The notes below the pieces were generated by a model. It saw only the letters and a list, made by a program, of their open reading frames with translations. It did not search any database and had not been told where the DNA came from. A stretch of DNA of 64,000 nucleotides. Source: Pseudovirgaria hyperparasitica (Eukaryota). Location: the NCBI GenBank assembly GCA_010093815.1, contig ML996567.1. The stretch is one strand, 5' to 3'. Positions 1 through 64,000 of this stretch are shown piece after piece. Positions within the stretch are counted from its first letter, which is position 1; every line of letters starts with the position of its first letter. Both the position numbers and the translations under genes were made by a program.

Positions 1-230
1 GAGCTCTGCGGAAGTCCTGTCGGTGTGCTAGCGCGAATAGTTCTTTTGGCAGTACGTTTCTCAGATGGAGGAGTGGTGATAAGTTGCTGTGAATGATGAT
101 AGTCTTTGCGCTGGCTAGCTACGCGACTGGAGCGGCGCGGCGAATATGGCTCATAGCTGTCGTATTTCGGTCCGTGGAGAGGTGTAGGCGGTGTGTGAGG
201 CCGCTGCGGCGGCGGCGGAGTGGTCTCCAT
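1..230 (-). CDS. Hypothetical protein, 5' part only (runs off the window)
   Basis: ATG at 230; open frame METTPPPPQRPHTPPTPLHGPKYDSYEPYSPRRSSR... to the window edge; divergent from DUO1. Confidence 0.6.
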   Translation of the reverse strand, partial: METTPPPPQRPHTPPTPLHGPKYDSYEPYSPRRSSRVASQRKDYHHSQQLITTPPSEKRTAKRTIRASTPTGLPQS

Positions 231-810
231 AGAGACAGGTAAGAAGCGAAACGAGGTATTCACTTCACTTGAGACTTTTCAGCCTTAGGTCGCTATCGCA
301 ATTACCCGTCTGGGAAGTTTTCAGGGACTCTTTCTTCAAAATTGCTGAGTGATGTCGCGGTCGCGCGGTAGCAATGACGGGAGTGAGGAGGTAGTAGCGA
401 CAAGGTAAGTTGAATGCGATGAGAAATTTGACCTCCGTAGAGATGTTAAAAGGTTTGTGAGTTGTGCTTGAGGGGGAACGGAAATGGTGTGTTGTGGGAT
501 GCGGGAGGAATGAATCAAAATCAAAGAAGGTTGGGTTCAACTCGGAACGCGGAGGAGGCTGGGGATGGTCCTTGGCGGAGCGCACTGCCTCCAGAGATGT
601 CCGTGCGCGGACACTAATAAACAAACACCACGACGCGTTTCTGGTTTCAGGGTCCAGAGGTGGGTGGTTCGGTCCCCTCCACGAAGTTAACACAATAGGA
701 TTTGCATTGAACAACGACACCAATCTTCATTTTACATCGTTCCAAGGACTAAACTAAGAGCTCTGTCACAGCCCCCCTATTCTAAGTCTCAGTCTCAGCT
801 TGACATAGAC

Positions 811-1570
811 ATGGATTCATTAAACTTCTCCGATACCGAAGACAGCTTCCAGATAGACATAGACACTCCTGGGCGGAACGATCGCGAGATCCCGGATGCA
901 ACGTTGCAGTCTTCCTCATCAAATACCACAGCGCGGCCAGAGTCCCGGTACAGCTCAGAAGAAGCCCGGGAAGCTGCACTTCGGCGCGAGCTCGAGAACG
1001 TGCAAAATGTCAATAAGGCGATCGAAGACGTCGTCGCAAGTCTAGAGAAAGCAAAAGAGAACATGGGTGTAAGTACCCTCACTGACTATATGACCAGTCA
1101 TGCAATATCTGCTAATTGTCTTGTAGACTGTAAATAAAACTGTGACATCAGCTTCTACGTTACTGCAGACTTGGACACGCATTCTTTCCCAGACAGAGCA
1201 TAACCAGCGATTGATCCTAAACCCAACTTGGCATGGGGCAACCCAGGATCTTCAGGACATCGAGTCAGAGGCGGTAGAGAAGCAGCAAGCGGCCGAGCGA
1301 CGCCAGGTAGAGGAGCAGATGAGGAAAGAGGCTGCCGTGCGCAAAGCTGAGGATGACGAGAGGAAGAAAGCCGCTGCTACTATGACACGTGGTACGGGGA
1401 GGGGAAGGGTAACAAGAGGACGCGCCTCCAGCACGACCGCACCAGGAAGAACATACACAGGAGTTGGTGGGCAAGGGGGGCGTGGTTTAAGTAGGACCAA
1501 TTCTACGAGAGGCAGCAGCAGTAGCAGCAGCGGCATTGGCCGAGGAGTCAGAGGCACGAGGAGAACTTGA
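811..1570 (+). CDS. DUO1: DASH/Dam1 complex subunit Duo1 (exons 811-1068, 1127-1570)
   Basis: GTAAGT..GCTAAT..TAG intron joins two ORFs into LRRELENVQNVN..AKENMG|TVNKTVTSASTLLQTWTRILSQTEHNQRLILNPTW, the Duo1 signature. Confidence 0.9.
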
Positions 1571-1762
1571 GGGACGTGGAAAACGCTGATTGGCATTGTG
1601 TGGTGGCTGCAGACCACTGGTATAATGTGCCACTATGGGGCGAATACCCCTGTACAAATGATATTTTGATACCCAAACCAAATTTACGAACTTGAACGAA
1701 GTTCAGTCTCGAACGCCTACTCCAAAAGACCCTCCAGACTCCAAGAAATGATCAAGTAGCCG

Positions 1763-4153
1763 CTAAATGATCTCCAACCCGTCGTCGTCATCATCATCGT
1801 CAGGGGTATTTCCACGACCTCCTAGGCTTTCTCGACCGGGCAATCTTATGCCCTTCTCCTCAAGGATGAACCTGGCCTTCTTCTTGACCGGACTTGACTG
1901 TCGCACCTCCGGCTTTCTAATTGGACTTGGAAGACCGCGTCTATAAGCTCCGCCCCACCCTACAGCTTCACTTCCAGAGTTGAGCACTCGCTTCCGCTTG
2001 TTTGCATGGGCGAGGCTGACGTCACTAGCTTTTCGATTCAGCAGTCCCAGACTTGCTGCGTCTGTCTTCTCCTTTGGTCCATCCCTCGAGCTGTCCGACC
2101 CAGTGTTGGCATTGTATCCAGAAACATCGCCAACTTTCCGGCGCATATACTCCCCCCCAAGACCTGTACCCATCTGTCCAAGCTTTCTTGCTAGTTCCCG
2201 CTCCTTTTCTTTGTCTGCGAATCGCTTCCTAGACTGTTCAGCGCGAGAAAGCGTTCTCTCGATGCCGCCCCCGAAATCCATATCTTCGTCATCGAGAATT
2301 TTAGCCGCACTGGGCGCAATGTATACCGTTTCGTGTATACTACGATCTCTAAACATGCCTTCTCTTTTAAGCTCGTCGCTTCGTTTCGTGCCGGCTGCGC
2401 CCTTTCGGAGACCGAACATGCCAGACCCACCACCAGACCGAGATCCAAATCCAGTCATCGTGTTGACCTCCATGCGCCCACTTTTCGTCTTTTCAATGGC
2501 GAGACTGACATGAAATTCGCAAACCTTCGTCTTGCGGAGATCCACCCAGGAGCCGCATTGCTTGCCGTCTTTCTTGACTGCGTTGCAAAACCCCAGATCA
2601 CGCGCAGATCCAATCTCAATGACACTGTCCTCGCTACTTGATAGCTTCAAGGAAAAGTTCCCAGTATCCTTATTCTTCGGCGGCATGATTCCCGGATTCA
2701 GTATTGCAACCACTGTGCCCACTGTCAACTTCCAGAATTCCGAGAACCCAGTTGCAAATAAATACATGTCCAATTCCCAGTGGAGATCTGAAAGCCGCAG
2801 TACCATAAATTTGGCTCGCCCTGCAGCTTGATCATCTTCGGCTTCCTCGTCCGGGTCGCCATTCGAGGTCTTCTGGTATTTCTTCTTATGGTTTAGAGGT
2901 GTTGATTTAGATGCAATGATCCCGAGAACAACGTAGTCTGCTTCAACGTCCGGAGGATCATAGTGGGGCGATTTAACTTCCTTCAGTAGTTGGGGAATAG
3001 TGTATACTGTCTTTCCATCTAGATGTCGTGTCAATGTTGTATGTGGAACAATGCGCTTTGAGAGATGGATGCCAGAAAACGATTCAAAGAGTGATGGATC
3101 TATCGAAACAGCTGAATCCGGTTCTGTCTCGTATTGAGTGGTCGGGGAGGTGGCTCGAGATCTGAAGGATCTAAGATTGTTTTCGGAAGATCTAGACGCC
3201 AATGAACGCTGCGATGACATGGATGTTTCAGAACGGCCTGTAAGCGTCGTTGATATGGATGGGGAGGAAGTGTGAAAAGATGCATCTTTATTTTGACGAG
3301 ACAGTGCATCAGATGACTTAGTGAAGCCTTGCCGCAGATTCGGTTGTTGTCCTTGACTGTGCATTGATTGCTGCGAAGAAGTACGCATATCGCTGACGCC
3401 GTGCTGGTCCTTTTTGTTGAACCCAAAGCCACTGCTCCTGGACTTTAAAACACGTTCCTGTTTTTCATTGCGTTCGCGTTCTGCGTCTCTGATCTGGATC
3501 AACTTCTCGCTAAAGCTTTTGCCTCTGGGCGCCGCATGACCATCCCCGCCCTGTTGTGACGTGGGCCTGGGGTTTAATTTCAGGTCGGCCCGAGTCTTCT
3601 CCAGCCTGGTAGAGAAGCTCGCGGCCCGCTTCAAGGACACATCTTGTGCTCTTAGGCCTTTGTCGATCCCTAAGAGCACGCGTGCTGGTGAAGGGGGAAG
3701 CTTTGGAGCTCTCTTATCATGTGTAGGAGATACGGGTATCTGGACAGTGAACGCCGGCGACTGGGCTCTCCTCGAGTGTGTAGACGTTCTAGTCTGTTCT
3801 GTGTCAGAGCTTCCTTGGGCGGCCTTTCGAGCCTTTGCCTGTTGCAATTTTTTTAGCTTCAACTGTGCTTGGATTTCTTGTAGCTTGAGCTGTAGCGTCT
3901 CCTCATCATCTTCGTCTTCATCCTCGGACATAGCTTTGTGTAATGCATTGAGTCGAGATGTAGGCTGCGGTCGCTTCGTTGGGGATGGTGATGCGTCGCG
4001 ATTTAGTCGGCTTTCGAGTCTCTTTCGCCCGCTCGGGGACGTCAACAATGCCTCGTGTGGAGACCTTGGCGGCCAATTTCTCTGCCTTTCCGGTACTTGT
4101 TAATGCGTCAGTCTTTTGCCCTCGTTTCCATTGACCACCTTACCTCGAGACAT
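1763..4153 (-). CDS. MCM10: Replication initiation factor Mcm10 (short exon 4144-4153, then long exon)
   Basis: OB-fold region (DYVVLGIIASKS..LTVGTVVAILNP) followed by the zinc finger DLGFCNAVKKDGKQCGSWVDLRKTKVCEFH; ATGTCTCGAG|gtaag first exon. Confidence 0.9.
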
Positions 4154-4196
4154 TGAATATCTAGGGGCCAAAGAGCCGGATGACGTTATTCGAACG

Positions 4197-4411
4197 ACGC
4201 GCCCTAGATGCTGATCGTGACAACGAGTACTGGTCCATCACGATAGTGAAGGCTAGAATGTACAAGGTTCGCCGTGCCACATCCAGGTTGTTCACATATC
4301 CGAAACGGCTTAAAGAATGCGCACTGTCCAATCGACGGTCGTTAATGCTTGGGTTCTCGTCGCGTGAGTGAGCTACGCCAAGACATAAACGACGCGTCGC
4401 CTAGCGCGAAA
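4197..4411. promoter_or_regulatory. MCB/SCB-like elements in the MCM10 / RNase H2B divergent promoter
   Basis: ACGCG 4197-4201, CGCGT 4361-4365, ACGCGT 4392-4397 and CGCGAAA 4405-4411 within a ~330 bp intergenic region. Confidence 0.5.
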
Positions 4412-4486
4412 CGACCGGGCGTTGATTGTGCTTGGATACATCCATTCGTGATCTCTCCCAAAAAGGTTCGTACAGCAATTGATACC

Positions 4487-5845
4487 ATGAAAACACGCTC
4501 AAAGCCCCCAAAGTCCTCAACTTCTAAGGAGGTAGAGGCGACCACACAGCAAACAACCGCATCCTTACCAGCGTGCGTCGATAATCCGCCTATACCTTTC
4601 GTTCTGCCAGAAGGTCTCTCCGAGAATGCGCGCATAGTCACCCTGGCAAATCCAGCTACTACGTCTCCCAACCGCTATCTTTTCTGCCCAAGCAAAGGTT
4701 TCTATGAGTTCACAAGGATCGCTGCACCGAAGAGGTTACCGAGGAGCTGGCTCTTCAGTCCATCGCAAAATGGTCCCGTGGACGTAGCGAGTGTAGAGGG
4801 AGACTGTATAAAAACGAGTAAAGATGAGGATACAGGAAAGCCTGTGCCATTTTCGGATGGTTACGTGACTTCAGCACCCGACTTGATGATAGCAACCCAT
4901 ATGGATCCGTTATTCCTCTTACTTCCAGTTCTGGCGCCTTCCGCGAAAGTCAAAGCACCTCAGAAACAAATGTTCTTATCCTTAGACGACCATCTCGAGA
5001 AACTCAGCGATTCGTCTCGGCACCTCAAATTCTTGTTGAATAACGTAAAAGCAAGGGAAATTCTAGAGAAGCGGATGGCTGCTGTATGCGACGATGTTGA
5101 TGCAGGTGGTGAGCAAATGTATAGATTATCAGACGAAAAGTTGGTTCAAGAGCTACTGTCCAAGGCAAAGAGGATGACGGATAATGGCCTTCCCGCGTCC
5201 TTGGAGGAGAAATACGTTCGCCTTGTATTGCAGATACCGGTCCTCAGTGTTAAGCGAGAGGACAGCTCTACGAGCGTAGAAGTATCACAAGCAGACAACC
5301 TTATTGATACGGAGGGCACGCGGACGCCTTCCGACACCAGTGCAGAATCACAACTGTCGACCGATTCTGCGCTCAGCACAGAAACCGTAGCGACCTCTGT
5401 GTCAATCAGCACTGCGACGTCCGCATCCAAGACCCCACTTATCGAAGCCCCCGAAGGTATACCCGATCTCCTGCGCCTTAAAACAGCATTCTCCTTTATC
5501 CTCTCATCCTATGTCCCATGTCATCTCCATCCTACTCTCACATCCCACCTCTCGAGCCAGAAGGCTATCGACTTCAGCCCCCTCGATGCGCATCTAGCTC
5601 ACATCGCCAGCTTGCGCGAGAAGGCCCAAGCCCTGCGCTCCATCACCGATAACATCAGCCGTAAGCGCGCAGCGGACGACGATGATGAGGCCGCGGCGTT
5701 GCGCGCTGAGAAAAAATTGAAAAAGGAAGAAGAAGAACGAAAAAAGAAGTCCGAGAGCCGGGGTGTGAGAGACCTGAAGAAGGTGAATACAGCTGGGATG
5801 AAGAAACTGAGTTCGTTCTTCACGAAGGCCCCGGCAAAGAAGTGA
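4487..5845 (+). CDS. RNH202: Ribonuclease H2 subunit B (Ydr279/Rnh202 family)
   Basis: GFYEFT..PRSWL, IATHMDPLFLLLP, YRLSDEKL and a C-terminal KKVNTAGMKKLSSFF PIP-box-like tail; first ATG at 4487. Confidence 0.85.
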   Translation: MKTRSKPPKSSTSKEVEATTQQTTASLPACVDNPPIPFVLPEGLSENARIVTLANPATTSPNRYLFCPSKGFYEFTRIAAPKRLPRSWLFSPSQNGPVDVASVEGDCIKTSKDEDTGKPVPFSDGYVTSAPDLMIATHMDPLFLLLPVLAPSAKVKAPQKQMFLSLDDHLEKLSDSSRHLKFLLNNVKAREILEKRMAAVCDDVDAGGEQMYRLSDEKLVQELLSKAKRMTDNGLPASLEEKYVRLVLQIPVLSVKREDSSTSVEVSQADNLIDTEGTRTPSDTSAESQLSTDSALSTETVATSVSISTATSASKTPLIEAPEGIPDLLRLKTAFSFILSSYVPCHLHPTLTSHLSSQKAIDFSPLDAHLAHIASLREKAQALRSITDNISRKRAADDDDEAAALRAEKKLKKEEEERKKKSESRGVRDLKKVNTAGMKKLSSFFTKAPAKK

Positions 5846-7632
5846 ATGGTCGAGTGATGTTTATTGCTCCGGGTACATGGGATACTTTAGTGCACTCCTC
5901 ACTCGTACATTGATGGTATGAGGCCTGCCCGACGGGAACCTAAACCACCCACGAGCTGCTCTGAGAGACACTAATTGCACGGATACACCACAGACCCGAC
6001 TTGCCACCATGTTAGTCCCTATCAGGTTCATGGACGCCTCCGTGGGCAAATATTACATAACGATCTGTCTCGGATCATGTGATCCAGTAGCAATCGCGTC
6101 AGAATCGCTCTGGCAGCCAGTGACCCTTTTACGAGCTCCAACTAGACTATTCTATCTCGAGAGTTCGAAGCGGACTTCAATCAACAAGACCGTCGTCTGT
6201 GGCCGATTGCGAGATGAACAACAATTCAACAACGGATTTTGGATCTTTGCACAAAATTTGAACAGCACTGAGACTTTTGCGCATATCCATGGAAGTGCTC
6301 CGGCTCCTACGTGAGAATAACATCCCATATCAACCTGTCGACGAACGGATGTGGCGAATGAACATGCCCTAGGTGCCAGGAGGGAGCGATGGTAAAGGGT
6401 CAACTCCGACCGCATCTGGTGTAATGCGCATCGAAGAACTTTCGAACCGATCAACCAACGGTCGAAGGTATGGATTCGATAACAACAGACAGGAGAAGGA
6501 AAGCCCGTATTCTTGTCTAAGCATTCAACTGGTTCTCAAAAAAGATTTCGGCGGGTCGTAAAAGGATCCGAGCGCGGAAGTGCCGTCATATTTGAAGGAT
6601 CGATTATATCGCACGCTCTTGTGAAATGGTAATCGTTTGTCATCACTCGAGGTTCGCTTGCAGATTTCTGTGACGTCTCACTGCACATTGTATCCAATCG
6701 TTCACTATATTCTAGATTTCTGTCTGAGCTTTGGTACATAGGCACAGTAGCATCTCGTTTCCAATTAATGCAAGACGATTTCGGGTCTCTGCCCTCTAGC
6801 TTCTCGAAAAGTGCGCGAGGATGGGCTTACGCTCAAAAATGGAGAGACACAGTAGCACCCACTTTCCGACTGCCTTGCATGTGTGCCGTCGGTCCCTTGA
6901 AAAGATGAGCGCGTAAGTGGGCCTGTCTCTCGTGTTGGAGAGGCATAGTTGTCCCGATTACCGGAAGAAATCCAACGCATTTTGAGGCTTCTTGCAACGC
7001 GTAGACAATCCGCGCAGCTCTGATACTTGAGGCTCCAGTTTCACGATCATAGAGGCGGATAGAAACTTGCATCTCCTCTCACTTTAGACAGATTGACAAA
7101 GAGGCACTGCAATGTACTTCTGTAGAATAGAAAGGAGGCAAAGGAACACACTATGTGTGGATTCTGCGAGCCGGTTTCGAATTCAAGTGAAAAATTCGAC
7201 TCGGGTTTTCCAGAGGGTTTGCAAGATCTCGAATATATGGACTCGCATAAAGTGCACAATCCAACGCTGGCCGAGCTCACAGTCAATAATCCGGTCTTGC
7301 TATCTTTATGCGCACTAAGCTGATCATGGCCGGGTGCTTCATTGCTACTAGCTCAACGGGAGGGGGGAGTCGCGCCGGCGCCAAAAGCTTTAGCAACGGA
7401 AGCATAAGGCTTTTAGAGGCCGAGATCTCTGGTATGGAGTGGAAGTACAGCTACCCTCGGACTCGCAGTCGGGGAAGTTCTATACGTTGTACAGGGCATG
7501 GGATCGGCTGTCCAGGTCTGGTGACCTCGAAATTCATACTACTTGTATTGATGTCATGGGATGAGACGACATGGTCTAGCAGGAGAGGGGTAGGCTGAAA
7601 TATTGACCGTGCCCAGGATTTCCTAGGCAGAT

Positions 7633-9018
7633 TCAACGCATTGGTCGTTTTTCTTCTGTTCTCACGGGCATTCCAGTGTTTCTGCGCTTCCGAGCTCTTA
7701 TGGCTGGGGAACCCTCTCGATTTTGTGAATGGTTACTAGAAGGGGTTGAAATTTCAGTATCAGGGATGGTAGTCCCTTCGGTCAACTGAGAAATTTCGCG
7801 TTGTGTATCCTCCGGAGCTCTGCACAAGTCAGAATCACGGTACCTCTTCCGTCCTCGAGATGGCGTGCGAGACAATCCATTTGGTGACGGGCTGTGAAAA
7901 TTGTCGTCGTCATCAACATCTCCCTCGGTCCGTGATCTTTTCGTTGGGCTTTTACTGGAACGCTTATTGGACGAACTTCGGGGCTTTCTAGGAGGCAGAG
8001 ACACGTCCGCCTCCTCAAGCTTCATAGTTTGTAGATTCCACTTCCATGCAGTTCTTCCGAGACCATCGTGTTTGAAGAACGTTGCAAGACTGAATACTTT
8101 GATGGCGTATGCGGCGAAAAGATATTGAACACTAATTCCAGAAATCCGGTGCAATGATGTATTCTGATATAATGTCGTTAACTCGCCGGCAGTATCGGGT
8201 CGTATAACATGTAAAACGAGTGACAGGGCTGATGTCGATTGAGAAGGAGATTGATAGATGGGCACTTCCCCGTCGTTGATTGGTGCATGTATGTGTTTGG
8301 GCAAGATGGTCATTTTATCCGAGTCAAGAAGAGTATGGATGTCTGCACGAAGTACGACGACGTTGGCAGGAGAGTTGATGCACAGTTCATTAGCATCAGC
8401 TTCTGCTAGCTTGTATACTTCCATGTTGTTTCTGTCAAACCACTCCAGCAGTCTGCTGTGTATCAAGTGAGATTTCTGTGTTCCCATTTGGTGGCCCGTT
8501 ACTCTACAGCTGATATCTCGATTGAAAACGGAACGCAAGTCGTCATACCGGCCATGCGCGCGATCCGGCTGAGGGGGTATGTAGAGGGACTTCCAATAAT
8601 GTGGCAAACGATCATGAGGAAAGGGCCAGTCGTCAAAAGTTAGAACTATCGGATACATTTCTATATTTCTCAGTGATGGACTTGCCCTGCGAAGTAATTA
8701 CATGCCTTTGTGTGTTACATGGAAGTAATATCGCTCCAAGGTCAGCAGATGCTCTGGGTCATGAGGAACGCGGGTACCATTTGGCTCATTTTCCGTGAAG
8801 AAAGTATCGATGAACTCGTTGCCGGCTAGTATACCGCAAGCCAGACGCGCAGTCTCTAAATGGATGCCAAACGCGCCGTTGTTGCTTTTATCAACTGCGG
8901 GTAGCACGATGAGCGTGTTTCTGGGATAGCAGTAGCCAGGGTGACAGAAATAAACTTTCTTTGGTGATGGAGATTCCCTAAATGAAGCACTGCTCTGTGC
9001 GACACGATATTGAATCAT
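7633..9018 (-). CDS. HNH endonuclease-domain protein (fungal HNH_2 type); exons 8706-9018 and 7633-8660
   Basis: RDISCRVTG..KSHLI..WFDRNNM..INSPANVVVLRADIHTLLD motif; basic, NLS-like C-terminal tail; in-frame join via a GC-AG intron. Confidence 0.75.
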
Positions 9019-9536
9019 GATGAGGGGGGTGGGATGATCAAGACGGTCAAGACGGTCAAGTCCTTCGCAAGGCAGTTCGCGAAGGATGGTGTTGAGGCAG
9101 AAAGTTCACCGCCTGGCAGAACCGAGGCCTAATTTGTGAGGCCTCAGGCAAAGACGGTGGCCACGACGAATGCATTTCCAACAGCAACACCACAATCAGT
9201 CTTCAACTTTAGTATTCGAGTTGCGTTTCACTTAAAACTTCTTCCCTCAGCTACTTGGGCCAATTCTGGCCTAGACTTTGTGGATGTACATTATAAATAG
9301 CTAGAGCCACGTTTTTTCAACTGACTTGCCATTTGCGAGCCGAGCAGGACAAGATTGCTCTCCTCTATCGGAACACCCACATGGTCTACACGGCGGGATG
9401 GTTTTTGATGGCTCTCGTGCAAGCGCTTTTTCGCGTGCTTTCTGCCACTGTGTGGTGGGTTTGGGGCGAGAATAGTTTAGGATGTTGGTCGTTGGGATGC
9501 TGTATTTTGGGGAGGTGGGACTTTCATTGTGATTAC

Positions 9537-10500
9537 CTAGATACTACCAAGTGCTTTGCCCCCGGATATCTCATCAATCTTCATTGCGTCTTTTAGTCCA
9601 CATAGCTCAGACAATCCCCGTGGGCCTTTTTCGCCATAGTTCACTTTGCCATCCGATTTCAGCGCTTTCAGGGCCTCTGTTGACGCCTTCTGTGATGCTT
9701 CAAGTAGCATGAGTGGTACAATCGTCATCCTGAAGCCGAGGTCCTGTGCCTGTCTCATCGACCAGTTCGGCGTCAGTCCGCCCGGCACGAGGTTCAGCAG
9801 CATAGGCGTCTCGCCCATGATCTCACAGACCGCTGTCGCCTGCGCTTCATTCCTGATGCCTTCAAGAAACGCCACATCTGCACCCGCACCGATTGCAGCA
9901 CGCAGCCGCTCGATCGCTTCATCAAAGCCTGGCCCGGCAAGCGCGTCGGTGCGGGCAATGATGATGATATCGCTCTGCGCTCTCGTGCGCGCTTCGACGG
10001 CGGCCTTGATCCGGCTCACGAATTCTTCCTTCGTGACGAGCTCCTTGCCTAGCAGATGGCCGCAGCGCTTCGTCTGGACTTGGTCCTCGAGATGGAATGC
10101 AGCAACGCCGGCTTGGATGTACTGGCTGACGGTCCGCGCGACGGCGATAGGGCCGCCGTAGCCGGTATCTGCGTCGGCGATGAGGGGGATCGAGGGATCG
10201 AGGTTGGCGATGAGAGAGGCATTCGCAATCATGTCAGATGCGGTTGCAAGGCCCAAGTCGGGCCAGCCGATGCGCGAGAGGGAAGTGCCACTGGGGCCAG
10301 GAGGGTTAGTTCTCATCGTTCGACAGGATGAGGTCTGTCACGTACAAACCAGTCATGTACAAAGCGTCGAAACCGACGTTGAGAGCTAGACGAGCTGTGA
10401 AACCATCGTATACCCCTGGTGCTACGACCATCCTGCTCTTATCGTTTAATAGTTCCCGGAGGCGCGTGGAGGCACGCACTGTTGGAGCTTGCGATGCCAT
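9537..10500 (-). CDS. Isocitrate lyase/PEP mutase family C-C lyase (oxaloacetate hydrolase / dimethylmalate lyase-like); intron 10291-10345
   Basis: APGVYDG, YMTGFGTS, IADADTGYGG, HLEDQ..KRCGH catalytic loop, IIARTDA. Confidence 0.88.
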
Positions 10501-11854
10501 GCTTCTAAATGAGTTTGACAGTCTTGATATGAAGATATACTGTTCTCACGAGTCTTGATATATTTACCAAGGTCATTTCTACTATAATGCTTTGTGCGGG
10601 CTTGTCAGAAGTGACGTGCTGTGGCAAGTCAGCTCTACCGAGCTTGGTCTCAAACCTTGGAGCTTTTGATGGAGCTCCAGCTGCTGCATGTCCCGATATC
10701 GGATCATGACGAGGTTCATATGGCGTTGTCAATATGGAACCTGTACATCATGTTGTCCTGCACGATCTCTAGCTTTAGTGATCGGACGCGTGATGGAACG
10801 TTCATTAGGATTGTTTGGGACAAGACTCAAGAGTGAACAGCACGGTTCATTGGCGGTGTTAGCTGCCTCAGGCACGAATTCCAACCCGATTAGACAAGGT
10901 GCAGATGGGTTTACGCTGGCTCCTGTTCATTGCACCTTGTAAACCAAGACAAAAGCAAAGATGCGTGAGTAGATAGTATCAACAAATACGTCAGCTGCGC
11001 ACCTCGTATTTCAACCTCGCCAAACGACTGATGGCTGTCCACCGCACTAACGACGCATATCAAACGCCTTTCGTACTGAGGGCGCGTGTCGGCCCGGCAA
11101 ACACGAGCCACGACGCCACCATTTGGCATTACCACAACTGCTCCAGTCAAGTAATTTTCCTATGAGCGGCAGCAGTCAGCCAGGATCCGGGGGTGTGCCG
11201 AATGCGACCGAATCCTCCGAGTCAAGCCCAAAGTCCGTCCTAGCGGCCTCCGGACGGACCGCTCGCGTACAATCAAGGTTTATTTCGACGACATGACATG
11301 ACATGGCATGGGAAACACGCTCTTCAGCTATCCACGGTCAAGCATGGCACTCCGGCGAACGCGTTCTAGACGGATGCGAGTGCTGGGTTCGAGTGTAAGC
11401 GAGGATGAGCATGTCGCAAGGATGCGCGGGCGTGCCGAATCTGATGCCCTGGTCGTGCTGGATATGGACTGATTCAGGATAGTCAGGGTCGAGGATGGAT
11501 GCGGATATGGCTGCAAGTCATGGCGTGTCCATCGTATTGGCAATTGCCTACCGATATGGTGGCGCTGTCTCGTTACGGGCGAGTCAGGGGTTCAGGGAGT
11601 GGATACGGCAGGGCTGAATCGCGTGCTGTATACGGTTTCCTGTCACGCTGTAAGCGGCTTGCTTGTCTGCTTTCGCGAACGACCGGTTACCTGGTTTGTC
11701 CAATATGGCGTTCCCGGTTTGGGTGCCGCTCGTTTGGGAATCCTCTGCTGATGCAGGATGCATGTTCTCCACTGTAGATACACAGCACTACACGTCAGAC
11801 AGCCCTGTGGAGCGGCTGACAAGTCCCAGCCTTGCCAAACGCCTCTCAATATCC

Positions 11855-12165
11855 TTCGACCACATACAGAAGATTCTAGCGAGCATCATAGTCCCAAAAT
11901 CTCCACACCATGTCTCCACCATGGTCCCGCCAGAGAGGACAGACTAATGGCACCGAGTCGTAAACCACATAGACAATCAAACAAGATCCGCAAATGCAAT
12001 CCCCATCTACCTATCCCTCCACCTTTCGACCACATACAGAATGTTCTAGCGAGCATGATAATCCCAAAACTCTCCACTCCCCGTCTCCACTCCCCACCAT
12101 AGTCTCGCCCCAGACAAACAAGAACACCGAATCATGAACCGTGTAGACAATCAACCAAAATCCCA
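11855..12165. repeat. Diverged ~170 bp tandem duplication
   Basis: TTCGACCACATACAGAA..TTCTAGCGAGCAT at 11855 and 12025; shared CACCGA..TAGACAATCAA block further into both copies. Confidence 0.75.
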
Positions 12166-12958
12166 GGAACACTCCATTCCTACCACTTTCACTCATTCTC
12201 CGAGCAAGTCTAGACCCCGAGCTGCCCCATCCATCCATCTTGACCCCGCCCACTCAACACGTGGCCATCAGTCCACCAGCCCGAAATTCCCACAAGCTGC
12301 ATCCCACTCCACAGTTCCCCCCTTGCAGTACAGGGGCATACAGTACGGATATGTTACAATTACAGATATAATACAGACTGGAGGAGAGGGGAGGGGGAGG
12401 TCTGCGTTCTTGTACAGTAGGAGGGTCAGGGGATAGGGTCAGGGATGTAGTGTTTGAAGCATGTGTATCTTGTGGCGCTGGTGGATAATGAGTTTGGGAA
12501 ATTGGTGTTGAGGGTTGTGTATGTGTGGTGCGGTGTTGTTTGCGGTTGAGTTTGAGAAGATGGGGGAGTATAGCATAATTGAATGAGTATGGATCAACCT
12601 GTGGATCTGAACATCACTGGTATGTTGAGGATCGTATGTCGCAATGTTTAGATATGGACCTCGTCCGTCTTGGACTTTGGAGAGATGTCACGAATGAAGC
12701 CGTAGTCTTGGTGAGAAATAAAGTCGGCAGAGACTATAGCACCGATATGATTGATGATAGCTCAAATATGTGCATTTTTCATGTTGTGATCATTATATAT
12801 ATTATTTTCAGGAAGAATCTCGTTTCGCGACCGTAACCCATAATCTCATGAACCCCAAATCCCCGTCTATAGTGTGTGCGTGTATTACAAGGAGACCCGA
12901 TTCCCGGCATCACCATGCCAAAACAAAACGACGCAAGAGCACCAAGTAAAGCCCTCTT

Positions 12959-15855
12959 TTAGTAATTAAAGACCATCAAACTCGGATTCAGCATCAGCGG
13001 CATCAGCGCGTGACTCGCCAACGTAATGCTCATGGGCACAATCGCGGCAATGCTATTGATTTCCCAGCCGCGGGGCGCGAAGCAGCCCAGGTAGATCATA
13101 CCGCCGACAAGCGGCACCAAGATGGCATACAGCCACTTGAAGCTGTTAAAGATTTTGGGCATCTCCTTGAAGAAATTCGAGTTTTCCTTCTCCTTAGCGG
13201 TAGCGCCCCACTGCATATCGATCTTAAACATATGTGCGAGGATGGCGAGGTTGAGATGGAAGGGCAGGCCGCCGAAGAAGACGGCGAACATGGGCATCCA
13301 CTTGAAGTTCTCGAGCAGGGCGGGGAAGAGGGCCTTTTCGCCGAGGCGGTAGCGCAGGACGGCGAGGGCGACGTTGCCGAGGAGCGAGAAGACGATGACG
13401 AGCGAGAGGAAGACTTTCCAGGACTCCATGTAGAACTTGTCGAGGTGGCCGTTGAACCAGCCGATAAGGAAGTAGTTGAGGATGGTGAGCGGGAAGCCGG
13501 AGGCGAGGGCGTAGTAGGATGAGATGTAGCCGAGTATGGTGATCTTGGAGCTCAGCTGCATGTCGGACCATAGGAATGTGCGGAAGAGCGGGGTGAAGGG
13601 AGACTTCCAGAGCCATTGGTGGACAGGGTTGAAGACGAGCTCGTTGCAACCGTATGCGTACTTTTCCCATCGTGCAAGTTCGTCGTAGATTGTGAGTGAG
13701 ACACCCTCCTTGAATTGGTTGTCGTGGTAGGTGGCTAGGCGGACGATATTGCCGGCGATCTGGAGACGAAGAGCGATGTCAAAATCCTCTGATACGTGCG
13801 ATTCGGACCAGAAAGCGATATACCCATTTTCTTCGTGGCGACCAACAGACTGTACAGCTTGCCAGCGAAGGAAAGCGTTGTGGCCGACGAAAGGGGCGCT
13901 GCATCAGTCAGTACTGGAATTGCATTAGAGGGAAAAAGGCACTTACGTTTCGCCAGATCCAACAGCAAAACTAACAGCAGAGTAGATAAGATTGGTGAAG
14001 AAGGTGATACCATTCTCAAAGTAGTCCCAGGAGACTTGCATGACACCAGTGGAATGTTGGATGATGGCGACTTCTGGGCTAAGATACATCTCCGCAGCAC
14101 CATATAGGAGACAGTCGGCAGGCTTCCGAGACGTTAGTGATTGAGACTGAGACTTGACAGAAATGACTTACCACTTGGGTATCAGAGTCGACGATGAGGA
14201 TGAACTCTCCAACACGAATGTTCCCATCAGCCTTTGCTCTCGGGTTTTCATCGAGAACCTGTTTGAGGGCAGCCTTGTAAAGTCGCTCTTCCTCGCGGTC
14301 GTCAAGATAGCCATCCTTCTCCAGCTCATTGACCATCTGATCAAGTTTGTCCTCGACCTTGTTGGAAATGTTCAGGGCAAAGTTCATGTTGGAAGCCTTC
14401 TTGAATTTGCCCTTGCGTATAAAACCGTCATCGTTGTGCTTTGGGCGGGAGACCCAACCGATGTTGTTGTCGTGATAGAACTCAACACGCTCTCTGGCCT
14501 CGTCCTCGGAAAGATGTGCGAGACCATCGTCGTTGATGAAGATGGATGCGGTGCCCCCGTGAGACTCGTAGTGAGAAATGGCCTGCTTCAAACTAGTAAC
14601 AGTTGGGATGATGACACCTTGAAGAGACTCCTTGTATACTGGCATCTGGATGGTCATTGGTGGCGGCCTGAAGCCGCTGGCATATGCACGTGAGAGGTCT
14701 GGCTTGATAGCAGAGAAGAACCTGGTGTTTTTCTTCAACCCACCGATCGGCCCAATGAGCTGGAAAAGATCTGTGAACAGACAGATGGCGAAGAACATAC
14801 TGAACAGCATGAAGATGGGTACAGTAGCCAGTAGAGCCATGCGTATGAAGTTTCCATCGGTCAGTGACTGGAGCACAAGATTCGCGCTCCCGAAGCCAAG
14901 CATCAACACGACTAGGAGGCATACTGAGAAACCGACCATAACACTCGAAACGAAGACGAGGGGACGTCCCAGCGACTCAGGATTTTGGGCCTCTTCATCG
15001 ATGGAGGATACTTCTTCGGTCGCCTCAACGGGCTCTTTCTTCTCATCAAGGGGCAAGTTGTGTGTTGAGTTTGCTTCCGAGTTCACAACGGAATGTTGAT
15101 TAGTCATGTTCAGAGGCGTGCCAAGAGCCGAAAACGGGGATGCGGTCGAGCCCCAGATCTGCCACACACGTCAGTTCTGACTTCACCTCATCTGTGTCCA
15201 TCTTGGAACGATAGAAAGACCTACCATTGCAAGCAATTTTCCTTCAATGTTTGCAGCATGGTTCAGGATCTTATCTAGCTCGTCATGCCATACTAGCAGC
15301 AGCTTCTCCTCGCGCACCAGCGCAGCATATTGGAACTTTCGGATGCTTCCAGACGAAGACGAGGCGATCTCTGCCAACGAGTTCACGATCTGGAGTTGCG
15401 ATCCGTTAGGTAAGGCCAGATCGGTCTGATGTGGTTGAATAGTAGAGAAGATAACATCTGTTGTCTGGGTGCTCATGGTGAACGCGACGGCTACGTTAAT
15501 CTTCTGGACTGCTGCAAGAAGCCAGGCATTGACAGGCTCCGGATCGCAGACGTATTCACCGCGTGCCCTGCGTAGGAGAACACCATAGGCGCTGTGTTCC
15601 CGCTCGCTCACGCTCGGTAACCATTGATTGCCTGTTATTCTGCCGGACAGATATTTGATCATCTGTGCACGTGTAAGGACACGAGTAGCGACTGATAAGG
15701 GGAAAGACACTTACAGCCTTGTACTTCATGGCATCGTCGATGAATGTCATAGTGTTCCGCGAAACGGCGACAGGTCTATGATTTGATGATCGCTGAGACG
15801 TGTGCGATGCTCTGGAGGACATGCTGTCCGGGGTAATAGGAGAAATGGTGTCCAT
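12959..15855 (-). CDS. Multi-membrane-spanning GT2 glycosyltransferase (Glyco_trans_2_3 type, putative polysaccharide synthase); exons 15715-15855, 15225-15662, 14172-15158, 13947-14122, 12959-13898
   Basis: Four GT-AG introns join in frame; QMPVYKE, NDDG, KKASNMN, VDSDT, FVGHNAFLRW, VSEDFD motifs; 2 N-terminal and several C-terminal TM helices. Confidence 0.88.
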
Positions 15856-18800
15856 TTTGGAGATTAAGGTGGGTGGAGGAAGAAGAGAAAGTAGGACGAA
15901 TCGCTGATCTCGAGAACCTTGAACGCACAAGAGCGTTAAAAAGGGCTCTTCGAATTCAGAACTCTAGACCTCTTGAAAGCTCAATTGATAATACGACTCG
16001 AGCAACGGCAATTTTTGATACTCAGTCAAGATGAAAGAATACTCTCGAGCTTTAGGAAGGACCCTGGAAGAGATATACCTATGGTAGACGATCGACGGAG
16101 CTTACCCTCAGCTGAGATGTAGAGAGGTAGGATGACGGCAGGTTCCCTCGGTGGTTGAGGCTTGGAGATGGTGGAAGCTCAAAAGAAAATCTGGACGAAA
16201 AAAGATCCAGACCTTCGAGCCGACGCGATGAGAGTTGCCGCGAGCGGATATGGGTCCCAGGAGTATGGTTGATGGCTCCACATGTGTCAGATCAAAAGGA
16301 AAGCTGTGATAGGGAAAAATAGATCCTTGAAGACGACACTTTCCTAGCGAAAGCTGAATCGGTGATCGCATACTGCGGCGGCGCCGGCAGAGACGCCAGT
16401 CAGCGCAATCGATGGCGTTTGTAGCCCTGAAGCACATGGTGGAGCATGCTGAACAGATTCGGTCAAACCACCCATGCACCGCGTGCATATACCAGAGGCG
16501 CCAGCATCGATAGCTTAGACAACAAGGGGGGATGGAAAAGAAGCTACAGAAGGACCCTCGGGCATGATGGCTGGTGTGAGATTTGAGATAGATATGCAGT
16601 AGCGCGGCTTCGTCCAAAATGGGTCAATGAAATATTACGGTGCCAATTGAGTAAGTAGACCAAAGCTGGTTTCCAAGTGAGGACTAGTCTTTGAAGTTCA
16701 GGCATCAAACTCCACGCGCAACGAAGTCCCTTGTATATGACACGGTAGGGGAGGGCTGGTGATTAGTTAGTGGAGGGCATGTGCCGCTTGTGGGGGTTGG
16801 GTAGAGTATTGTTTGGAAGCAGTGATTTATAGCGTGCATGATGAGCCGACACACCCCAAACGATTGCCAAGATGCTATGCAAAACACAGAGCGGGACAGG
16901 AATTGAAAGTCGAAGGACCACAGCGTAACATACGAGATATGTAACAGCGCCGCATATAACAGAGGGACCTAGCAATAACATCAGAACATTTGCTGTCCCT
17001 GTGCGTTGTGATGGATGAATATATTCCAATCCCTCCATAAAAGTCATAACGAGAAGCATTAATGTTTCTGTCTTGACCAATAGGATACAAATTCCCTTGT
17101 CGGCACCTGGTAGCTTTAGCAGCAGCAGACAGGTACGCAAGGGAGGGGCATGTGCCAAATAATGGTCAATTGGTTTGGTATTATTGTATTACGAAAGCAC
17201 CACAGCAATTGGAAACGAACGCTGAGGGGGCAGAAGTGTATAATAAGAAGAAGGCCACCATGTTGGCCACTGCAAAGGTGTAAAGAGGGAGACGTCGGGG
17301 ACGATGCCATTTTGGTACGGGTACATCCGAACACGCACTCGGCAATGGACGATACTCGTGCCTGAGCCTTGTAAATTTTTACATTTGCCATTTGCAACTT
17401 TTGGGTCTCTCGCCAAGAACCCCCCATGCCCATGCGTAGGCGTAGACGTAGGCTGTGCTGTGACAGTTCACACGAGCTAGCACGGAGCAAAGAAAGATGG
17501 CGGGAGACCGTCACAGACGGCGGGAGATGGCGGATTGAGATGGGAGCCAACGAGAACTAAGCTCTGTAGCTCCTTGTCTGGTGAAGCAGAGAAGGTTCAG
17601 AATATTTAATATGGACTGAGATGGACCGCCGAGTGCTTAGCACGAGAAGCAGGGTTGTTGTCGACGAACAGAGGGATGGCATGCACTCGCGTTCTGTGTA
17701 TGATGGCAATTAATGGATTACCAGTAGAAGACATTTTCACGAATCCACTTTAATTGAGAGCAAGAATATGTGGAGAATGGTTCAAAGTAACGAAGCATCA
17801 ACATTTCTGAAGAGTTTTCTAGGACACCGGAAGAGAATGTCAGTCTGTATGTGTGAGTGGTTGGTGGTGGTGGCGGTGTATCCATTAATTATTATCTATC
17901 ATGTACCATGTATCTTGTATTATGTATTATATATCATGCATTTGAGTATTATATATCACGAAGAAGTAGAGGATGGAAAGTTGCGCCTTCTTCGGCGGCG
18001 GAAGATCGGCAGGGCAGTCCAGTACGTACGTACCTACCTAGTTGGGTATGTAAGTAGATACTTTACTTCCACAGACTCGAGCTTAGTCAGTCTAATACAA
18101 CAGGCCTGCCAGTGCCAGTGGAATGTTACCTTACCTTCTAATACTTTACCTCTACACACTGAACAGACGCAGCTCAGAGCAGACGCCTGTTCATCTCGTT
18201 TCCATTTCCATTCACGACATTCAAGCCATGACAGTCGATTCGTATCGCATCGCACCTCATACCGCTTTCTCGCAAGGTCTCCGCCTCCGCACTAGCCGTG
18301 TCCCAGTTGCGTACAAGCACGCACAGCAGTACTATGTAGTGCGTACGCAACGACACAAACGTGGTCAATCTCGATGAACCGATAAAGAGTGGACCGTCCA
18401 TATCAAGCGAACGCCTCTAGCAATTGCCATGGCCGCGAGGCATAGGCAAGCGAGTGCGTCCCAATAAGCAACACGGCTGACACGGGTGGCATTTCTCGCT
18501 CAGCCAGCTATAGAGAGGTAGAGAGGGACAAGCTCAACGCCATTTCGGCATCAAGGCGGCGCTACGAGCCATGGTTGTGTGATTTTGGCTGCTGGCTGCT
18601 GGCTTGTGCAAGGGCCAGCAGCTTATATGCGCCGAAATCTAGAAGCCATTTGAGTCCGTTGGCGCCCGTTCAAGCCACTACAGACATCAACAACACCAAA
18701 CACCATCTCTCCACGCAACACCCCAGCGCACTAGAGATAACAGCCTCGTCTTGCAAGCCACGGCCCTCGGCACCCCTACACTCCCCTTGTCCCATGTCAG

Positions 18801-20028
18801 ACCGCACGGACCATCTAGCATCGACACGATAACCGTCAGCATCAGTAGTCTCACAAAATGTTGTACAATACTCCAAGAGTCCAAATGCAAGTCTTGATGT
18901 CTAATCTCATCACCTCACACGCTGACGCAGACCTGATTTCTGCAGAACGTCGTGCTTTTCTATGTAGGCGGGCCTTGTGTGATACATGTAAAACGCCAAA
19001 CGCCGTTGAAGATCTGCGCTGGATCGACGTGGAGAACAGCAACATGCCGATCCGGTTCAACTGGGAGACGCTGCTAAACAAGCAGAAGTTTGTGGTACGC
19101 CTCAATCTCTTCCGCGGTAGGCCCCGTCCATCTATCGATACGCTTGGCTTGGTGTACCCGATCGAATCCACCCCGATCGTGATTGGGCCCTCTTTGGTAG
19201 ACCCTCACCCTTGTCTACAAGTATTTGTTACATTGTATATACCTGTGGAGCCTGCGGGCCTTCGGGCGCTCGGGCATAGCCACTTATGATTATTCTACGA
19301 ACTCGGCACTTTGCAACTTGGCTCACTTGTTCTTACTGTACCATGCGGAGAGTATGTTACTCCTCGCAACATGTGCATGACGGAGTTGCTCCTCCCGACA
19401 AGTCTGATTTTGCTTTCACAGGGGAATTTTCTATGTCTCAACATCTCATATTATACAGTATACCGTTTCGAGCTAGTTCGTGTTTATGCAGGTCAGCAAG
19501 AAGACAGCCAGGATGACCCCTTTGGGCGAGTGGGTCCCCAGATAAGGTTACGGCAGTGGTGTATTGCACTTGCGAGCTATGCAACTAACACTGAGTCAAT
19601 AGTCCCTCGGTTTGTATCTATCCATGTCGCCTAGCTTTGCATGATGATCCCTCCCGCATCCATGCAGATAGTCGCACAATTCATGACCTGCTCGTGGCTC
19701 CTAGACCACCTGTCAAATAATTACGTGGGTTGCTAAAAAGGAACGCCTCTAGAACGCCGCCGACGCATGGAATTCTCCATACGCCGCGGCAGTCAAAAGA
19801 AAGAAAAAAAAGTCTACAGGCCTGTCAAGACAGCTTCTGGAACCACTCTTCAGCTGGGCTGTATCACATCAAGCCCCATATCAGACATGGGGATAGCCGC
19901 GAATATTGTTTCCATCTGAAGTTGTATTATTATTATTATTATTCATATCGCGCTCTCTCGCGAGAGAACATTGACTGATCCGCACCACCCAAACACCCAG
20001 ACACTCAGCCAACACTCCCCTCTCCACC

Positions 20029-21711
20029 ATGTCCCAGACACCCCCTACTGTCCGTGGGCCTTTCTCGGACAGCGCCGCAGTCTCTTCAGCTTCATCCATA
20101 AGACCGTCTCTGCTTTCAGAGACACACTCATTCTCCGATGGAGGTGCCTATACGGGCAAGCACAGATTCACTAGCTACAAGCTAAAGGGAGAGTATGTAT
20201 CTCGACATCGGACCTGTCTACGACATGACATGATGCTGATAGCTGGCAGATATGAGAGACCATGGGTAAGCGACAAGAGGATGAAGAAGTGGAAATATAG
20301 CAACTATATCATCTGGGTGTTCATTGGGATTGGATTCGTGCTCGCGGCGTATATCAATTACACTGCTGCAATGAAAGTCGAGAACAAGCCCGTAAGTGAA
20401 GCTGCTGTGCAGGCAAAGGGTTAGGTTGCTGACCTGACATTTTGTAGATGTGTCTGATCATGGAGGACAATTTTGAGCGATTTAATGAAGACAATTGGTT
20501 CCACGAGGTCCAAGTCAATGGGTTCGGGTCGGGAACTTTCGACTGGACGACGACGGACGAGAAGAATACGTTTGTTGACAGTGAGGGTCTTCACATTGTT
20601 CCGACCCTCACGACCGACACAGCTGGAATTACGAGAGACCAGATCTTTGACGGATACACGCTCAACCTGACGCAAGCAGGAGGCGACGGCAGCTGCACTG
20701 GAAGTAGCAATAGTGAATGCTCGATCCACTCTAACGGTACGCTTGGACAGATCATTCCTCCTGTGCGGTCTGCAAGGCTTTCGACGCGGGGCAAGAAGAG
20801 CATCAGATATGGACGCATTGAGGTAACAGCCAAGTTTCCTCAGGGAGACTGGCTGTGGCCAGCAATTTGTACGTGTGACTTGATTCTATGGCAGGCTGTA
20901 GCTAACAGAAGAAGGGATGATGCCAGAGGATAGTGTGTACGGAGTTTGGCCCAGAAGTGGAGAACTAGACATTGCCGAAGGACGAGGCAACGGAGTTGAC
21001 TATGCTCTCGGGGGCCGCGACATCTACACGAGTTCAATGCACTGGGGTAAGTGTAGATTCTGGCGCAATAGGGTATGAGGATTTAGAGGCTGACGCAGTA
21101 TACAATGCAGGACCGACGACAAGCACAGACGCATTCTGGCGAGCAACCCGAGGACGTCAGCTTCGACGGACAGACTTCAGCAAAGGGTTCCACACATTCG
21201 GCATAGAGTGGTCATCGGACTACCTCTTCACGTATGTGGACAGCAGACTGCAGCAGGTCATGTATTGGCGATTCAAGAACGAGCAGACGATGTGGGAGCG
21301 CGGTGACTTTGGGCCGGCGACGGAGAATTCGAGCATTGTATCGAACCCATGGGCTGGTGCAGCGGGCAACGCGGCACCGTTCGACCAGAACTTCTACCTT
21401 ATCTTGAACGTGGCAGTGGGTGGACGCAACGGCTGGTTCCGGTAAGTGGGCGTCCGACACGCAAGCATCACGCGATATACTGACAGTCGGACTAGGGACG
21501 GTGAAGGTGGTAAGCCGTGGACGGATGCTGGAAACAGTGCATACGACTTTTACAAGAGTGAGTTTGTACAGAAACCAGTGTGCTAGTGAGTACAGAAACG
21601 CTGACTTTCCTGTGCGCAGACATTGACCAATGGCTGCCGACTTGGGGCGAGGGCAACGCTCGCGGCATGACGGTCAAGTCAGTGAAGATGTGGCAAGAGG
21701 GAGCATGCTAA
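20029..21711 (+). CDS. Type II membrane GH16 (beta-1,3-glucanase / glucan-binding protein-like); 7 exons
   Basis: Spliced frame gives one TM helix, then PPVRSARL, YGRIEV, GDWLWPAIWMMP, the catalytic WPRSGELDIAE (ExDxxE), FHTFGIEW and APFDQNFYLILNVAVGG; ends WQEGAC*. Confidence 0.9.
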
Positions 21712-23446
21712 AAAAGGCTGATGATCGAGTTCTGCATTTTTTTTCAGCTCGTGTTGTACAGTGCTCGCTGTACATTGTTGCAGCAGGTTGCATGGGTTTG
21801 CTACATCAGGGTCTGTCTGATGATAGCTAGATGGACAAACGCGGCGTACATTCAGGGCGTACATGGGACGAGATTATTGCTGGGGTGTAACGATGTATGA
21901 GATATAGACCGATTATAGCATGGTGTTCTTTTAGTGACTGACTGATTGACTGCATGTAATTTGCATATTGATATGGGTATATACATATATATCCATATAC
22001 GTATATGAGTGTACGTATGTACCTATCTATATATATGCACGTCGAATGTGGTGTTTCGAATTGATATATGCACTACCCCCACCGCTACTGCTGATGACAC
22101 CTGAGCGGATAGAATAGACAGATAGACAGGTAGATAAGACAGATATCGGTCAACATCTAGCCCAGAAGGCTGCATGGCAGTGCATGAAGTAGTAGTGGTG
22201 GTGGGCTCGATGGATGTTGATAAGGATGATGAGCGTTAGAGACGTGGTGTGACATTACAGTGCATGTTGGTTGGTGGTGCAAGCTGGAGTATACGAGTAA
22301 ACATGCATTCATTCATTCATCCCGGGAGCGTTTCGGTGTGACGTTGGGATAAGACGTGGTAAGGTATTGAGGCGGTGCTGTACTGTGGTCCAGGAATGTT
22401 AAATACTGGGGTGTGCTGTGGTATACCGTATCATACTATGGTATGCGGTACTTGTGCTATGATATACTGCATATCATCCCATACCGACATTGATAATGCG
22501 TAATTACTGTACCCACTCGTCAGTTGCATTTTCGTACCGTCATCGGTCCTTCTGGAGCCCTTCTATGCAGGCTGGCAGATAGACAAACAGGCAGGTAAAC
22601 TAATCACTCGTGTTCTTCCAATATGATGTGCATATATATCAGCGAGGGGCAGTGAAAGCACATATCAGCACGAGTCAGAGTCAGAGTGAGAGTCAGAGGA
22701 TGGATGGGCGGGAGGAGCCATGATAATACGAGGTGGCGTTCATCCGGGGGGGCTTTTGGTGTACGGCAGCCCAAATGTGGTATTGGGACCCCTCCCCCCC
22801 CCTGGCCAAGACCATGACCACGACTCATCCCTGCCGCCATGTTGCTCCCACGCACTACACATGCACCCGCTGCAACGTCTTCTATTGATTTTTGCCCTTC
22901 ACTGCATTTTCTCACCACCAATGTCCTATCCCAATACAATCTCAATCCTAACTCCAACTCGACGCCTCCATGGGGCTACCACCCGTCAGCCCAACTAGCC
23001 AAGTGCTTCATACTTTCCATGAGCCTCTACACACTCGTGTGTTGTGCCGCTAATAGCCCTATGCCTCATCTGGTCAATGTATTCACTTGCTCGGCCGACA
23101 CTTCATGGGGCATGAGAGAGCCTCCTCACCGACTATGGATGTTGTCCGTCTCGGCCTTTCAGCCCTCTTTTGCGCCTCGCTGACAGAATGGAGAACTCCA
23201 GATCTGTCTTTTCTGAATCGGTACTGCTGACGTCTACCGGACCTGACTGCCATCACTTGACCTGGACGCATCGTATTGTAGCACTGCCATGTTGTTCTTC
23301 GTGTGTGTGTTTTTCACTCCATTAAATATGTCGCTGTCCCTGCTTGTTTGGCCCCCTCTCCAGCCCGTCGTTGTCTCTCCCTGACCTTGACTTCGGTTGC
23401 TGTCTTGCCTCCATTCAGGCACAATAGGTCGATAGCTTAGCCAAGG

Positions 23447-26400
23447 ATGACGAGCCTATTCTCAATCTGCCTGTTCCTGTCTGCTTCTTGGGTGAGTGAG
23501 CTCGCTTCCGGTCCTGTCTATGCACGTCAACCTGACTGAGCCCCTGGCTGACATTTATCTCTTGGCGATATAGTTTGCTGCTCCCTCCAGTGCTAGATCC
23601 CTGCCGTGGGCAAGCAATGTACATCTTGCCGCACGCGACTTGACGCCTGCTTCGAAGCTCCCTGGTAACTGGACATATCAAGGATGCTATTCGTGTGTTT
23701 CTCTATCTATCCAGATTATGTGCTTTGTTGACGTGCTGATCCTCATCTTGCAGTGATAGCACGGGGTCCCGCACCCTGAGCAATGGCGGCTACAATAGCG
23801 GAAACCAAATGACCGGCGAGGTGTGTATCTCGTACTGTAGCCAGAACGGCTTCATCTATGCTGGAACAGAGTATGCCGGGGAGTGCTGTATGTTGATCTC
23901 GTCACACTTTTGTTGTATTAAAGGCGCCCCAATGCTGGATCATGGCTTTGTCGATCCATACTACAATCACTGACCATGTTGCTCCTCTGATTTAGACTGC
24001 GGAGCTCGTCTCTCGAGCACAGCGACCGAGAGTCCGGATTCGGACTGTAACATGGCCTGTAATGGTGATGCGGCGCAGGCATGTGGTGGTCCAGGCCGTC
24101 TTACAGTATATTGGAACGGACAGTCCCCTGCTGCGGATCCTATCGTCAATCCAGGTCCAGCTGGATGGAAGTCTTTGGGCTGTTATGAGTACGTGAAATT
24201 CAATCCTGCCATGATACACCCCCTATATCACACATCTCGATCAACCCCAGTCTCCAATTGCTTGGCACTATTGTACATACTAACAAAAGGGGCAGAGATG
24301 GCGGTTCCCGCACGCTCTCCCAGGGCGTTGCCGTACAGGGAGATTTGACCGTCGCCAAGTGTACGGCTGCGTGCAAGGCGGGCAAATACAAGTATGCTGG
24401 GGTCGAATACTCGTACGAATGCTGTGAGTCGGTCCAAACGACCTAGACCGTCCCGGAAGCCGTCTAATGTCTGCTAGATTGCGGTAACACAATCGACAAC
24501 GGCCATGGCCCCAAGTCTGATGGCTGTACGATGACATGCAAGGGGAACAGTACCGAGTTTTGTGGTGGTGCGAACCGCATCAACCTGTACGGACCGCCAG
24601 ACGCCGTTCAGTCGTCTGCACCAAATTCTCAACCTTCCCCGACTGTTGATCCGGGCACCGCCGTTGATCGGCCAAACACTGATGCTCCAGTACCTGCTCA
24701 GACCACACCGTCTGAGGTTGATGTAGCCACCACGCCTACTGGTGCTGTTGCCACGGCGGCACCGAGAGAGACTGGCTCGGCTAACCAGCTGCCGCAAGGC
24801 TGGACCTATGCAGGCTGCTATGTAGATGGCCAATATGGCCGTATTCTGGTGCATGGACCGCCCGATAGCGACTCTTTGACCATCAATGGGTGTGTGTCGA
24901 CATGCGTGCAGATGGGATACTCTGTTGCAGGGATGGAATACTCCAGGCAGTGCTTCTGTGACAACTACATCCGTAATGGCGCGCTCAACACTACGGACTC
25001 GGACTGTAGCATGGCTTGTTCCGGGGCTGCTGACCAGAAGTGCGGTGGACCGGACAGAGTGAGTGTGTATGGTCAAGCGCCGGTGAAGATCATTCAGCGG
25101 CCCGAACAGCAGACGGATAACTTGCCTGGTAACTTCAAGTATATTGGCTGTCGCACGTGGGTTACCCTGGGGCGTTTCCACGACGATACTTTGATATACT
25201 AATTCATGACAGGGACGACTCTGGTGGTACAAGGACATTACCGTACAAAGCTGTCTACGCAAACACCAACAATGCCACCACATGCCTGACCTCATGCATG
25301 ACGTTCGGCTACAACGCGGGCGGCATGGAGTACGGCGAGGAGTGCTACTGCGGCGACCCAGACATGGTCCCGGCGGGAACCACCTTTGTCGATGATTCCG
25401 AGTGCAACACTCCTTGTCCCGGGAATCCGGAAGCGTTCTGCGGCGCCGGAAATCGCATGTCCTACTACGAATATCAGGGCGATCAGCTCCAGGTCTGGAA
25501 CTACCCCTCTGGCAATGATGCTGGAAGGTACGAGTTTCTCATCTACGCGCCGACTGTTGCCCTCATCACCACTTTGGGGGTCAATGGGAAGGTTACTTTC
25601 CAGGAGAAGTTCGGTACTCAGTACAATGGCACTGGCTCATACGAGTTTGACCCCTTTTACGAGGACAATTACGATGCGGCCTGGCGCGAGATGATTGGTC
25701 TTCGGACGGACATTTTCTGCGCAGCCGGTCTCGTTCTTCCGGATAGAGCTGGTCGACAAGTCACCTTTGGCGGCTGGGCAGGCACGTCGACCATGGGCAT
25801 CCGCCTCTACTGGCCAGATGGTGCGCCTGGCGAGCAGAGTGTCAACGACTGGGAGGAAAACGCCGACGAGCTTCAACTACAGAACGGTCGCTGGTACCCC
25901 AGTGCCATGCAAATGGCCAACGGCTCCATCCTCATCGTCGGTGGCGAGACAGGCTCCAACGGACCTGCTGTCCCTACCATCGAAATCGTGCCTCGCGTCG
26001 GCCCTGTACTTACCATGGACTGGCTACAGCGAACCGACCCCCTGAACCTCTACCCCTTCCTCGTCGTCCTCCCAGGCGGCGGCATCTTCGTCGGCTACTA
26101 CAACGAAGCCCGCATCCTCGACGAAAACACCATGGCCACCATCAAAACCCTCCCCAACATCCCCGGCGCCGTCAACAACCCCCTCGGCGGCCGCACATAT
26201 CCGCTCGAAGGCACCCTCATGATCTTCCCCCAGCACGCTCCCTACACCGACCCCCTCGAAGTCCTCATCTGCGGCGGCTCAACCCCCGGCTACCCAGTCC
26301 CACTCGACAACTGCGTCTCCACCCAGCCCGAAGCCGCAAACCCGCAATGGACTATCGAGCGCATGCCCAGCAAGCGCGTCCTCTCCTGCATGACCGCCCT

Positions 26401-27097
26401 GCCGGACGGCACTTTCCTCATCCTCAACGGCGCACACTTCGGCGTCGCGGGCTTCGGCCTTGCCTCCGACCCGAACTTCAACGCCCTGCTCTACGACCCC
26501 CGGAAACCCGTCAATCAACGTATCAGTGTCATGGCAAATACCACCATCCCCCGCCTCTACCACAGCGAAGCCCTCCTCCTCCCCGACGGCCGCGTCCTCG
26601 TTTCAGGCTCCAACCCAGACGATGGACCCGACGCAGTCTCGACAAACGAATACCGCGTCGAGGTCTTCCTCCCACCGTACCTGCTCTCCGGCCTCCCCCG
26701 CCCCACCTTCACCCTCCCCTCCTCACTCTCCCCATCATCCTCCACAGCAGCAGTAAACACAACCGCTATCCCCTACGCCTCCACATTCACACTCACCCTC
26801 ACATCCGCACTCTCCTCCCCGCTCTCCAGCCTCCGCATCTCCCTCCTCGGCACTACTAGTAATACTCACGGCAATACGTTTGGCCAACGCACGTTTTTCC
26901 CCGAGTTTAGCTGTCGGGGAAACACGTGTACGGTTACGGCGCCGCCGGATGCGCATGTTTGTCCGCCCGGGTGGTTTATGGTGTTTGTGCTTGATGGGCA
27001 GGTGCCGAGTGTGGGGCAGTTTGTGAGGATTGGCGGGGATGTTGGGGGGCTGGGAGACTGGCCGCGAGTGGAGGGGTTTGTGGTGCCTGGGGTTTGA
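23447..27097 (+). CDS. Secreted copper radical oxidase AA5_1 (glyoxal oxidase-like) with four N-terminal WSC domains; 7 exons
   Basis: Signal peptide MTSLFSICLFLSASWFAAPSSA; four WSC repeats (GCY..AGxEY..EC.C..C.G..CGG); active-site motifs FCAAG, GRWYP, RLYHS, NTHG. Confidence 0.9.
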
Positions 27098-27451
27098 TTT
27101 CGGAACGAAGGAGGGAGGGGATAGTGGGGGGGTGGAGGGGGAGAGGGTGGTTTGAAGTGCTTGTTAGGTATACGAGTGATGTTCTTCGTTGAGAGGGTGG
27201 GGGGATATATGTATAGCCGTGATATGAGTCTATGATTTTTTTGTGCTTCTACTACCTCCTTCGTACTTCCCTGCTTCTGCCACGTCCTCTCTGGCCCTTG
27301 ACAACTATGCTTATGAACACGCCCTGCCTGACGTGCATGTGGCTGTATATATTGCTCTAGCCCCAGCTAGAGAAGATGTAGATGGTATAACTCGTCAATA
27401 AAGATCAGGCCTATCTACATATCCATCTAGACGTTATCCACAAGACACTCC

Positions 27452-29847
27452 CTACAACAACTTCGACACCCCGCCCGGCGCCCACTCCTCATACCGCCTC
27501 CTCATATCCGCCGTAATCATCCTCGGCACATCCCCCAACGCCTTCTCAAAATGCCTCATCCCCACCCTCGGCATCTCCCCCTTCTCCCCACCCTCCCACT
27601 CCGCCGCCGCCTCCTCCGCCGCAACATCGCAGATCCGCACTACTTCCGCGCCGGAACATCCCTCTGTGCGCTCCGCCAGCACATCGACGTCGACGTCCTG
27701 CTCAAGCTCTCTGCGACGGTTGCGCAAGGTGAAGATCTCGCGGCGGGCGGGGGTGGTCGGGGGCCCGACGTATAGAATCGTGTCTATGCGGCCAGGGCGC
27801 AGGAGGGCGGGGTCGAGGGCCTCGGGGGCGTTAGTAGCTGCGATGACGAGGACGTTGCTGAGGGTTTCGATGCCGTCCATTTCGTTGAGGAGGGTGGTGA
27901 CGACGTTGAGGCCTGGAGTGTGTATGTTGTTGTTGCGGGAGGAGGCGGCGATGGCGTCGATTTCGTCGAAGAAGATGACGCTGGGGGAGGCGGCGCGGGC
28001 GCGGGTGAAGAGGGCGCGGATGGCGCGTTCGGATTCGCCGACGTACATGTTTAGGAGCTCGGCGCCTTTGACGGCGAGGAAGTTGAGGCCTGCTGAGGAG
28101 GCGACGGCTTGGGCGGTGAGGGTCTTGGAGCAGCCTGGGGGACCGTAGAGGAGGATGCCTTTTTGCGGGGTGAGGGAGAGGTGTTTGATTAGGGCTGGAT
28201 ACTGTGTTTCGGGGTGGGTTTGTTAGTTTTCGGTTTGGGGGTGGGGAGGAAAAAAGGGGGGAGGAGGATTTGTTTACGTACTTTGTAGGGACGCACGGTG
28301 ACTTTGTACATTGCTTCTTTGACGGCTTCGGCGCCGCCGATGTCTTCCCAGCGGACTTTGGGGGTTTCGAGGAATACTTCTTTCATGGCGCTGGGGCGCA
28401 CTTCGTGGAGTGCTGAGGTGAAGTCTTGTTCGGTTAAGATGTCGGTCGAGATGTGTGCTGGGGGTTGGTCGGTGTCTGGGATGGGCTCGGAAGGGGGTGC
28501 GGCGTCGACTCGCTCTTCGGCCTTCTCGAGTGCGACTATGCATAGTTCGACGAGGTCTCGGCCTACGTATCCGTGGGTGCGTTCGCCGATGCGCTCGCAG
28601 AGCGGGTCTTGTTTAGTGGTGTCGAGGATCGATTTGAGGATACTGCCACGCGCCCTGGCATCAGGAACTGGTATCTCGATGACTTTGCTGAACGTGTCGT
28701 AGGACCTCAGGGACTTGTCGACGGCCTGGAGACTGCGCGCAGCTGCCACTACAAGCGTCCGCTCTCCCTTCAAAGCACGTAACCGAGACGCCAGACTGTC
28801 AAGCAAATCTCTTCGAGCAGACTCTGCGTCTCCAAAGACGGTTTCCCAGTGATCTATGGTGACGAGACTTGGTTGGACCTGCTCAGCTTTTGCGAATATC
28901 TCTTTCAGCTTGGCATGTGCATCCTTTGCGGTCGTGCCTAGAGTTGCCGGGCTGATCTCGAAGACGTGCGGTCCGAAGGCTGCTGCGAGGCCTTGGATGG
29001 TCATGGTCTTGCCTGTTCCCTCAGGGCCATGAAGGAGGATACCGGCGCCGCGTCGGCATTTTGGTGGCCTCGTCCAGTTTGTCTTCGTCTTATTGTCATC
29101 TATCATGCGAGAAATGGACTTTGTCAAGATGTCCAATTGCTGCTCAAGACCACCAATGGTTGCAAAGTCAGGCTTGGGCGCAGCTTTCAATACTATTTGC
29201 GGACATTCCTCTACGAGCGAATTGACATCACCAGGCGTGTCTAGAACGATCTTCGTTCTGTGGTCGACTTTGTATAAAGTACTAGACGTGGCTGCTGGCT
29301 CAATAGCATGTATCTGCAACTGACGCTTCCTAGACTTGATCTTCGACACCACATCGATTGTGTATGGAGAGCACGCACTCGAAGCAGCAACTGACAGCGT
29401 CAGTCATGGAGAAGCCAAAAGATCTACGCATCTATACATACACAACAAAATATGGATACAGAACAACGCCTGTTCAAGGTCCGCAAAATCCTCTAGCAAA
29501 GACCCACGTTCGCTGATATCTGTAGACCTAAGGTACACCGTGTCTGCATGTATCCTACCATCAGCGCCCTTTTCTATGCTGACCTTTTCCTGGAAAGAGA
29601 GGCCGTAAAAGTTCTTGAAGGATTCTGTGACCTTCGCTATAGGCTTTGCATTATTTGCATTGGGGCTTTTATACAGCCAAGCAAATCCGTATACTGGCTT
29701 TCCACTGGCGTCTTTCAGTATGCATAGCTCGCCATTCTTCAAGCCGCACTGCGTCAGGCTTGAGCTAGTGAGATATATTCGAAAAGCTGCTTCCAGCGAG
29801 TTCGAGTCGCTGCCTCCTTCGTAGGGTCTGACTGTGAAGTCAGGCAT
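27452..29847 (-). CDS. AFG2: Type II AAA+ ATPase Afg2/Drg1 (SPATA5-like); 3 exons
   Basis: D1 GILLHGPEGTGKT; linker VRPSAMKEVFLETPKVRWEDIGG; D2 GILLYGPPGCSKTL, IFFDEID, ALLRPGRID. Confidence 0.82.
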
Positions 29848-30061
29848 TCTGCGACGTGTGCTGTCCTGCTATGGTGCACTATTTGATTCCCAAGAAGAGA
29901 AAGTATAAAATTGCAATTGGAAATTATTAGCAAAATCATGATATGTGTCACCGCTCCGTATAAATAGGAGCTCGGTTTATGATTACGTAATTAATATTCC
30001 CTTAGGCTTCCGTGATGCGGTGACTCCAGTCCTTCTGGATATAATTGCCCGACACCTCTAC

Positions 30062-31757
30062 ATGAAGCGCTCACTGTGCCTGCCGCCCGACTTTCTGATA
30101 CCCGCCTTTGCGACTCCATCTCAAAATTTATTCGCGAGATGCTCGCACAACGTTGCCCACCGACGATATGCCTCTGATGGCAAATCCAATTCTTACCCGG
30201 TGAAACCCGACACAGCGAGCCAAACGCCTCTAAGGATCTCTCGAAGCACATCACTTAAAGGTTCAGGCTTCTCAGCAAAATGGCCGAGAGATACCAGTGG
30301 AAATGTTCCAATCAGGTTCTTTCCTGCTCTACCTGGTGCAAGACAAGCACGAGCTTCACCTGCACATTTCAGAAGAATAAAACTTGAATCGGCGCGAGAC
30401 AGTGATCTCAAACAGCCCGAGCGCAGTACTGAAATCGCAAGATCAGGTAAAGCGAACTCCAAGACGAATTCTTTATTGAACGAGCTGTTTCCAGAGGTAG
30501 CGCAAAACAAGCCGGACGCCGATGATACACTTCGGAATTCAACGACAGCATATGCGCCCCCTCGAAGGGCACCTGAAATCACCTTTGACAAAGGGATCCA
30601 CAATGATGAAAAGTCAAAGTCAACTTCGCTCCTGGATGAGCTATTCCCAAAAACAAGACTCAGTAAAATGAGAGACCTGAAAACACTTGGCCACATTCCG
30701 GTCCCTCGACTTCATATTTCAACTGCGCGTGCTGGCGAGACTCGTAGTCCTGACCCGTCGATATCTGCCGAGGACAAGTATGCTCCCGGTGGGCAAAGTC
30801 GCAAGGAGGACATACGTGCACAATACGAGTTCAATCGACAGGAATTCTCGGTTTTGATGCTGAAGGGTGCCTCTCGAAACCTGAGCGAGGATGACTTTAG
30901 AAGAATTATTCCTCGAGGTAAGCACATTGCTGAGTGGCCAATTGGATCCGACATTCAAAGAGGTAAGTCTTGTAATTGCTTCAACAGCTTGAATAAGCGT
31001 GCTCATGTATATCCCAGTCATTCCATTGCGCAATACATGGTCATTAGAGCGGACTGGGTCGTATTGCATCGTTTTTGCGAACAAAAGGGCTGCCATGGAG
31101 TACAGTGCACACGCGCACAAAGCAGCAAGGCTAAGTTCTATGGCAGCGCCGACTTCGCTCTTGGGAGCAATTCCAGCTGCGCCCGGATGCGAAGAGGATG
31201 GCATTGATTTGTATGCTTTGAGGCAATCCTTCACTCTAGCGCCCGACGGAAACGACTTCTCGCTCGAATATCTGGAACGTCCGTACCTTGGCCACATGTA
31301 CCATTTGTTAGCCAACGGCGGTTACTGCCCAATAGTCGAACACAATGCAGCAGCTCCATCCTCATCGTCTAAACTAGACAGTCCGCCGCCTAAGACAAAA
31401 GTCCTGCTGACCGCACATGGAGGATCTACCATGGCAAAAAGAAGCCTTATCGCTGCGATTAGAGCCGACGGAAAAGAGCGCGGAGAGCTTTGGAATCTCA
31501 AACATTGGCTTTATGGCATACAGAGGTTGCAAGACGTGCTATACACAGCTGCAAGGAACGGCTATATGCGCTGTGATGAAGTCTCCCTGGAACAACTAGA
31601 GGAGCAAACATACAATCGATGGATACTGGACTTTGAGGATCCTGTGAGTGCGAGACAATTTGTACAGACATGGCATGGCAGACAGCTGAGCCCTCCGGAG
31701 CATCATGATAAGAATTACATGCATCCCGACCTTGTCGTGACTGAAGTTCTCTGGTAG
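30062..31757 (+). CDS. Fungal hypothetical protein, possibly mitochondrial (intron 30963-31017)
   Basis: Two long ORFs joined in frame by GTAAGT..CCCAG; Arg/Ser-rich presequence-like N-terminus; ASRNLSEDDFRRIIPRGKHI and ARQFVQTWHGR blocks look protein-like. Confidence 0.7.
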
Positions 31758-31989
31758 GGTTTGTAGAGTATGTACACTACAAATAGACTTGGCTTCTTCA
31801 TTTGGCGATCGCATATCTACACACCAGAAGCTAGACTGAAGAATGCGCGTTGAGCATCCCAGAGGGTAATGACGTACTTCAGCGAAGCGCTTGAGGTTAC
31901 TCGGCTGGAAATGGTATCCTGATTCAATGACGGCCTGCTTTTCCCGGAGTTCAAAGGTGCTACTACCAGGGCATTTACAAAGCTGCATT

Positions 31990-33009
31990 CTATGCATCCA
32001 TCTGCCAGGCATATTCCAATTCTTGTCTGTTGACCTTCTTGTTCTTTGCCGCAAAATATTCCTTTTCAAAACCATTACTCCTATCGACGCCATCCCACCG
32101 ATATCCAGGTCGAATCCCGTATCGATTAGGTGCTGCAGCACCCTTGTACAACGGCTTACCCGTAACGCTTCGGCCCTCTTTCTTCTTAACCAGAAAGCCT
32201 GCCGCCGGATCGTTCCACCGATCCTTGTCTTTCATCTTATCGTTCAATTCCTCGTCATCAGCATATCTCGATAATGTCATATACTTTGCATCCTTGAGCT
32301 GTTGTTTCCGTGCCGCCTGTTCAGCGAGCTGAACATCTCCTTTCGCCATTCGTACCTCCGCGACTTTCTTCCGCTCCTCTTCCTCTGCCTTCTTACGCGC
32401 CTCCGCACGCTTCATTGCCACATTTATAATTCGCCCCGATGCGTCACGATATATTGTTTCATGCTCCTTGCCTGACCGTGCAGCACTTGCCGCACCATAC
32501 GCCTCTCGTTCTTCCCGCTCTTTGATTTTGATGGCGGCTTCGACCTGCGCGGCTGTCTGTAGACCGGCGAAGGCACCAGACTCCATCTTCATAATGTTTT
32601 CTGAATCTTCGACCGTCGGCGCTTCATCTTCAGCACCTGCGCGGACCGAGTTTTCGGCCGCGGCAGATGCAATGATGGCGTCTGCGGCAGCTTGCTCGGC
32701 ATTGGATGGCGCTGCACTCCCGACAGTTTTCCAGCCGGACTTCTTGAGCTTGCGGCGTTCTATGCTCTGGCCAGATACTACGGCAACATCAGCATTATAC
32801 TGGCTGGTAGACCTATGAGACCTACTTGTTGTCGGTCCATCGTCATCTTCTTCGTTTTGCTTGCCATTCCGCCAACTGTTGTCCTCATCCTCTATGATGA
32901 GTCCTTCTGTGGGAGCGGCGGTACCCTTGCGCTTCCTCTTCTTGCTCTTCTTTTCCGATCTATCATCCGCATTCAGATAGTTCTTTGCGAGATAGTCTGC
33001 GAGCGACAT
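31990..33009 (-). CDS. BUD13: RES complex splicing factor Bud13/Cwc26 (probable intron 32778-32825)
   Basis: MSLADYLAKNY, ETIYRDASGR, RWNDPAAGFL, PNRYGIRPGYRWDGVDRSNGFE. Confidence 0.92.
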   Translation of the reverse strand: MSLADYLAKNYLNADDRSEKKSKKRKRKGTAAPTEGLIIEDEDNSWRNGKQNEEDDDGPTTSRSHRSTSQYNADVAVVSGQSIERRKLKKSGWKTVGSAAPSNAEQAAADAIIASAAAENSVRAGAEDEAPTVEDSENIMKMESGAFAGLQTAAQVEAAIKIKEREEREAYGAASAARSGKEHETIYRDASGRIINVAMKRAEARKKAEEEERKKVAEVRMAKGDVQLAEQAARKQQLKDAKYMTLSRYADDEELNDKMKDKDRWNDPAAGFLVKKKEGRSVTGKPLYKGAAAPNRYGIRPGYRWDGVDRSNGFEKEYFAAKNKKVNRQELEYAWQMDA

Positions 33010-33221
33010 CTTGTGTTGACTGGAAGTGTTGTAGTGTTTTGACTAACCTTGAGCCCGACTTGTGACGTTTAAGTTGCGGATATGGGCGATGCGCGACTGG
33101 CTAAGGAGCAGGCATTTTCGCGCTCCAACTTTCTTGTGACTCCAACATCAATTTCACTTTACCCCTCCTCGATTGTCGACCCAGAAGTACGCCGTTCACA
33201 AACTCGACACACGTCTCAGAT

Positions 33222-34409
33222 ATGCCTCCAAAGAAGCCTACTGCCGCAACTCAACCCTCTTCAAAGCCAGACATGGACAATCTCCTCTCCTATACGATCC
33301 GCACTCAAACTCTCCTCACACAGCTGTTGACCTCTGTGACGAATCCCCCGACGTCCATTCCTACTCTTCCTCCAGATCAGCGTGTCCTGAATCCTCTCAC
33401 TATTCTCCGCGACTCAGGGAAGCTCCTTCACGCTCACACCACCAAGCTGTCCCTCATGATCATGAACAAACCGTTCGGCGCAAAGTCAATGACGGCCGAA
33501 CTGAAGGCATGCGTGGAAAAGTGCATTATGGGCATGATGGGTGCAGTGGACATATTGTCTTGCTCATGGCATCCGATTTCCCCAAACTCCGATAATCCGG
33601 GTAGTGCAGACGTCAGCGATCAGAGCATCTGGGGAGATATGATGATTAGGGAAGCACGCACCCGGGTCGCGCGCGTAATCAGAGAGATGTTGGTCATGGT
33701 ACAAGAGCTACGTACGCTCACCGAGACAGAAGCTGGGATCTTAGACTCTCCTAGCTCGGACGCAGTCTCTCAACGCGACAACTTATCCTCAACTGGCGTT
33801 GTATGGGAAGCATGCGACTCGCTCGTCGCATTAGAGAAGCTTAGTCTGCCCGGTCTCGCCGTAATGAAAGCAACTCAATATCACCAAACACTGAAAGATG
33901 CTTTGGCAGAGCTGAAAGAGTGGGCGGAAGAAGTCGACGGGGACGAGGCCGACTTCTCCGATGAAGGATTTTCAGACGAAGACGATGAGCTAGACGCTAT
34001 ATTCGGCGCATCAAAGAGATTACCCAAAAACGATACTGCCCTACGTGAGCAGGTAGAACGCACAAACAAAAAGTTATCTTCAATCGCTGTGTTATACCAA
34101 GCTTTAATCAAGCGTCGACTGAAACCATTCATATTCACATTTCCACCAAGTGCAGCGACAGAGCATACCTTGTTACGTCGCACAAAACGATTAAACCAGA
34201 TCATAGATGAGCTGAAGAGTATCCCCGACGAAGTCGATGAATTGGCTGGGGCTCTGTATGAGCTGGACGGCGGGTCTGCAGAGGCAAGGCTGAAAAACTG
34301 TATCGATATGGCGTCGGAAGCTGCTGCTCTTGCGAAGCTAAATTGGGACGGACAGGAGGACGAGTTTACTGTATGGAGTGGAAAATGGAAAGGCAGTGTA
34401 GAGTCATGA
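33222..34409 (+). CDS. GCIP / cyclin-D1-binding protein 1-like protein
   Basis: Intact 395-aa ORF with AHTTKLSL, STGVVWEACD, an acidic linker and VDELAGALYE. Confidence 0.65.
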   Translation: MPPKKPTAATQPSSKPDMDNLLSYTIRTQTLLTQLLTSVTNPPTSIPTLPPDQRVLNPLTILRDSGKLLHAHTTKLSLMIMNKPFGAKSMTAELKACVEKCIMGMMGAVDILSCSWHPISPNSDNPGSADVSDQSIWGDMMIREARTRVARVIREMLVMVQELRTLTETEAGILDSPSSDAVSQRDNLSSTGVVWEACDSLVALEKLSLPGLAVMKATQYHQTLKDALAELKEWAEEVDGDEADFSDEGFSDEDDELDAIFGASKRLPKNDTALREQVERTNKKLSSIAVLYQALIKRRLKPFIFTFPPSAATEHTLLRRTKRLNQIIDELKSIPDEVDELAGALYELDGGSAEARLKNCIDMASEAAALAKLNWDGQEDEFTVWSGKWKGSVES

Positions 34410-35041
34410 TGGCAGAATATTGCGCACTCCAGCGACCATTTTCTGACCTATGAGTCTCATCTGTCACATAGAAAATGGAGGCACAGGGACGCTTGACAAT
34501 GCGTTGTCGCCGGGTTAACAACTCTCATACGGCCACTGCTTGTCAACCGCATACGTGCAGAGAGCCACGCTCTTATGAGACTCTGTCTACGACTGCGCGA
34601 CCTCCGCACCCGTTCAAAGCTTTAGGAAACCCCTGTCGAAAATGGTCAGGCCTCTAGCCAAGGTGCAGCAGATCTCCGCTTGGGCGCATAAAGCAGATTC
34701 CGCGCTGGTAGATATATCAAGCTGATACAGTAAATAATTCAAGTCAGTGTGAAGGCGAGTCAAAAATGTTATGTTCAATCGAAGAAATAGGGGAGCAGTA
34801 TATTCCCGATCTAACTATATACTACCTAGTATCCATGACAGATCCTCCTCAAGCAACAGGGGTCGGCGCCCGCACTATGTATGACGTGGGCGTGGATTGC
34901 GCCAAGGGCGTCCGACAGCTCGCTGGATTCTTGCTTCAGCGCACATGCAGCATTCTCTCTTCAAATTCCTGGATATCCCTATATGGACGAGCTCCATACC
35001 CTTTGATCTCTATAACCTATATTCCTTAGAGTTGGCTCAGC

Positions 35042-37466
35042 ATGACCTCATCACCTAAGAACTCTGGTCCCCAAACAAACCTGGATGTTGACTATGTAAT
35101 CAGCTACAGATTCGCAGACAGTGGTTGGCACACTCGTGATCTGAAGCTTCAAGGCATATTCTAACTTCTGTAGACAAAGCCACAGCTGCGGCAAAGTTTG
35201 AGAAGCTCTGTCATAGCCTATCATCTGCGGGTCTCGCTACGGAGGTACGCAACGGCGAAAACCATTCGCTCCTCCTGTTCGTGAAGGTCGCTTCCGAAGA
35301 GCATCTCTACGGCGAGGTATACCGATCGAGGTAAGATCTTTATCCCGTTGGAGTTGGCCTGCGCTCACCCATATTAGGGTACATGATTGGATCCATGGCG
35401 TAAGAGCCGCGGCGCCACCAAAAGACACTCGAACAGCACTTGAATCCGAACCTCTCTCGGAAGCCGAGCGCCTGAGGATTATATATCAGCTCATCACAAA
35501 TCCAGAAGATGAGGGGGGCGCGGGCATTACGCCTAAAGAGGGAGAATGGAAAGAAGTGGAGAGCATCTTCGCCCTTCACGACCACTCGTATAACAAGGAC
35601 TGGATCAAACAGTGGAGCAGAGTCTGGTATCTGAAGACGGAGGATTTAGATGAGATACGAAACCGTCTCGGTGAAAAGGTGAGCGTTATTTCTGATATCA
35701 GTGAAATCTTTGACTAATCTCTCCAGATTGCCTTTTACTTTGCATTCACGCAGTCCTATTTTGCGTTCCTCGTATTTCCCGCAATCTTCGGCGCATCAGC
35801 GTGGCTACTCCTCGGAAACTTTTCCCCCTTGTATGCGATTGTGAACGGCATATGGTGCATAGTTTTTACAGAGTGGTGGAAGCACCAAGAGAGCGACCTC
35901 GCAGTCCGCTGGGGTGTCCGCAATGTCTCCAAGATTGATGTCAAAAGGAAGGATTTCGAGCACGAAAGGGAAATCAAAGATCCGGTCACTGGGGAGACAA
36001 TTAGGATCTTCTCTGGCACGAAACGTTTGCAGAGGCAACTATTGCAGTTGCCATTTGCTCTGGGTGCTGCAGCATTACTCGGGACCCTGATCGCCACGTG
36101 CTTTGGCATCGAGGTTTTCATTTCAGAAGTCTACAATGGGCCGTTCAAGACTGTTTTGGTACGTCTCTTGACTTCTCGGTCGATTCCATACAGCTTACAT
36201 GCAGCAGGTTTTCCTACCGACTGGTATATTGACAATCGTTATGCCCATTTTGACTGGCCTCTTGACGGACTTTGCGACTCGTCTCACCGCATTCGAAAAC
36301 TATGAGACCCATAGTGCCTACGAGGCTGCTCTTACCAGAAAGATATTCATTATCAACTTCATTACCTCGTACCTGCCGATCTTCCTAACAGCTTTTGTCT
36401 ACGTTCCCTTCGGCAGCATCATTGTCCCATATCTTGATGTTTTCAGTCTTACTGTCAAGCCATTCGCAGAGAATGAAAAGCAACTCACCTCACCAAAGGT
36501 TGGATTTGCGATCAATCCTGATCGATTGAAGAAGCAGGTCATATACTTCACTGTGACCGCTCAGGTAGTCAACATGGCAATGGAGGTCATTGTGCCATAC
36601 CTTAAGAGACAGGGCTTCATGAAATACAAGGAGATTCAGAGCAAGCGGGCTGGAAACAATGGAACCCTTGACGTCGCTGCGAATGATCCACCAGAAGAAC
36701 ACCAGTTTCTGAAAAGAGTCCGCAACGAGGCAACTCTATCTATATACGACGTAACAAGTGACCTCAGAGAGATGGTTGTCCAAGTGAGTATTATTATTCT
36801 GTGTGGAATCCGCCGACTAACAAGGTACAGTTTGGATACCTCTCGCTATTCAGTGTGGTCTGGCCTGTCACCGCGGTTTCTTTCCTCGTGAATAATTGGT
36901 TCGAACTCCGAGCCGATGCTATCAAGATCTGCGTCGAGATGCAACGGCCGGTCCCATGGCGCTCAGACACAATCGGCCCGTGGCTAGACAGCCTTGAGTT
37001 CCTCGCATGGGTCGGAAGTATGTCTACAGCCGCACTTGTCTTTCTGTTCAGCGACGACGAAGCAGGCCCGCATGGTACTCCGTACGGCATCAAAGTCTGG
37101 GGCCTCCTGCTCGCCGTGTTCTTTTCCGAGCACATCTTTCTCACGGTCAGATGGGGAGTTCGCGTGGCAATCAGCAAACTCGAATCCCCTGGTCTTCAAA
37201 AGGAGCGACGGGAACGGTTCATGGTACGAAAGCAGTATTTCAATGAGAGCTTGGGGCAGCTCAGCAAGTCTCCAGCGATGGGTGAGAGTTACACGGAAAT
37301 ATCCCGCCAATCTCTCGAAGATGATGCTAGGGACGCAAGCCTGAGTGCCAGCAGTCCAGAATCGAGATTCTGGAGTAGGCAGAAAGGGTGGCAAGAGAGT
37401 GCCAAGGCTGGTACAGGACTGATGGAGAAGTACGCTGCTGGAAACGAAACGAAGAAAAGCCAGTGA
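35042..37466 (+). CDS. IST2: Anoctamin/TMEM16 scramblase-channel (Ist2-like); exons 35042-35123, 35174-35330, 35378-35678, 35728-36159, 36208-36783, 36831-37466
   Basis: FALHD, IRNRLGEKIAFYFAF, FENYET, DLREMVVQFGY, NNWFELRADAIKI, DTIGPWLD. Confidence 0.9.
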
Positions 37467-37631
37467 GACTGGTTACAGACACAGTTAGGCACATTTCCAT
37501 AGGCAACGACACCGCATGACAAGGTGATGAGCGGCTCGTTCGGTCCTTAGTACATTACATATAGCTTAGTTTCTGTCTGGGTACGGAACTATTCGACATC
37601 ACTACTAAACAAAGACTTTCCTCTCCTAACG

Positions 37632-39020
37632 TCAAAATATCGCAAGTATATTAGGCGGACTTGCCACACCACCAGGAACCTACACATATTAGCCTAGCCT
37701 CCTCCATGGCTGCACCCCACCCCTCGTACCACTCACATTGCAAACCTCACTCGTCACAAAAGAACTCATACCTCCCAACCTTCTTCCAATGCGCCCCCAG
37801 CCTCTCCAAATCAAACAGCTCACCAATCGGGCACCCCCCCACCCACCAAGCAAGACCTCATACAGATGCCAATCCCGCTACGTCAGCCAACACTCAAAAC
37901 TCGGGCTGAATCGCCCGCAACAGCCGAGAAGTTACTCCCATATCCATATCCACTCCAGCACGGCCTCGGACTGCTCCACGCCCGCCCAGCATGGTGCGGT
38001 AGGCTTTTCGCCATCGTCGTCAGCGTCTCCCCGCGGGTGGTGCTGTTGTACGCGGCCATGTAGCCGGAGCGAATGATAATGATGAGGATGTCGCCGTGTT
38101 TGATGACGGTGCGCTGTGCTTCGGCGACGGCTTTGAGGTGCGTTAGGGGATCGTTGGCGTCGTGGAAAAGGCGTCGTGGGGGAGGGAGTTTGCGCGAGGC
38201 GCTGGGTGTGGTAGTTGAGGAGGATGGTGTGGCTGACGATGCTGGATTCGGACCATGCTGTGTGTGTGGATCAACTGGGTTCTGTATGGTACGGGGACGA
38301 GGGGGCTTTTCCGGGGACTTACCTCCGATTCCGAGATGGGAACTTCCGGGTTTGTGGATGTCCTCTAGCGTCGCGCCGTTGTAGAATCTGCGTTCTTGCT
38401 GGTAGCCGAAGTGGCGGGGTCCGTCCCCTAGTGATTGATTTGCTTGAGTGAAAGTGGTATGGGGGAAGGAGAGGCACGTGGTTTATACAGAGGACAAGGC
38501 AGGCAAGGATGGGAGGGAGTCATGTTTCATGTTCCATGTTTCATGTACATACATTGGCTGGAGGACTGGGTGTTTAGTGTCCAGACATCGTCGTTTACGC
38601 AGCGCGGAGGCTTGGAGTAGAGGTTTTGGTGGAAGGCTTGGCGGGCGAAGAAGGGGGTTTCGGCTTGGGCGTCGAGGGGCCAGTTGAGGGAGATGCTGTT
38701 TGAGAGTTTGGGGTGTGAGTGCGTGGAGATGTCGGGTTTGAATGTGGGAATGGTGTGCTTTATTCGTCGATGCTCAAGGGACTCAGGATGTGCCTACCGA
38801 ACCCCGGTCTTGATCTCTTTGGCAGCCTCAAGCACGACCTCGTCCGTCAGGCGATTGAGGGTGCCGAGCTGGTCGTCTTTGCCATATCTGGGAATGTGAG
38901 CTTGGGTGATGTGCGGGCGTTGGTTGAACGGGTGGGTGTTTACAAGCCCCATGCTGAGTGGAATGGGTCGTCTTTGTTTAGTGGTAGGTCGGAGAAGCGT
39001 GGTATTTTGGTTGGGGCCAT
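37632..39020 (-). pseudogene. Decayed putative-cyclase (kynurenine formamidase-like) gene
   Basis: Blocks SAWGL-YGKDDQLGTLNRL, ISLNWPLD, NTQSSSQWDGPRHF, GDIL..RSGY and GGVASPPNILAIF* are recognisable, but several frameshifts and stops lie in the 37880-38190 region. Confidence 0.75.
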
Positions 39021-39717
39021 TCTGACAATTGGTCTTCAAAGTGAGTAGAGTGATGCTTGATGTAGTGGAAATGCTGTTGCTATGTATGTAGATGATTCAG
39101 TAGTTCGGTACAGGTATGGATTGATATGCGGGGTCTCGGCTCTTAAGAAGACTACTGTCAGCATTGCTGGAATCCCCTGTGCAGATGTCGGAACCAAGAA
39201 TTGCACACAAGCGGGATGATGTGTATGGGCACAGTTTACATGTATCCGTATCAAGACATGCCTAGCAGCGATTCAGACATCCATAGTTCAGGTCTCCAGA
39301 CCAGGCCCAGTCGAAGCTGTGACCTGGACTGACCAGCAGAAGCACCTGTAATGTTCAAAACAATCAGCCCTGATGCGACTTCAGTATGCCACATCTGTAT
39401 ATATCGAGACAAATGTACAACAGCACTGAGCACTCACTCCAAGATAACGCCCTGCACGGAGCCACCTCGGCTGAACCCCGAACCCTGCCAAGCCTCACAA
39501 CAACCTAACCTACCTATGAATGACCTCCGCAAACCTCAAAAAAGGATCCATCCATCCGTTCAATTCCATTCTTCCATCGCGCAACACCCACGCGCATCCC
39601 ATCACACCACCACACCAAAACCCCTCCCTCCACACAACCTCAACCTACATCTCCAAAGAAAGTCACACAACCCCATCAAGCTCACACGAGCTACCTACAC
39701 CCTCCATCCAAACCACA

Positions 39718-40211
39718 ATGGTACGCAACTACACCCCCAAGAACCACCGCCTCACAAACCCCCCAACTAACCACCCCTCCCCCCCTAGGCCCACCGCATA
39801 ATATTCCAAGTCCTCACCACCGGAACCCGCATCTTCGGCCGCGCAGTAACAGAAGCATGGACCCAAGCCTCCGCCTCGCAAAAATACGCCGCCCAAGCCG
39901 CAAAGACCGGCCAGCCCAACTCCTTCGCCACATCCTCCTCCGGCCTCACCCTCGACGAAGCATGCAAGATCCTGAATGTCGCGCCGCCGAAAGCAGGTGC
40001 GGAAGCTGCTACTGCAAACCTGGAGGCAGTCGGGGAGCGGTTCAAGAAGCTGTTTGATCTGAATGATCCGAAGAAGGGCGGGAGCTTCTATTTGCAGAGT
40101 AAGATTTTGAGGGCGAGGGAGAGGATTGAGGCGGAGGTTGGGAATGCGAGGGGTGTGGCGGAGAGGGAGGCGGAGGTTAAGGGGGGTTGGAGGCCGAGGG
40201 TTTATAAGTGA
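39718..40211 (+). CDS. PAM16: Mitochondrial import motor subunit Pam16/Tim16 (exon 1 is ATG only, 39718-39720; exon 2 39789-40211)
   Basis: M|AHRIIFQVLTTGTRIFGRAVTEAW..GLTLDEACKILNV..RFKKLFDLNDPKKGGSFYLQSKILRARERI; not in the ORF track. Confidence 0.93.
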
Positions 40212-40306
40212 GGGGGTGTTTTTGGGGGGGTTTTGGGGGATGGGGGATGGGGGATGTGTGACAAAAGCGGGTATGGAGGGACGGGATGTAGGAATAAAGC
40301 AATGAC

Positions 40307-40342
40307 GGAGGAGGAGGAGGAGGAGGAGGAGGAGGAGGAGGA
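40307..40342. repeat. (GAG)n microsatellite
   Basis: About 11 perfect GAG units. Confidence 0.95.
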
Positions 40343-40619
40343 GATGGGACAGAGTCTTGAACGTAGTCAAGGGGGGCATCATCCAGCACGGCGTTTCTTT
40401 CTTTCTTTCTGGGGGCATGCATGCATGAATGGCGAATCCATTTTCTGCGTTCAACCGGGGCGATGATGTAGAAGTCGAGATACACGCACACAGCAGTATC
40501 AAGATATCATCTCGATCCCCTGGGCAGGGGGAGCGCGGGCTTTTCGCTCTCAGGTCCGATATCCGGGCTGGAGGGGACTCTTGCTCTCCACTCCTTTGAT
40601 ATGTACATATTATATACAA

Positions 40620-40772
40620 ATACATACACACGCATACACGCATACACACATACACACACGCGTACACGCGTACACGCATACACGCATACACGCATACACG
40701 CATACACACATACACACACGCATACACACATACACACGCGTACACACGCATACACACACAGACACACATACA
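40620..40772. repeat. Compound (CA)n / (CATACACG)n alternating purine-pyrimidine microsatellite
   Basis: Direct reading of the sequence. Confidence 0.95.
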
Positions 40773-40797
40773 ATTGGATTTGAACCATGACTTTGTT

Positions 40798-40919
<122 letters not shown>

Positions 40920-41161
40920 TTACCAGAGCGCTGTTGCCCCTTTTAGTTATGAGGGGAGCGGCGAAAGAAATGAAGTTATATCAATACACAGCGACGCTGA
41001 AGCACTATTGGCCAGGTCTATATGCAAAACGAACTGAGTTGGGTAGTACTGATAGTATGCTATATCGAGTTTCGAGCTCATGTCATGCCCATGCCCTCCC
41101 CTCCTCTCTCCTATATCAACGCACACCCTCCCACCCCCTACCCCCTACCCTACCCCCTACC

Positions 41162-43372
41162 CTACCCCTCAGGAACAGCCGGCAGCGGCTTCTCCAAATC
41201 ACATGCCCGCACCCTCATACTCGTCCTGACACTGCCCCTCAGCCCCCGACTCTCCCTTAGTCCCCGATTCTCCCTCAGCCCCCGACTCACCCGCCGCCCA
41301 TCACCGGTCAATCTAGCAGAATGACGAGCACCCGCACGGATATCCCCCTTCCTAGAAACCTCGGCCCTGCACACCCCGCCATCCCGCACGGGCGCGCAGG
41401 GCATGGGTATAGCGATGCCGGAGGTGAGTTTGTGCGGGTGTAGGGGGGAGCCTATCTTTGGTTTTGGGGGTGGGGTTGGTTTTGGGGTTTGGGGTGGGTT
41501 TGAGGTGTAGTTGGGTGAGGACATAGGGATAGGAGTGAAAAGGGATGGGGTTTTGGCAAAGGGAATTAAAGGGGTGGAAGTGCTGGAAACGGGGAATCTG
41601 ATGGCGAAAAACCGGACCCACGCGGCGAGCATTTTGGCGCGGAAGACGAGGGCGAAGACTTGGATGCCGCAGATCTGCGCGTTGATAGTCAGTCAATCAG
41701 CCAGCCAGCTAACAATACACAGTTCGCAACAAACGACGTGTAAAAAAAGCAAGGGCACGCAACAAAACCCACCGAAGCCAAAATGAACGCGCCCAGGATG
41801 ACCCCACGCGGGACGGTAAGATGCGCCGCATCCGCCAGACACCTCTCCCTGCTACCTACGTTCTCGACCAGACACTTGCTCCAGCGCGCCGTGGCCTGGC
41901 GTTCGGCGCTGTCATCGCCGAGAGAGACGCTTTTGCCGAGTTTGCGGTCCTGCGACCAGAAGACGACGGTGAAGAAGATGGCTTGGGTGACGACGGCGAT
42001 GCTGGTGAGCATGTTGCGCCATTGCATGGTGAGGTAGTGCTTGAGGAGCATGGGGGAGATGTGTTTGGTTGGGGAGGTGCCGTCGCCGCCGCCGTAGGCG
42101 GGGAGGGCATGTAGTTGTTGGTGTTGCGGGGAGGTGAGAGGGGTGTGCGTGCTGGTGTCTTCGATGAAGGATTTGGTGTCGTGATGTCGTGACGGCGGCG
42201 GAAGAGGATGTGGATGCGGATGCGGAAACCTCCCCGCGGAAGTATCCCCACGATTCCATCCCGACAACGCACACAACCGCGTCCAAAACGCAGCGAGCAC
42301 GACCAACACCGGTCTCCGCTCACGCATATGCCGCCGATTCATGTTCTTGAACTTGCGCAGTCTGCGCACAATGACCACCGTCGTGGCGCAGAAACACGCC
42401 AGCGAGCCGCCCGAGAACGCGAGAAGCCAGGACCACAGCGTGGCAATGCTGTGTTCGTGGTTGGGTAGACAGGTCTGGCCGATGCGGTAGCTGGCGCCTG
42501 TCACGGTTAGGGTGACGGTCAGGAGCGTGCCGGGCACGAGGATGCCGAGGAGGATGCCGGTGACGCGTAGAATGGGGCTGTCGTCGACGGATTTGCTCTG
42601 TTTCGTGAAGAGGATGAGCAGGTTGAGCATTTTGAGGAAGACTGCATGCAGTACGGTCTTAGATTTGTGTCGATGGACTTGGTTGGGGGCAGTACTCACC
42701 CCAGAATGTCGCTCCGAGAGCGCCGGCGCCTAGGAGGCTGGCGGTCCAGGCACAGGACATGTCGTCCTGGAGGCGATTCGGAGTTATGCTATCATAGCAC
42801 AAATCCGGGTCTGATCCCAGCGGTATCAAGAATGCTAGCTGCAACCTCGTCAGCGTAAAGACCATCGAACTAGGACTCATGGTATGCACAGAGATCAGAA
42901 GTATGGGGACCAACAACCCAATGTGCGTGTATCGCTTGTGCTTGACAGCGGCGCCTCTCATGCTCGCGGGCGAGATCGCATAACTGGACGGCGGCAAGAC
43001 AAGTATCGTGGTGATCAGAAACACACACAGCACCGTCGAGATGACGGCGAGGTAATTGCCAATCTTCAGGTCCTCGATCCAATCTGTGCGTGTTCAGCTA
43101 GGCCTGGCTTTCTGCAGTAGGAAAAAACATGGAAAACGCACCAGTCGGATAGATCCACTGCTGTATCGGGCATGGCAAACAGCACTGTATGCTTGAGTCT
43201 TGTGGTGACGCGCCGCAGTATCGACCCTCGATGTCTATCCACGGTCAGTATACCATTACTAGTAGAGTAGGCAAGGCGACAAGATACATCCACCAGTGCC
43301 GTCCACGCTGTCACTGCGAAGAAACGGCTGTGGACAAGCATTCGAAGAGTTTGTGAGAGACCTAAGATCCAT
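41162..43372 (-). CDS. 7-TM receptor, GprM-like fungal GPCR; about 6 exons
   Basis: Spliced N-terminus CPQPFL..GRYC..CCLPCPIQQWIY; CYDSITPN..SCAWT; YRIGQTCLPNHE; QWR motif; several hydrophobic helices. Confidence 0.7.
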
Positions 43373-44014
43373 GTCACGCAGACACTCAAGGCCGGAGAAG
43401 TGCTACAACAGACAAACTAGACCGTGCTGCCGCTCTCGCACCTTGAAAGCAGAGTCGAGATGGATGATGGAAAGGAGAACCGAGTGAAGCAATAGAGGAC
43501 GTAGGACGAGCTAGGGTCAAATCGACCACCGACATCACTATACTCGAGCACACTAGAACAGTCTTATCAGCGTAGAGAACGTGCGCAATGTACAAGGGTC
43601 CGGATATGATTTGACGTCAAGCTGTTTGCAGTAGTTATGATGTCTGGCATATGGAATGTGCCAAGAGTCCCTTGTTTGGAAACGTAGAACGCTCAAGGAT
43701 AGAAAAGAATGTGAAGGAGTAAGTAGCACGACCATGCAGTGATGGCCAAGTCGGCACTGAAACATGAAGAGAAGATCTTTGGTTCGCCTGAGACTTGGGT
43801 ATTATGCATCGATCTGCGATGATGTCATGAGATAATGTTGGATTGAATCAAATTGGAAGCTACTGCCCCATGGCCAGGCCAGACCGCACAACGCCGTAAA
43901 CGATTTGCTCCCGCAAGCAGTGGAACGCACACACCCGAATCCGTCGCATACATATACTCCTAGCCTGGAAATAGAACCACAAGATGGAAAGAGAAAGTCC
44001 GGATCAGATAGTCA

Positions 44015-45676
44015 TCAGACCGGCACACCGGAGAATCCAATCCGTAGTGTGGCTCGAGCTCCGTGTTGTGATTCTGTGCCCCAGCCTTGCTTCCATTCGA
44101 GCTCCACTCGTTTCGTGTCTTCGAACGCCTCTCGACATTCTGCGGGCAGATCCTCGAGTATGCTGTCTGGAATGCTGGCAAGGCCATTCGTGCCAACGTC
44201 GTAAAAGTCGCCCTCTGGTCCTGGTATGCCAAGATTGGAGATAGCTGGTGATTGCGAGTAGGCATCTGTGACGAGAAAGTTGCGTGAAACAACAGGTGGC
44301 ACGGACGAGAACATACTACTCGCATTCGTGGTCACGGGATCGGTCGAGTCTACTAAGTGTGTCGTTTCGGTTGCACCATTAGCCAAGAGAAGTCCCTCTC
44401 GTACAGCCGGACGTTCAGTGTCCTCTGCTGAAATCTCTTCCCACTTTGCATGTGTTGGCTGTGTTGCTCTGGGGAAGTGCATCATGTTTGTATGTGGATC
44501 GTAGATTCCGCTCATATTTGCGTGGCGATCGGCCACAAGCTTCGAGTTAAATCGACTGCGAGTGGTAAGTTACACGTAGAAGAAGATGCTGAATTGTATG
44601 ACTTCACCTTGATGATCTTGCGTGCTCAAACATCCAGTTCGCAGATGTGATGTTAACTTTACGTTTGCCGACCACGGGTTTGCCATTCTGAAGCGGAACA
44701 CTGGGTGCGCCGGTATGGTAGACCGCACTGGCACCATGCCAGGCCACGTACTGGTTTTTGTTGTATGGCTCACCCGGTGCTGGAAGTCGGTCATTCGGCT
44801 CCGCGATCTCCCCCTCTACATCTCCCCGCTCTCTCGCGGCCGACGCATAGTAGTCATCGATAACCTTCTTGCCGCCAATGACGATCTTGGCACCGAATTC
44901 TCGAAAGACGGAACGAGCAGTCACCACACCAATGGAACGGCCCTTGTATGAATGTGGAATGAGATCTCTTGCGATCAGATCCATTTTCTCGTGGTCGTCG
45001 ATTATGATCTTGTACAGCTGCATGTGCTTGGTGAAGAAGAGATAGCTGTCTCGAAAGCCAATGCATCGTGCCGGCTCTGTCGACAACATGTAAAGACGGT
45101 CACCTCTTCCAGTAATTGTAAAGACTCGCACGCGATAATCTCTTCCACCTTGCAAGTTGCCCATCTTGTCAACCTTCTCTTCACCCTCCGGATCCTCAGG
45201 CAGCGCAACTTCATCGCCCACCACGTCCATCATGTTGCCTTCTTTGTCGATGGCTACCCGTGTGCTCTGCGAAGCTCCACCCCGAGAACCCCGTCCGCGT
45301 GGACCCATGGACGGACGTCCTCGACGACGTTTTTGCGGCGTACCGCCTTCCGAGTTCGCATCAACCTCCGAGGTATTCCAGTCTGGAGGGCGATTCTTAG
45401 GCGGCCTACCAAGGCGCTTCTTCCGTGGAAATTGCTGAATGACTGGCGGCGAGGCAGCATCTGAAGCAGCGGGTTGGGCATCGGAATCTTGCGCGTCGCC
45501 CTCGTCTTCTAAGGGTGTCTGCACACGCGACTCATCTACATCAACCATCTCTTGATCCGACTCCTGTTCAACTGGAGTAGGAGTTCCTTGAGTAATAATC
45601 AGCGACACAGGGTCTAGAAGCTACGACCTGACTTACGAGCTGCGGCGCGCCTGGACCCACGTCCGCGACGTGCCAT
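44015..45676 (-). CDS. NPL6: RSC / SWI-SNF subunit Npl6/Rsc7 (CRC domain); 3 exons
   Basis: AT-hook-like RLGRPP and RRGRP; GEEKVD..GGRDYR..LYMLSTEPARCIGFRDSYLFF; VVTARSVFREFGA; NWMFEHA. Confidence 0.88.
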
Positions 45677-47117
45677 TGTGAAGTTACGCAAAGATGGGTG
45701 CGGAGGAAGCAGAGATCAGGACGGACGCTAGTGTTGAGCGGGGTATTTGGTGAGGATGCGGTGATCGCAGTGAGCTCGAGATGAAGCGAGTCTGCCAGCT
45801 CGTAGTTCTTTCAGTCGGCAAGACGCGCAGGAGAGAGATGTGGCGTCCAGGCGTCGTAGGGCTGAAGCAAGCTAGACTGTTATGAGCTAGCGTGGACCTG
45901 TAACTATCAGGCACCTAGGCATGAACTTCACGCGTGTGCACACCACGCCGTGTTCTACATCACTCACTCCTCAGGTGAAGCACTAATTACGCCATACTAT
46001 GTTTGTATTCCCGGTCACTCGAGTAGGTTCAATATAAACTTTGTGGATTTTGTATGTCGTCATTTCACATCTCATCCGATGGTGGAGTCAACTCCGAGCG
46101 GAGCAGCGATCTGAGCTGACCCTCGTGGTGACGTATGCTTGCACATGTCTACTCGCAGGCACAGCTACATCTTGTCTAATTGACAAGGAGTAATGATACT
46201 TTATTTTCATATCACACGTTACTGGGTCGTGGGTGGGATAGACGAGTAAAGTCGACAGCTTTGCCGGGCTGAAACGTCAATGTTGTAATAGTTGCCCACA
46301 TATCCTTTGATTGGATGACTTGGTCCCAAGAGAGAAAGTGAAGGGGTGGCGTGGAGTAGACGGGGAGTAGACGGGAGTGACAAAGGCAGGCAACACGCGA
46401 GGCCAAGCCGTAGCTTTGCATGCATATCGGATACGGCATGGCTGGCAAGGAGGTGGTACCTAATAAAGGTAGTTTGTGACACGTCCGGGGGCAAATGAGG
46501 GCGAAGGTCCTTGATCATGGAATGGTGGACCAGTAAAGGGATTGCCGATATGCTTGAAAGACTGAAACAAATCGGCAGTGCAGCAGTAGTGCCACTTTCA
46601 CCTTCTCTTCTCTCTGTAGTGTGTGCAAGATTAGTCGGCCAGGAGCAGATTGAAGTTTGGGTGATAAGCATGGATGTGTGATGGGAGGAGGTACAAGAGC
46701 TACCGGGACAGATGCACAGACGGGGCTGCCGAAAGAACAAGCTTGGAACCATGGAACGCTGGAAAGGAGAGTTTAGGGAGGAAGAATGGAAGAATGGATG
46801 GGTGGATGAAGCAACAAGCAAGTAGGGTGGTGAGTGAATATGGTGACTGGCGAATCAAGGACGGAGGGACAAAGGAAGTAGCAGGAGCTGATGGAAGTCA
46901 AAAAGGGAACAAAGGACAGGAGGAGCACAAGGCAAGGTTAGCTACTGCTAGGTGAACATTATTCAGCTCATCTCACATTTCACTCTTCACTTGCACATTC
47001 GCTTTCACGTTCACTTGCATCTCACGTCGGACACATCTCAATGAACAATCGGACAGGGTGAAGGAAAGCGTGGCAGATTCAGCCCTGCAAGCAAGCGGTC
47101 ACGACGACATAGTACTA

Positions 47118-47960
47118 GATACAGTACAATACAGTACAGTACAGTACAGTACCATCATAGTGGCACTGACATCTGCATGCCCCCCTCAGCTACAGTAGAC
47201 TGCATCTGATATCAGCAGCAGCGGCGGCGATTGGAGAGCGACAGGAGCAGTTGTGACCGCCAGAAACGAATGGGCTTGTCCGGAAGGCTAGAAGTGGCCA
47301 GCTGCATTGCATCCTCTCACACAGGAGAGCGTTGCGGTAGGTAGGGCAGGACAGGGAGTGTGGAGTGGAAATCGTCGGCTCGTGAAGGGGGTGAAGATTT
47401 GACTGGGGCTGCATGTGGCTGGCTTGGGTTGGGATGCATCAGATGCTCGAGCCTGCTTACGCCATTACGCTTCACAACACAACACAGACCGGCAGTGAGG
47501 AGTGAGCAGTGGAAAGGAGAGAGAGAGAGAAGAGACGGGCAGTCAGTCAGTCAGTCAGCCAGTCGTCAAACAGTCAAACAAGACCAGTCAGTCAGTCAGT
47601 CAGTCAGCCAGCCAGCCAGCCAACCAGCCAGCCGAGGAGGGTCTACACTGTCACGTTCCACCGGTCGGTCTATGGGAGAGAAAAAAAAGAGGAGAGTGAG
47701 ATTTAAGATTGAGCAGTGGAGTGGAGTGTGGACTGTGCATGAGAAAAGCGAGGAGCTTTGACAGAGAGAGGAGAGAGGCAGAGGCAAAGAAAGGCAGAAG
47801 AGGCAGAGAGGCAGAGAGAGAAGAGAGGCTGGGGAGGGACCAACCGTTGCAGCCAGCAGCACCAGCACCAGCCAGCAGCACCAAGCACCCAAGTACCCAA
47901 GCACCCAAGCAACAAAGCACACCAACCAACCAATCAACCAACCAGTAAAGTAAAGGGCAA
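47118..47960. repeat. Cluster of short simple repeats (CAGTA, CAGT, CAGC, GA-rich, CCAA) upstream of SCH9
   Basis: Direct reading of the sequence. Confidence 0.8.
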
Positions 47961-48060
47961 AGAATAATTAGAACGACGAGAAAGAAAAAAAAAGGATGAC
48001 GGCACCAAGACGAGACGAGGACGAGGACAAGGACGGCCAACCCTCAGGCCCACATCCAGC

Positions 48061-48091
<31 letters not shown>

Positions 48092-48664
48092 TTACCAGCA
48101 CAAGAAGCACCAGCAGCTCCAGCTCCAGCTCCAGCGCGTGAAGGCAGCATTAATCCTGCCCGCACTAATCCTCCTGCCCGCACTGTCGGCTCCTCTTCGT
48201 CGTTCTCGTCGTCTGCCATCATCAATTCATGCACCAGCAGCACTACTACCACTACTACTACCACCACCACTTTTCCATCTACTATCCCTTCTCCACCTCT
48301 TCCTCCTCTCACTTCCACCTCCAACCTCCTCCTCCTCCATGACCGCTCTTCCACCGCTGCTGCTGCAGACGACACTTCGAGTTCGCTGAAGTTGCTTCGT
48401 CCAGGCCTTGTCAGCACTCTTCAACGTCGTCTGACAAGCTATCTACCTGCCACTTCCTCGGCTCTTCATCTTCAATCTGCATCTGCATCTGCATCTGCAT
48501 CATCATCATCATCTTCTGCTTCACAATCCACCTGCACGCAGCGTCCGGCAGCTCGCTCGTACTGTAAGAGCTCCAGTGCGGTGCCCACCTTGAACACCAT
48601 AGTCGCTACATCCGGCCCTGCTGCAGCCAACACCACCACCACCAGAAATACCCCACCACGCAGA

Positions 48665-51600
48665 ATGACTTCCCACGACGGCCTCAATCCGCATACTGCT
48701 TCGGATTTGCTCAGGCAGGCAATGATGCAAAGGTATGTTCACTTGTTTTCTCCTTCTGTCCCTTTTAACCATCCTCCCTCTTTTTTCAACATCTGCCTTG
48801 TATTCGCAATTGGATGTCCCTGCCCCCCCCCCTAGCCAGCCACGAGCGTCGTGGTACCTCAACCCACCCCAGCATGTGCTACAAAACCACAACCACAACC
48901 ACAAAAAACCTTCTCGAACGGCAAATGGAGGCGTCAAGGCCCTGCTTGGCTTCTGTGCTTCTTGGCTACATTGCCACCTCAAACCGCATCACTGCAATTA
49001 CCATGGCGGCACCTGCTTGCCGCGCGACACACAGACACACACATACATACATACCCCCATGCAGAGCTCCGCCACATTCTCGACTGGACGCCTGCATACT
49101 GCACCATTCTACTCTCCATGGAGCCTATAGCAGTTACATGTCTAGGACAACAAGACAACTGACCTGCGGACTTTGTTCCAACGTTGCGTCCAAGTACCCA
49201 TCTAGCACTCTCTACTATCACTCAGCCTGCCCGTCACCGCCTCGCCCCCCCTCCCTCCCCCGGTGCTGCTGTCCACTTTGCATTTGCTACCGCCACTCAC
49301 TAGCATCTATCCCATCCTGAAATAGAATCGTCAGCTTTGGCTCAGCTGCCCTGCCCTGTCTCTCTTTCTCTCTCTTCCCTTTATCCATCAAACTTCTGTT
49401 TCTTCTTTGTTGTTGGCAAACCACTCTCCTTCACAATGCTCTCTGCTAACCCTCGCTGTCCACTTAGCCGGCCAGCTGCCGACGACGACCACGACCACAT
49501 CGGTTCGAATAGCTCCACGCCTCCAGGTGCTGCGACACCGCGACCAGACCCTACGGATAAGCGACTGCCAGGCATACTTCACAGTTACTTTGGCCAGGTT
49601 CGTGATTCCTTCCGTAATCACCCAAAGTCTGAGGATCTTCATAATATCATCAATACCCCGCCCCCCGCACCTCTTCCAACCACCACCACCACCACCACCA
49701 CCACAAAACATGCCCTTTCTGCGAACAATGATGTTGTTGCCCTCCACAATGCGCACAATCTCGGCCGCAACACACTACCCACCGCCCCGTGTTCCCCTTC
49801 AGAAACACAAGACCCAAAAGATTCCTCCTCTTCCCCATCACTGCCTCTTTCTCCTCAACCAGACCTTTCACCACCACCACCACCACCACCACCCCCGACA
49901 ACCTTTATGAATCCTCTCTCTTTCTTCTACCCCACCCCTCCAGCCTCTTCGTCCTCTTCAATGCATCAGGTCAGCAAGGAAGAGCTGGATCACATTGGGT
50001 CTGGTCGTACTTCTGGTCGTACCTTGTCCACGCGCGATCAGAAAGATGCCGACTCTCACTCTGCCCCCACCAAGTCGCGCAGGCACACTCTTGTAACATC
50101 AAGTCCACTTTGCGGTGTCGTCACCACCTCTACCGTTCCTGCCGTTCATATTTCAAATCCTGCTACCCGTCGCCCGTCAGAAGCTCTACCGCCTGATTCC
50201 GCTGATTCCTCTCATTCTTCTTCTACCACTCAAGAATGTGTAGAGAAGCTAACTGAAGGCGGTGTCACGCCGCCACTTTCACAGAATACCCCGCCTCAAA
50301 CCCCGCGATCGCAATCCCACGAGAGCAGATCTGCTCAAACACCCTCAAAACTCGGAAGGAACGCCTCGACCCAAAGTACCGGTCTCAAGCCACCAAAAGG
50401 AAAACTGAGTGTCTCCATCACCGAAGGTCGTGGACTGCGTCCCAGCATCGACCCATATGTCGTGTGTCAGTTTCAATGGGCAGAATACATATCAGACGGT
50501 CCGCGAGGGGACGCGTCGGCTAAGCGGGATGGCCACGGCCCTGGTGGCATCACAATGAAGCGTACCGAGAGCGACATGGGACGTCCAATGGCGATTCCAA
50601 TGCGCAGTCGACAGAGCAGCAACACGGGTATGAGCTCGGATCCTAAAGAAAATGAAAAATACATCACGCAGCCCCACTGGGATCATGAAGCCATATTGTA
50701 AGCAATGGGGATTTACCGCGTGCTGCTTGCACATGACGCACATGCTAACTTCCTAGCAGTGACGTCGTAGGGGACCTGTCGGAAATTGACGTCTCCGTCT
50801 TTGACAAGTCAAACGGCGAAGCATTCCTGGGCCATGTACGATTCTGTCCGAATCTCGTCGAGTACGAACGACCAATCGACAGCTGGTTTCCCTTGGTCGC
50901 CCGCGAAGGAGAGGCGGATGAGGTGAGCGGGGAGATTCATCTCCGGATCAACTTCCAAAAGGATGTTGAGAAGAGGCATATCGGCCCTGAAGATTTCTCA
51001 ATCCTCAAGTTGATCGGCAAGGGCACTTTCGGCCAAGTGTTCCAGGTGAGGAAGAAGGACACACGACGCATATACGCCATGAAGGTTTTGTCGAAAAAGG
51101 TCATTGTACAGAAGAAAGAGGTTGCTCACACGCTCGGTGAGCGCAACATCCTCGTACGCACCGCCATGTCCGATTCGCCATTCATTGTCGGTCTCAAGTT
51201 CTCGTTTCAGACCCCAGCAGACCTGTACCTAGTAACTGACTTCATGTCCGGCGGTGAACTGTTCTGGCACTTGCAAAAAGAAGGAAGATTTCTGGAGGCG
51301 CGTGCAAAGTTCTACATTGCCGAGCTCATCCTGGCCCTGCAACATCTGCACAACCACGACATTGTCTACCGAGACCTCAAACCCGAAAACATTCTTCTAG
51401 ATGCCAAAGGCCATATCGCGCTTTGCGATTTCGGTCTGTCAAAGGCCAATCTGACCGACGATGCCACTACAAACACATTTTGTGGTACCACCGAATACCT
51501 TGCCCCCGAGGTCTTGTTGGACGAGCATGGCTACACCAAGATGGTTGACTTTTGGTCGCTCGGTGTCCTCGTCTTTGAGATGTGCTGTGGCTGGAGTCCC

Positions 51601-52194
51601 TTCTACGCCGAAGACACGCAGCAGATGTACAAAAATATCGCATTTGGAAAGGTTCGCTTCCCGCGCGACGCTCTCAGCACAGAAGGCAGGAATTTTGTCA
51701 AAGGCCTTCTCAACCGTAACCCGAGGCATCGTCTGGGAGCAACCCGCGATGCCGAAGAACTCAAGGCTCATCCATTCTTTGCAGACATTGATTGGGTAGC
51801 ACTGGCAAAGAAGAATGTTGCACCGCCATTCAAGCCAAAGTTGAAGTCTGAGGAAGACACGTCCAACTTCGATCCCGAATTCACGAATGCACTCAACGGA
51901 GGCGTTGGTTCCTTGAATGCCCGCGCTGCCGCGTTGACTTCTGGTGCTCACCCCGCCTCTACCCCGCTATCACCTACCATGCAGGCAAACTTCAAGGGAT
52001 TCACCTTTGTTGACGAAAGTGCAATGGACAGACAGTTTGGTGGCAGAGACGTGATGGACCGAATGGAAGAAGACGATGATGATGACTGGGACAAGCATTA
52101 CTCGAACCCAAAGGCTTACAACCGTATGAGCGGCATCATTTCCAACGACAATGATGACAGTTTCTTCGGCAGTGGCCGTCTCGACGACGTGTGA
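48665..52194 (+). CDS. SCH9: AGC kinase Sch9 (C2 + kinase domains); exons 48665-48732, 49468-50697, 50760-52194; start may be 47996
   Basis: PPGAATPRPD..KRLPGI; C2 domain; LIGKGTFGQV, YRDLKPEN, DFGLSK, TNTFCGTTEYLAPE; hydrophobic motif FKGFTFV. Confidence 0.93.
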
Positions 52195-53380
52195 GCCCGA
52201 ATCATTTGTACACTCTGTCCGGGCGAATGATGAGTTTTGGTGGCATTCCTTGGCGTCCAAAAGTTTGACCTCCCCTTTGGAGGCTCCCCCCTTGACACAC
52301 ATTTTCACCCAGGCAACAGCTCGCATAATCCTGACCTGGCCATTACGCAAACGCGCACTTCGAGTCAACCGGACCAAGAACTACCAATTCGTAATTACCC
52401 TCCCTCACTTCCGTTACATTCAGTCAGCAAAGTTCGGAGGATCATCAGCAGGCCACATCAGCTTCAACGATGATGCATTGGTCGACCTATCGTATCTCAT
52501 ATATATATATGAAGGAGGCAGGCAATTATTGATACCCATGCTGTTCCACACCCCTTTCTTAGTTGCTTTTTTCATCACTTGTGTTCCACATTTCTGGTTC
52601 TGCATTGCGTGGCCTGGGGCATGGTTCGTAATGCATCATTCATGATGGACGTACACATTCCGTACGAGCTGCTTTTGGGTGGAAAATCGTCTTGTTTTGA
52701 GAGATTTTCTAATGGGAGATGGTGACGTAATCGAAACTGGGTCTGGCGTTGTGTTACGTCGAGCATCTATGACGTTTGCTCGTGTGGAACTCCGTATGTT
52801 GAGGAAACAATGGTAATGCGCTATGTATATACGGTCCGAATGAGAAGCACATCAGACTGTGACATTGATTGGTCGTATGCTCGCTGTAGCGACAGCTTGA
52901 ATTAAGAAATGAGAGGCTCATGCGTCTGTCTGCATGTCTGTCGATCAATTTGATGCCCCATGTCACTGTCGATGAATCGTTGTCTTCTTACTTTCCAGCG
53001 ACCGTTGTGCATATCAACCAGACTTTGATCGGCCGAGAACTTACAAGGATTATGGGCCACCTCGGCATTCGGTAAGGACAAGCTAGTACTTTCGTACAAC
53101 TCCGCCATCAACTCCCGATTTCGTCTTCCCCCCCGCGTACATTAACTCAATTAACGTATAGCATTGCATTCCTCTGCCGGATTTCTCGGCGTAAGACAGT
53201 CCACAATAAGAAGCTTGCACTAGCCTGTCAAAACTCTTCCTTCTTGCCCTCCCCCTCCTCCAACCTCCCCCAGGTCGTACTCTAGCTTTAGCTAATTAGT
53301 ACTTCCATCGCATCCTAAATCTTATCTTATCAATCTTCCTATATTACGGCTAGCTCTGTGCAACATACATCCATCAAGTC

Positions 53381-54410
53381 ATGGCTCCGGACCCAGAGAA
53401 GAACTTTGGCGTTGGCTTCGTCCACCCGGAAGTGCCTGTCAGCTGGCTGAAGCGCGACCTGCTCCTCTTCGCCAACAGCATTGGCGCTACCGAGGACGAG
53501 CTGCACTTTCTCTATGTATGCGCTCTCACTCATGCACATCCTCCCACACAAAAGCCAATACCAGCACCAGTAACTAACCCGAACAACACAGGAACTCCAT
53601 CCTTCCTTCGCCGCCTTCCCCACCTACCCAATCATCCTCCCCTTCAAGCACACCGACACCGACGTAATCGACTTCTACGCCCGCAACTCCTCCACCCCAA
53701 TCCCCGGCGTCCCCAAATTCGACTCCAAGCGCGTCGTCGACGGCGAGCGCAAAATCATCCTCTTGCACCCGATCCCGCTCTCCTCCGCCGGCCGCACATT
53801 CGTCTCCCGCACCATCGTCCTCGGCGTCTACGACAAGGGCGCCCCCGGCAGCGTCGTCGAGACCGAGACCCAGCTCCTCGAGAAGCTCCCCGGTGGAGAC
53901 GAGAAGGTGTACAGCAAAGTGATTGGCAGCGCCTTCTTCGTCAAGCAAGGCGGCTGGGGCGGGCCCAAGGGTCCCAAGGGCGTGAATTACCCGCCGCCCG
54001 AGGGCAAGAAGGCAGACGTGAGCTTCTCACACGCCACCACGAAGACGTCGGCGCTGCTGTACCGTCTGAACGGCGACTATAACCCGCTGCATGCGAGTCC
54101 CGAGGCTGGGGCCAAGATGGGGTTTGGAGGCGCGATCATGCATGGGTTGTATAGCTGGAACACGACGTGTCATGGCATTCTGAAGGCGCTTGGTGGGAGC
54201 GACCCCGCGAATATGCGGGAGTTTGCGGCGCGGTTTGCGAGTCCCGTTTTGCCGGGCGATGTGTTGGAGACGGATGTCTGGGTTCTGGACGGGGAGGGCG
54301 AGTGGAGGGAGGTGCGGTTTGTGACGAAGGTTAAGGGTGGGAAGGTTTGTTTGAGTAACGGCCGGGCGATGGTCAGGTTGGTGGCTGGGAAGAAGGAGAG
54401 TAAGTTGTAG
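53381..54410 (+). CDS. Peroxisomal MaoC-like (R)-enoyl-CoA hydratase/dehydratase (intron 53516-53591)
   Basis: LYELHPSFAAFPTY; hydratase-2 motif YRLNGDYNPLH..IMHGL; C-terminal PTS1 SKL. Confidence 0.9.
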
Positions 54411-54850
54411 ATTTTGATGCGGATATATGTGCTTTGAGCATTACGTCCATGCAGTCAAGTGTACGTTACAAGATGTCAAACTCCGAGTATCCGCCCAGCT
54501 ACGAGAACCACGCTCAGAAGAGCTAGTTTAACATGAATTGAGAGAGCCTAGGTTCCGTCAAACGACAAATTAAAGCATCAGAAACCTATACATCCACATA
54601 CTTTCAACTAGTAACATGGCTCGACCGTCAATAGCTCCTCCGAGGCTCCGTCTGGCATCGAATCTGATATGCGTGGTGGTCCGTGCGCTTATCCGCCTGT
54701 CTGCGTATCAAGCTGCGTCAATCTTTGCTCGACACATGCTCGTGTCGCACACATCTTGCGTGCGGAGCTCTCAGCTAACTTGCAGCCCATCTGCATGCCA
54801 TTGAACCTTCGCAATCGCTCCGCAAGACTCAACCAAGCTTCACTGTCAGC

Positions 54851-55868
54851 ATGGCTTCAGCACCGCCAAAGCTCATCGGCAACCCTATGGCCACAGTCGA
54901 GCAATTAGAAACCTCAGCCTCTCAAATTGATGGCATACCAAAGGAGCTCGAAGACTCCATTCACTTTGCTGGCGCCCGTCTTACCCAATTAGCAGGCATT
55001 CTCCTGCGACTTCCTCAAGACATCATCGCCATCGCAATCGTCAACTACACAAGATTCTGGCTCGGCCCAGAAGGAGGCAGCTTGAAGAAGTACGGAGCCA
55101 AGGTCAGACAGAGCAGTCACAACAACAACCATCCCACCGCCTCCTAGCTGACCCTCACACCAGGACATCTCCATCGCATCCCTCTACGTCACCGCCAAAC
55201 TCTCCGCCTACCCCAGATCACCCCGCAGCGTCATAAACGTATACGCCTACTTTGACGCCCACGAGACCACCTTCGAGCACCACGCCCCCAACTCCCCCAA
55301 CCCCCTCGACCCACAAACCTACTTTGTCTCCGAAGGCACATACCAAGCCCGCCGCCTCGCGCTCATGCGCACCGAAGCCCTCCTCCTCCGCACCCTCGGC
55401 TTCACCACCGACACCGCCCTGCCCTACGCCCTGGCCATCACATACATGCAGACGCTCGACGCCTTCGCCGACCACGCCGCCGGCTCAGCACTGACGAAGC
55501 GCGTGCTGGCACACCTCAACAGCGCCCTCTTCAGCCCGCAAAAGCTGTACCTGACGCATCAGCCGGCGGCGCTGGCCACGGCGGCGATCTACCTGGCGGG
55601 CCATGAGCGGGAGATGAAGCTGGCTGGGGAGGACTGGTGGGAGGTGTTTGATGTGGGGAGGGAGGAGCTGGGGTTTCTCGTCTTTTCGCTGAATAGTCAG
55701 AATGGGTTTGCGGAGAGGGAGGTGGAGAGGTGGGCGGGGAGGAAGGTGCCGTTGACGGTGCTGGAGGTGGAGAGGGAGATGGGCGTGGGCGTGGGCATGG
55801 GCGTGGGCATGGGCGTGGGCATGGGCGTGGGCATGGGCGTGGGCATGGGCGTGGGCATGGAGGTATAG
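54851..55868 (+). CDS. Transcriptional cyclin (cyclin L-like); intron 55103-55163
   Basis: LTQLAGILLRLPQ, LYVTAKL, EALLLRTLGF..LPY, ALATAAIYLA, WWEVFDV. Confidence 0.8.
55779..55860 (+). repeat. Coding 12-nt minisatellite (ATGGGCGTGGGC)n
   Basis: About 6.5 units encoding (MGVG)n just before the cyclin stop codon. Confidence 0.95.
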
Positions 55869-56432
55869 ATCTGTAAAGGATCAATGGTTGTGTGTTGTTG
55901 ATGGCCTGGATTTTTGTGATACCCCTATAGAGCTTTTTATGGTTCTTTACTGCGAACCAATTGATAGAGAGCGCATTTTTACCTGCGATTGTTCTGCTTG
56001 ATGGGGCGTCTTTGTGGGTATATATATACCAGGGTAGCCTTTACCAATCTGATCTAACTTCTACTTATACTAATCTGAATATCTATCTATCGCAGCGACT
56101 CGCATGCCCTCTCCTAGGTCATCAGTTCAGTCTTACCTACACATGAAGCCTAAGGCCTCCACTAATCCCTCGACCCCCGAACTTTACCCACCAAAGTCTT
56201 GGCATACACGCAACGCACGGGGCTCCACTTACACGCACACCGTGCACACAAGCGAGACCACACACGCACTAGCTTCTTTCTCTATCTACCCGCAAAAACT
56301 ACACCTTTCTCTCACCACAACGCCCAACGCCCAACGCCAACAACGTCAACGACAAAGACAACGATCGTATTCGACCCTCAACCCTCGACCCTCGACGGAA
56401 CGAAGATCTAAAGCAAAAATTCAATCACAATC

Positions 56433-57245
56433 ATGGCCCACGATACCGTCTACTACTCGCGCCCGCGCACGTATGGAAAGGCGGCGCTTGGTTGGTATGT
56501 TGTTTGACCTTTTTTTTATCTCTCTTTGTGTTTGTTTCGATTTTGTTTTGGTTTCGATTTGCTTGAGTTGCGTTGTCTGTGTTTGGGTGGGTGTGTTTGG
56601 GTGGAAGAGGAGGAGTTGGAGGGTTATGAGGAAGAGAATAGATAGGGATGTTTGCATGGAGAAGAAGATTGGAGAGGACGAGATGAGGGAGAAGAGGAGG
56701 GATGGATGGATGGGTGGAGAATAGGACAGAGGGTGGATGAGGAGTTGAGGAAGAGAGAGGGAGAAGATGAGGCTGAGAATTATGAGGAGAGATAGGGAGA
56801 GAGAGGATGAGAGAAGATATGGGAGAGAGAAGGATACGATGGCTTCGCATTCGCTCGTCGCTGGACATGCACACACCCATCCATCCGCCCACACACAACA
56901 TTCTTGTCTCTCCTTCTCTCTCTCTCTCCCTCCCGGCATGCTCTTCTCACTACATCCTGCTCCACACTCATGCTCCATTCCCCCTTCCATCTCCCTTTTT
57001 TTTCCCTTTTCGCAAACCTCCAGCCGCGCACCCACGCTGACAACTCCCGTGCACAGTGTCGTCACCGGCGACCGGAAGAAATCGGGTATCATCCGCAAAT
57101 ACGGCCTGAACATGAGCCGACAGGCCTTCCGCGAGCACGCAAAGGAGATTGGGTTTGTCAAGGTGAGTTCTTGGATCTGTTGTCGGTGGTGCAGCGAGGG
57201 GAGAGGAGCGGTGTGCTGATCGTGTCTGGGTTGTAGTACCGTTAA
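56433..57245 (+). CDS. RPS29: 40S ribosomal protein S29/uS14, cysteine-depleted variant; exons 56433-56494, 57057-57162, 57237-57245 (58 aa)
   Basis: Spliced product [73 protein letters not shown] and GTGAGT..GCTGAT..TAG introns. Confidence 0.9.
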
Positions 57246-57655
57246 AGGATGGACGAGTGAGGGGATGAGCGGGTTGATGGATGGATGGATGGATGATATG
57301 GAGATAAGGGCATGAATGGGAAGGGGATGGAGGATGTAGGGTTATGCGTGGTGGGTGAGGTGCGCGTTCGGCACTTGTTCGTACATACGTACGTACATGC
57401 AGAATCCACGATGTAGCCATGCAATCGCCACGATGTTCCTAAATCAAAAGCTCCGACTTCATCCATAAACCCAATACCGCTCCTGATGCGCAGATTCAAA
57501 ATTTCATTTCATCTCATTTCATGTCATCAGCACTCATCCATGCATACACACATACACATCATTCATCTCGTCTCGTCCATGCATACAAACATACACTTCA
57601 TTCATCTCATCCCCACCTAACCCACCACTCCCCCAACTCCCTCAACACTCCCCAA

Positions 57656-59297
57656 TCACACCCCCTCCCCCTCCCCCTCCCCCTCCTCAACCCTCAACCC
57701 AACCCTAACCCCATCCCCACAAGCAAGCGTCAAACTCAACCCCTCAACCCACCCCCTCCCCTCCTCCCCCCTCGCCTCCACCCCACCAAACCCCTGCGCC
57801 AACCTAACAGTAACATACCCCGCCTCCGTCAACGCATACTGCTGCCCCAAACAAATCCGCGGGCCCCCATTAAACGGCAAATACTCCCACCCAGGCCTCA
57901 AGCTCGCCCAGCGCTCGGGGCGGAACTCGAGCGCGTCGGCGCCGTAGTAATCTTGTCGGCGGTGCATGGCGTACGGCGAGTAGATGACCTGTGTGCCTTT
58001 GGGGACGAAGAGAGGGGAGGTGCCGGTGGGCCCGCCGCCGAGGGGGAGGACGGTGTCTACTTTTGCGACGCGGCCGTTGTTGGGGACGACGGGGTGGAGG
58101 CGGAGGGCTGTGTTGGGTGGGTGGGTTAGTGTGGTTTTCATTGGGAAGGGGGGTGGGTAGATTGGACGTACATTCGTTCATGCAGTACTTGAGATACTTC
58201 ATATTGCGCAGCTGCTCGTACGAGGGCGGGGCGCCACCCAGCTGCGCGACTTCGGCACGGAGCTTCGCCCAGATATCCGGGCGACGGGCGAGGACGAAGA
58301 AGAGATTGCTCAGCAGCGAGGCGGTGGTGTCGCGGCCGGCAAGGAGGACGTTGAGGAGCTCGTCGCGGAGCCGGACGGGGTCGGTGGTGGATTTGGCGAG
58401 TTCGTGGAGGAAGACGTATTTGGCGTCGGATGGGGGCGCGGCTTTTTCGGGGTCGAGGTCGAGGTGCTTGCGGTAGAGCAGGGCGTCGTTGACGTATTTC
58501 TGGACGAAGGCGTGGCAGATGCGGGTGGAGGCTGTGTCTTTGGAGTCGGAGTAGAAGACGCGGAGGGCGCCGAGGCGGGAGCGGGTGGCGCAGGCGCGCT
58601 GGGCGTAGTTGAAGGCGTCGGCGAAGGAGGAGGAGGGGTCTGCGGCGCCGTGCAGGGCGGGCTGGTCGCGGCACTGGCGCTGGGAGTCGACGGATTCGCC
58701 GAAGAGGAACTCGGTTGCGGAGTCGATGGTGGTGCGGAAGAAGAGGTCTTGGAGGTCGATGGTGGTGCCGTCGCGCGGGATGCTCTTGAGCAGTTCCTGC
58801 ACGTGGCTTTCGAGCATTTGGAGGTCTGCGACCTGGTCGCGGGCGAAGTTGGGGCGGATCATGTGTCTGCTGTGCGCCCAGTGGTCGCCGTCCATGGTGA
58901 AGATGCCTTTGCCGAGGAGGGGGGCGAAGGGGAGGAGGCGTTCGCCGAGGCCGAAGTCTTTGAATCGGGTGGATAGGACGGTCTTGACGTTCTCGGGCTC
59001 GATGGTGACGATGAGGGGCTTGGTGACCATCTTTGAGGTGAAGGTGGTGCCGTATTTTTGGAAGCGGTTGTATGAGGTCTCGAGGTAGGTTCTGCTTTTG
59101 GCGGCCCGGATGTTGGTGAGGATCAGGTCGAGGCCGAAGATGGGGTCCTTGAACTGATAGCGGGAGTATGAAGGTTCGCAGCCATGCTCTTTCTTGAATG
59201 CGCGTCTGCGGAAGTAGAGGGCGACTTTTTGATAGATGTATGCTGCTGCGAGGGCAACAGCAATGATGACCAGCAGATTCTTGTGTTGGAACAACAT
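57656..59297 (-). CDS. Cytochrome P450, CYP52 clan (alkane / fatty-acid hydroxylase-like); intron 58108-58171
   Basis: N-terminal anchor; [28 protein letters not shown]; heme motif [10 protein letters not shown]. Confidence 0.92.
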
Positions 59298-60436
59298 GGC
59301 TCGAAACGTGATCCAGTAAAGTCGCTAGAGAGGGGCTGCCAGCTCTATATACCCAAACACTGAATGTGATGCTCTCCTCCGCCTCCTGCTCGTGTTGTGG
59401 TTGGGCCGGGAGTCGCGACGGTGATAATTGAAGGATTCCACAGGCGTCGTCTCACTAAGCATGCGAGCTATATAAAACCTCATCAACAATCGGGGTCGGG
59501 CAAAACACCAAAAGTCGTCAGTGAAAAAAGTGTAAGGCGACGACCGGAGACGGACAACGGACACGGCCGGACTTAGTCACAAGGACATGGGCAGGGCAGG
59601 ACGATGTTGACCGCAGGGGGAGGGGCGCGGCGATCCAACTTTTAAGCAGAACTCCAGCAAGAGAAAGTTTGAAGTCAGCCGGGCGAATGGCCCAAAAGGG
59701 AGAGTGTAGACTCGACACTTTAGAGTCGTGAGAGGATTTAGATCATGTCACATGTGCCGGCCGACTCGGTAGCTACGGGAGAAGCGGAGGCGCCGGGAGA
59801 GCACTGGTAGTGAATGGGCCAATGCTGGGGTGGATTGCATGGTTTGTGCGACGGCGGAACTGCTACAGTCTGCAACATCACCGAAACAGTAAGTGAGCAC
59901 TGATGGCGAAACTGCTGAGACAGTCGTGTTGCAGATACTTATAGGCCCTTTTATGGATACAGCCTACGTCGACGGGTTGATGGAGGTGTGTTGACTGTCG
60001 GATGAGCCATTTCGATGCGAACAGCTCCCCACCGCGCGGCTGTGTCTTGGACTTGGGAAGAGTAATGATGATGATGATGATGATGACGACGACGACGGTG
60101 ATGACAATAACGGTGACGAGTTCAGCGACAAAGAAGACAAAGACGATGGAGCGGACATCCTTTGTCCCTTCAGACTTGAACCCAATGTATGAAGTGGTGG
60201 AGCGGTTTGTTTTGGCTCTGCCGTGCGCCACCATGGGATGCCAGTCTTGGATTGCATGGCAGACATCCTTACAAAGCCAAAGTATCAGTGTCAGCTGATG
60301 TCTCGAGATTATGCAAATATGCGAAGGCGAGATTGCAAGGAAAGTAACCCTTTGTCTTCCAACGCCATGAATTGTAATCCACGATATATAAGATGGCTAC
60401 TGTATTTTCGCTGGTCAAGCACGTGCGTTAGCATAC

Positions 60437-60506
60437 ACTGACTGACTGACTGACTGACTGACTGACTGACTGACTGACTGACTGACTGACTGACTGACTG
60501 ACTGAC
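60437..60506. repeat. (ACTG)n microsatellite
   Basis: About 17 perfect units. Confidence 0.95.
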
Positions 60507-61052
60507 TCTGTCTCCTTACGTATGTTGATCCACTGCGTTGATATGTTTGCATTCCAAACACACCAAATCATGTTTCATCCATGCATCCACCATCGGCCTA
60601 GCTATCGCGCCGCATTCCGTCCTGCGTAATTTTCAGCCACCATGACACGAATCACGAGTCAAGCATCGTGGCGCATATAACAACCACAACAATCACAAGC
60701 GCTTACGCGCGATACTCATCTTTGTGGGATACAATACATTCAGAGACTAATCACTCTCGCCGTCTGATGTTCAATCTTCAAGAACGCTCTTGGATCGATT
60801 ACTAAGCCTCCGCTGAGTAATCCGGTCGCTGTATGCTTTCACTTTCACAGGTTTTTCGTCAGAAGACTACATTTCGTATTGGTTTTTTCTTTGGCGGCTA
60901 AGTCTCGCTGATCGATAACTGTCGTTCGAAGCTTCCATACACGCCAGACAGGTCGTCCCTTAATCGTACAATCATACTTCATCATCGTTGCAACGCATCC
61001 TGGTGACCCATCACATCCTAAACTCCTTGTTTCCGTGTTATTCACCCATCAC

Positions 61053-62429
61053 TTATTCAGACGGCTTGACAGGCTCAACGATCACGATATGTGCTGATCG
61101 TCGATTATCAGCCTTGTTGTCATCCTCCTCCTCGGACGATTGTTCACGCGCTCTTCGCATACTAGCGCACCCACTGCGTGGGAAGAAGTGTACTGGTCGA
61201 TCCTGGGCGATTTGTGTCATAGCCTGTGCTTCATGTTGAGGTTTCGGTCTTGAGATTCGTGCTCTCGCAACTGCAAGTGAGTCTTTGCGAGCAAATCGTT
61301 CTGGCTGGATACCGCTGGTCTTGAACAGTCGATCCCGTGCAAGCGCCACTGAATCTCGATGAAAGCCAAATTTCGGATCAGTAAGTAGCTGAGGACTGTT
61401 TGTTCCATCCGAAGAGTCCGAGCTACTCTGATCCCGTCGAGTCGGAACCAGATCGGGTACTTCGAGGTGATCACCTCCTGAAATTTGTTTGATTAGGCGT
61501 TCGTCTGCCTCGTTGAGATTGGGTGGAAGTGGGGAAGCTTGTCGAGACTGCTGAGATGAGTGCCCACTTGTTCGCTGACTTGTACGCATACTGTTTGGTG
61601 GGACAGGCAGCGAGGGTGTTGCTTCCATCGTTGTCGATTGGGGTTGCACCACCGGAAGAATTTCAAGTGAAGGCTCGGACCGGGAACGCTGGAGGGGATG
61701 TTCAAGTCCGGACCAGGCCCAGTATGACAATTTCTTGGTGACGATGTCGATACCTGCGGTAGGGCGAAGCGGTGGTTCGACCTCGTCAACCTTTGTCGGA
61801 CTAATAAGACCAGACTGCTCCCGTTCACCCAATTGTTCGTCCCAGATGACGTCGTAGCGACCTGCTGGCGAATTGACTATCTCAACGGCGGGACCAGTCT
61901 TACTAGGACTCACAGTCACATGAGTTACAGCCGGTTCTGCTAGGGCACTTTTAGGACTGGATGACGTTGACGAAGCTGATCGTAGTAAGGGTGACCTATG
62001 CGACGATGTGTTGCTAGATAGATGTCCGGTATTGATCCTTAGGATAGGCACGTCTTTCTCTCTGGTTTCGCTGAGATCTGTGGTAGAAGACGCAAATGAG
62101 CTAAAGCCTGAAGATATATCACCGTCATCTGATACGTTCGTCTGCCACTGTACTCCGCTCCGCTCCGCAGGTGCGAGAACAGGCTCCGCGGACGATCTTA
62201 TGCGCAATGACACCGATGGTTCAGCTCGATCAGGGGTCACAGCGGTCTTGACGTCTGTCATTGTGAGACTTCGCCGATCCCTTGTGATTCTCGAGCCTCG
62301 TGCTTGGGTTGTATCTGGAGCAGCGTTTGGCTCAACCGAAGATCGAGGGCTCGATGAGGCGTTTTGTGAAACCGTCCGTTGCATATTATAGAATTTGAAA
62401 GAGCGCATCAAACTGAATGTGTGATGCAC
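61053..62429 (-). CDS. Ser/Pro-rich hypothetical protein (5' exons uncertain)
   Basis: 458-codon open frame; no recognisable domain. Confidence 0.55.
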   Translation of the reverse strand: MHHTFSLMRSFKFYNMQRTVSQNASSSPRSSVEPNAAPDTTQARGSRITRDRRSLTMTDVKTAVTPDRAEPSVSLRIRSSAEPVLAPAERSGVQWQTNVSDDGDISSGFSSFASSTTDLSETREKDVPILRINTGHLSSNTSSHRSPLLRSASSTSSSPKSALAEPAVTHVTVSPSKTGPAVEIVNSPAGRYDVIWDEQLGEREQSGLISPTKVDEVEPPLRPTAGIDIVTKKLSYWAWSGLEHPLQRSRSEPSLEILPVVQPQSTTMEATPSLPVPPNSMRTSQRTSGHSSQQSRQASPLPPNLNEADERLIKQISGGDHLEVPDLVPTRRDQSSSDSSDGTNSPQLLTDPKFGFHRDSVALARDRLFKTSGIQPERFARKDSLAVARARISRPKPQHEAQAMTQIAQDRPVHFFPRSGCASMRRAREQSSEEEDDNKADNRRSAHIVIVEPVKPSE

Positions 62430-63341
62430 CTCGCCGAGTGTTGAGCAGGGTTAATACGGAAGTCTCAGAAGTTGATAGTGTAGCATGTAAAGGAAGAAAC
62501 AGAGTGAAAAGAATCCTTGTAGTAGTAGGGATTATTCGTGGAGGAGATGGATAGGAATAGCGAATGTGTCTGGATATAAGAGGCTGCAGGGACAAGAAGG
62601 TCGATACCTCGACGGTACCGAATGCGGAAGTCCCCATACGTGCAACGTCTAGTAGGTGCAGGATGACCCATTAGTTAGGACATAGAGGATGCTGAGCCCT
62701 GATCCAAAGATAGTCTGTCTTAGTATCCGCTCACCGAAATAGTCCAGAAGGCTCCAGGGTCCAATGAGGCTGTCTTGTCGTCATCTCTGTTGAGCAAGAC
62801 GATGGAAGATCACTCATTGACGGGACTGATAGACTTCCGTCAACATACGGAACCATGGCACGGAGAGTTTTTCCTCACAACGTGCAATGGCATACAGACC
62901 ACTTCTTTGGTATACATTTAGCACATCAAACAAAGCCATGCCCTTGGCGATTCCTTCTGCGTATTGTGCTTCTCGTCCTGATCAATCGGTGGTGGAAGAC
63001 AGTTTTTGGAGTTTTCTGGGCATGGCCTGGAGGTGTCGAAACACGAAGGAACAAAACATTCGAACATTGTGGGGTTGTATGACGCACTCTCACCATCTAG
63101 ATTGCAGTAATATAACATTTACGACCAGGCCCGGAGTTTGTGCTCGTCAAACATTCGATGGTAGACGTATTTACTCGGGGCTTTGAATTGTGGTCTGTTG
63201 AGTGCCAAGTCCTAGTGCCGCGTGATTGGTTGGACTGAGTGTCGGCACTAGCGCCACTATATCGGTTTGTAGTAACAAGCCAGCTGTCTTGAAATTGAGC
63301 TATAGAACACAATACGGGCAATAGATGCACATAGACCAACA

Positions 63342-64000
63342 ATGAGGACAGTGCAGCTAGAGGCTCTAATACTTCTTGCTCCAGCAATTACCCCGGTCCT
63401 TGCTGCTTCAGACTCATCTCGACCGCGGGGTGTAGGTCCTGAATGTGAGCTTCCGGAACAAGCTATCTCGTTATTGATCAATGCTCATTATACACAGTTG
63501 CAAAGTTCTTCAAAGATGCAAACACATTCACTTGCATCTCGAGTCCGTCTGTCAAGATTCCTTTCTCCCGCGTCAACGACGACTACTGCGACTGCCCGGA
63601 CGGCTCTGATGAGCCAGGCACTTCCGCGTGCTCCTATATCTCGCCCTTGTCGCCTCCCACCGTCGAAGAGAACACCTCACTAGCCCTACCTGGCTTCTAC
63701 TGTAAGAACAAGGGTCATTTGCCTGCATATGTACCATTTACGAACGTCAATGACGGTATATGTGACTACGAACAATGTTGTGATGGCAGTGAAGAGTGGG
63801 AGGGTGTCGGAGGCGTGAAGTGCGAGGACAAATGCAAAGAGATTGGCAAGGAGTGGAGGAAACTAGACGATGCCCGGCAAAAGTCGTTGAACAATGCAAA
63901 TCGCAAGCGAAAGGAGCTCGTAACTGAAGCCGCGCGGTTGCGCAAAGAGGTGGAAGATAGGCTTCAAACGCTGGCCACTGAGATTCAAGGATCAGAGCTC
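63342..64000 (+). CDS. GTB1: Glucosidase II beta subunit, 5' part (intron 63445-63497)
   Basis: Signal peptide; RPRGVGPE; VNDDYCDCPDGSDEPGTSAC; FYCKNKGH..VNDGICDY..CCDGSEE. Confidence 0.92.

Follow-up and report, generated by a model that had tools for sequence, protein, structure and literature searches.

Three carbohydrate-active genes lie side by side in a 64,000-nucleotide stretch of Pseudovirgaria hyperparasitica DNA (contig ML996567.1, assembly GCA_010093815.1; we call this whole stretch the window). They encode a GT2 glycosyltransferase, a type II membrane GH16 enzyme, and a WSC-domain AA5_1 copper radical oxidase. Do these three enzymes work on one cell-surface glycan, and if so, which of them form the core of the partnership? 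The initial annotation proposed a module in which GT2 extrudes a β-glucan-like polymer, GH16 trims or transglycosylates it, and AA5 oxidises it to aldehydes. Linkage and partial co-expression agree with a surface-glycan module, but AA5 turns out to be optional, and the oxidation of the polymer to aldehydes goes unsupported. On balance, we lean towards a glucan module of the cell surface that is conserved and switched during development, with GT2 and GH16 at its core and AA5 as an accessory.

Gene models and spacers

All three genes hold up as real and intact: their spliced models have GT-AG introns and stay open throughout. The DUF7928-GT2 gene (15855-12959, minus strand) has 5 exons (15855-15715, 15662-15225, 15158-14172, 14122-13947, and 13898-12959) and encodes 893 aa, or 858 aa if started at the second ATG (15750). 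The GH16 gene (20029-21711, plus strand) encodes 447 aa and the WSC-AA5_1 gene (23447-27097, plus strand) 1060 aa, each in 7 exons. The bounds first assigned to the cluster, 12959 and 27097, are the outer stop codons of GT2 and AA5. The deposited GH16 and AA5 proteins are identical, letter for letter, to our spliced models, and our GT2 model is the deposited protein plus 35 N-terminal residues. Pfam assigns DUF7928 and Glyco_trans_2_3 to GT2, Glyco_hydro_16 to GH16, and four WSC domains, Glyoxal_oxid_N, and GO-like_E_set to AA5. With the catalytic motifs described below, this confirms that all three carbohydrate-active genes are intact.

The starts of GT2 and GH16 are separated by a divergent spacer of 4173 bp (15856-20028, no strand), probably a shared promoter region, and GH16 and AA5 by 1735 bp. 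Pfam finds nothing in the 11 spacer ORFs scanned, neither spacer has a tblastx match in 80 related loci or a match in Rfam, and no k-mers common to 9 GT2-GH16 spacers rise above shuffles. The claim that no intact gene lies between the three holds for these searches, but the deposited accessions (KAF2761334, 1336, and 1337) skip a number between GT2 and GH16, which implies a small annotated model in that spacer.

Linkage across fungi

By accessions and locus tags, the three genes are neighbours in five named Onygenales: Malbranchea, Myotisia, Coccidioides posadasii, C. immitis, and Ophidiomyces. Two accession steps separate GT2 from AA5 in Uncinocarpus, four Trichophyton species, and Nannizzia, while the distance is 2-3 steps in five Pseudogymnoascus genomes; among the GH16 genes seen, V501_03864 of Pseudogymnoascus F-4519 lies away from the GT2 and AA5 genes. 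GH16 is next to AA5 or close to it in Leptodophora and Cadophora (Helotiales) and in Talaromyces atroroseus. Metagenomic loci L050 and L041/L042 carry the three genes in the window's order, and L020 carries them in a shuffled order.

GT2 adjoins GH16 in all 16 metagenomic GH16 loci that have 5 kb on both sides. The pair occurs in both divergent and tandem orientation, with flanking genes unrelated between loci. AA5 is present in 1 of those 16 loci, and in 7 of all 80. Stachybotrys keeps the GT2-GH16 pair and has AA5 elsewhere; in N. crassa the WSC oxidase, which we take to be NCU09267, is far from NCU04167 (GT2) and NCU04168 (GH16). The window's own flanking genes were not found in the 80 related loci, bar one weak match, and no fourth gene recurs among 128 ORFs from 20 loci. 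GT2-GH16 is the stable core pair, AA5 is a patchier partner, and the linkage is not chance. The microsynteny predicted for the cluster is therefore present in Onygenales and metagenomic loci, and as subsets in Leotiomycetes and Talaromyces, but AA5 is missing at most loci. We found no description of this cluster in the literature searched. The Cryptococcus genes NCP1/NCP2 were considered as the same pair; the available portions of the literature on them do not state what they encode.

This patchiness bears on the alternative that survives best, unlikely as we think it, namely that function truly ties GT2 to GH16 and that AA5 is carried along as a passenger: a wall-bound aldehyde oxidase and H2O2 source of general use, kept by inheritance or shared regulation and not acting on the GT2 product. 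While the absence of AA5 from 15 of the 16 informative loci and its unlinked position in Stachybotrys are what one would expect of a passenger, a linkage that spans three fungal classes and two paralogue clades, persists among differing flanks, and outlived the change of order in L020 is not.

In none of the three gene trees do the AA5-linked copies form one clade (AU p 3e-4, 5e-125, and 4e-118). They fall in two paralogue clades, which suggests an old cluster that was often lost; its link to AA5 probably arose early in Pezizomycotina, to be broken later in many lineages. The window's AA5 groups with Eurotiomycete copies (support 91/92), and so does its GH16 (84/89). We do not claim horizontal transfer from Eurotiomycetes, as the GT2 tree gives no clear placement and paralogues are common.

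Expression

Our evidence on expression comes from published tables. The three genes share on/off switching in A. benhamiae and in Coccidioides spores, tightly for GT2-GH16 and loosely for AA5, and in N. crassa NCU04167 and NCU04168 peak together after crossing. The predicted co-expression is borne out in these cases, but one Coccidioides data set disagrees: in spherules GH16 falls by 5.6 log2, while neither GT2 (-0.9) nor AA5 (+0.2) is counted as differential. Correlations among the three genes drop to 0.04-0.34 when the spore samples are removed, and in A. benhamiae a comparison of in vitro media gives a slight anti-correlation between AA5 and its neighbours. This weak fine-scale co-expression of AA5 again favours a passenger. 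The module that the genes share comprises 2,122 genes (turquoise plus blue), a size that also counts against the functional link. In one dermatophyte the cluster is switched off in host skin. None of six P. destructans locus tags appears in one expression supplement.

The oxidase

AA5 has its active-site residues at C602 (25718), Y661 (25895), Y882/H883 (26558), and H985 (26867), all on the plus strand, and W660 stands directly before the cofactor Y661. The window's protein thus has the Cys-Tyr cofactor, the Tyr/His/His ligands, the Trp beside the cofactor Tyr, and the N-terminal WSC region, which consists of four domains with 8 Cys each. Its hydrophobic N-terminus, with no C-terminal hydrophobic stretch, is that of a probably secreted protein. 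In domain order, in all first-shell residues, and in the Trp before the cofactor Tyr, it is like the WSC-AA5_1 aldehyde oxidases FgrAldOx (PDB 9N3U), CgrAldOx, and VdaAA5_1, and it matches FgrAldOx with E 1.3e-194.

According to the available text of PMC13094651, FgrAldOx mainly oxidises aldehydes, prefers small ones, and converts galactose poorly. This preference in the closest characterised relative counts against the proposal that AA5 oxidises the polymer to aldehydes, which stays unproven. It also fits a passenger, as does the tie between glyoxal oxidase and carbonyl detoxification reported in the accessible part of PMC11315307. And yet Streptomyces GlxA, described in PMC13094651 (same portion) as having a small-substrate profile similar to that of FgrAldOx, still forms a cellulose-making complex with CslA, as far as the available text of PMC11022532 and PMC9040799 goes. 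The natural substrate of WSC-AA5_1 oxidases is left open in the portions available of PMC13094651 and PMC13390370, and deletion of a Verticillium WSC-AA5_1 gene, in a source likewise available in part, left growth and conidiation unaffected. The accessible literature on FgrAldOx, CgrAldOx, and VdaAA5_1 makes no mention that we found of a glycan-synthase partner.

The synthase and its hydrolase

GT2 carries the motifs NDDG, KKASN, DSD, SEDF, and ExxRW, a QxxRW variant, between 13667 and 14534 (minus strand). This is the D, DxD, (T)ED, QxxRW set of processive membrane GT2 synthases, with the last as ExxRW. NDDG, KKASN, DxD, and SEDF are each found in 41/41 aligned homologues, most of which have ExxRW in place of QxxRW. 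The protein has 6 hydrophobic segments. Its predicted model (pTM 0.74) aligns to BcsA with Z 21.5 and rmsd 4.9 over 436 residues, which cover both the catalytic and the membrane parts, and polymer-translocating synthases give the best matches in fold. The prediction sets a GT-A domain between membrane helices that could make up a channel. No solved synthase exceeds 16% identity to it, and the GT2 profile has no match among PDB sequences at E up to 0.1. We rejected the N. crassa CPS-1 type, which has about 510 aa, a signal peptide, and two C-terminal TM helices (PMC6796803), as the window's GT2 has 893 aa, an N-terminal DUF7928, and 6 hydrophobic segments. Among 30 pattern matches in prokaryotic genomes, we found no bacterial version of the cluster; one, from Lachnospiraceae, is a GT2 relative with a C-terminal part that by eye is kinase-like, and no GH16-like ORF was recognised by eye near it.

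The N-terminal DUF7928 (15132-15726, minus strand), predicted to be cytosolic, is the sole DUF7928 match in the genome. In the whole-protein model its fold resembles that of class II aldolase/adducin proteins: it aligns to four members of the class II aldolase family (2irp, 2opi, 4m6r, and 2fk5) with Z 11.7-12.7 over 141-151 residues, and best to 2irp (Z 12.7, rmsd 3.5, 151 aligned). The zinc motif of class II aldolases, His-x-His, is not present, and a comparison of the DUF7928 profile with one aldolase profile gave no relationship at the sequence level. A Q-x-Q, a Q-Y, an R, a W, and a D are invariant in 41/41 sequences.

GH16 has a single hydrophobic helix at residues 72-98, or 64-96 in the structural model (TM helix at about 20299-20361, plus strand), and by a hydropathy cut-off 34 of 41 homologues have such an internal N-terminal helix, that is, a type II topology. 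The catalytic ELDIAE (residues 259-264; 20962-20979, plus strand) has its E259, D261, and E264 (ExDxxE) invariant in 41/41. The enzyme is beta-glucan-recognition-protein/laminarinase-like (Foldseek E 8e-18 to laminarinase 3azx), and its nearest solved relatives are beta-1,3- and beta-1,3(4)-glucanases. From these relatives, the substrate would be a beta-1,3(4)-glucan, with GH16 acting as hydrolase or transglycosylase, and the GT2 product would probably contain beta-1,3-glucose links. A complex prediction for GT2 (238-857) with GH16 (69-447) gave a median score of 0.33, against a mark of 0.34.

It is considerably less probable than a passenger oxidase that the GT2 product is a glycan of a short, cyclic, or lipid-linked kind, or a polymer other than a glucan, which GH16 turns into a signal or matrix oligosaccharide. 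Several observations agree with such a product: the ExxRW motif, the low identity to solved synthases, Atlas look-alikes that include clusters auto-named glycolipid synthases and MdoH, and N. crassa GH16 deletions, NCU04168 included, with wild-type morphology (PMC6796803). Against them stand the fold matches to polymer-translocating synthases in both catalytic and membrane parts, and the resemblance of GH16 to endo-glucanases that act on polymers. Finally, it is very improbable that the three have nothing to do with one another and remain neighbours just because genomes rearrange slowly, as many related Onygenales among the named three-gene cases might suggest, since flanks vary by locus (the window's being missing from the 80 loci, bar that one weak match) while GT2-GH16 persists in either orientation, which already largely refutes it for this pair.

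Comparison with known systems

In Streptomyces cslA-glxA-cslZ, a BcsA-like GT2, a copper radical oxidase, and a glucanase are likewise clustered with one gene divergent (available text of PMC11022532 and PMC9040799), and, by the accessible part of PMC13094651, GlxA has a second-shell Trp arrangement and an activity profile in common with WSC-AA5_1 oxidases. The glucanase, however, is GH16 here and GH6 there; the oxidase here has four WSC domains and is distant from GlxA (E 5e-17) compared with FgrAldOx (1e-194); and the tight partner of the synthase is the hydrolase here and, on the sources available, the oxidase in Streptomyces. Product and complex are established in Streptomyces, whereas the fungal cluster is known here from genes, predicted models, and expression tables. 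The parallel drawn initially thus stands for gene composition but not for ancestry, and on sequence comparison the fungal cluster is an analogue, not an orthologue.

The Aspergillus galactosaminogalactan cluster, with a GT4 synthase, epimerase, deacetylase, and GH114/GH135, also joins a fungal synthase, a hydrolase, and a modifying enzyme for a surface glycan; none of its enzymes was found by Pfam in our three genes and the neighbouring ORFs scanned. Kre6/Skn1 are type II membrane GH16 proteins tied to glucan synthesis. Our GH16 shares that topology, but the SKN1/KRE6 family is not among its Pfam hits at E up to 10, which are Glyco_hydro_16 and, weakly, DUF6341, and laminarinases are its nearest solved relatives. 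In N. crassa, NCU04167 belongs to the same protein cluster as a close homologue of GT2, and a review counts NCU04168 among the GH16 enzymes; it gives the two genes in separate places and notes neither adjacency nor product (PMC6796803).

Proposed function and meaning

In the glucan module that we favour, GT2, with the fold and motifs of a processive membrane synthase, would polymerise a nucleotide sugar, most likely UDP-glucose, and pass the chain through its membrane helices. GH16, in the membrane beside it with its active site outside, would cut, release, or transglycosylate the chain, and the product would probably be a beta-1,3 or mixed 1,3/1,4 glucan. The WSC-AA5_1 oxidase, with its intact active site, may bind wall glucan and act locally as an accessory, making H2O2 as it oxidises aldehydes or chain ends and C6 groups, and so aid cross-linking or hardening.

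A bolder reading joins all of this, and we offer it as a rather doubtful whole. A fungal CslA-GlxA-like machine would combine a new wall-glucan synthase family (DUF7928-GT2) with a membrane GH16. Three-gene species would add a copper radical oxidase, either to activate the synthase or to oxidise what it makes. The machine would yield an undescribed oxidised or mixed-linkage (lichenin-type) glucan in spores and fruiting tissue, with the aldolase-fold DUF7928 as a sugar-phosphate sensor, and duplication of the module in one piece would predate the parting of Dothideomycetes and Leotiomycetes.

The cluster ties together three orphans: a widespread GT2 family without a known product, a membrane GH16 without a known role, and the WSC-AA5_1 oxidases. 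In 2019 the filamentous-fungal enzymes for mixed beta-1,3/1,4 glucan were called undefined, with NCU04167 among the GT2 candidates (PMC6796803). With its conserved GH16 partner, this GT2 family now has a concrete case for being tested and an assay at hand, and GH16 deletion strains are already there in N. crassa. Dermatophytes and other Onygenales carry the full cluster, and one of these fungi shuts it off in host skin, so that it may mark a wall layer specific to the environment or to spores. And if AA5 does act with the synthase, fungi and streptomycetes would have converged on one three-enzyme design for filamentous walls.

Three intact genes and their spacers

In our spliced models, the region holds three intact genes, all with introns: the polytopic synthase GT2 (15855-12959, minus strand, 893 aa), the membrane glucanase GH16 (20029-21711, plus strand, 447 aa), and the copper radical oxidase AA5 (23447-27097, plus strand, 1060 aa). 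Their Pfam content is DUF7928 and Glyco_trans_2_3 for GT2, Glyco_hydro_16 for GH16, and four WSC plus glyoxal-oxidase domains for AA5. Homologue searches return 100%-identical Pseudovirgaria hyperparasitica records for each. The models are open and equal the deposited proteins, except for 35 more N-terminal residues in our GT2, and this confirms the three carbohydrate-active genes of the initial annotation. In this genome we find a single DUF7928 match, a GH16 exon used as a query recovers only the window's copy, and the remaining AA5-type matches have at most 43% identity.

That no intact gene is recognised between the three is confirmed, with one caveat. The spacers (4173 bp for GT2/GH16, 1735 bp for GH16/AA5) give no Pfam match in 11 ORFs, no tblastx match to 80 related loci, and no match in an Rfam scan, but by accession order one deposited accession sits between GT2 and GH16.

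The window also carries an imperfect direct duplication downstream of GT2 (11855-12163, about 170-bp spacing), a PEP-mutase/isocitrate-lyase family gene (9540-10337) beside an ORF weakly matching an HNH endonuclease (7636-8697, minus strand, E 3.5e-5), and a two-domain AAA ATPase gene convergent to AA5 (27455-29403, minus strand), which has no counterpart among the related loci searched.

The synthase

The NDDG, KKASN, DxD and SEDF motifs are kept in 41/41 aligned GT2 homologues, in which the QxxRW position is mostly ExxRW. The top structural match of the GT2 AlphaFold model (pLDDT 74, pTM 0.74) is bacterial cellulose synthase (Foldseek E 9e-12; Z 21.5, rmsd 4.9, 436 residues), followed by hyaluronan synthases, plant cellulose synthases and Fks. 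Identity to all of these is at most 16%, and therefore the linkage made cannot be read from the fold.

In a wide structure search, model residues 1-162, the DUF7928 domain (15132-15726, minus strand), align to class II aldolase/adducin domains, with Z up to 12.7 for a class II aldolase (rmsd 3.5, 151 residues) and 11.7-12.2 for three further family members. A DUF7928 profile shows no similarity to the one aldolase compared. Class II aldolases bind zinc through a His-x-His motif; DUF7928 lacks it, yet has invariant polar residues. The domain may hold a regulatory ligand site, and the modelled alignment is possibly its first fold assignment.

Most Atlas clusters of the DUF7928-GT2 family come from Ascomycota and Basidiomycota; those from diatoms and bacteria are more distant. 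A Lachnospiraceae member (L093:5677-9522, 27% identity) is fused to a domain that by eye looks protein-kinase-like. Some GT2 homologues (P0007, P0365, P0366) bear the name 'NCP1', which also designates genes close to the mating-type locus of Cryptococcus, possibly members of one family.

The hydrolase and the oxidase

GH16 residues E259, D261 and E264 are invariant in 41/41 homologues, and among solved structures laminarinases and beta-1,3(4)-glucanases come nearest to the enzyme. The membrane layout of GT2 and GH16 is a predicted one; 34 of the 41 GH16 homologues pass a cut-off for an internal N-terminal membrane helix. WSC domains bind glucans. AA5 matches FgrAldOx (9N3U), the closest characterised WSC-AA5_1 oxidase, with E 1e-194, and Streptomyces GlxA with E 5e-17. 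According to PMC13094651, the activity profile of GlxA resembles that of FgrAldOx.

GH16 and AA5 seem to be annotated as a single protein of 1345-1373 aa (P0441, P0453) in three Ophidiomyces assemblies and one of Coccidioides, a call made from names, lengths and cluster membership; these are probably gene-calling merges of close tandem genes. The cluster-linked AA5 model of Talaromyces atroroseus (P0250, 1536 aa) has an extra peroxidase domain (PF00141). It could be a true fusion or a merged neighbour, and the peroxidase could use H2O2.

Conservation of the linkage

For named genomes, synteny was inferred from locus tags and accession order rather than DNA, using the best 120 matches of each search, which is not a census. 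The expected microsynteny is found. The trio are neighbours in Malbranchea (VTO42DRAFT_8182/8181/8180), Myotisia (FQN57_006038/39/40), Ophidiomyces (LOZ39_006607/8/9), Coccidioides posadasii (EER25724/26/27) and C. immitis (EAS29095/91/89), and subsets are linked elsewhere. By the tags or accessions of GT2 and AA5 alone, the distance between these two is two steps in Uncinocarpus, Nannizzia and four Trichophyton species, and five Pseudogymnoascus genomes show a distance of two to three steps; in Pseudogymnoascus F-4519 the sole GH16 among the matches listed (V501_03864) sits away from them. Leptodophora (ACEPPN_008151/2) and Cadophora (IFR05_009459/60) have GH16 directly beside AA5, and in T. 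atroroseus (UA08_07336/07338) the two lie close together, with no GT2 among the matches listed. GT2 and GH16 tags are consecutive in T. marneffei, T. stipitatus, Aspergillus tanneri, Pyrenophora, one Pleosporales isolate, and Stachybotrys, where AA5 is remote (S7711_03732/33 vs. 02276). In Cryomyces minteri, the representatives of GT2 and GH16 come from short contigs and are not adjacent.

Metagenomic DNA was represented by the best 80 of 485 confirmed GH16 matches. GT2 is present in 25 of these 80 loci, and in 16/16 of those with at least 5 kb on each side (one GT2 match is partial and lies at the edge of its locus, and several of the loci nearly duplicate one another). AA5 or WSC occurs in 7/80 loci, in 1/16 with 5 kb on both sides, and in 3/22 with 5 kb downstream. 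GT2-GH16 therefore forms the core, with AA5 as a partner in a minority of loci. The pair is found both divergent and tandem, with flanking genes that vary by locus; the window's gene order recurs in loci L050 and L041/L042, and L020 places AA5 between GT2 and GH16.

In trees of selected rows (LG+G4), a single clade of AA5-linked copies is rejected for AA5 (AU p 3e-4), GH16 (5e-125) and GT2 (4e-118). The GH16 and GT2 trees separate an L020 + L050 clade from the window's clade, each strongly supported, and the presence of Massarina and Hyaloscypha proteins in the former GH16 clade points to a paralogue split. AA5 gives the same split in a quick tree; in the careful tree the L020/L050 rows have no resolved position. 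The simplest reading is a three-gene linkage that is old, duplicated and frequently broken; it may instead reflect repeated recruitment. Horizontal transfer is not demonstrated by these trees.

Expression in relatives

Expression values were taken from published supplement rows for Arthroderma benhamiae, Coccidioides and N. crassa, and all statements here refer to those rows. The A. benhamiae oxidase ARB_07867, which has a signal peptide, is detected by mass spectrometry (PMC5069957, files 8 and 10). It shares one expression module with ARB_07868-07870, and these genes are down 4.3-7.7 log2 in host skin (PMC5069957); the module is large, and neighbours ARB_07866 and 07873 are also down. From gene numbering, ARB_07868 and ARB_07869 would be GH16 and GT2. 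In vitro, ARB_07868-07870 correlate mutually at 0.81-0.84, and with ARB_07867 at -0.16 to -0.41.

From Coccidioides spores to 8 h, AA5, GH16 and GT2 change by -3.4, -2.7 and -2.6 log2, and the flanking genes by +1.8 and -0.4 (PMC12077801, file 4); without spore samples, r among the three is 0.04-0.34. Of the trio, only GH16 is called differential when spherule and hypha are compared (PMC9015156), which we count against co-regulation. In N. crassa, the GT2 and GH16 counterparts NCU04167 and NCU04168 rise 5.9-fold and 10.9-fold 24 h after crossing and both fall at 48 h, a course that NCU04169 follows and NCU09267 does not (PMC4203796). A fourth adjacent gene tracks cluster expression in each species (ARB_07870, NCU04169, D8B26_004178 in Coccidioides). 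We take NCU09267 to be the N. crassa WSC oxidase. Co-expression, proposed initially as a check, holds for coarse shared changes but not for AA5 in vitro in A. benhamiae, nor for the trio in Coccidioides outside spore samples.

Interpretation

The enzymes are intact, their linkage is conserved and their co-expression is coarse. This supports part of the proposed joint glycan synthesis and modification, but AA5 is a minority partner and the individual roles are inferred: GT2 would use UDP-glucose as donor, its product would contain beta-1,3 links, GH16 would trim or transfer that product, and AA5 would oxidise locally or supply H2O2. We lean slightly towards such a three-part module. That the pair is functional and the oxidase a passenger is unlikely but the most serious competitor; the rarity of AA5 in metagenomic loci and its in vitro anti-correlation favour it, and the adjacent trios and the joint fall from spores speak for the three-part module. 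A short or non-glucan product is rather improbable: the low identity to solved synthases leaves room for it, and the cellulose synthase-like fold and the laminarinase-like GH16 sit better with a long polymer. Purely passive linkage is very improbable given the 16/16 loci and their differing flanks.

Other comparison systems are the galactosaminogalactan cluster and Kre6. The trio would work in a similar way to Streptomyces cslA-glxA-cslZ (PMC11022532, PMC9040799), but the hydrolase family there is another and the fungal AA5 is only distant to GlxA, so the trio is not a member of that system. PMC6796803 lists ncu04167 among seven GT2 genes, grouped with those raised in perithecia, and NCU04168 apart from it. 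We found no published description of the pair or the trio in the literature searched, whose scope excluded subscription journals and bioRxiv supplements.

Two metagenomic loci (L029:6100-11155 and L027) carry a divergent GT2-GH16 pair that is low in GC and apparently intron-free, and L029 additionally has a GLEYA/ALS-type adhesin gene. Their source is possibly a yeast, and if so, the GT2-GH16 pair would reach beyond filamentous fungi.

Follow-up and report, generated by a model that had tools for sequence, protein, structure and literature searches.

The S29 gene at positions 56433–57245 (+ strand) of a 64-kb window from Pseudovirgaria hyperparasitica (Dothideomycetes, Acrospermales) is genuine: it is transcribed, and its transcript is spliced; the window is the whole stretch of DNA analysed, 64 000 nucleotides in length. 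On balance, we lean towards the reading that the product of this gene is a zinc-free ('C-minus') paralogue of the ribosomal protein uS14/S29, whose synthesis would be activated at low zinc by a regulator of the ZafA/Zap1 type and which would be incorporated into the 40S subunit. The zinc-sparing switch put forward in the original prediction is partly supported.

Results

The gene is spliced and transcribed

The gene has three exons, and its coding sequence of 177 nt specifies a protein of 58 amino acids (Table 1). Contigs of three public runs from two studies (X1, X2 and X3) skip intron 1 (562 nt, GT..AG), and contigs of X1 and X2 skip intron 2 (74 nt), with 0 other letters at either joint. 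Contigs joined in this way across introns mean that spliced mRNA exists and that the gene model is right; spliced mRNA was present in all three runs examined. The cleanly spliced 58-residue uS14 product of the original prediction is thereby confirmed, both by the rebuilt three-exon model and by the contig joints. Together, the transcript contigs cover about 56328–57649, and one X2 contig spans 56377–56494, from the 5' UTR into exon 1. The introns of both neighbouring genes are also skipped by X2 and X3 contigs, which skip all four introns of the stretch examined; the records of these runs do not state their kind. Word depths were 4,619–12,545 (X2) and 23,159–34,751 (X3) over the exons, and 147–288 (X2) and 313–767 (X3) over the neighbouring genes, values that cannot rank genes, being depths of contigs.

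Intron 1 is the longest among the 19 Cys-poor loci modelled, the other loci having 50–231 nt at this place, and it contains GA-rich and TC-rich low-complexity tracts. Comparison of intron 1 with Rfam returned no family at threshold and no snoRNA; the only rows were sub-threshold, microRNA-like and confined to the GA/TC-rich part. The 64-kb window holds one S29-like gene only.

Table 1. Coordinates of the S29 gene and of the candidate upstream site in the window
Feature	Position	Strand	Description	Basis or remark
ZafA-ZR-like site	56025..56039	+	Sole site in the 565-nt intergenic region; differs from the 15-nt consensus at 2 positions; core CAGGGT	−403 from ATG; weak candidate
5' UTR, minimum extent	56328..56432	+		Start of spliced X1 contig (adapter-like loose letters before 56328)
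Exon 1	56433..56494	+	ATG, residues 1–20, TG of the Cys21 codon	Gene model and contig joints
Intron 1	56495..57056	+	562 nt, GTATGT..CAG, phase 2, splits the Cys21 codon	Joint 56493/57056 in X1, X2, X3
Exon 2	57057..57162	+	Last base of codon 21 to residue 56	
T24 codon	57064..57066	+	In exon 2	
Insertion loop G25–G31	57067..57087	+	In exon 2	
S41 codon	57115..57117	+	In exon 2	
A44 codon	57124..57126	+	In exon 2	
Intron 2	57163..57236	+	74 nt, GTGAGT..TAG, after the GFVK codons	Joint 57160/57235 in X1, X2
Exon 3, coding part	57237..57245	+	TAC CGT TAA: Tyr57, Arg58, stop	
3' UTR (spliced-contig extent)	57246..57649	+		X2 contig 57235–57649

The product is a uS14 protein that has lost three of four zinc ligands

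The product is identical, letter for letter, to the protein recorded at NCBI as 'ribosomal protein S14 [Pseudovirgaria hyperparasitica]' (P0006). This protein carries PF00253.28, which places it in the uS14/S29e family; exon 2 alone scored 26.6 bits against PF00253, for which the cut-off is 27. A phmmer search of solved structures gave 58 distinct sequences of the uS14, S29 or S14-type-Z kind at E ≤ 0.001, the best match being 9axt_Aj (E 5.4e-19, over residues 1–58), and these matches rule out a chance ORF. All of the scaffold motifs that had been quoted for the protein are present in it.

The ligand positions are occupied by C21, T24, S41 and A44. Three of the four cysteines are gone, and the product does not have the CxxC...CxxC zinc ribbon of uS14; the positions read C, T, S and A in the alignments, as the original prediction had stated. 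An insertion of about two residues after the first knuckle, also part of that prediction, is seen in the HMMER alignments to solved uS14 chains as a gap of 2 residues at this point (58 versus 56 aa). The inserted residues are Lys-rich and lie in the first knuckle. Among 24 members of the C-minus family, the ligand pattern was CTSA in 17, CNSA in three, CTSV in two, and CNCA and CQGA in one each. An AlphaFold2 model of the product was of low confidence (mean pLDDT 63.8), and all 50 matches listed by Foldseek in the PDB were uS14 chains, with weak scores (E ≥ 2e-3, TM about 0.55).

A Cys-poor paralogue accompanies the four-Cys S29 in related fungi

A search with exon 2 yielded 41 candidates, all 41 of which were of the Cys-poor type. 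Their sources included Pyrenophora, Alternaria, Bipolaris, Plenodomus, Epicoccum, Coniothyrium, Hortaea, Ramularia and Venturia, among others. A C-minus profile was then built from five full-length members, and it found 465 proteins at E ≤ 1e-8. Among the best 120 of the 465, 60 combined an 8-residue loop with no more than two ligand cysteines, and 57 were canonical, with the pattern CCCC and a 6-residue loop; the other three were Cys-poor proteins of the yeast type, with a 6-residue loop and without the insertion. A representative search gave no further class beyond these. Exophiala spinifera and one Xylariales species also carry the Cys-poor form, in each case on megabase contigs. Judged from these sequences, the C-minus family spans the Dothideomycetes, together with at least one Chaetothyriales genome and one Xylariales genome.

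According to source names, both classes are held by 13 species: Parastagonospora nodorum, Pyrenophora tritici-repentis, Paraphaeosphaeria sporulosa, P. minitans, Saccharata proteae, Zopfia rhizophila, Hortaea werneckii, Salinomyces thailandicus, Lasiodiplodia hormozganensis, Ramularia collo-cygni, Venturia inaequalis, Pleomassaria siparia and Neofusicoccum parvum. In 80 metagenome loci covering both classes, intron 1 splits the codon of Cys21 between TG and T and intron 2 follows GFxK. The identity of the intron positions in the two classes points to a duplication at the DNA level.

A profile search with C+ proteins gave 411 clusters. No four-Cys S29 of Pseudovirgaria was present among the best 120 of these, which were listed, or in the 10 that were opened, one of which showed 15 of its 76 members; this absence is uninformative, because the list covered the best 120 of 411 clusters and the genome itself lay outside the search. 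The original prediction held the gene to be a specialised paralogue, and named as the case against this that it might be the only RPS29, owing to a lineage-wide loss of ligands. At the level of the class that case is contradicted by the 13 species that hold both forms. The paralogue claim stands for the family, in which these named relatives have a four-Cys partner; for Pseudovirgaria, of which no such copy was seen among the 120 of 411 clusters listed or the 10 opened, it is putative.

The genes that neighbour the C-minus gene, in the window and at 10 further loci, are not conserved and include no zinc genes. An exception among neighbours is an ORF of the CXXC zinc-binding family beside one locus (L025).

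The C-minus form is constrained, but evolves faster than the canonical form

Median dN/dS was 0.135 for 24 distinct C-minus coding sequences, versus 0.114 for 22 distinct C+ coding sequences, ratios that are rough because synonymous sites are near saturation. The corresponding values of pN were 0.152 and 0.080, and the mean pairwise identity within the same nine species was 0.759 for the C-minus proteins and 0.905 for the C+ proteins. By these measures the C-minus form is under purifying selection, and its rate of evolution is about double that of the canonical one. The dN/dS of C-minus copies had been proposed as a check in the original prediction; at about 0.13 over 24 diverged coding sequences, it indicates purifying selection. 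The same value and the spliced transcripts uphold the earlier argument that an intact frame and splice signals speak against decay.

Codon usage also differs between the two classes. AAG makes up 0.67 of the lysine codons in C-minus genes versus 1.00 in C+ genes (p 3e-5), and the share of C-ending two-fold codons is 0.74 versus 0.93 (p 8.5e-7). The weaker bias of the C-minus genes would fit a C+ copy that serves as the bulk housekeeping gene.

The phylogeny that had been proposed alongside gave a partial answer. In a tree of 59 proteins and 56 columns, all C+ proteins were parted from the rest by a split with SH-aLRT 98, which is partly circular because it is partly based on the columns of the trait itself; the remainder of the tree was poorly resolved. 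It yields neither a date nor a count for the duplication or for the ligand losses.

A candidate ZafA/Zap1-type element lies upstream of C-minus orthologues

Promoters were defined as the 800 nt upstream of the ATG. After removal of near-duplicates, 20 C-minus promoters (that of the window included) and 17 C+ promoters were available. The ZafA zinc-response consensus of Aspergillus fumigatus, DYYVYCARGGTVYYY (PMC6070888, excerpts), was found with at most 2 mismatches and less than 300 nt from the ATG in 15 of the 20 C-minus promoters versus none of the 17 C+ promoters (Fisher 3.1e-6), a statistic that overstates independence because the promoters share ancestry. Grouped by eye, the 20 C-minus promoters make about 12 similarity groups, about nine of them with the canonical core, and they are mostly Pleosporales-like. 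The background of DYYVYCARGGTVYYY in the same loci was 0.257 per kb, equal to 0.074 per promoter.

The sites of the family read [AG]CCATCAAGGT[AT]CT and often form an inverted pair about 50–60 nt apart. In a hypothesis-free comparison of the promoters, the top word was ATCAAGGT (13/20 C-minus versus 0/17 C+), which is not significant after Bonferroni correction over 10,529 words. The pattern CATCA[AC]GGT was likewise present in 13/20 C-minus and 0/17 C+ promoters, with five matches in the other 221.6 kb. The word ACCATCAAGGT differs at one position from ACCYYNAAGGT, the Zap1 element of yeast given in PMC6070888 (excerpts). Besides Pleosporales-like loci, two divergent lineages carry the element (L014/L038 and L016/L021/L028). 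The putative zinc-response element upstream of C-minus orthologues may also be written CATCAAGGT.

In four C-minus promoters CACGGT replaces CAAGGT at the same place. A passage of PMC6070888 argues that ZafA binding could suffer when a purine of the core is exchanged for a pyrimidine. The C+ promoters share a different set of words, CAGCGAC, CGACGAC, TAGCGCG, TCGCTTA and ACCGCAA (the last at −9), none of which is shared by the C-minus promoters. On this comparison of promoters, a candidate element of the ZafA/Zap1 type appears to be specific to the C-minus orthologues as against the C+ genes.

The promoter of the Pseudovirgaria gene

The intergenic region upstream of the gene extends from about 55869 to 56432 (565 nt). 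The family element CCATCAAGGTAC has no match with 3 or fewer mismatches in 55869–56432. Nine ZR-like sites of the same grade as the one in Table 1 occur in the 64-kb window, and one such site upstream of the gene is within chance. A ZR motif with a CARGGT core less than about 1.2 kb upstream, as found at 56025–56039, is present by chance in about 8–14% of such regions. The site sits within a low-depth contig that continues from the upstream gene. A word of the C+ type, CAGCGAC, at −340 was considered and rejected, its single occurrence being at chance level. No zinc transporter was found within the 64-kb window.

The link to zinc limitation made in the original prediction consequently has two sides: a ZafA-type element marks 15/20 C-minus promoters versus 0/17 C+ promoters, but the promoter in the window is without the family element. 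Zinc control is thus well supported for the family but poorly for this gene, because its own promoter lacks that element.

Discussion

A proposed zinc-sparing switch and its alternatives

The switch that we favour would work as follows. A four-Cys gene would have been duplicated at the DNA level, and one copy, the C-minus form, would have lost three ligands and gained the 2-residue, Lys-rich insertion. While zinc is plentiful, the canonical copy would supply the ribosomes. When zinc becomes scarce, a ZafA/Zap1-type activator would bind [AG]CCATCAAGGT[AT]CT upstream of the C-minus gene, and the zinc-free protein would be made and would occupy the place of uS14 in newly built 40S heads. Assembly of 40S subunits could then continue without that zinc, and one zinc would be spared per ribosome. 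We infer the response to zinc, binding by ZafA, incorporation into the 40S subunit and the continued use of the switch in Pseudovirgaria. The idea is directly testable, since the element, the regulator and both genes can be identified. If it is true, fungi independently evolved the zinc-sparing solution of bacteria, and the pair would provide a concrete eukaryotic case of condition-specific ribosome composition; it would also be relevant to the ways in which fungi that live with plants or on rock withstand a shortage of zinc.

A less probable reading, though one to be taken seriously, is that in Pseudovirgaria the C-minus protein is an ordinary, constitutively used uS14, whether as the sole copy or as a second copy of equal standing, in which the loss of ligands is tolerated and an ancestral zinc control has disappeared. 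The absence of the family element from the promoter in the window and the chance level of its only ZR-like site are consistent with this, as is the presence of spliced mRNA in all three runs from the two studies. Ligand loss can be neutral, as shown by S. pombe and K. lactis, whose solved structures have a one-Cys protein as the ribosomal uS14. No Pseudovirgaria C+ protein appeared among the 120 of 411 clusters listed or the 10 opened, but with the best 120 of 411 clusters covered this absence says little. Constitutive use is harder to reconcile with the retention of both copies by 13 named relatives, and with the finding that C-minus orthologues have a promoter element of their own and a weaker codon bias. 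It is unlikely, in our estimation, that the C-minus protein is specialised for something beyond zinc economy, as a thiol-free, oxidation-resistant uS14 or in an extraribosomal role, with the element belonging to another transcription factor. Oxidation of CxxC ribosomal proteins has been linked to zinc release (PMC13090322, excerpts), and a Cys-poor form would on that ground also be redox-insensitive. ZafA is only the presumptive binder of the element in these fungi, on the strength of sequence resemblance, and four promoters have CACGGT in place of the ZafA core. Yet the ZafA 15-mer occurs with 0–2 mismatches in 15/20 promoters and the element is one mismatch from that of Zap1; the residues lost are precisely the zinc ligands, and a ribosomal role is favoured by how strongly the scaffold that contacts rRNA has been conserved.

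That the gene is a pseudogene in the making, or an artefact of annotation, is scarcely credible. Conserved ligands have been lost, evolution is faster than in the C+ form and intron 1 is an unusually long, low-complexity one, all of which might be expected of decay. The pseudogene reading is nevertheless contradicted by the intact frame and splice sites, by the spliced contigs, by a dN/dS of about 0.13 over 24 diverged coding sequences and by the conservation of the 58-aa form in many genera.

Comparison with known systems

In Schizosaccharomyces pombe and Kluyveromyces lactis, a one-Cys uS14 is probably the product of the only S29 gene of the genome, and we know of no paralogue switch or zinc element for the uS14 of either yeast. 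The two best solved matches of the Pseudovirgaria protein come from these organisms: 9axt_Aj, which reads C..T/S..S in the alignment, and 3j80_d, which reads C..G/D..S. The entries 9AXT/9AXV are S. pombe 80S ribosomes (PMC11461667, excerpts), and 3J80/3J81 contain K. lactis 40S subunits (PMC4217140, excerpts). Like the C-minus form, these proteins are fungal and cytosolic and have kept the first ligand cysteine alone; they differ from it in being 56 aa long and without the insertion. The Pseudovirgaria product, at 58 aa and with a 2-residue gap in every alignment, is not of this insertion-less type. The occurrence of a one-Cys uS14 in the solved S. pombe 80S and K. lactis 40S structures implies that the zinc site is dispensable for a working 40S subunit. 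It also qualifies the statement in the original prediction that eukaryotic uS14 normally binds zinc through four cysteines.

The canonical RPS29 (four Cys, 56 aa) resembles the C-minus protein of the same species at about 63–74% identity (34–40 of 54 aligned residues) and has the same intron positions. It differs in its four cysteines, the lack of the insertion, its stronger codon bias and slower evolution, and the other words in its promoter. As in the regulons of ZafA and Zap1, the predicted element of the C-minus orthologues fits the ZR consensus with its essential CARGGT core and lies within the working distance of a ZR (PMC6070888, excerpts). Aspergillus differs in that only the four-Cys form was found there among the matches listed (P0146). 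In the main text of PMC6070888 the word 'ribosomal' occurs once, and ribosomal proteins are unmentioned in the main text of the Fonsecaea zinc-starvation paper. Eukaryotic uS14 is described as retaining its CxxC motifs in a passage of PMC13090322. In the full-text literature searched (main texts outside subscription journals), no zinc-controlled ribosomal paralogue lacking cysteines is described for any eukaryote, and no ZafA-dependent change of expression with zinc supply is reported for these genes in these fungi.

The exchange of zinc-ribbon ribosomal proteins for zinc-free paralogues is the textbook answer of bacteria to zinc starvation. The zinc ribbons of bacterial ribosomal proteins were reportedly lost recurrently, according to a paper of 2001. 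In bacteria, the C-minus S14 far exceeds the short zinc form in length, whereas the fungal C-minus form is just 2 residues longer than its C+ counterpart and keeps one cysteine. A Zur-controlled C+/C− switch is described for bacterial S14 (PMC13090322, excerpts), and other alternative ribosomal proteins under Zur include S14 of Bacillus subtilis, the mycobacterial AltRP operon and the L31/L36 pairs (PMC5912738, PMC5007448 and PMC13343924, abstracts). The fungal and bacterial pairs are alike in belonging to uS14/PF00253 and in the presence of a zinc-ribbon copy and a ligand-less copy in one genome, on the fungal side in 13 relatives; in both, the ligand-less copy is tied to the site of a zinc-limitation regulator, which on the fungal side is a predicted site in orthologues. 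The Pseudovirgaria gene may represent a functional, activator-driven counterpart of the bacterial Zur-controlled S14 pair. We regard as evenly poised the wider proposition that many Dothideomycetes and some Chaetothyriales and Xylariales have a dedicated zinc-free uS14, which would be switched on by ZafA/Zap1 and give 40S subunits without that zinc, as the first cytosolic counterpart in eukaryotes to the bacterial C-minus proteins, convergent with them and wired to an activator. The two systems would then differ in their setting and in the sign of their control: the fungal protein is a eukaryotic cytosolic 40S protein with a putative element for an activator of the ZafA/Zap1 type, whereas the bacterial gene is governed through the box of the Zur repressor.

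Introns of the C-minus S29 genes

The first intron of the C-minus gene in the window, which encodes the 58-residue, cysteine-poor S29 paralogue, is 562 nt long, far longer than its counterparts in 18 other modelled C-minus loci (50–231 nt). It holds a GA-rich tract followed by a TC-rich tract (see table), and pairing of the two could form a long hairpin within 56600–56935. A search of these tracts against Rfam returned microRNA-precursor matches only, all below threshold (17–27 bits versus cut-offs of 60–96). In two divergent C-minus lineages (metagenome loci L014, L016, L017, L021, L028–L032 and L038), the GFVK or GWEK codons are followed in an uninterrupted frame by two residues and a stop, indicating that intron 2 has been lost in both.

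Coordinates of features in and around the S29 genes
Feature	Location	Strand	Remarks
12-nt tandem repeat, TGGGCATGGGCG	window 55780–55860		6.8 copies, 98% matches; 3' end of upstream cyclin-like ORF
GA-rich tract	window about 56600–56840		inside intron 1
TC-rich tract	window 56903–56933		inside intron 1, after GA-rich tract
CXXC zinc-binding protein family ORF (eukaryotic, PF05907, E 8e-18)	L025:2784–3395	-	directly downstream of C-minus S29
CAGCGACGAC	about -125 to -160 from ATG		canonical S29 promoters
TAGCGCG + CTAAGCGA	about -200 to -250 from ATG		canonical S29 promoters
ACCGCAA	-9 from ATG		canonical S29 promoters

Promoter words and neighbouring features

The loci carrying canonical, four-cysteine S29 (L047–L079) have conserved promoter words in common, located about 9–250 nt upstream of the ATG; these words possibly belong to a ribosomal-protein regulon in Dothideomycetes. 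Matches resembling the ZafA zinc-response motif (core CARGGT) within S29 genes were rejected as spurious: the GF[VI]K codons and the GT donor that follows them at the end of exon 2 themselves create the word CAAGGT, as seen at window 57154–57168 and in canonical loci L053, L059 and L073. The end of exon 2 should therefore be excluded from motif scans.

Upstream of the window gene, the tandem repeat codes for a Met/Gly/Val repeat directly ahead of the stop of the cyclin-like ORF. The CXXC zinc-binding family ORF accompanied C-minus S29 in L025 only, and was found in none of the other loci examined.

Zinc-ligand states in and beyond fungi

The C-minus protein of Venturia inaequalis (P0035/P0047) still has cysteine at the third ligand position (C..N / C..A), a pattern that could represent an intermediate state. 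In Zopfia rhizophila P0082, even the first ligand cysteine is replaced, by tyrosine. The metagenomes also contained intronless S29 genes from other eukaryotes (L045/L046, L048 and L068/L076/L080). In these, two to four of the ligand cysteines are missing and the first loop is longer. The uS14 zinc site seems to have been lost repeatedly, beyond fungi too.
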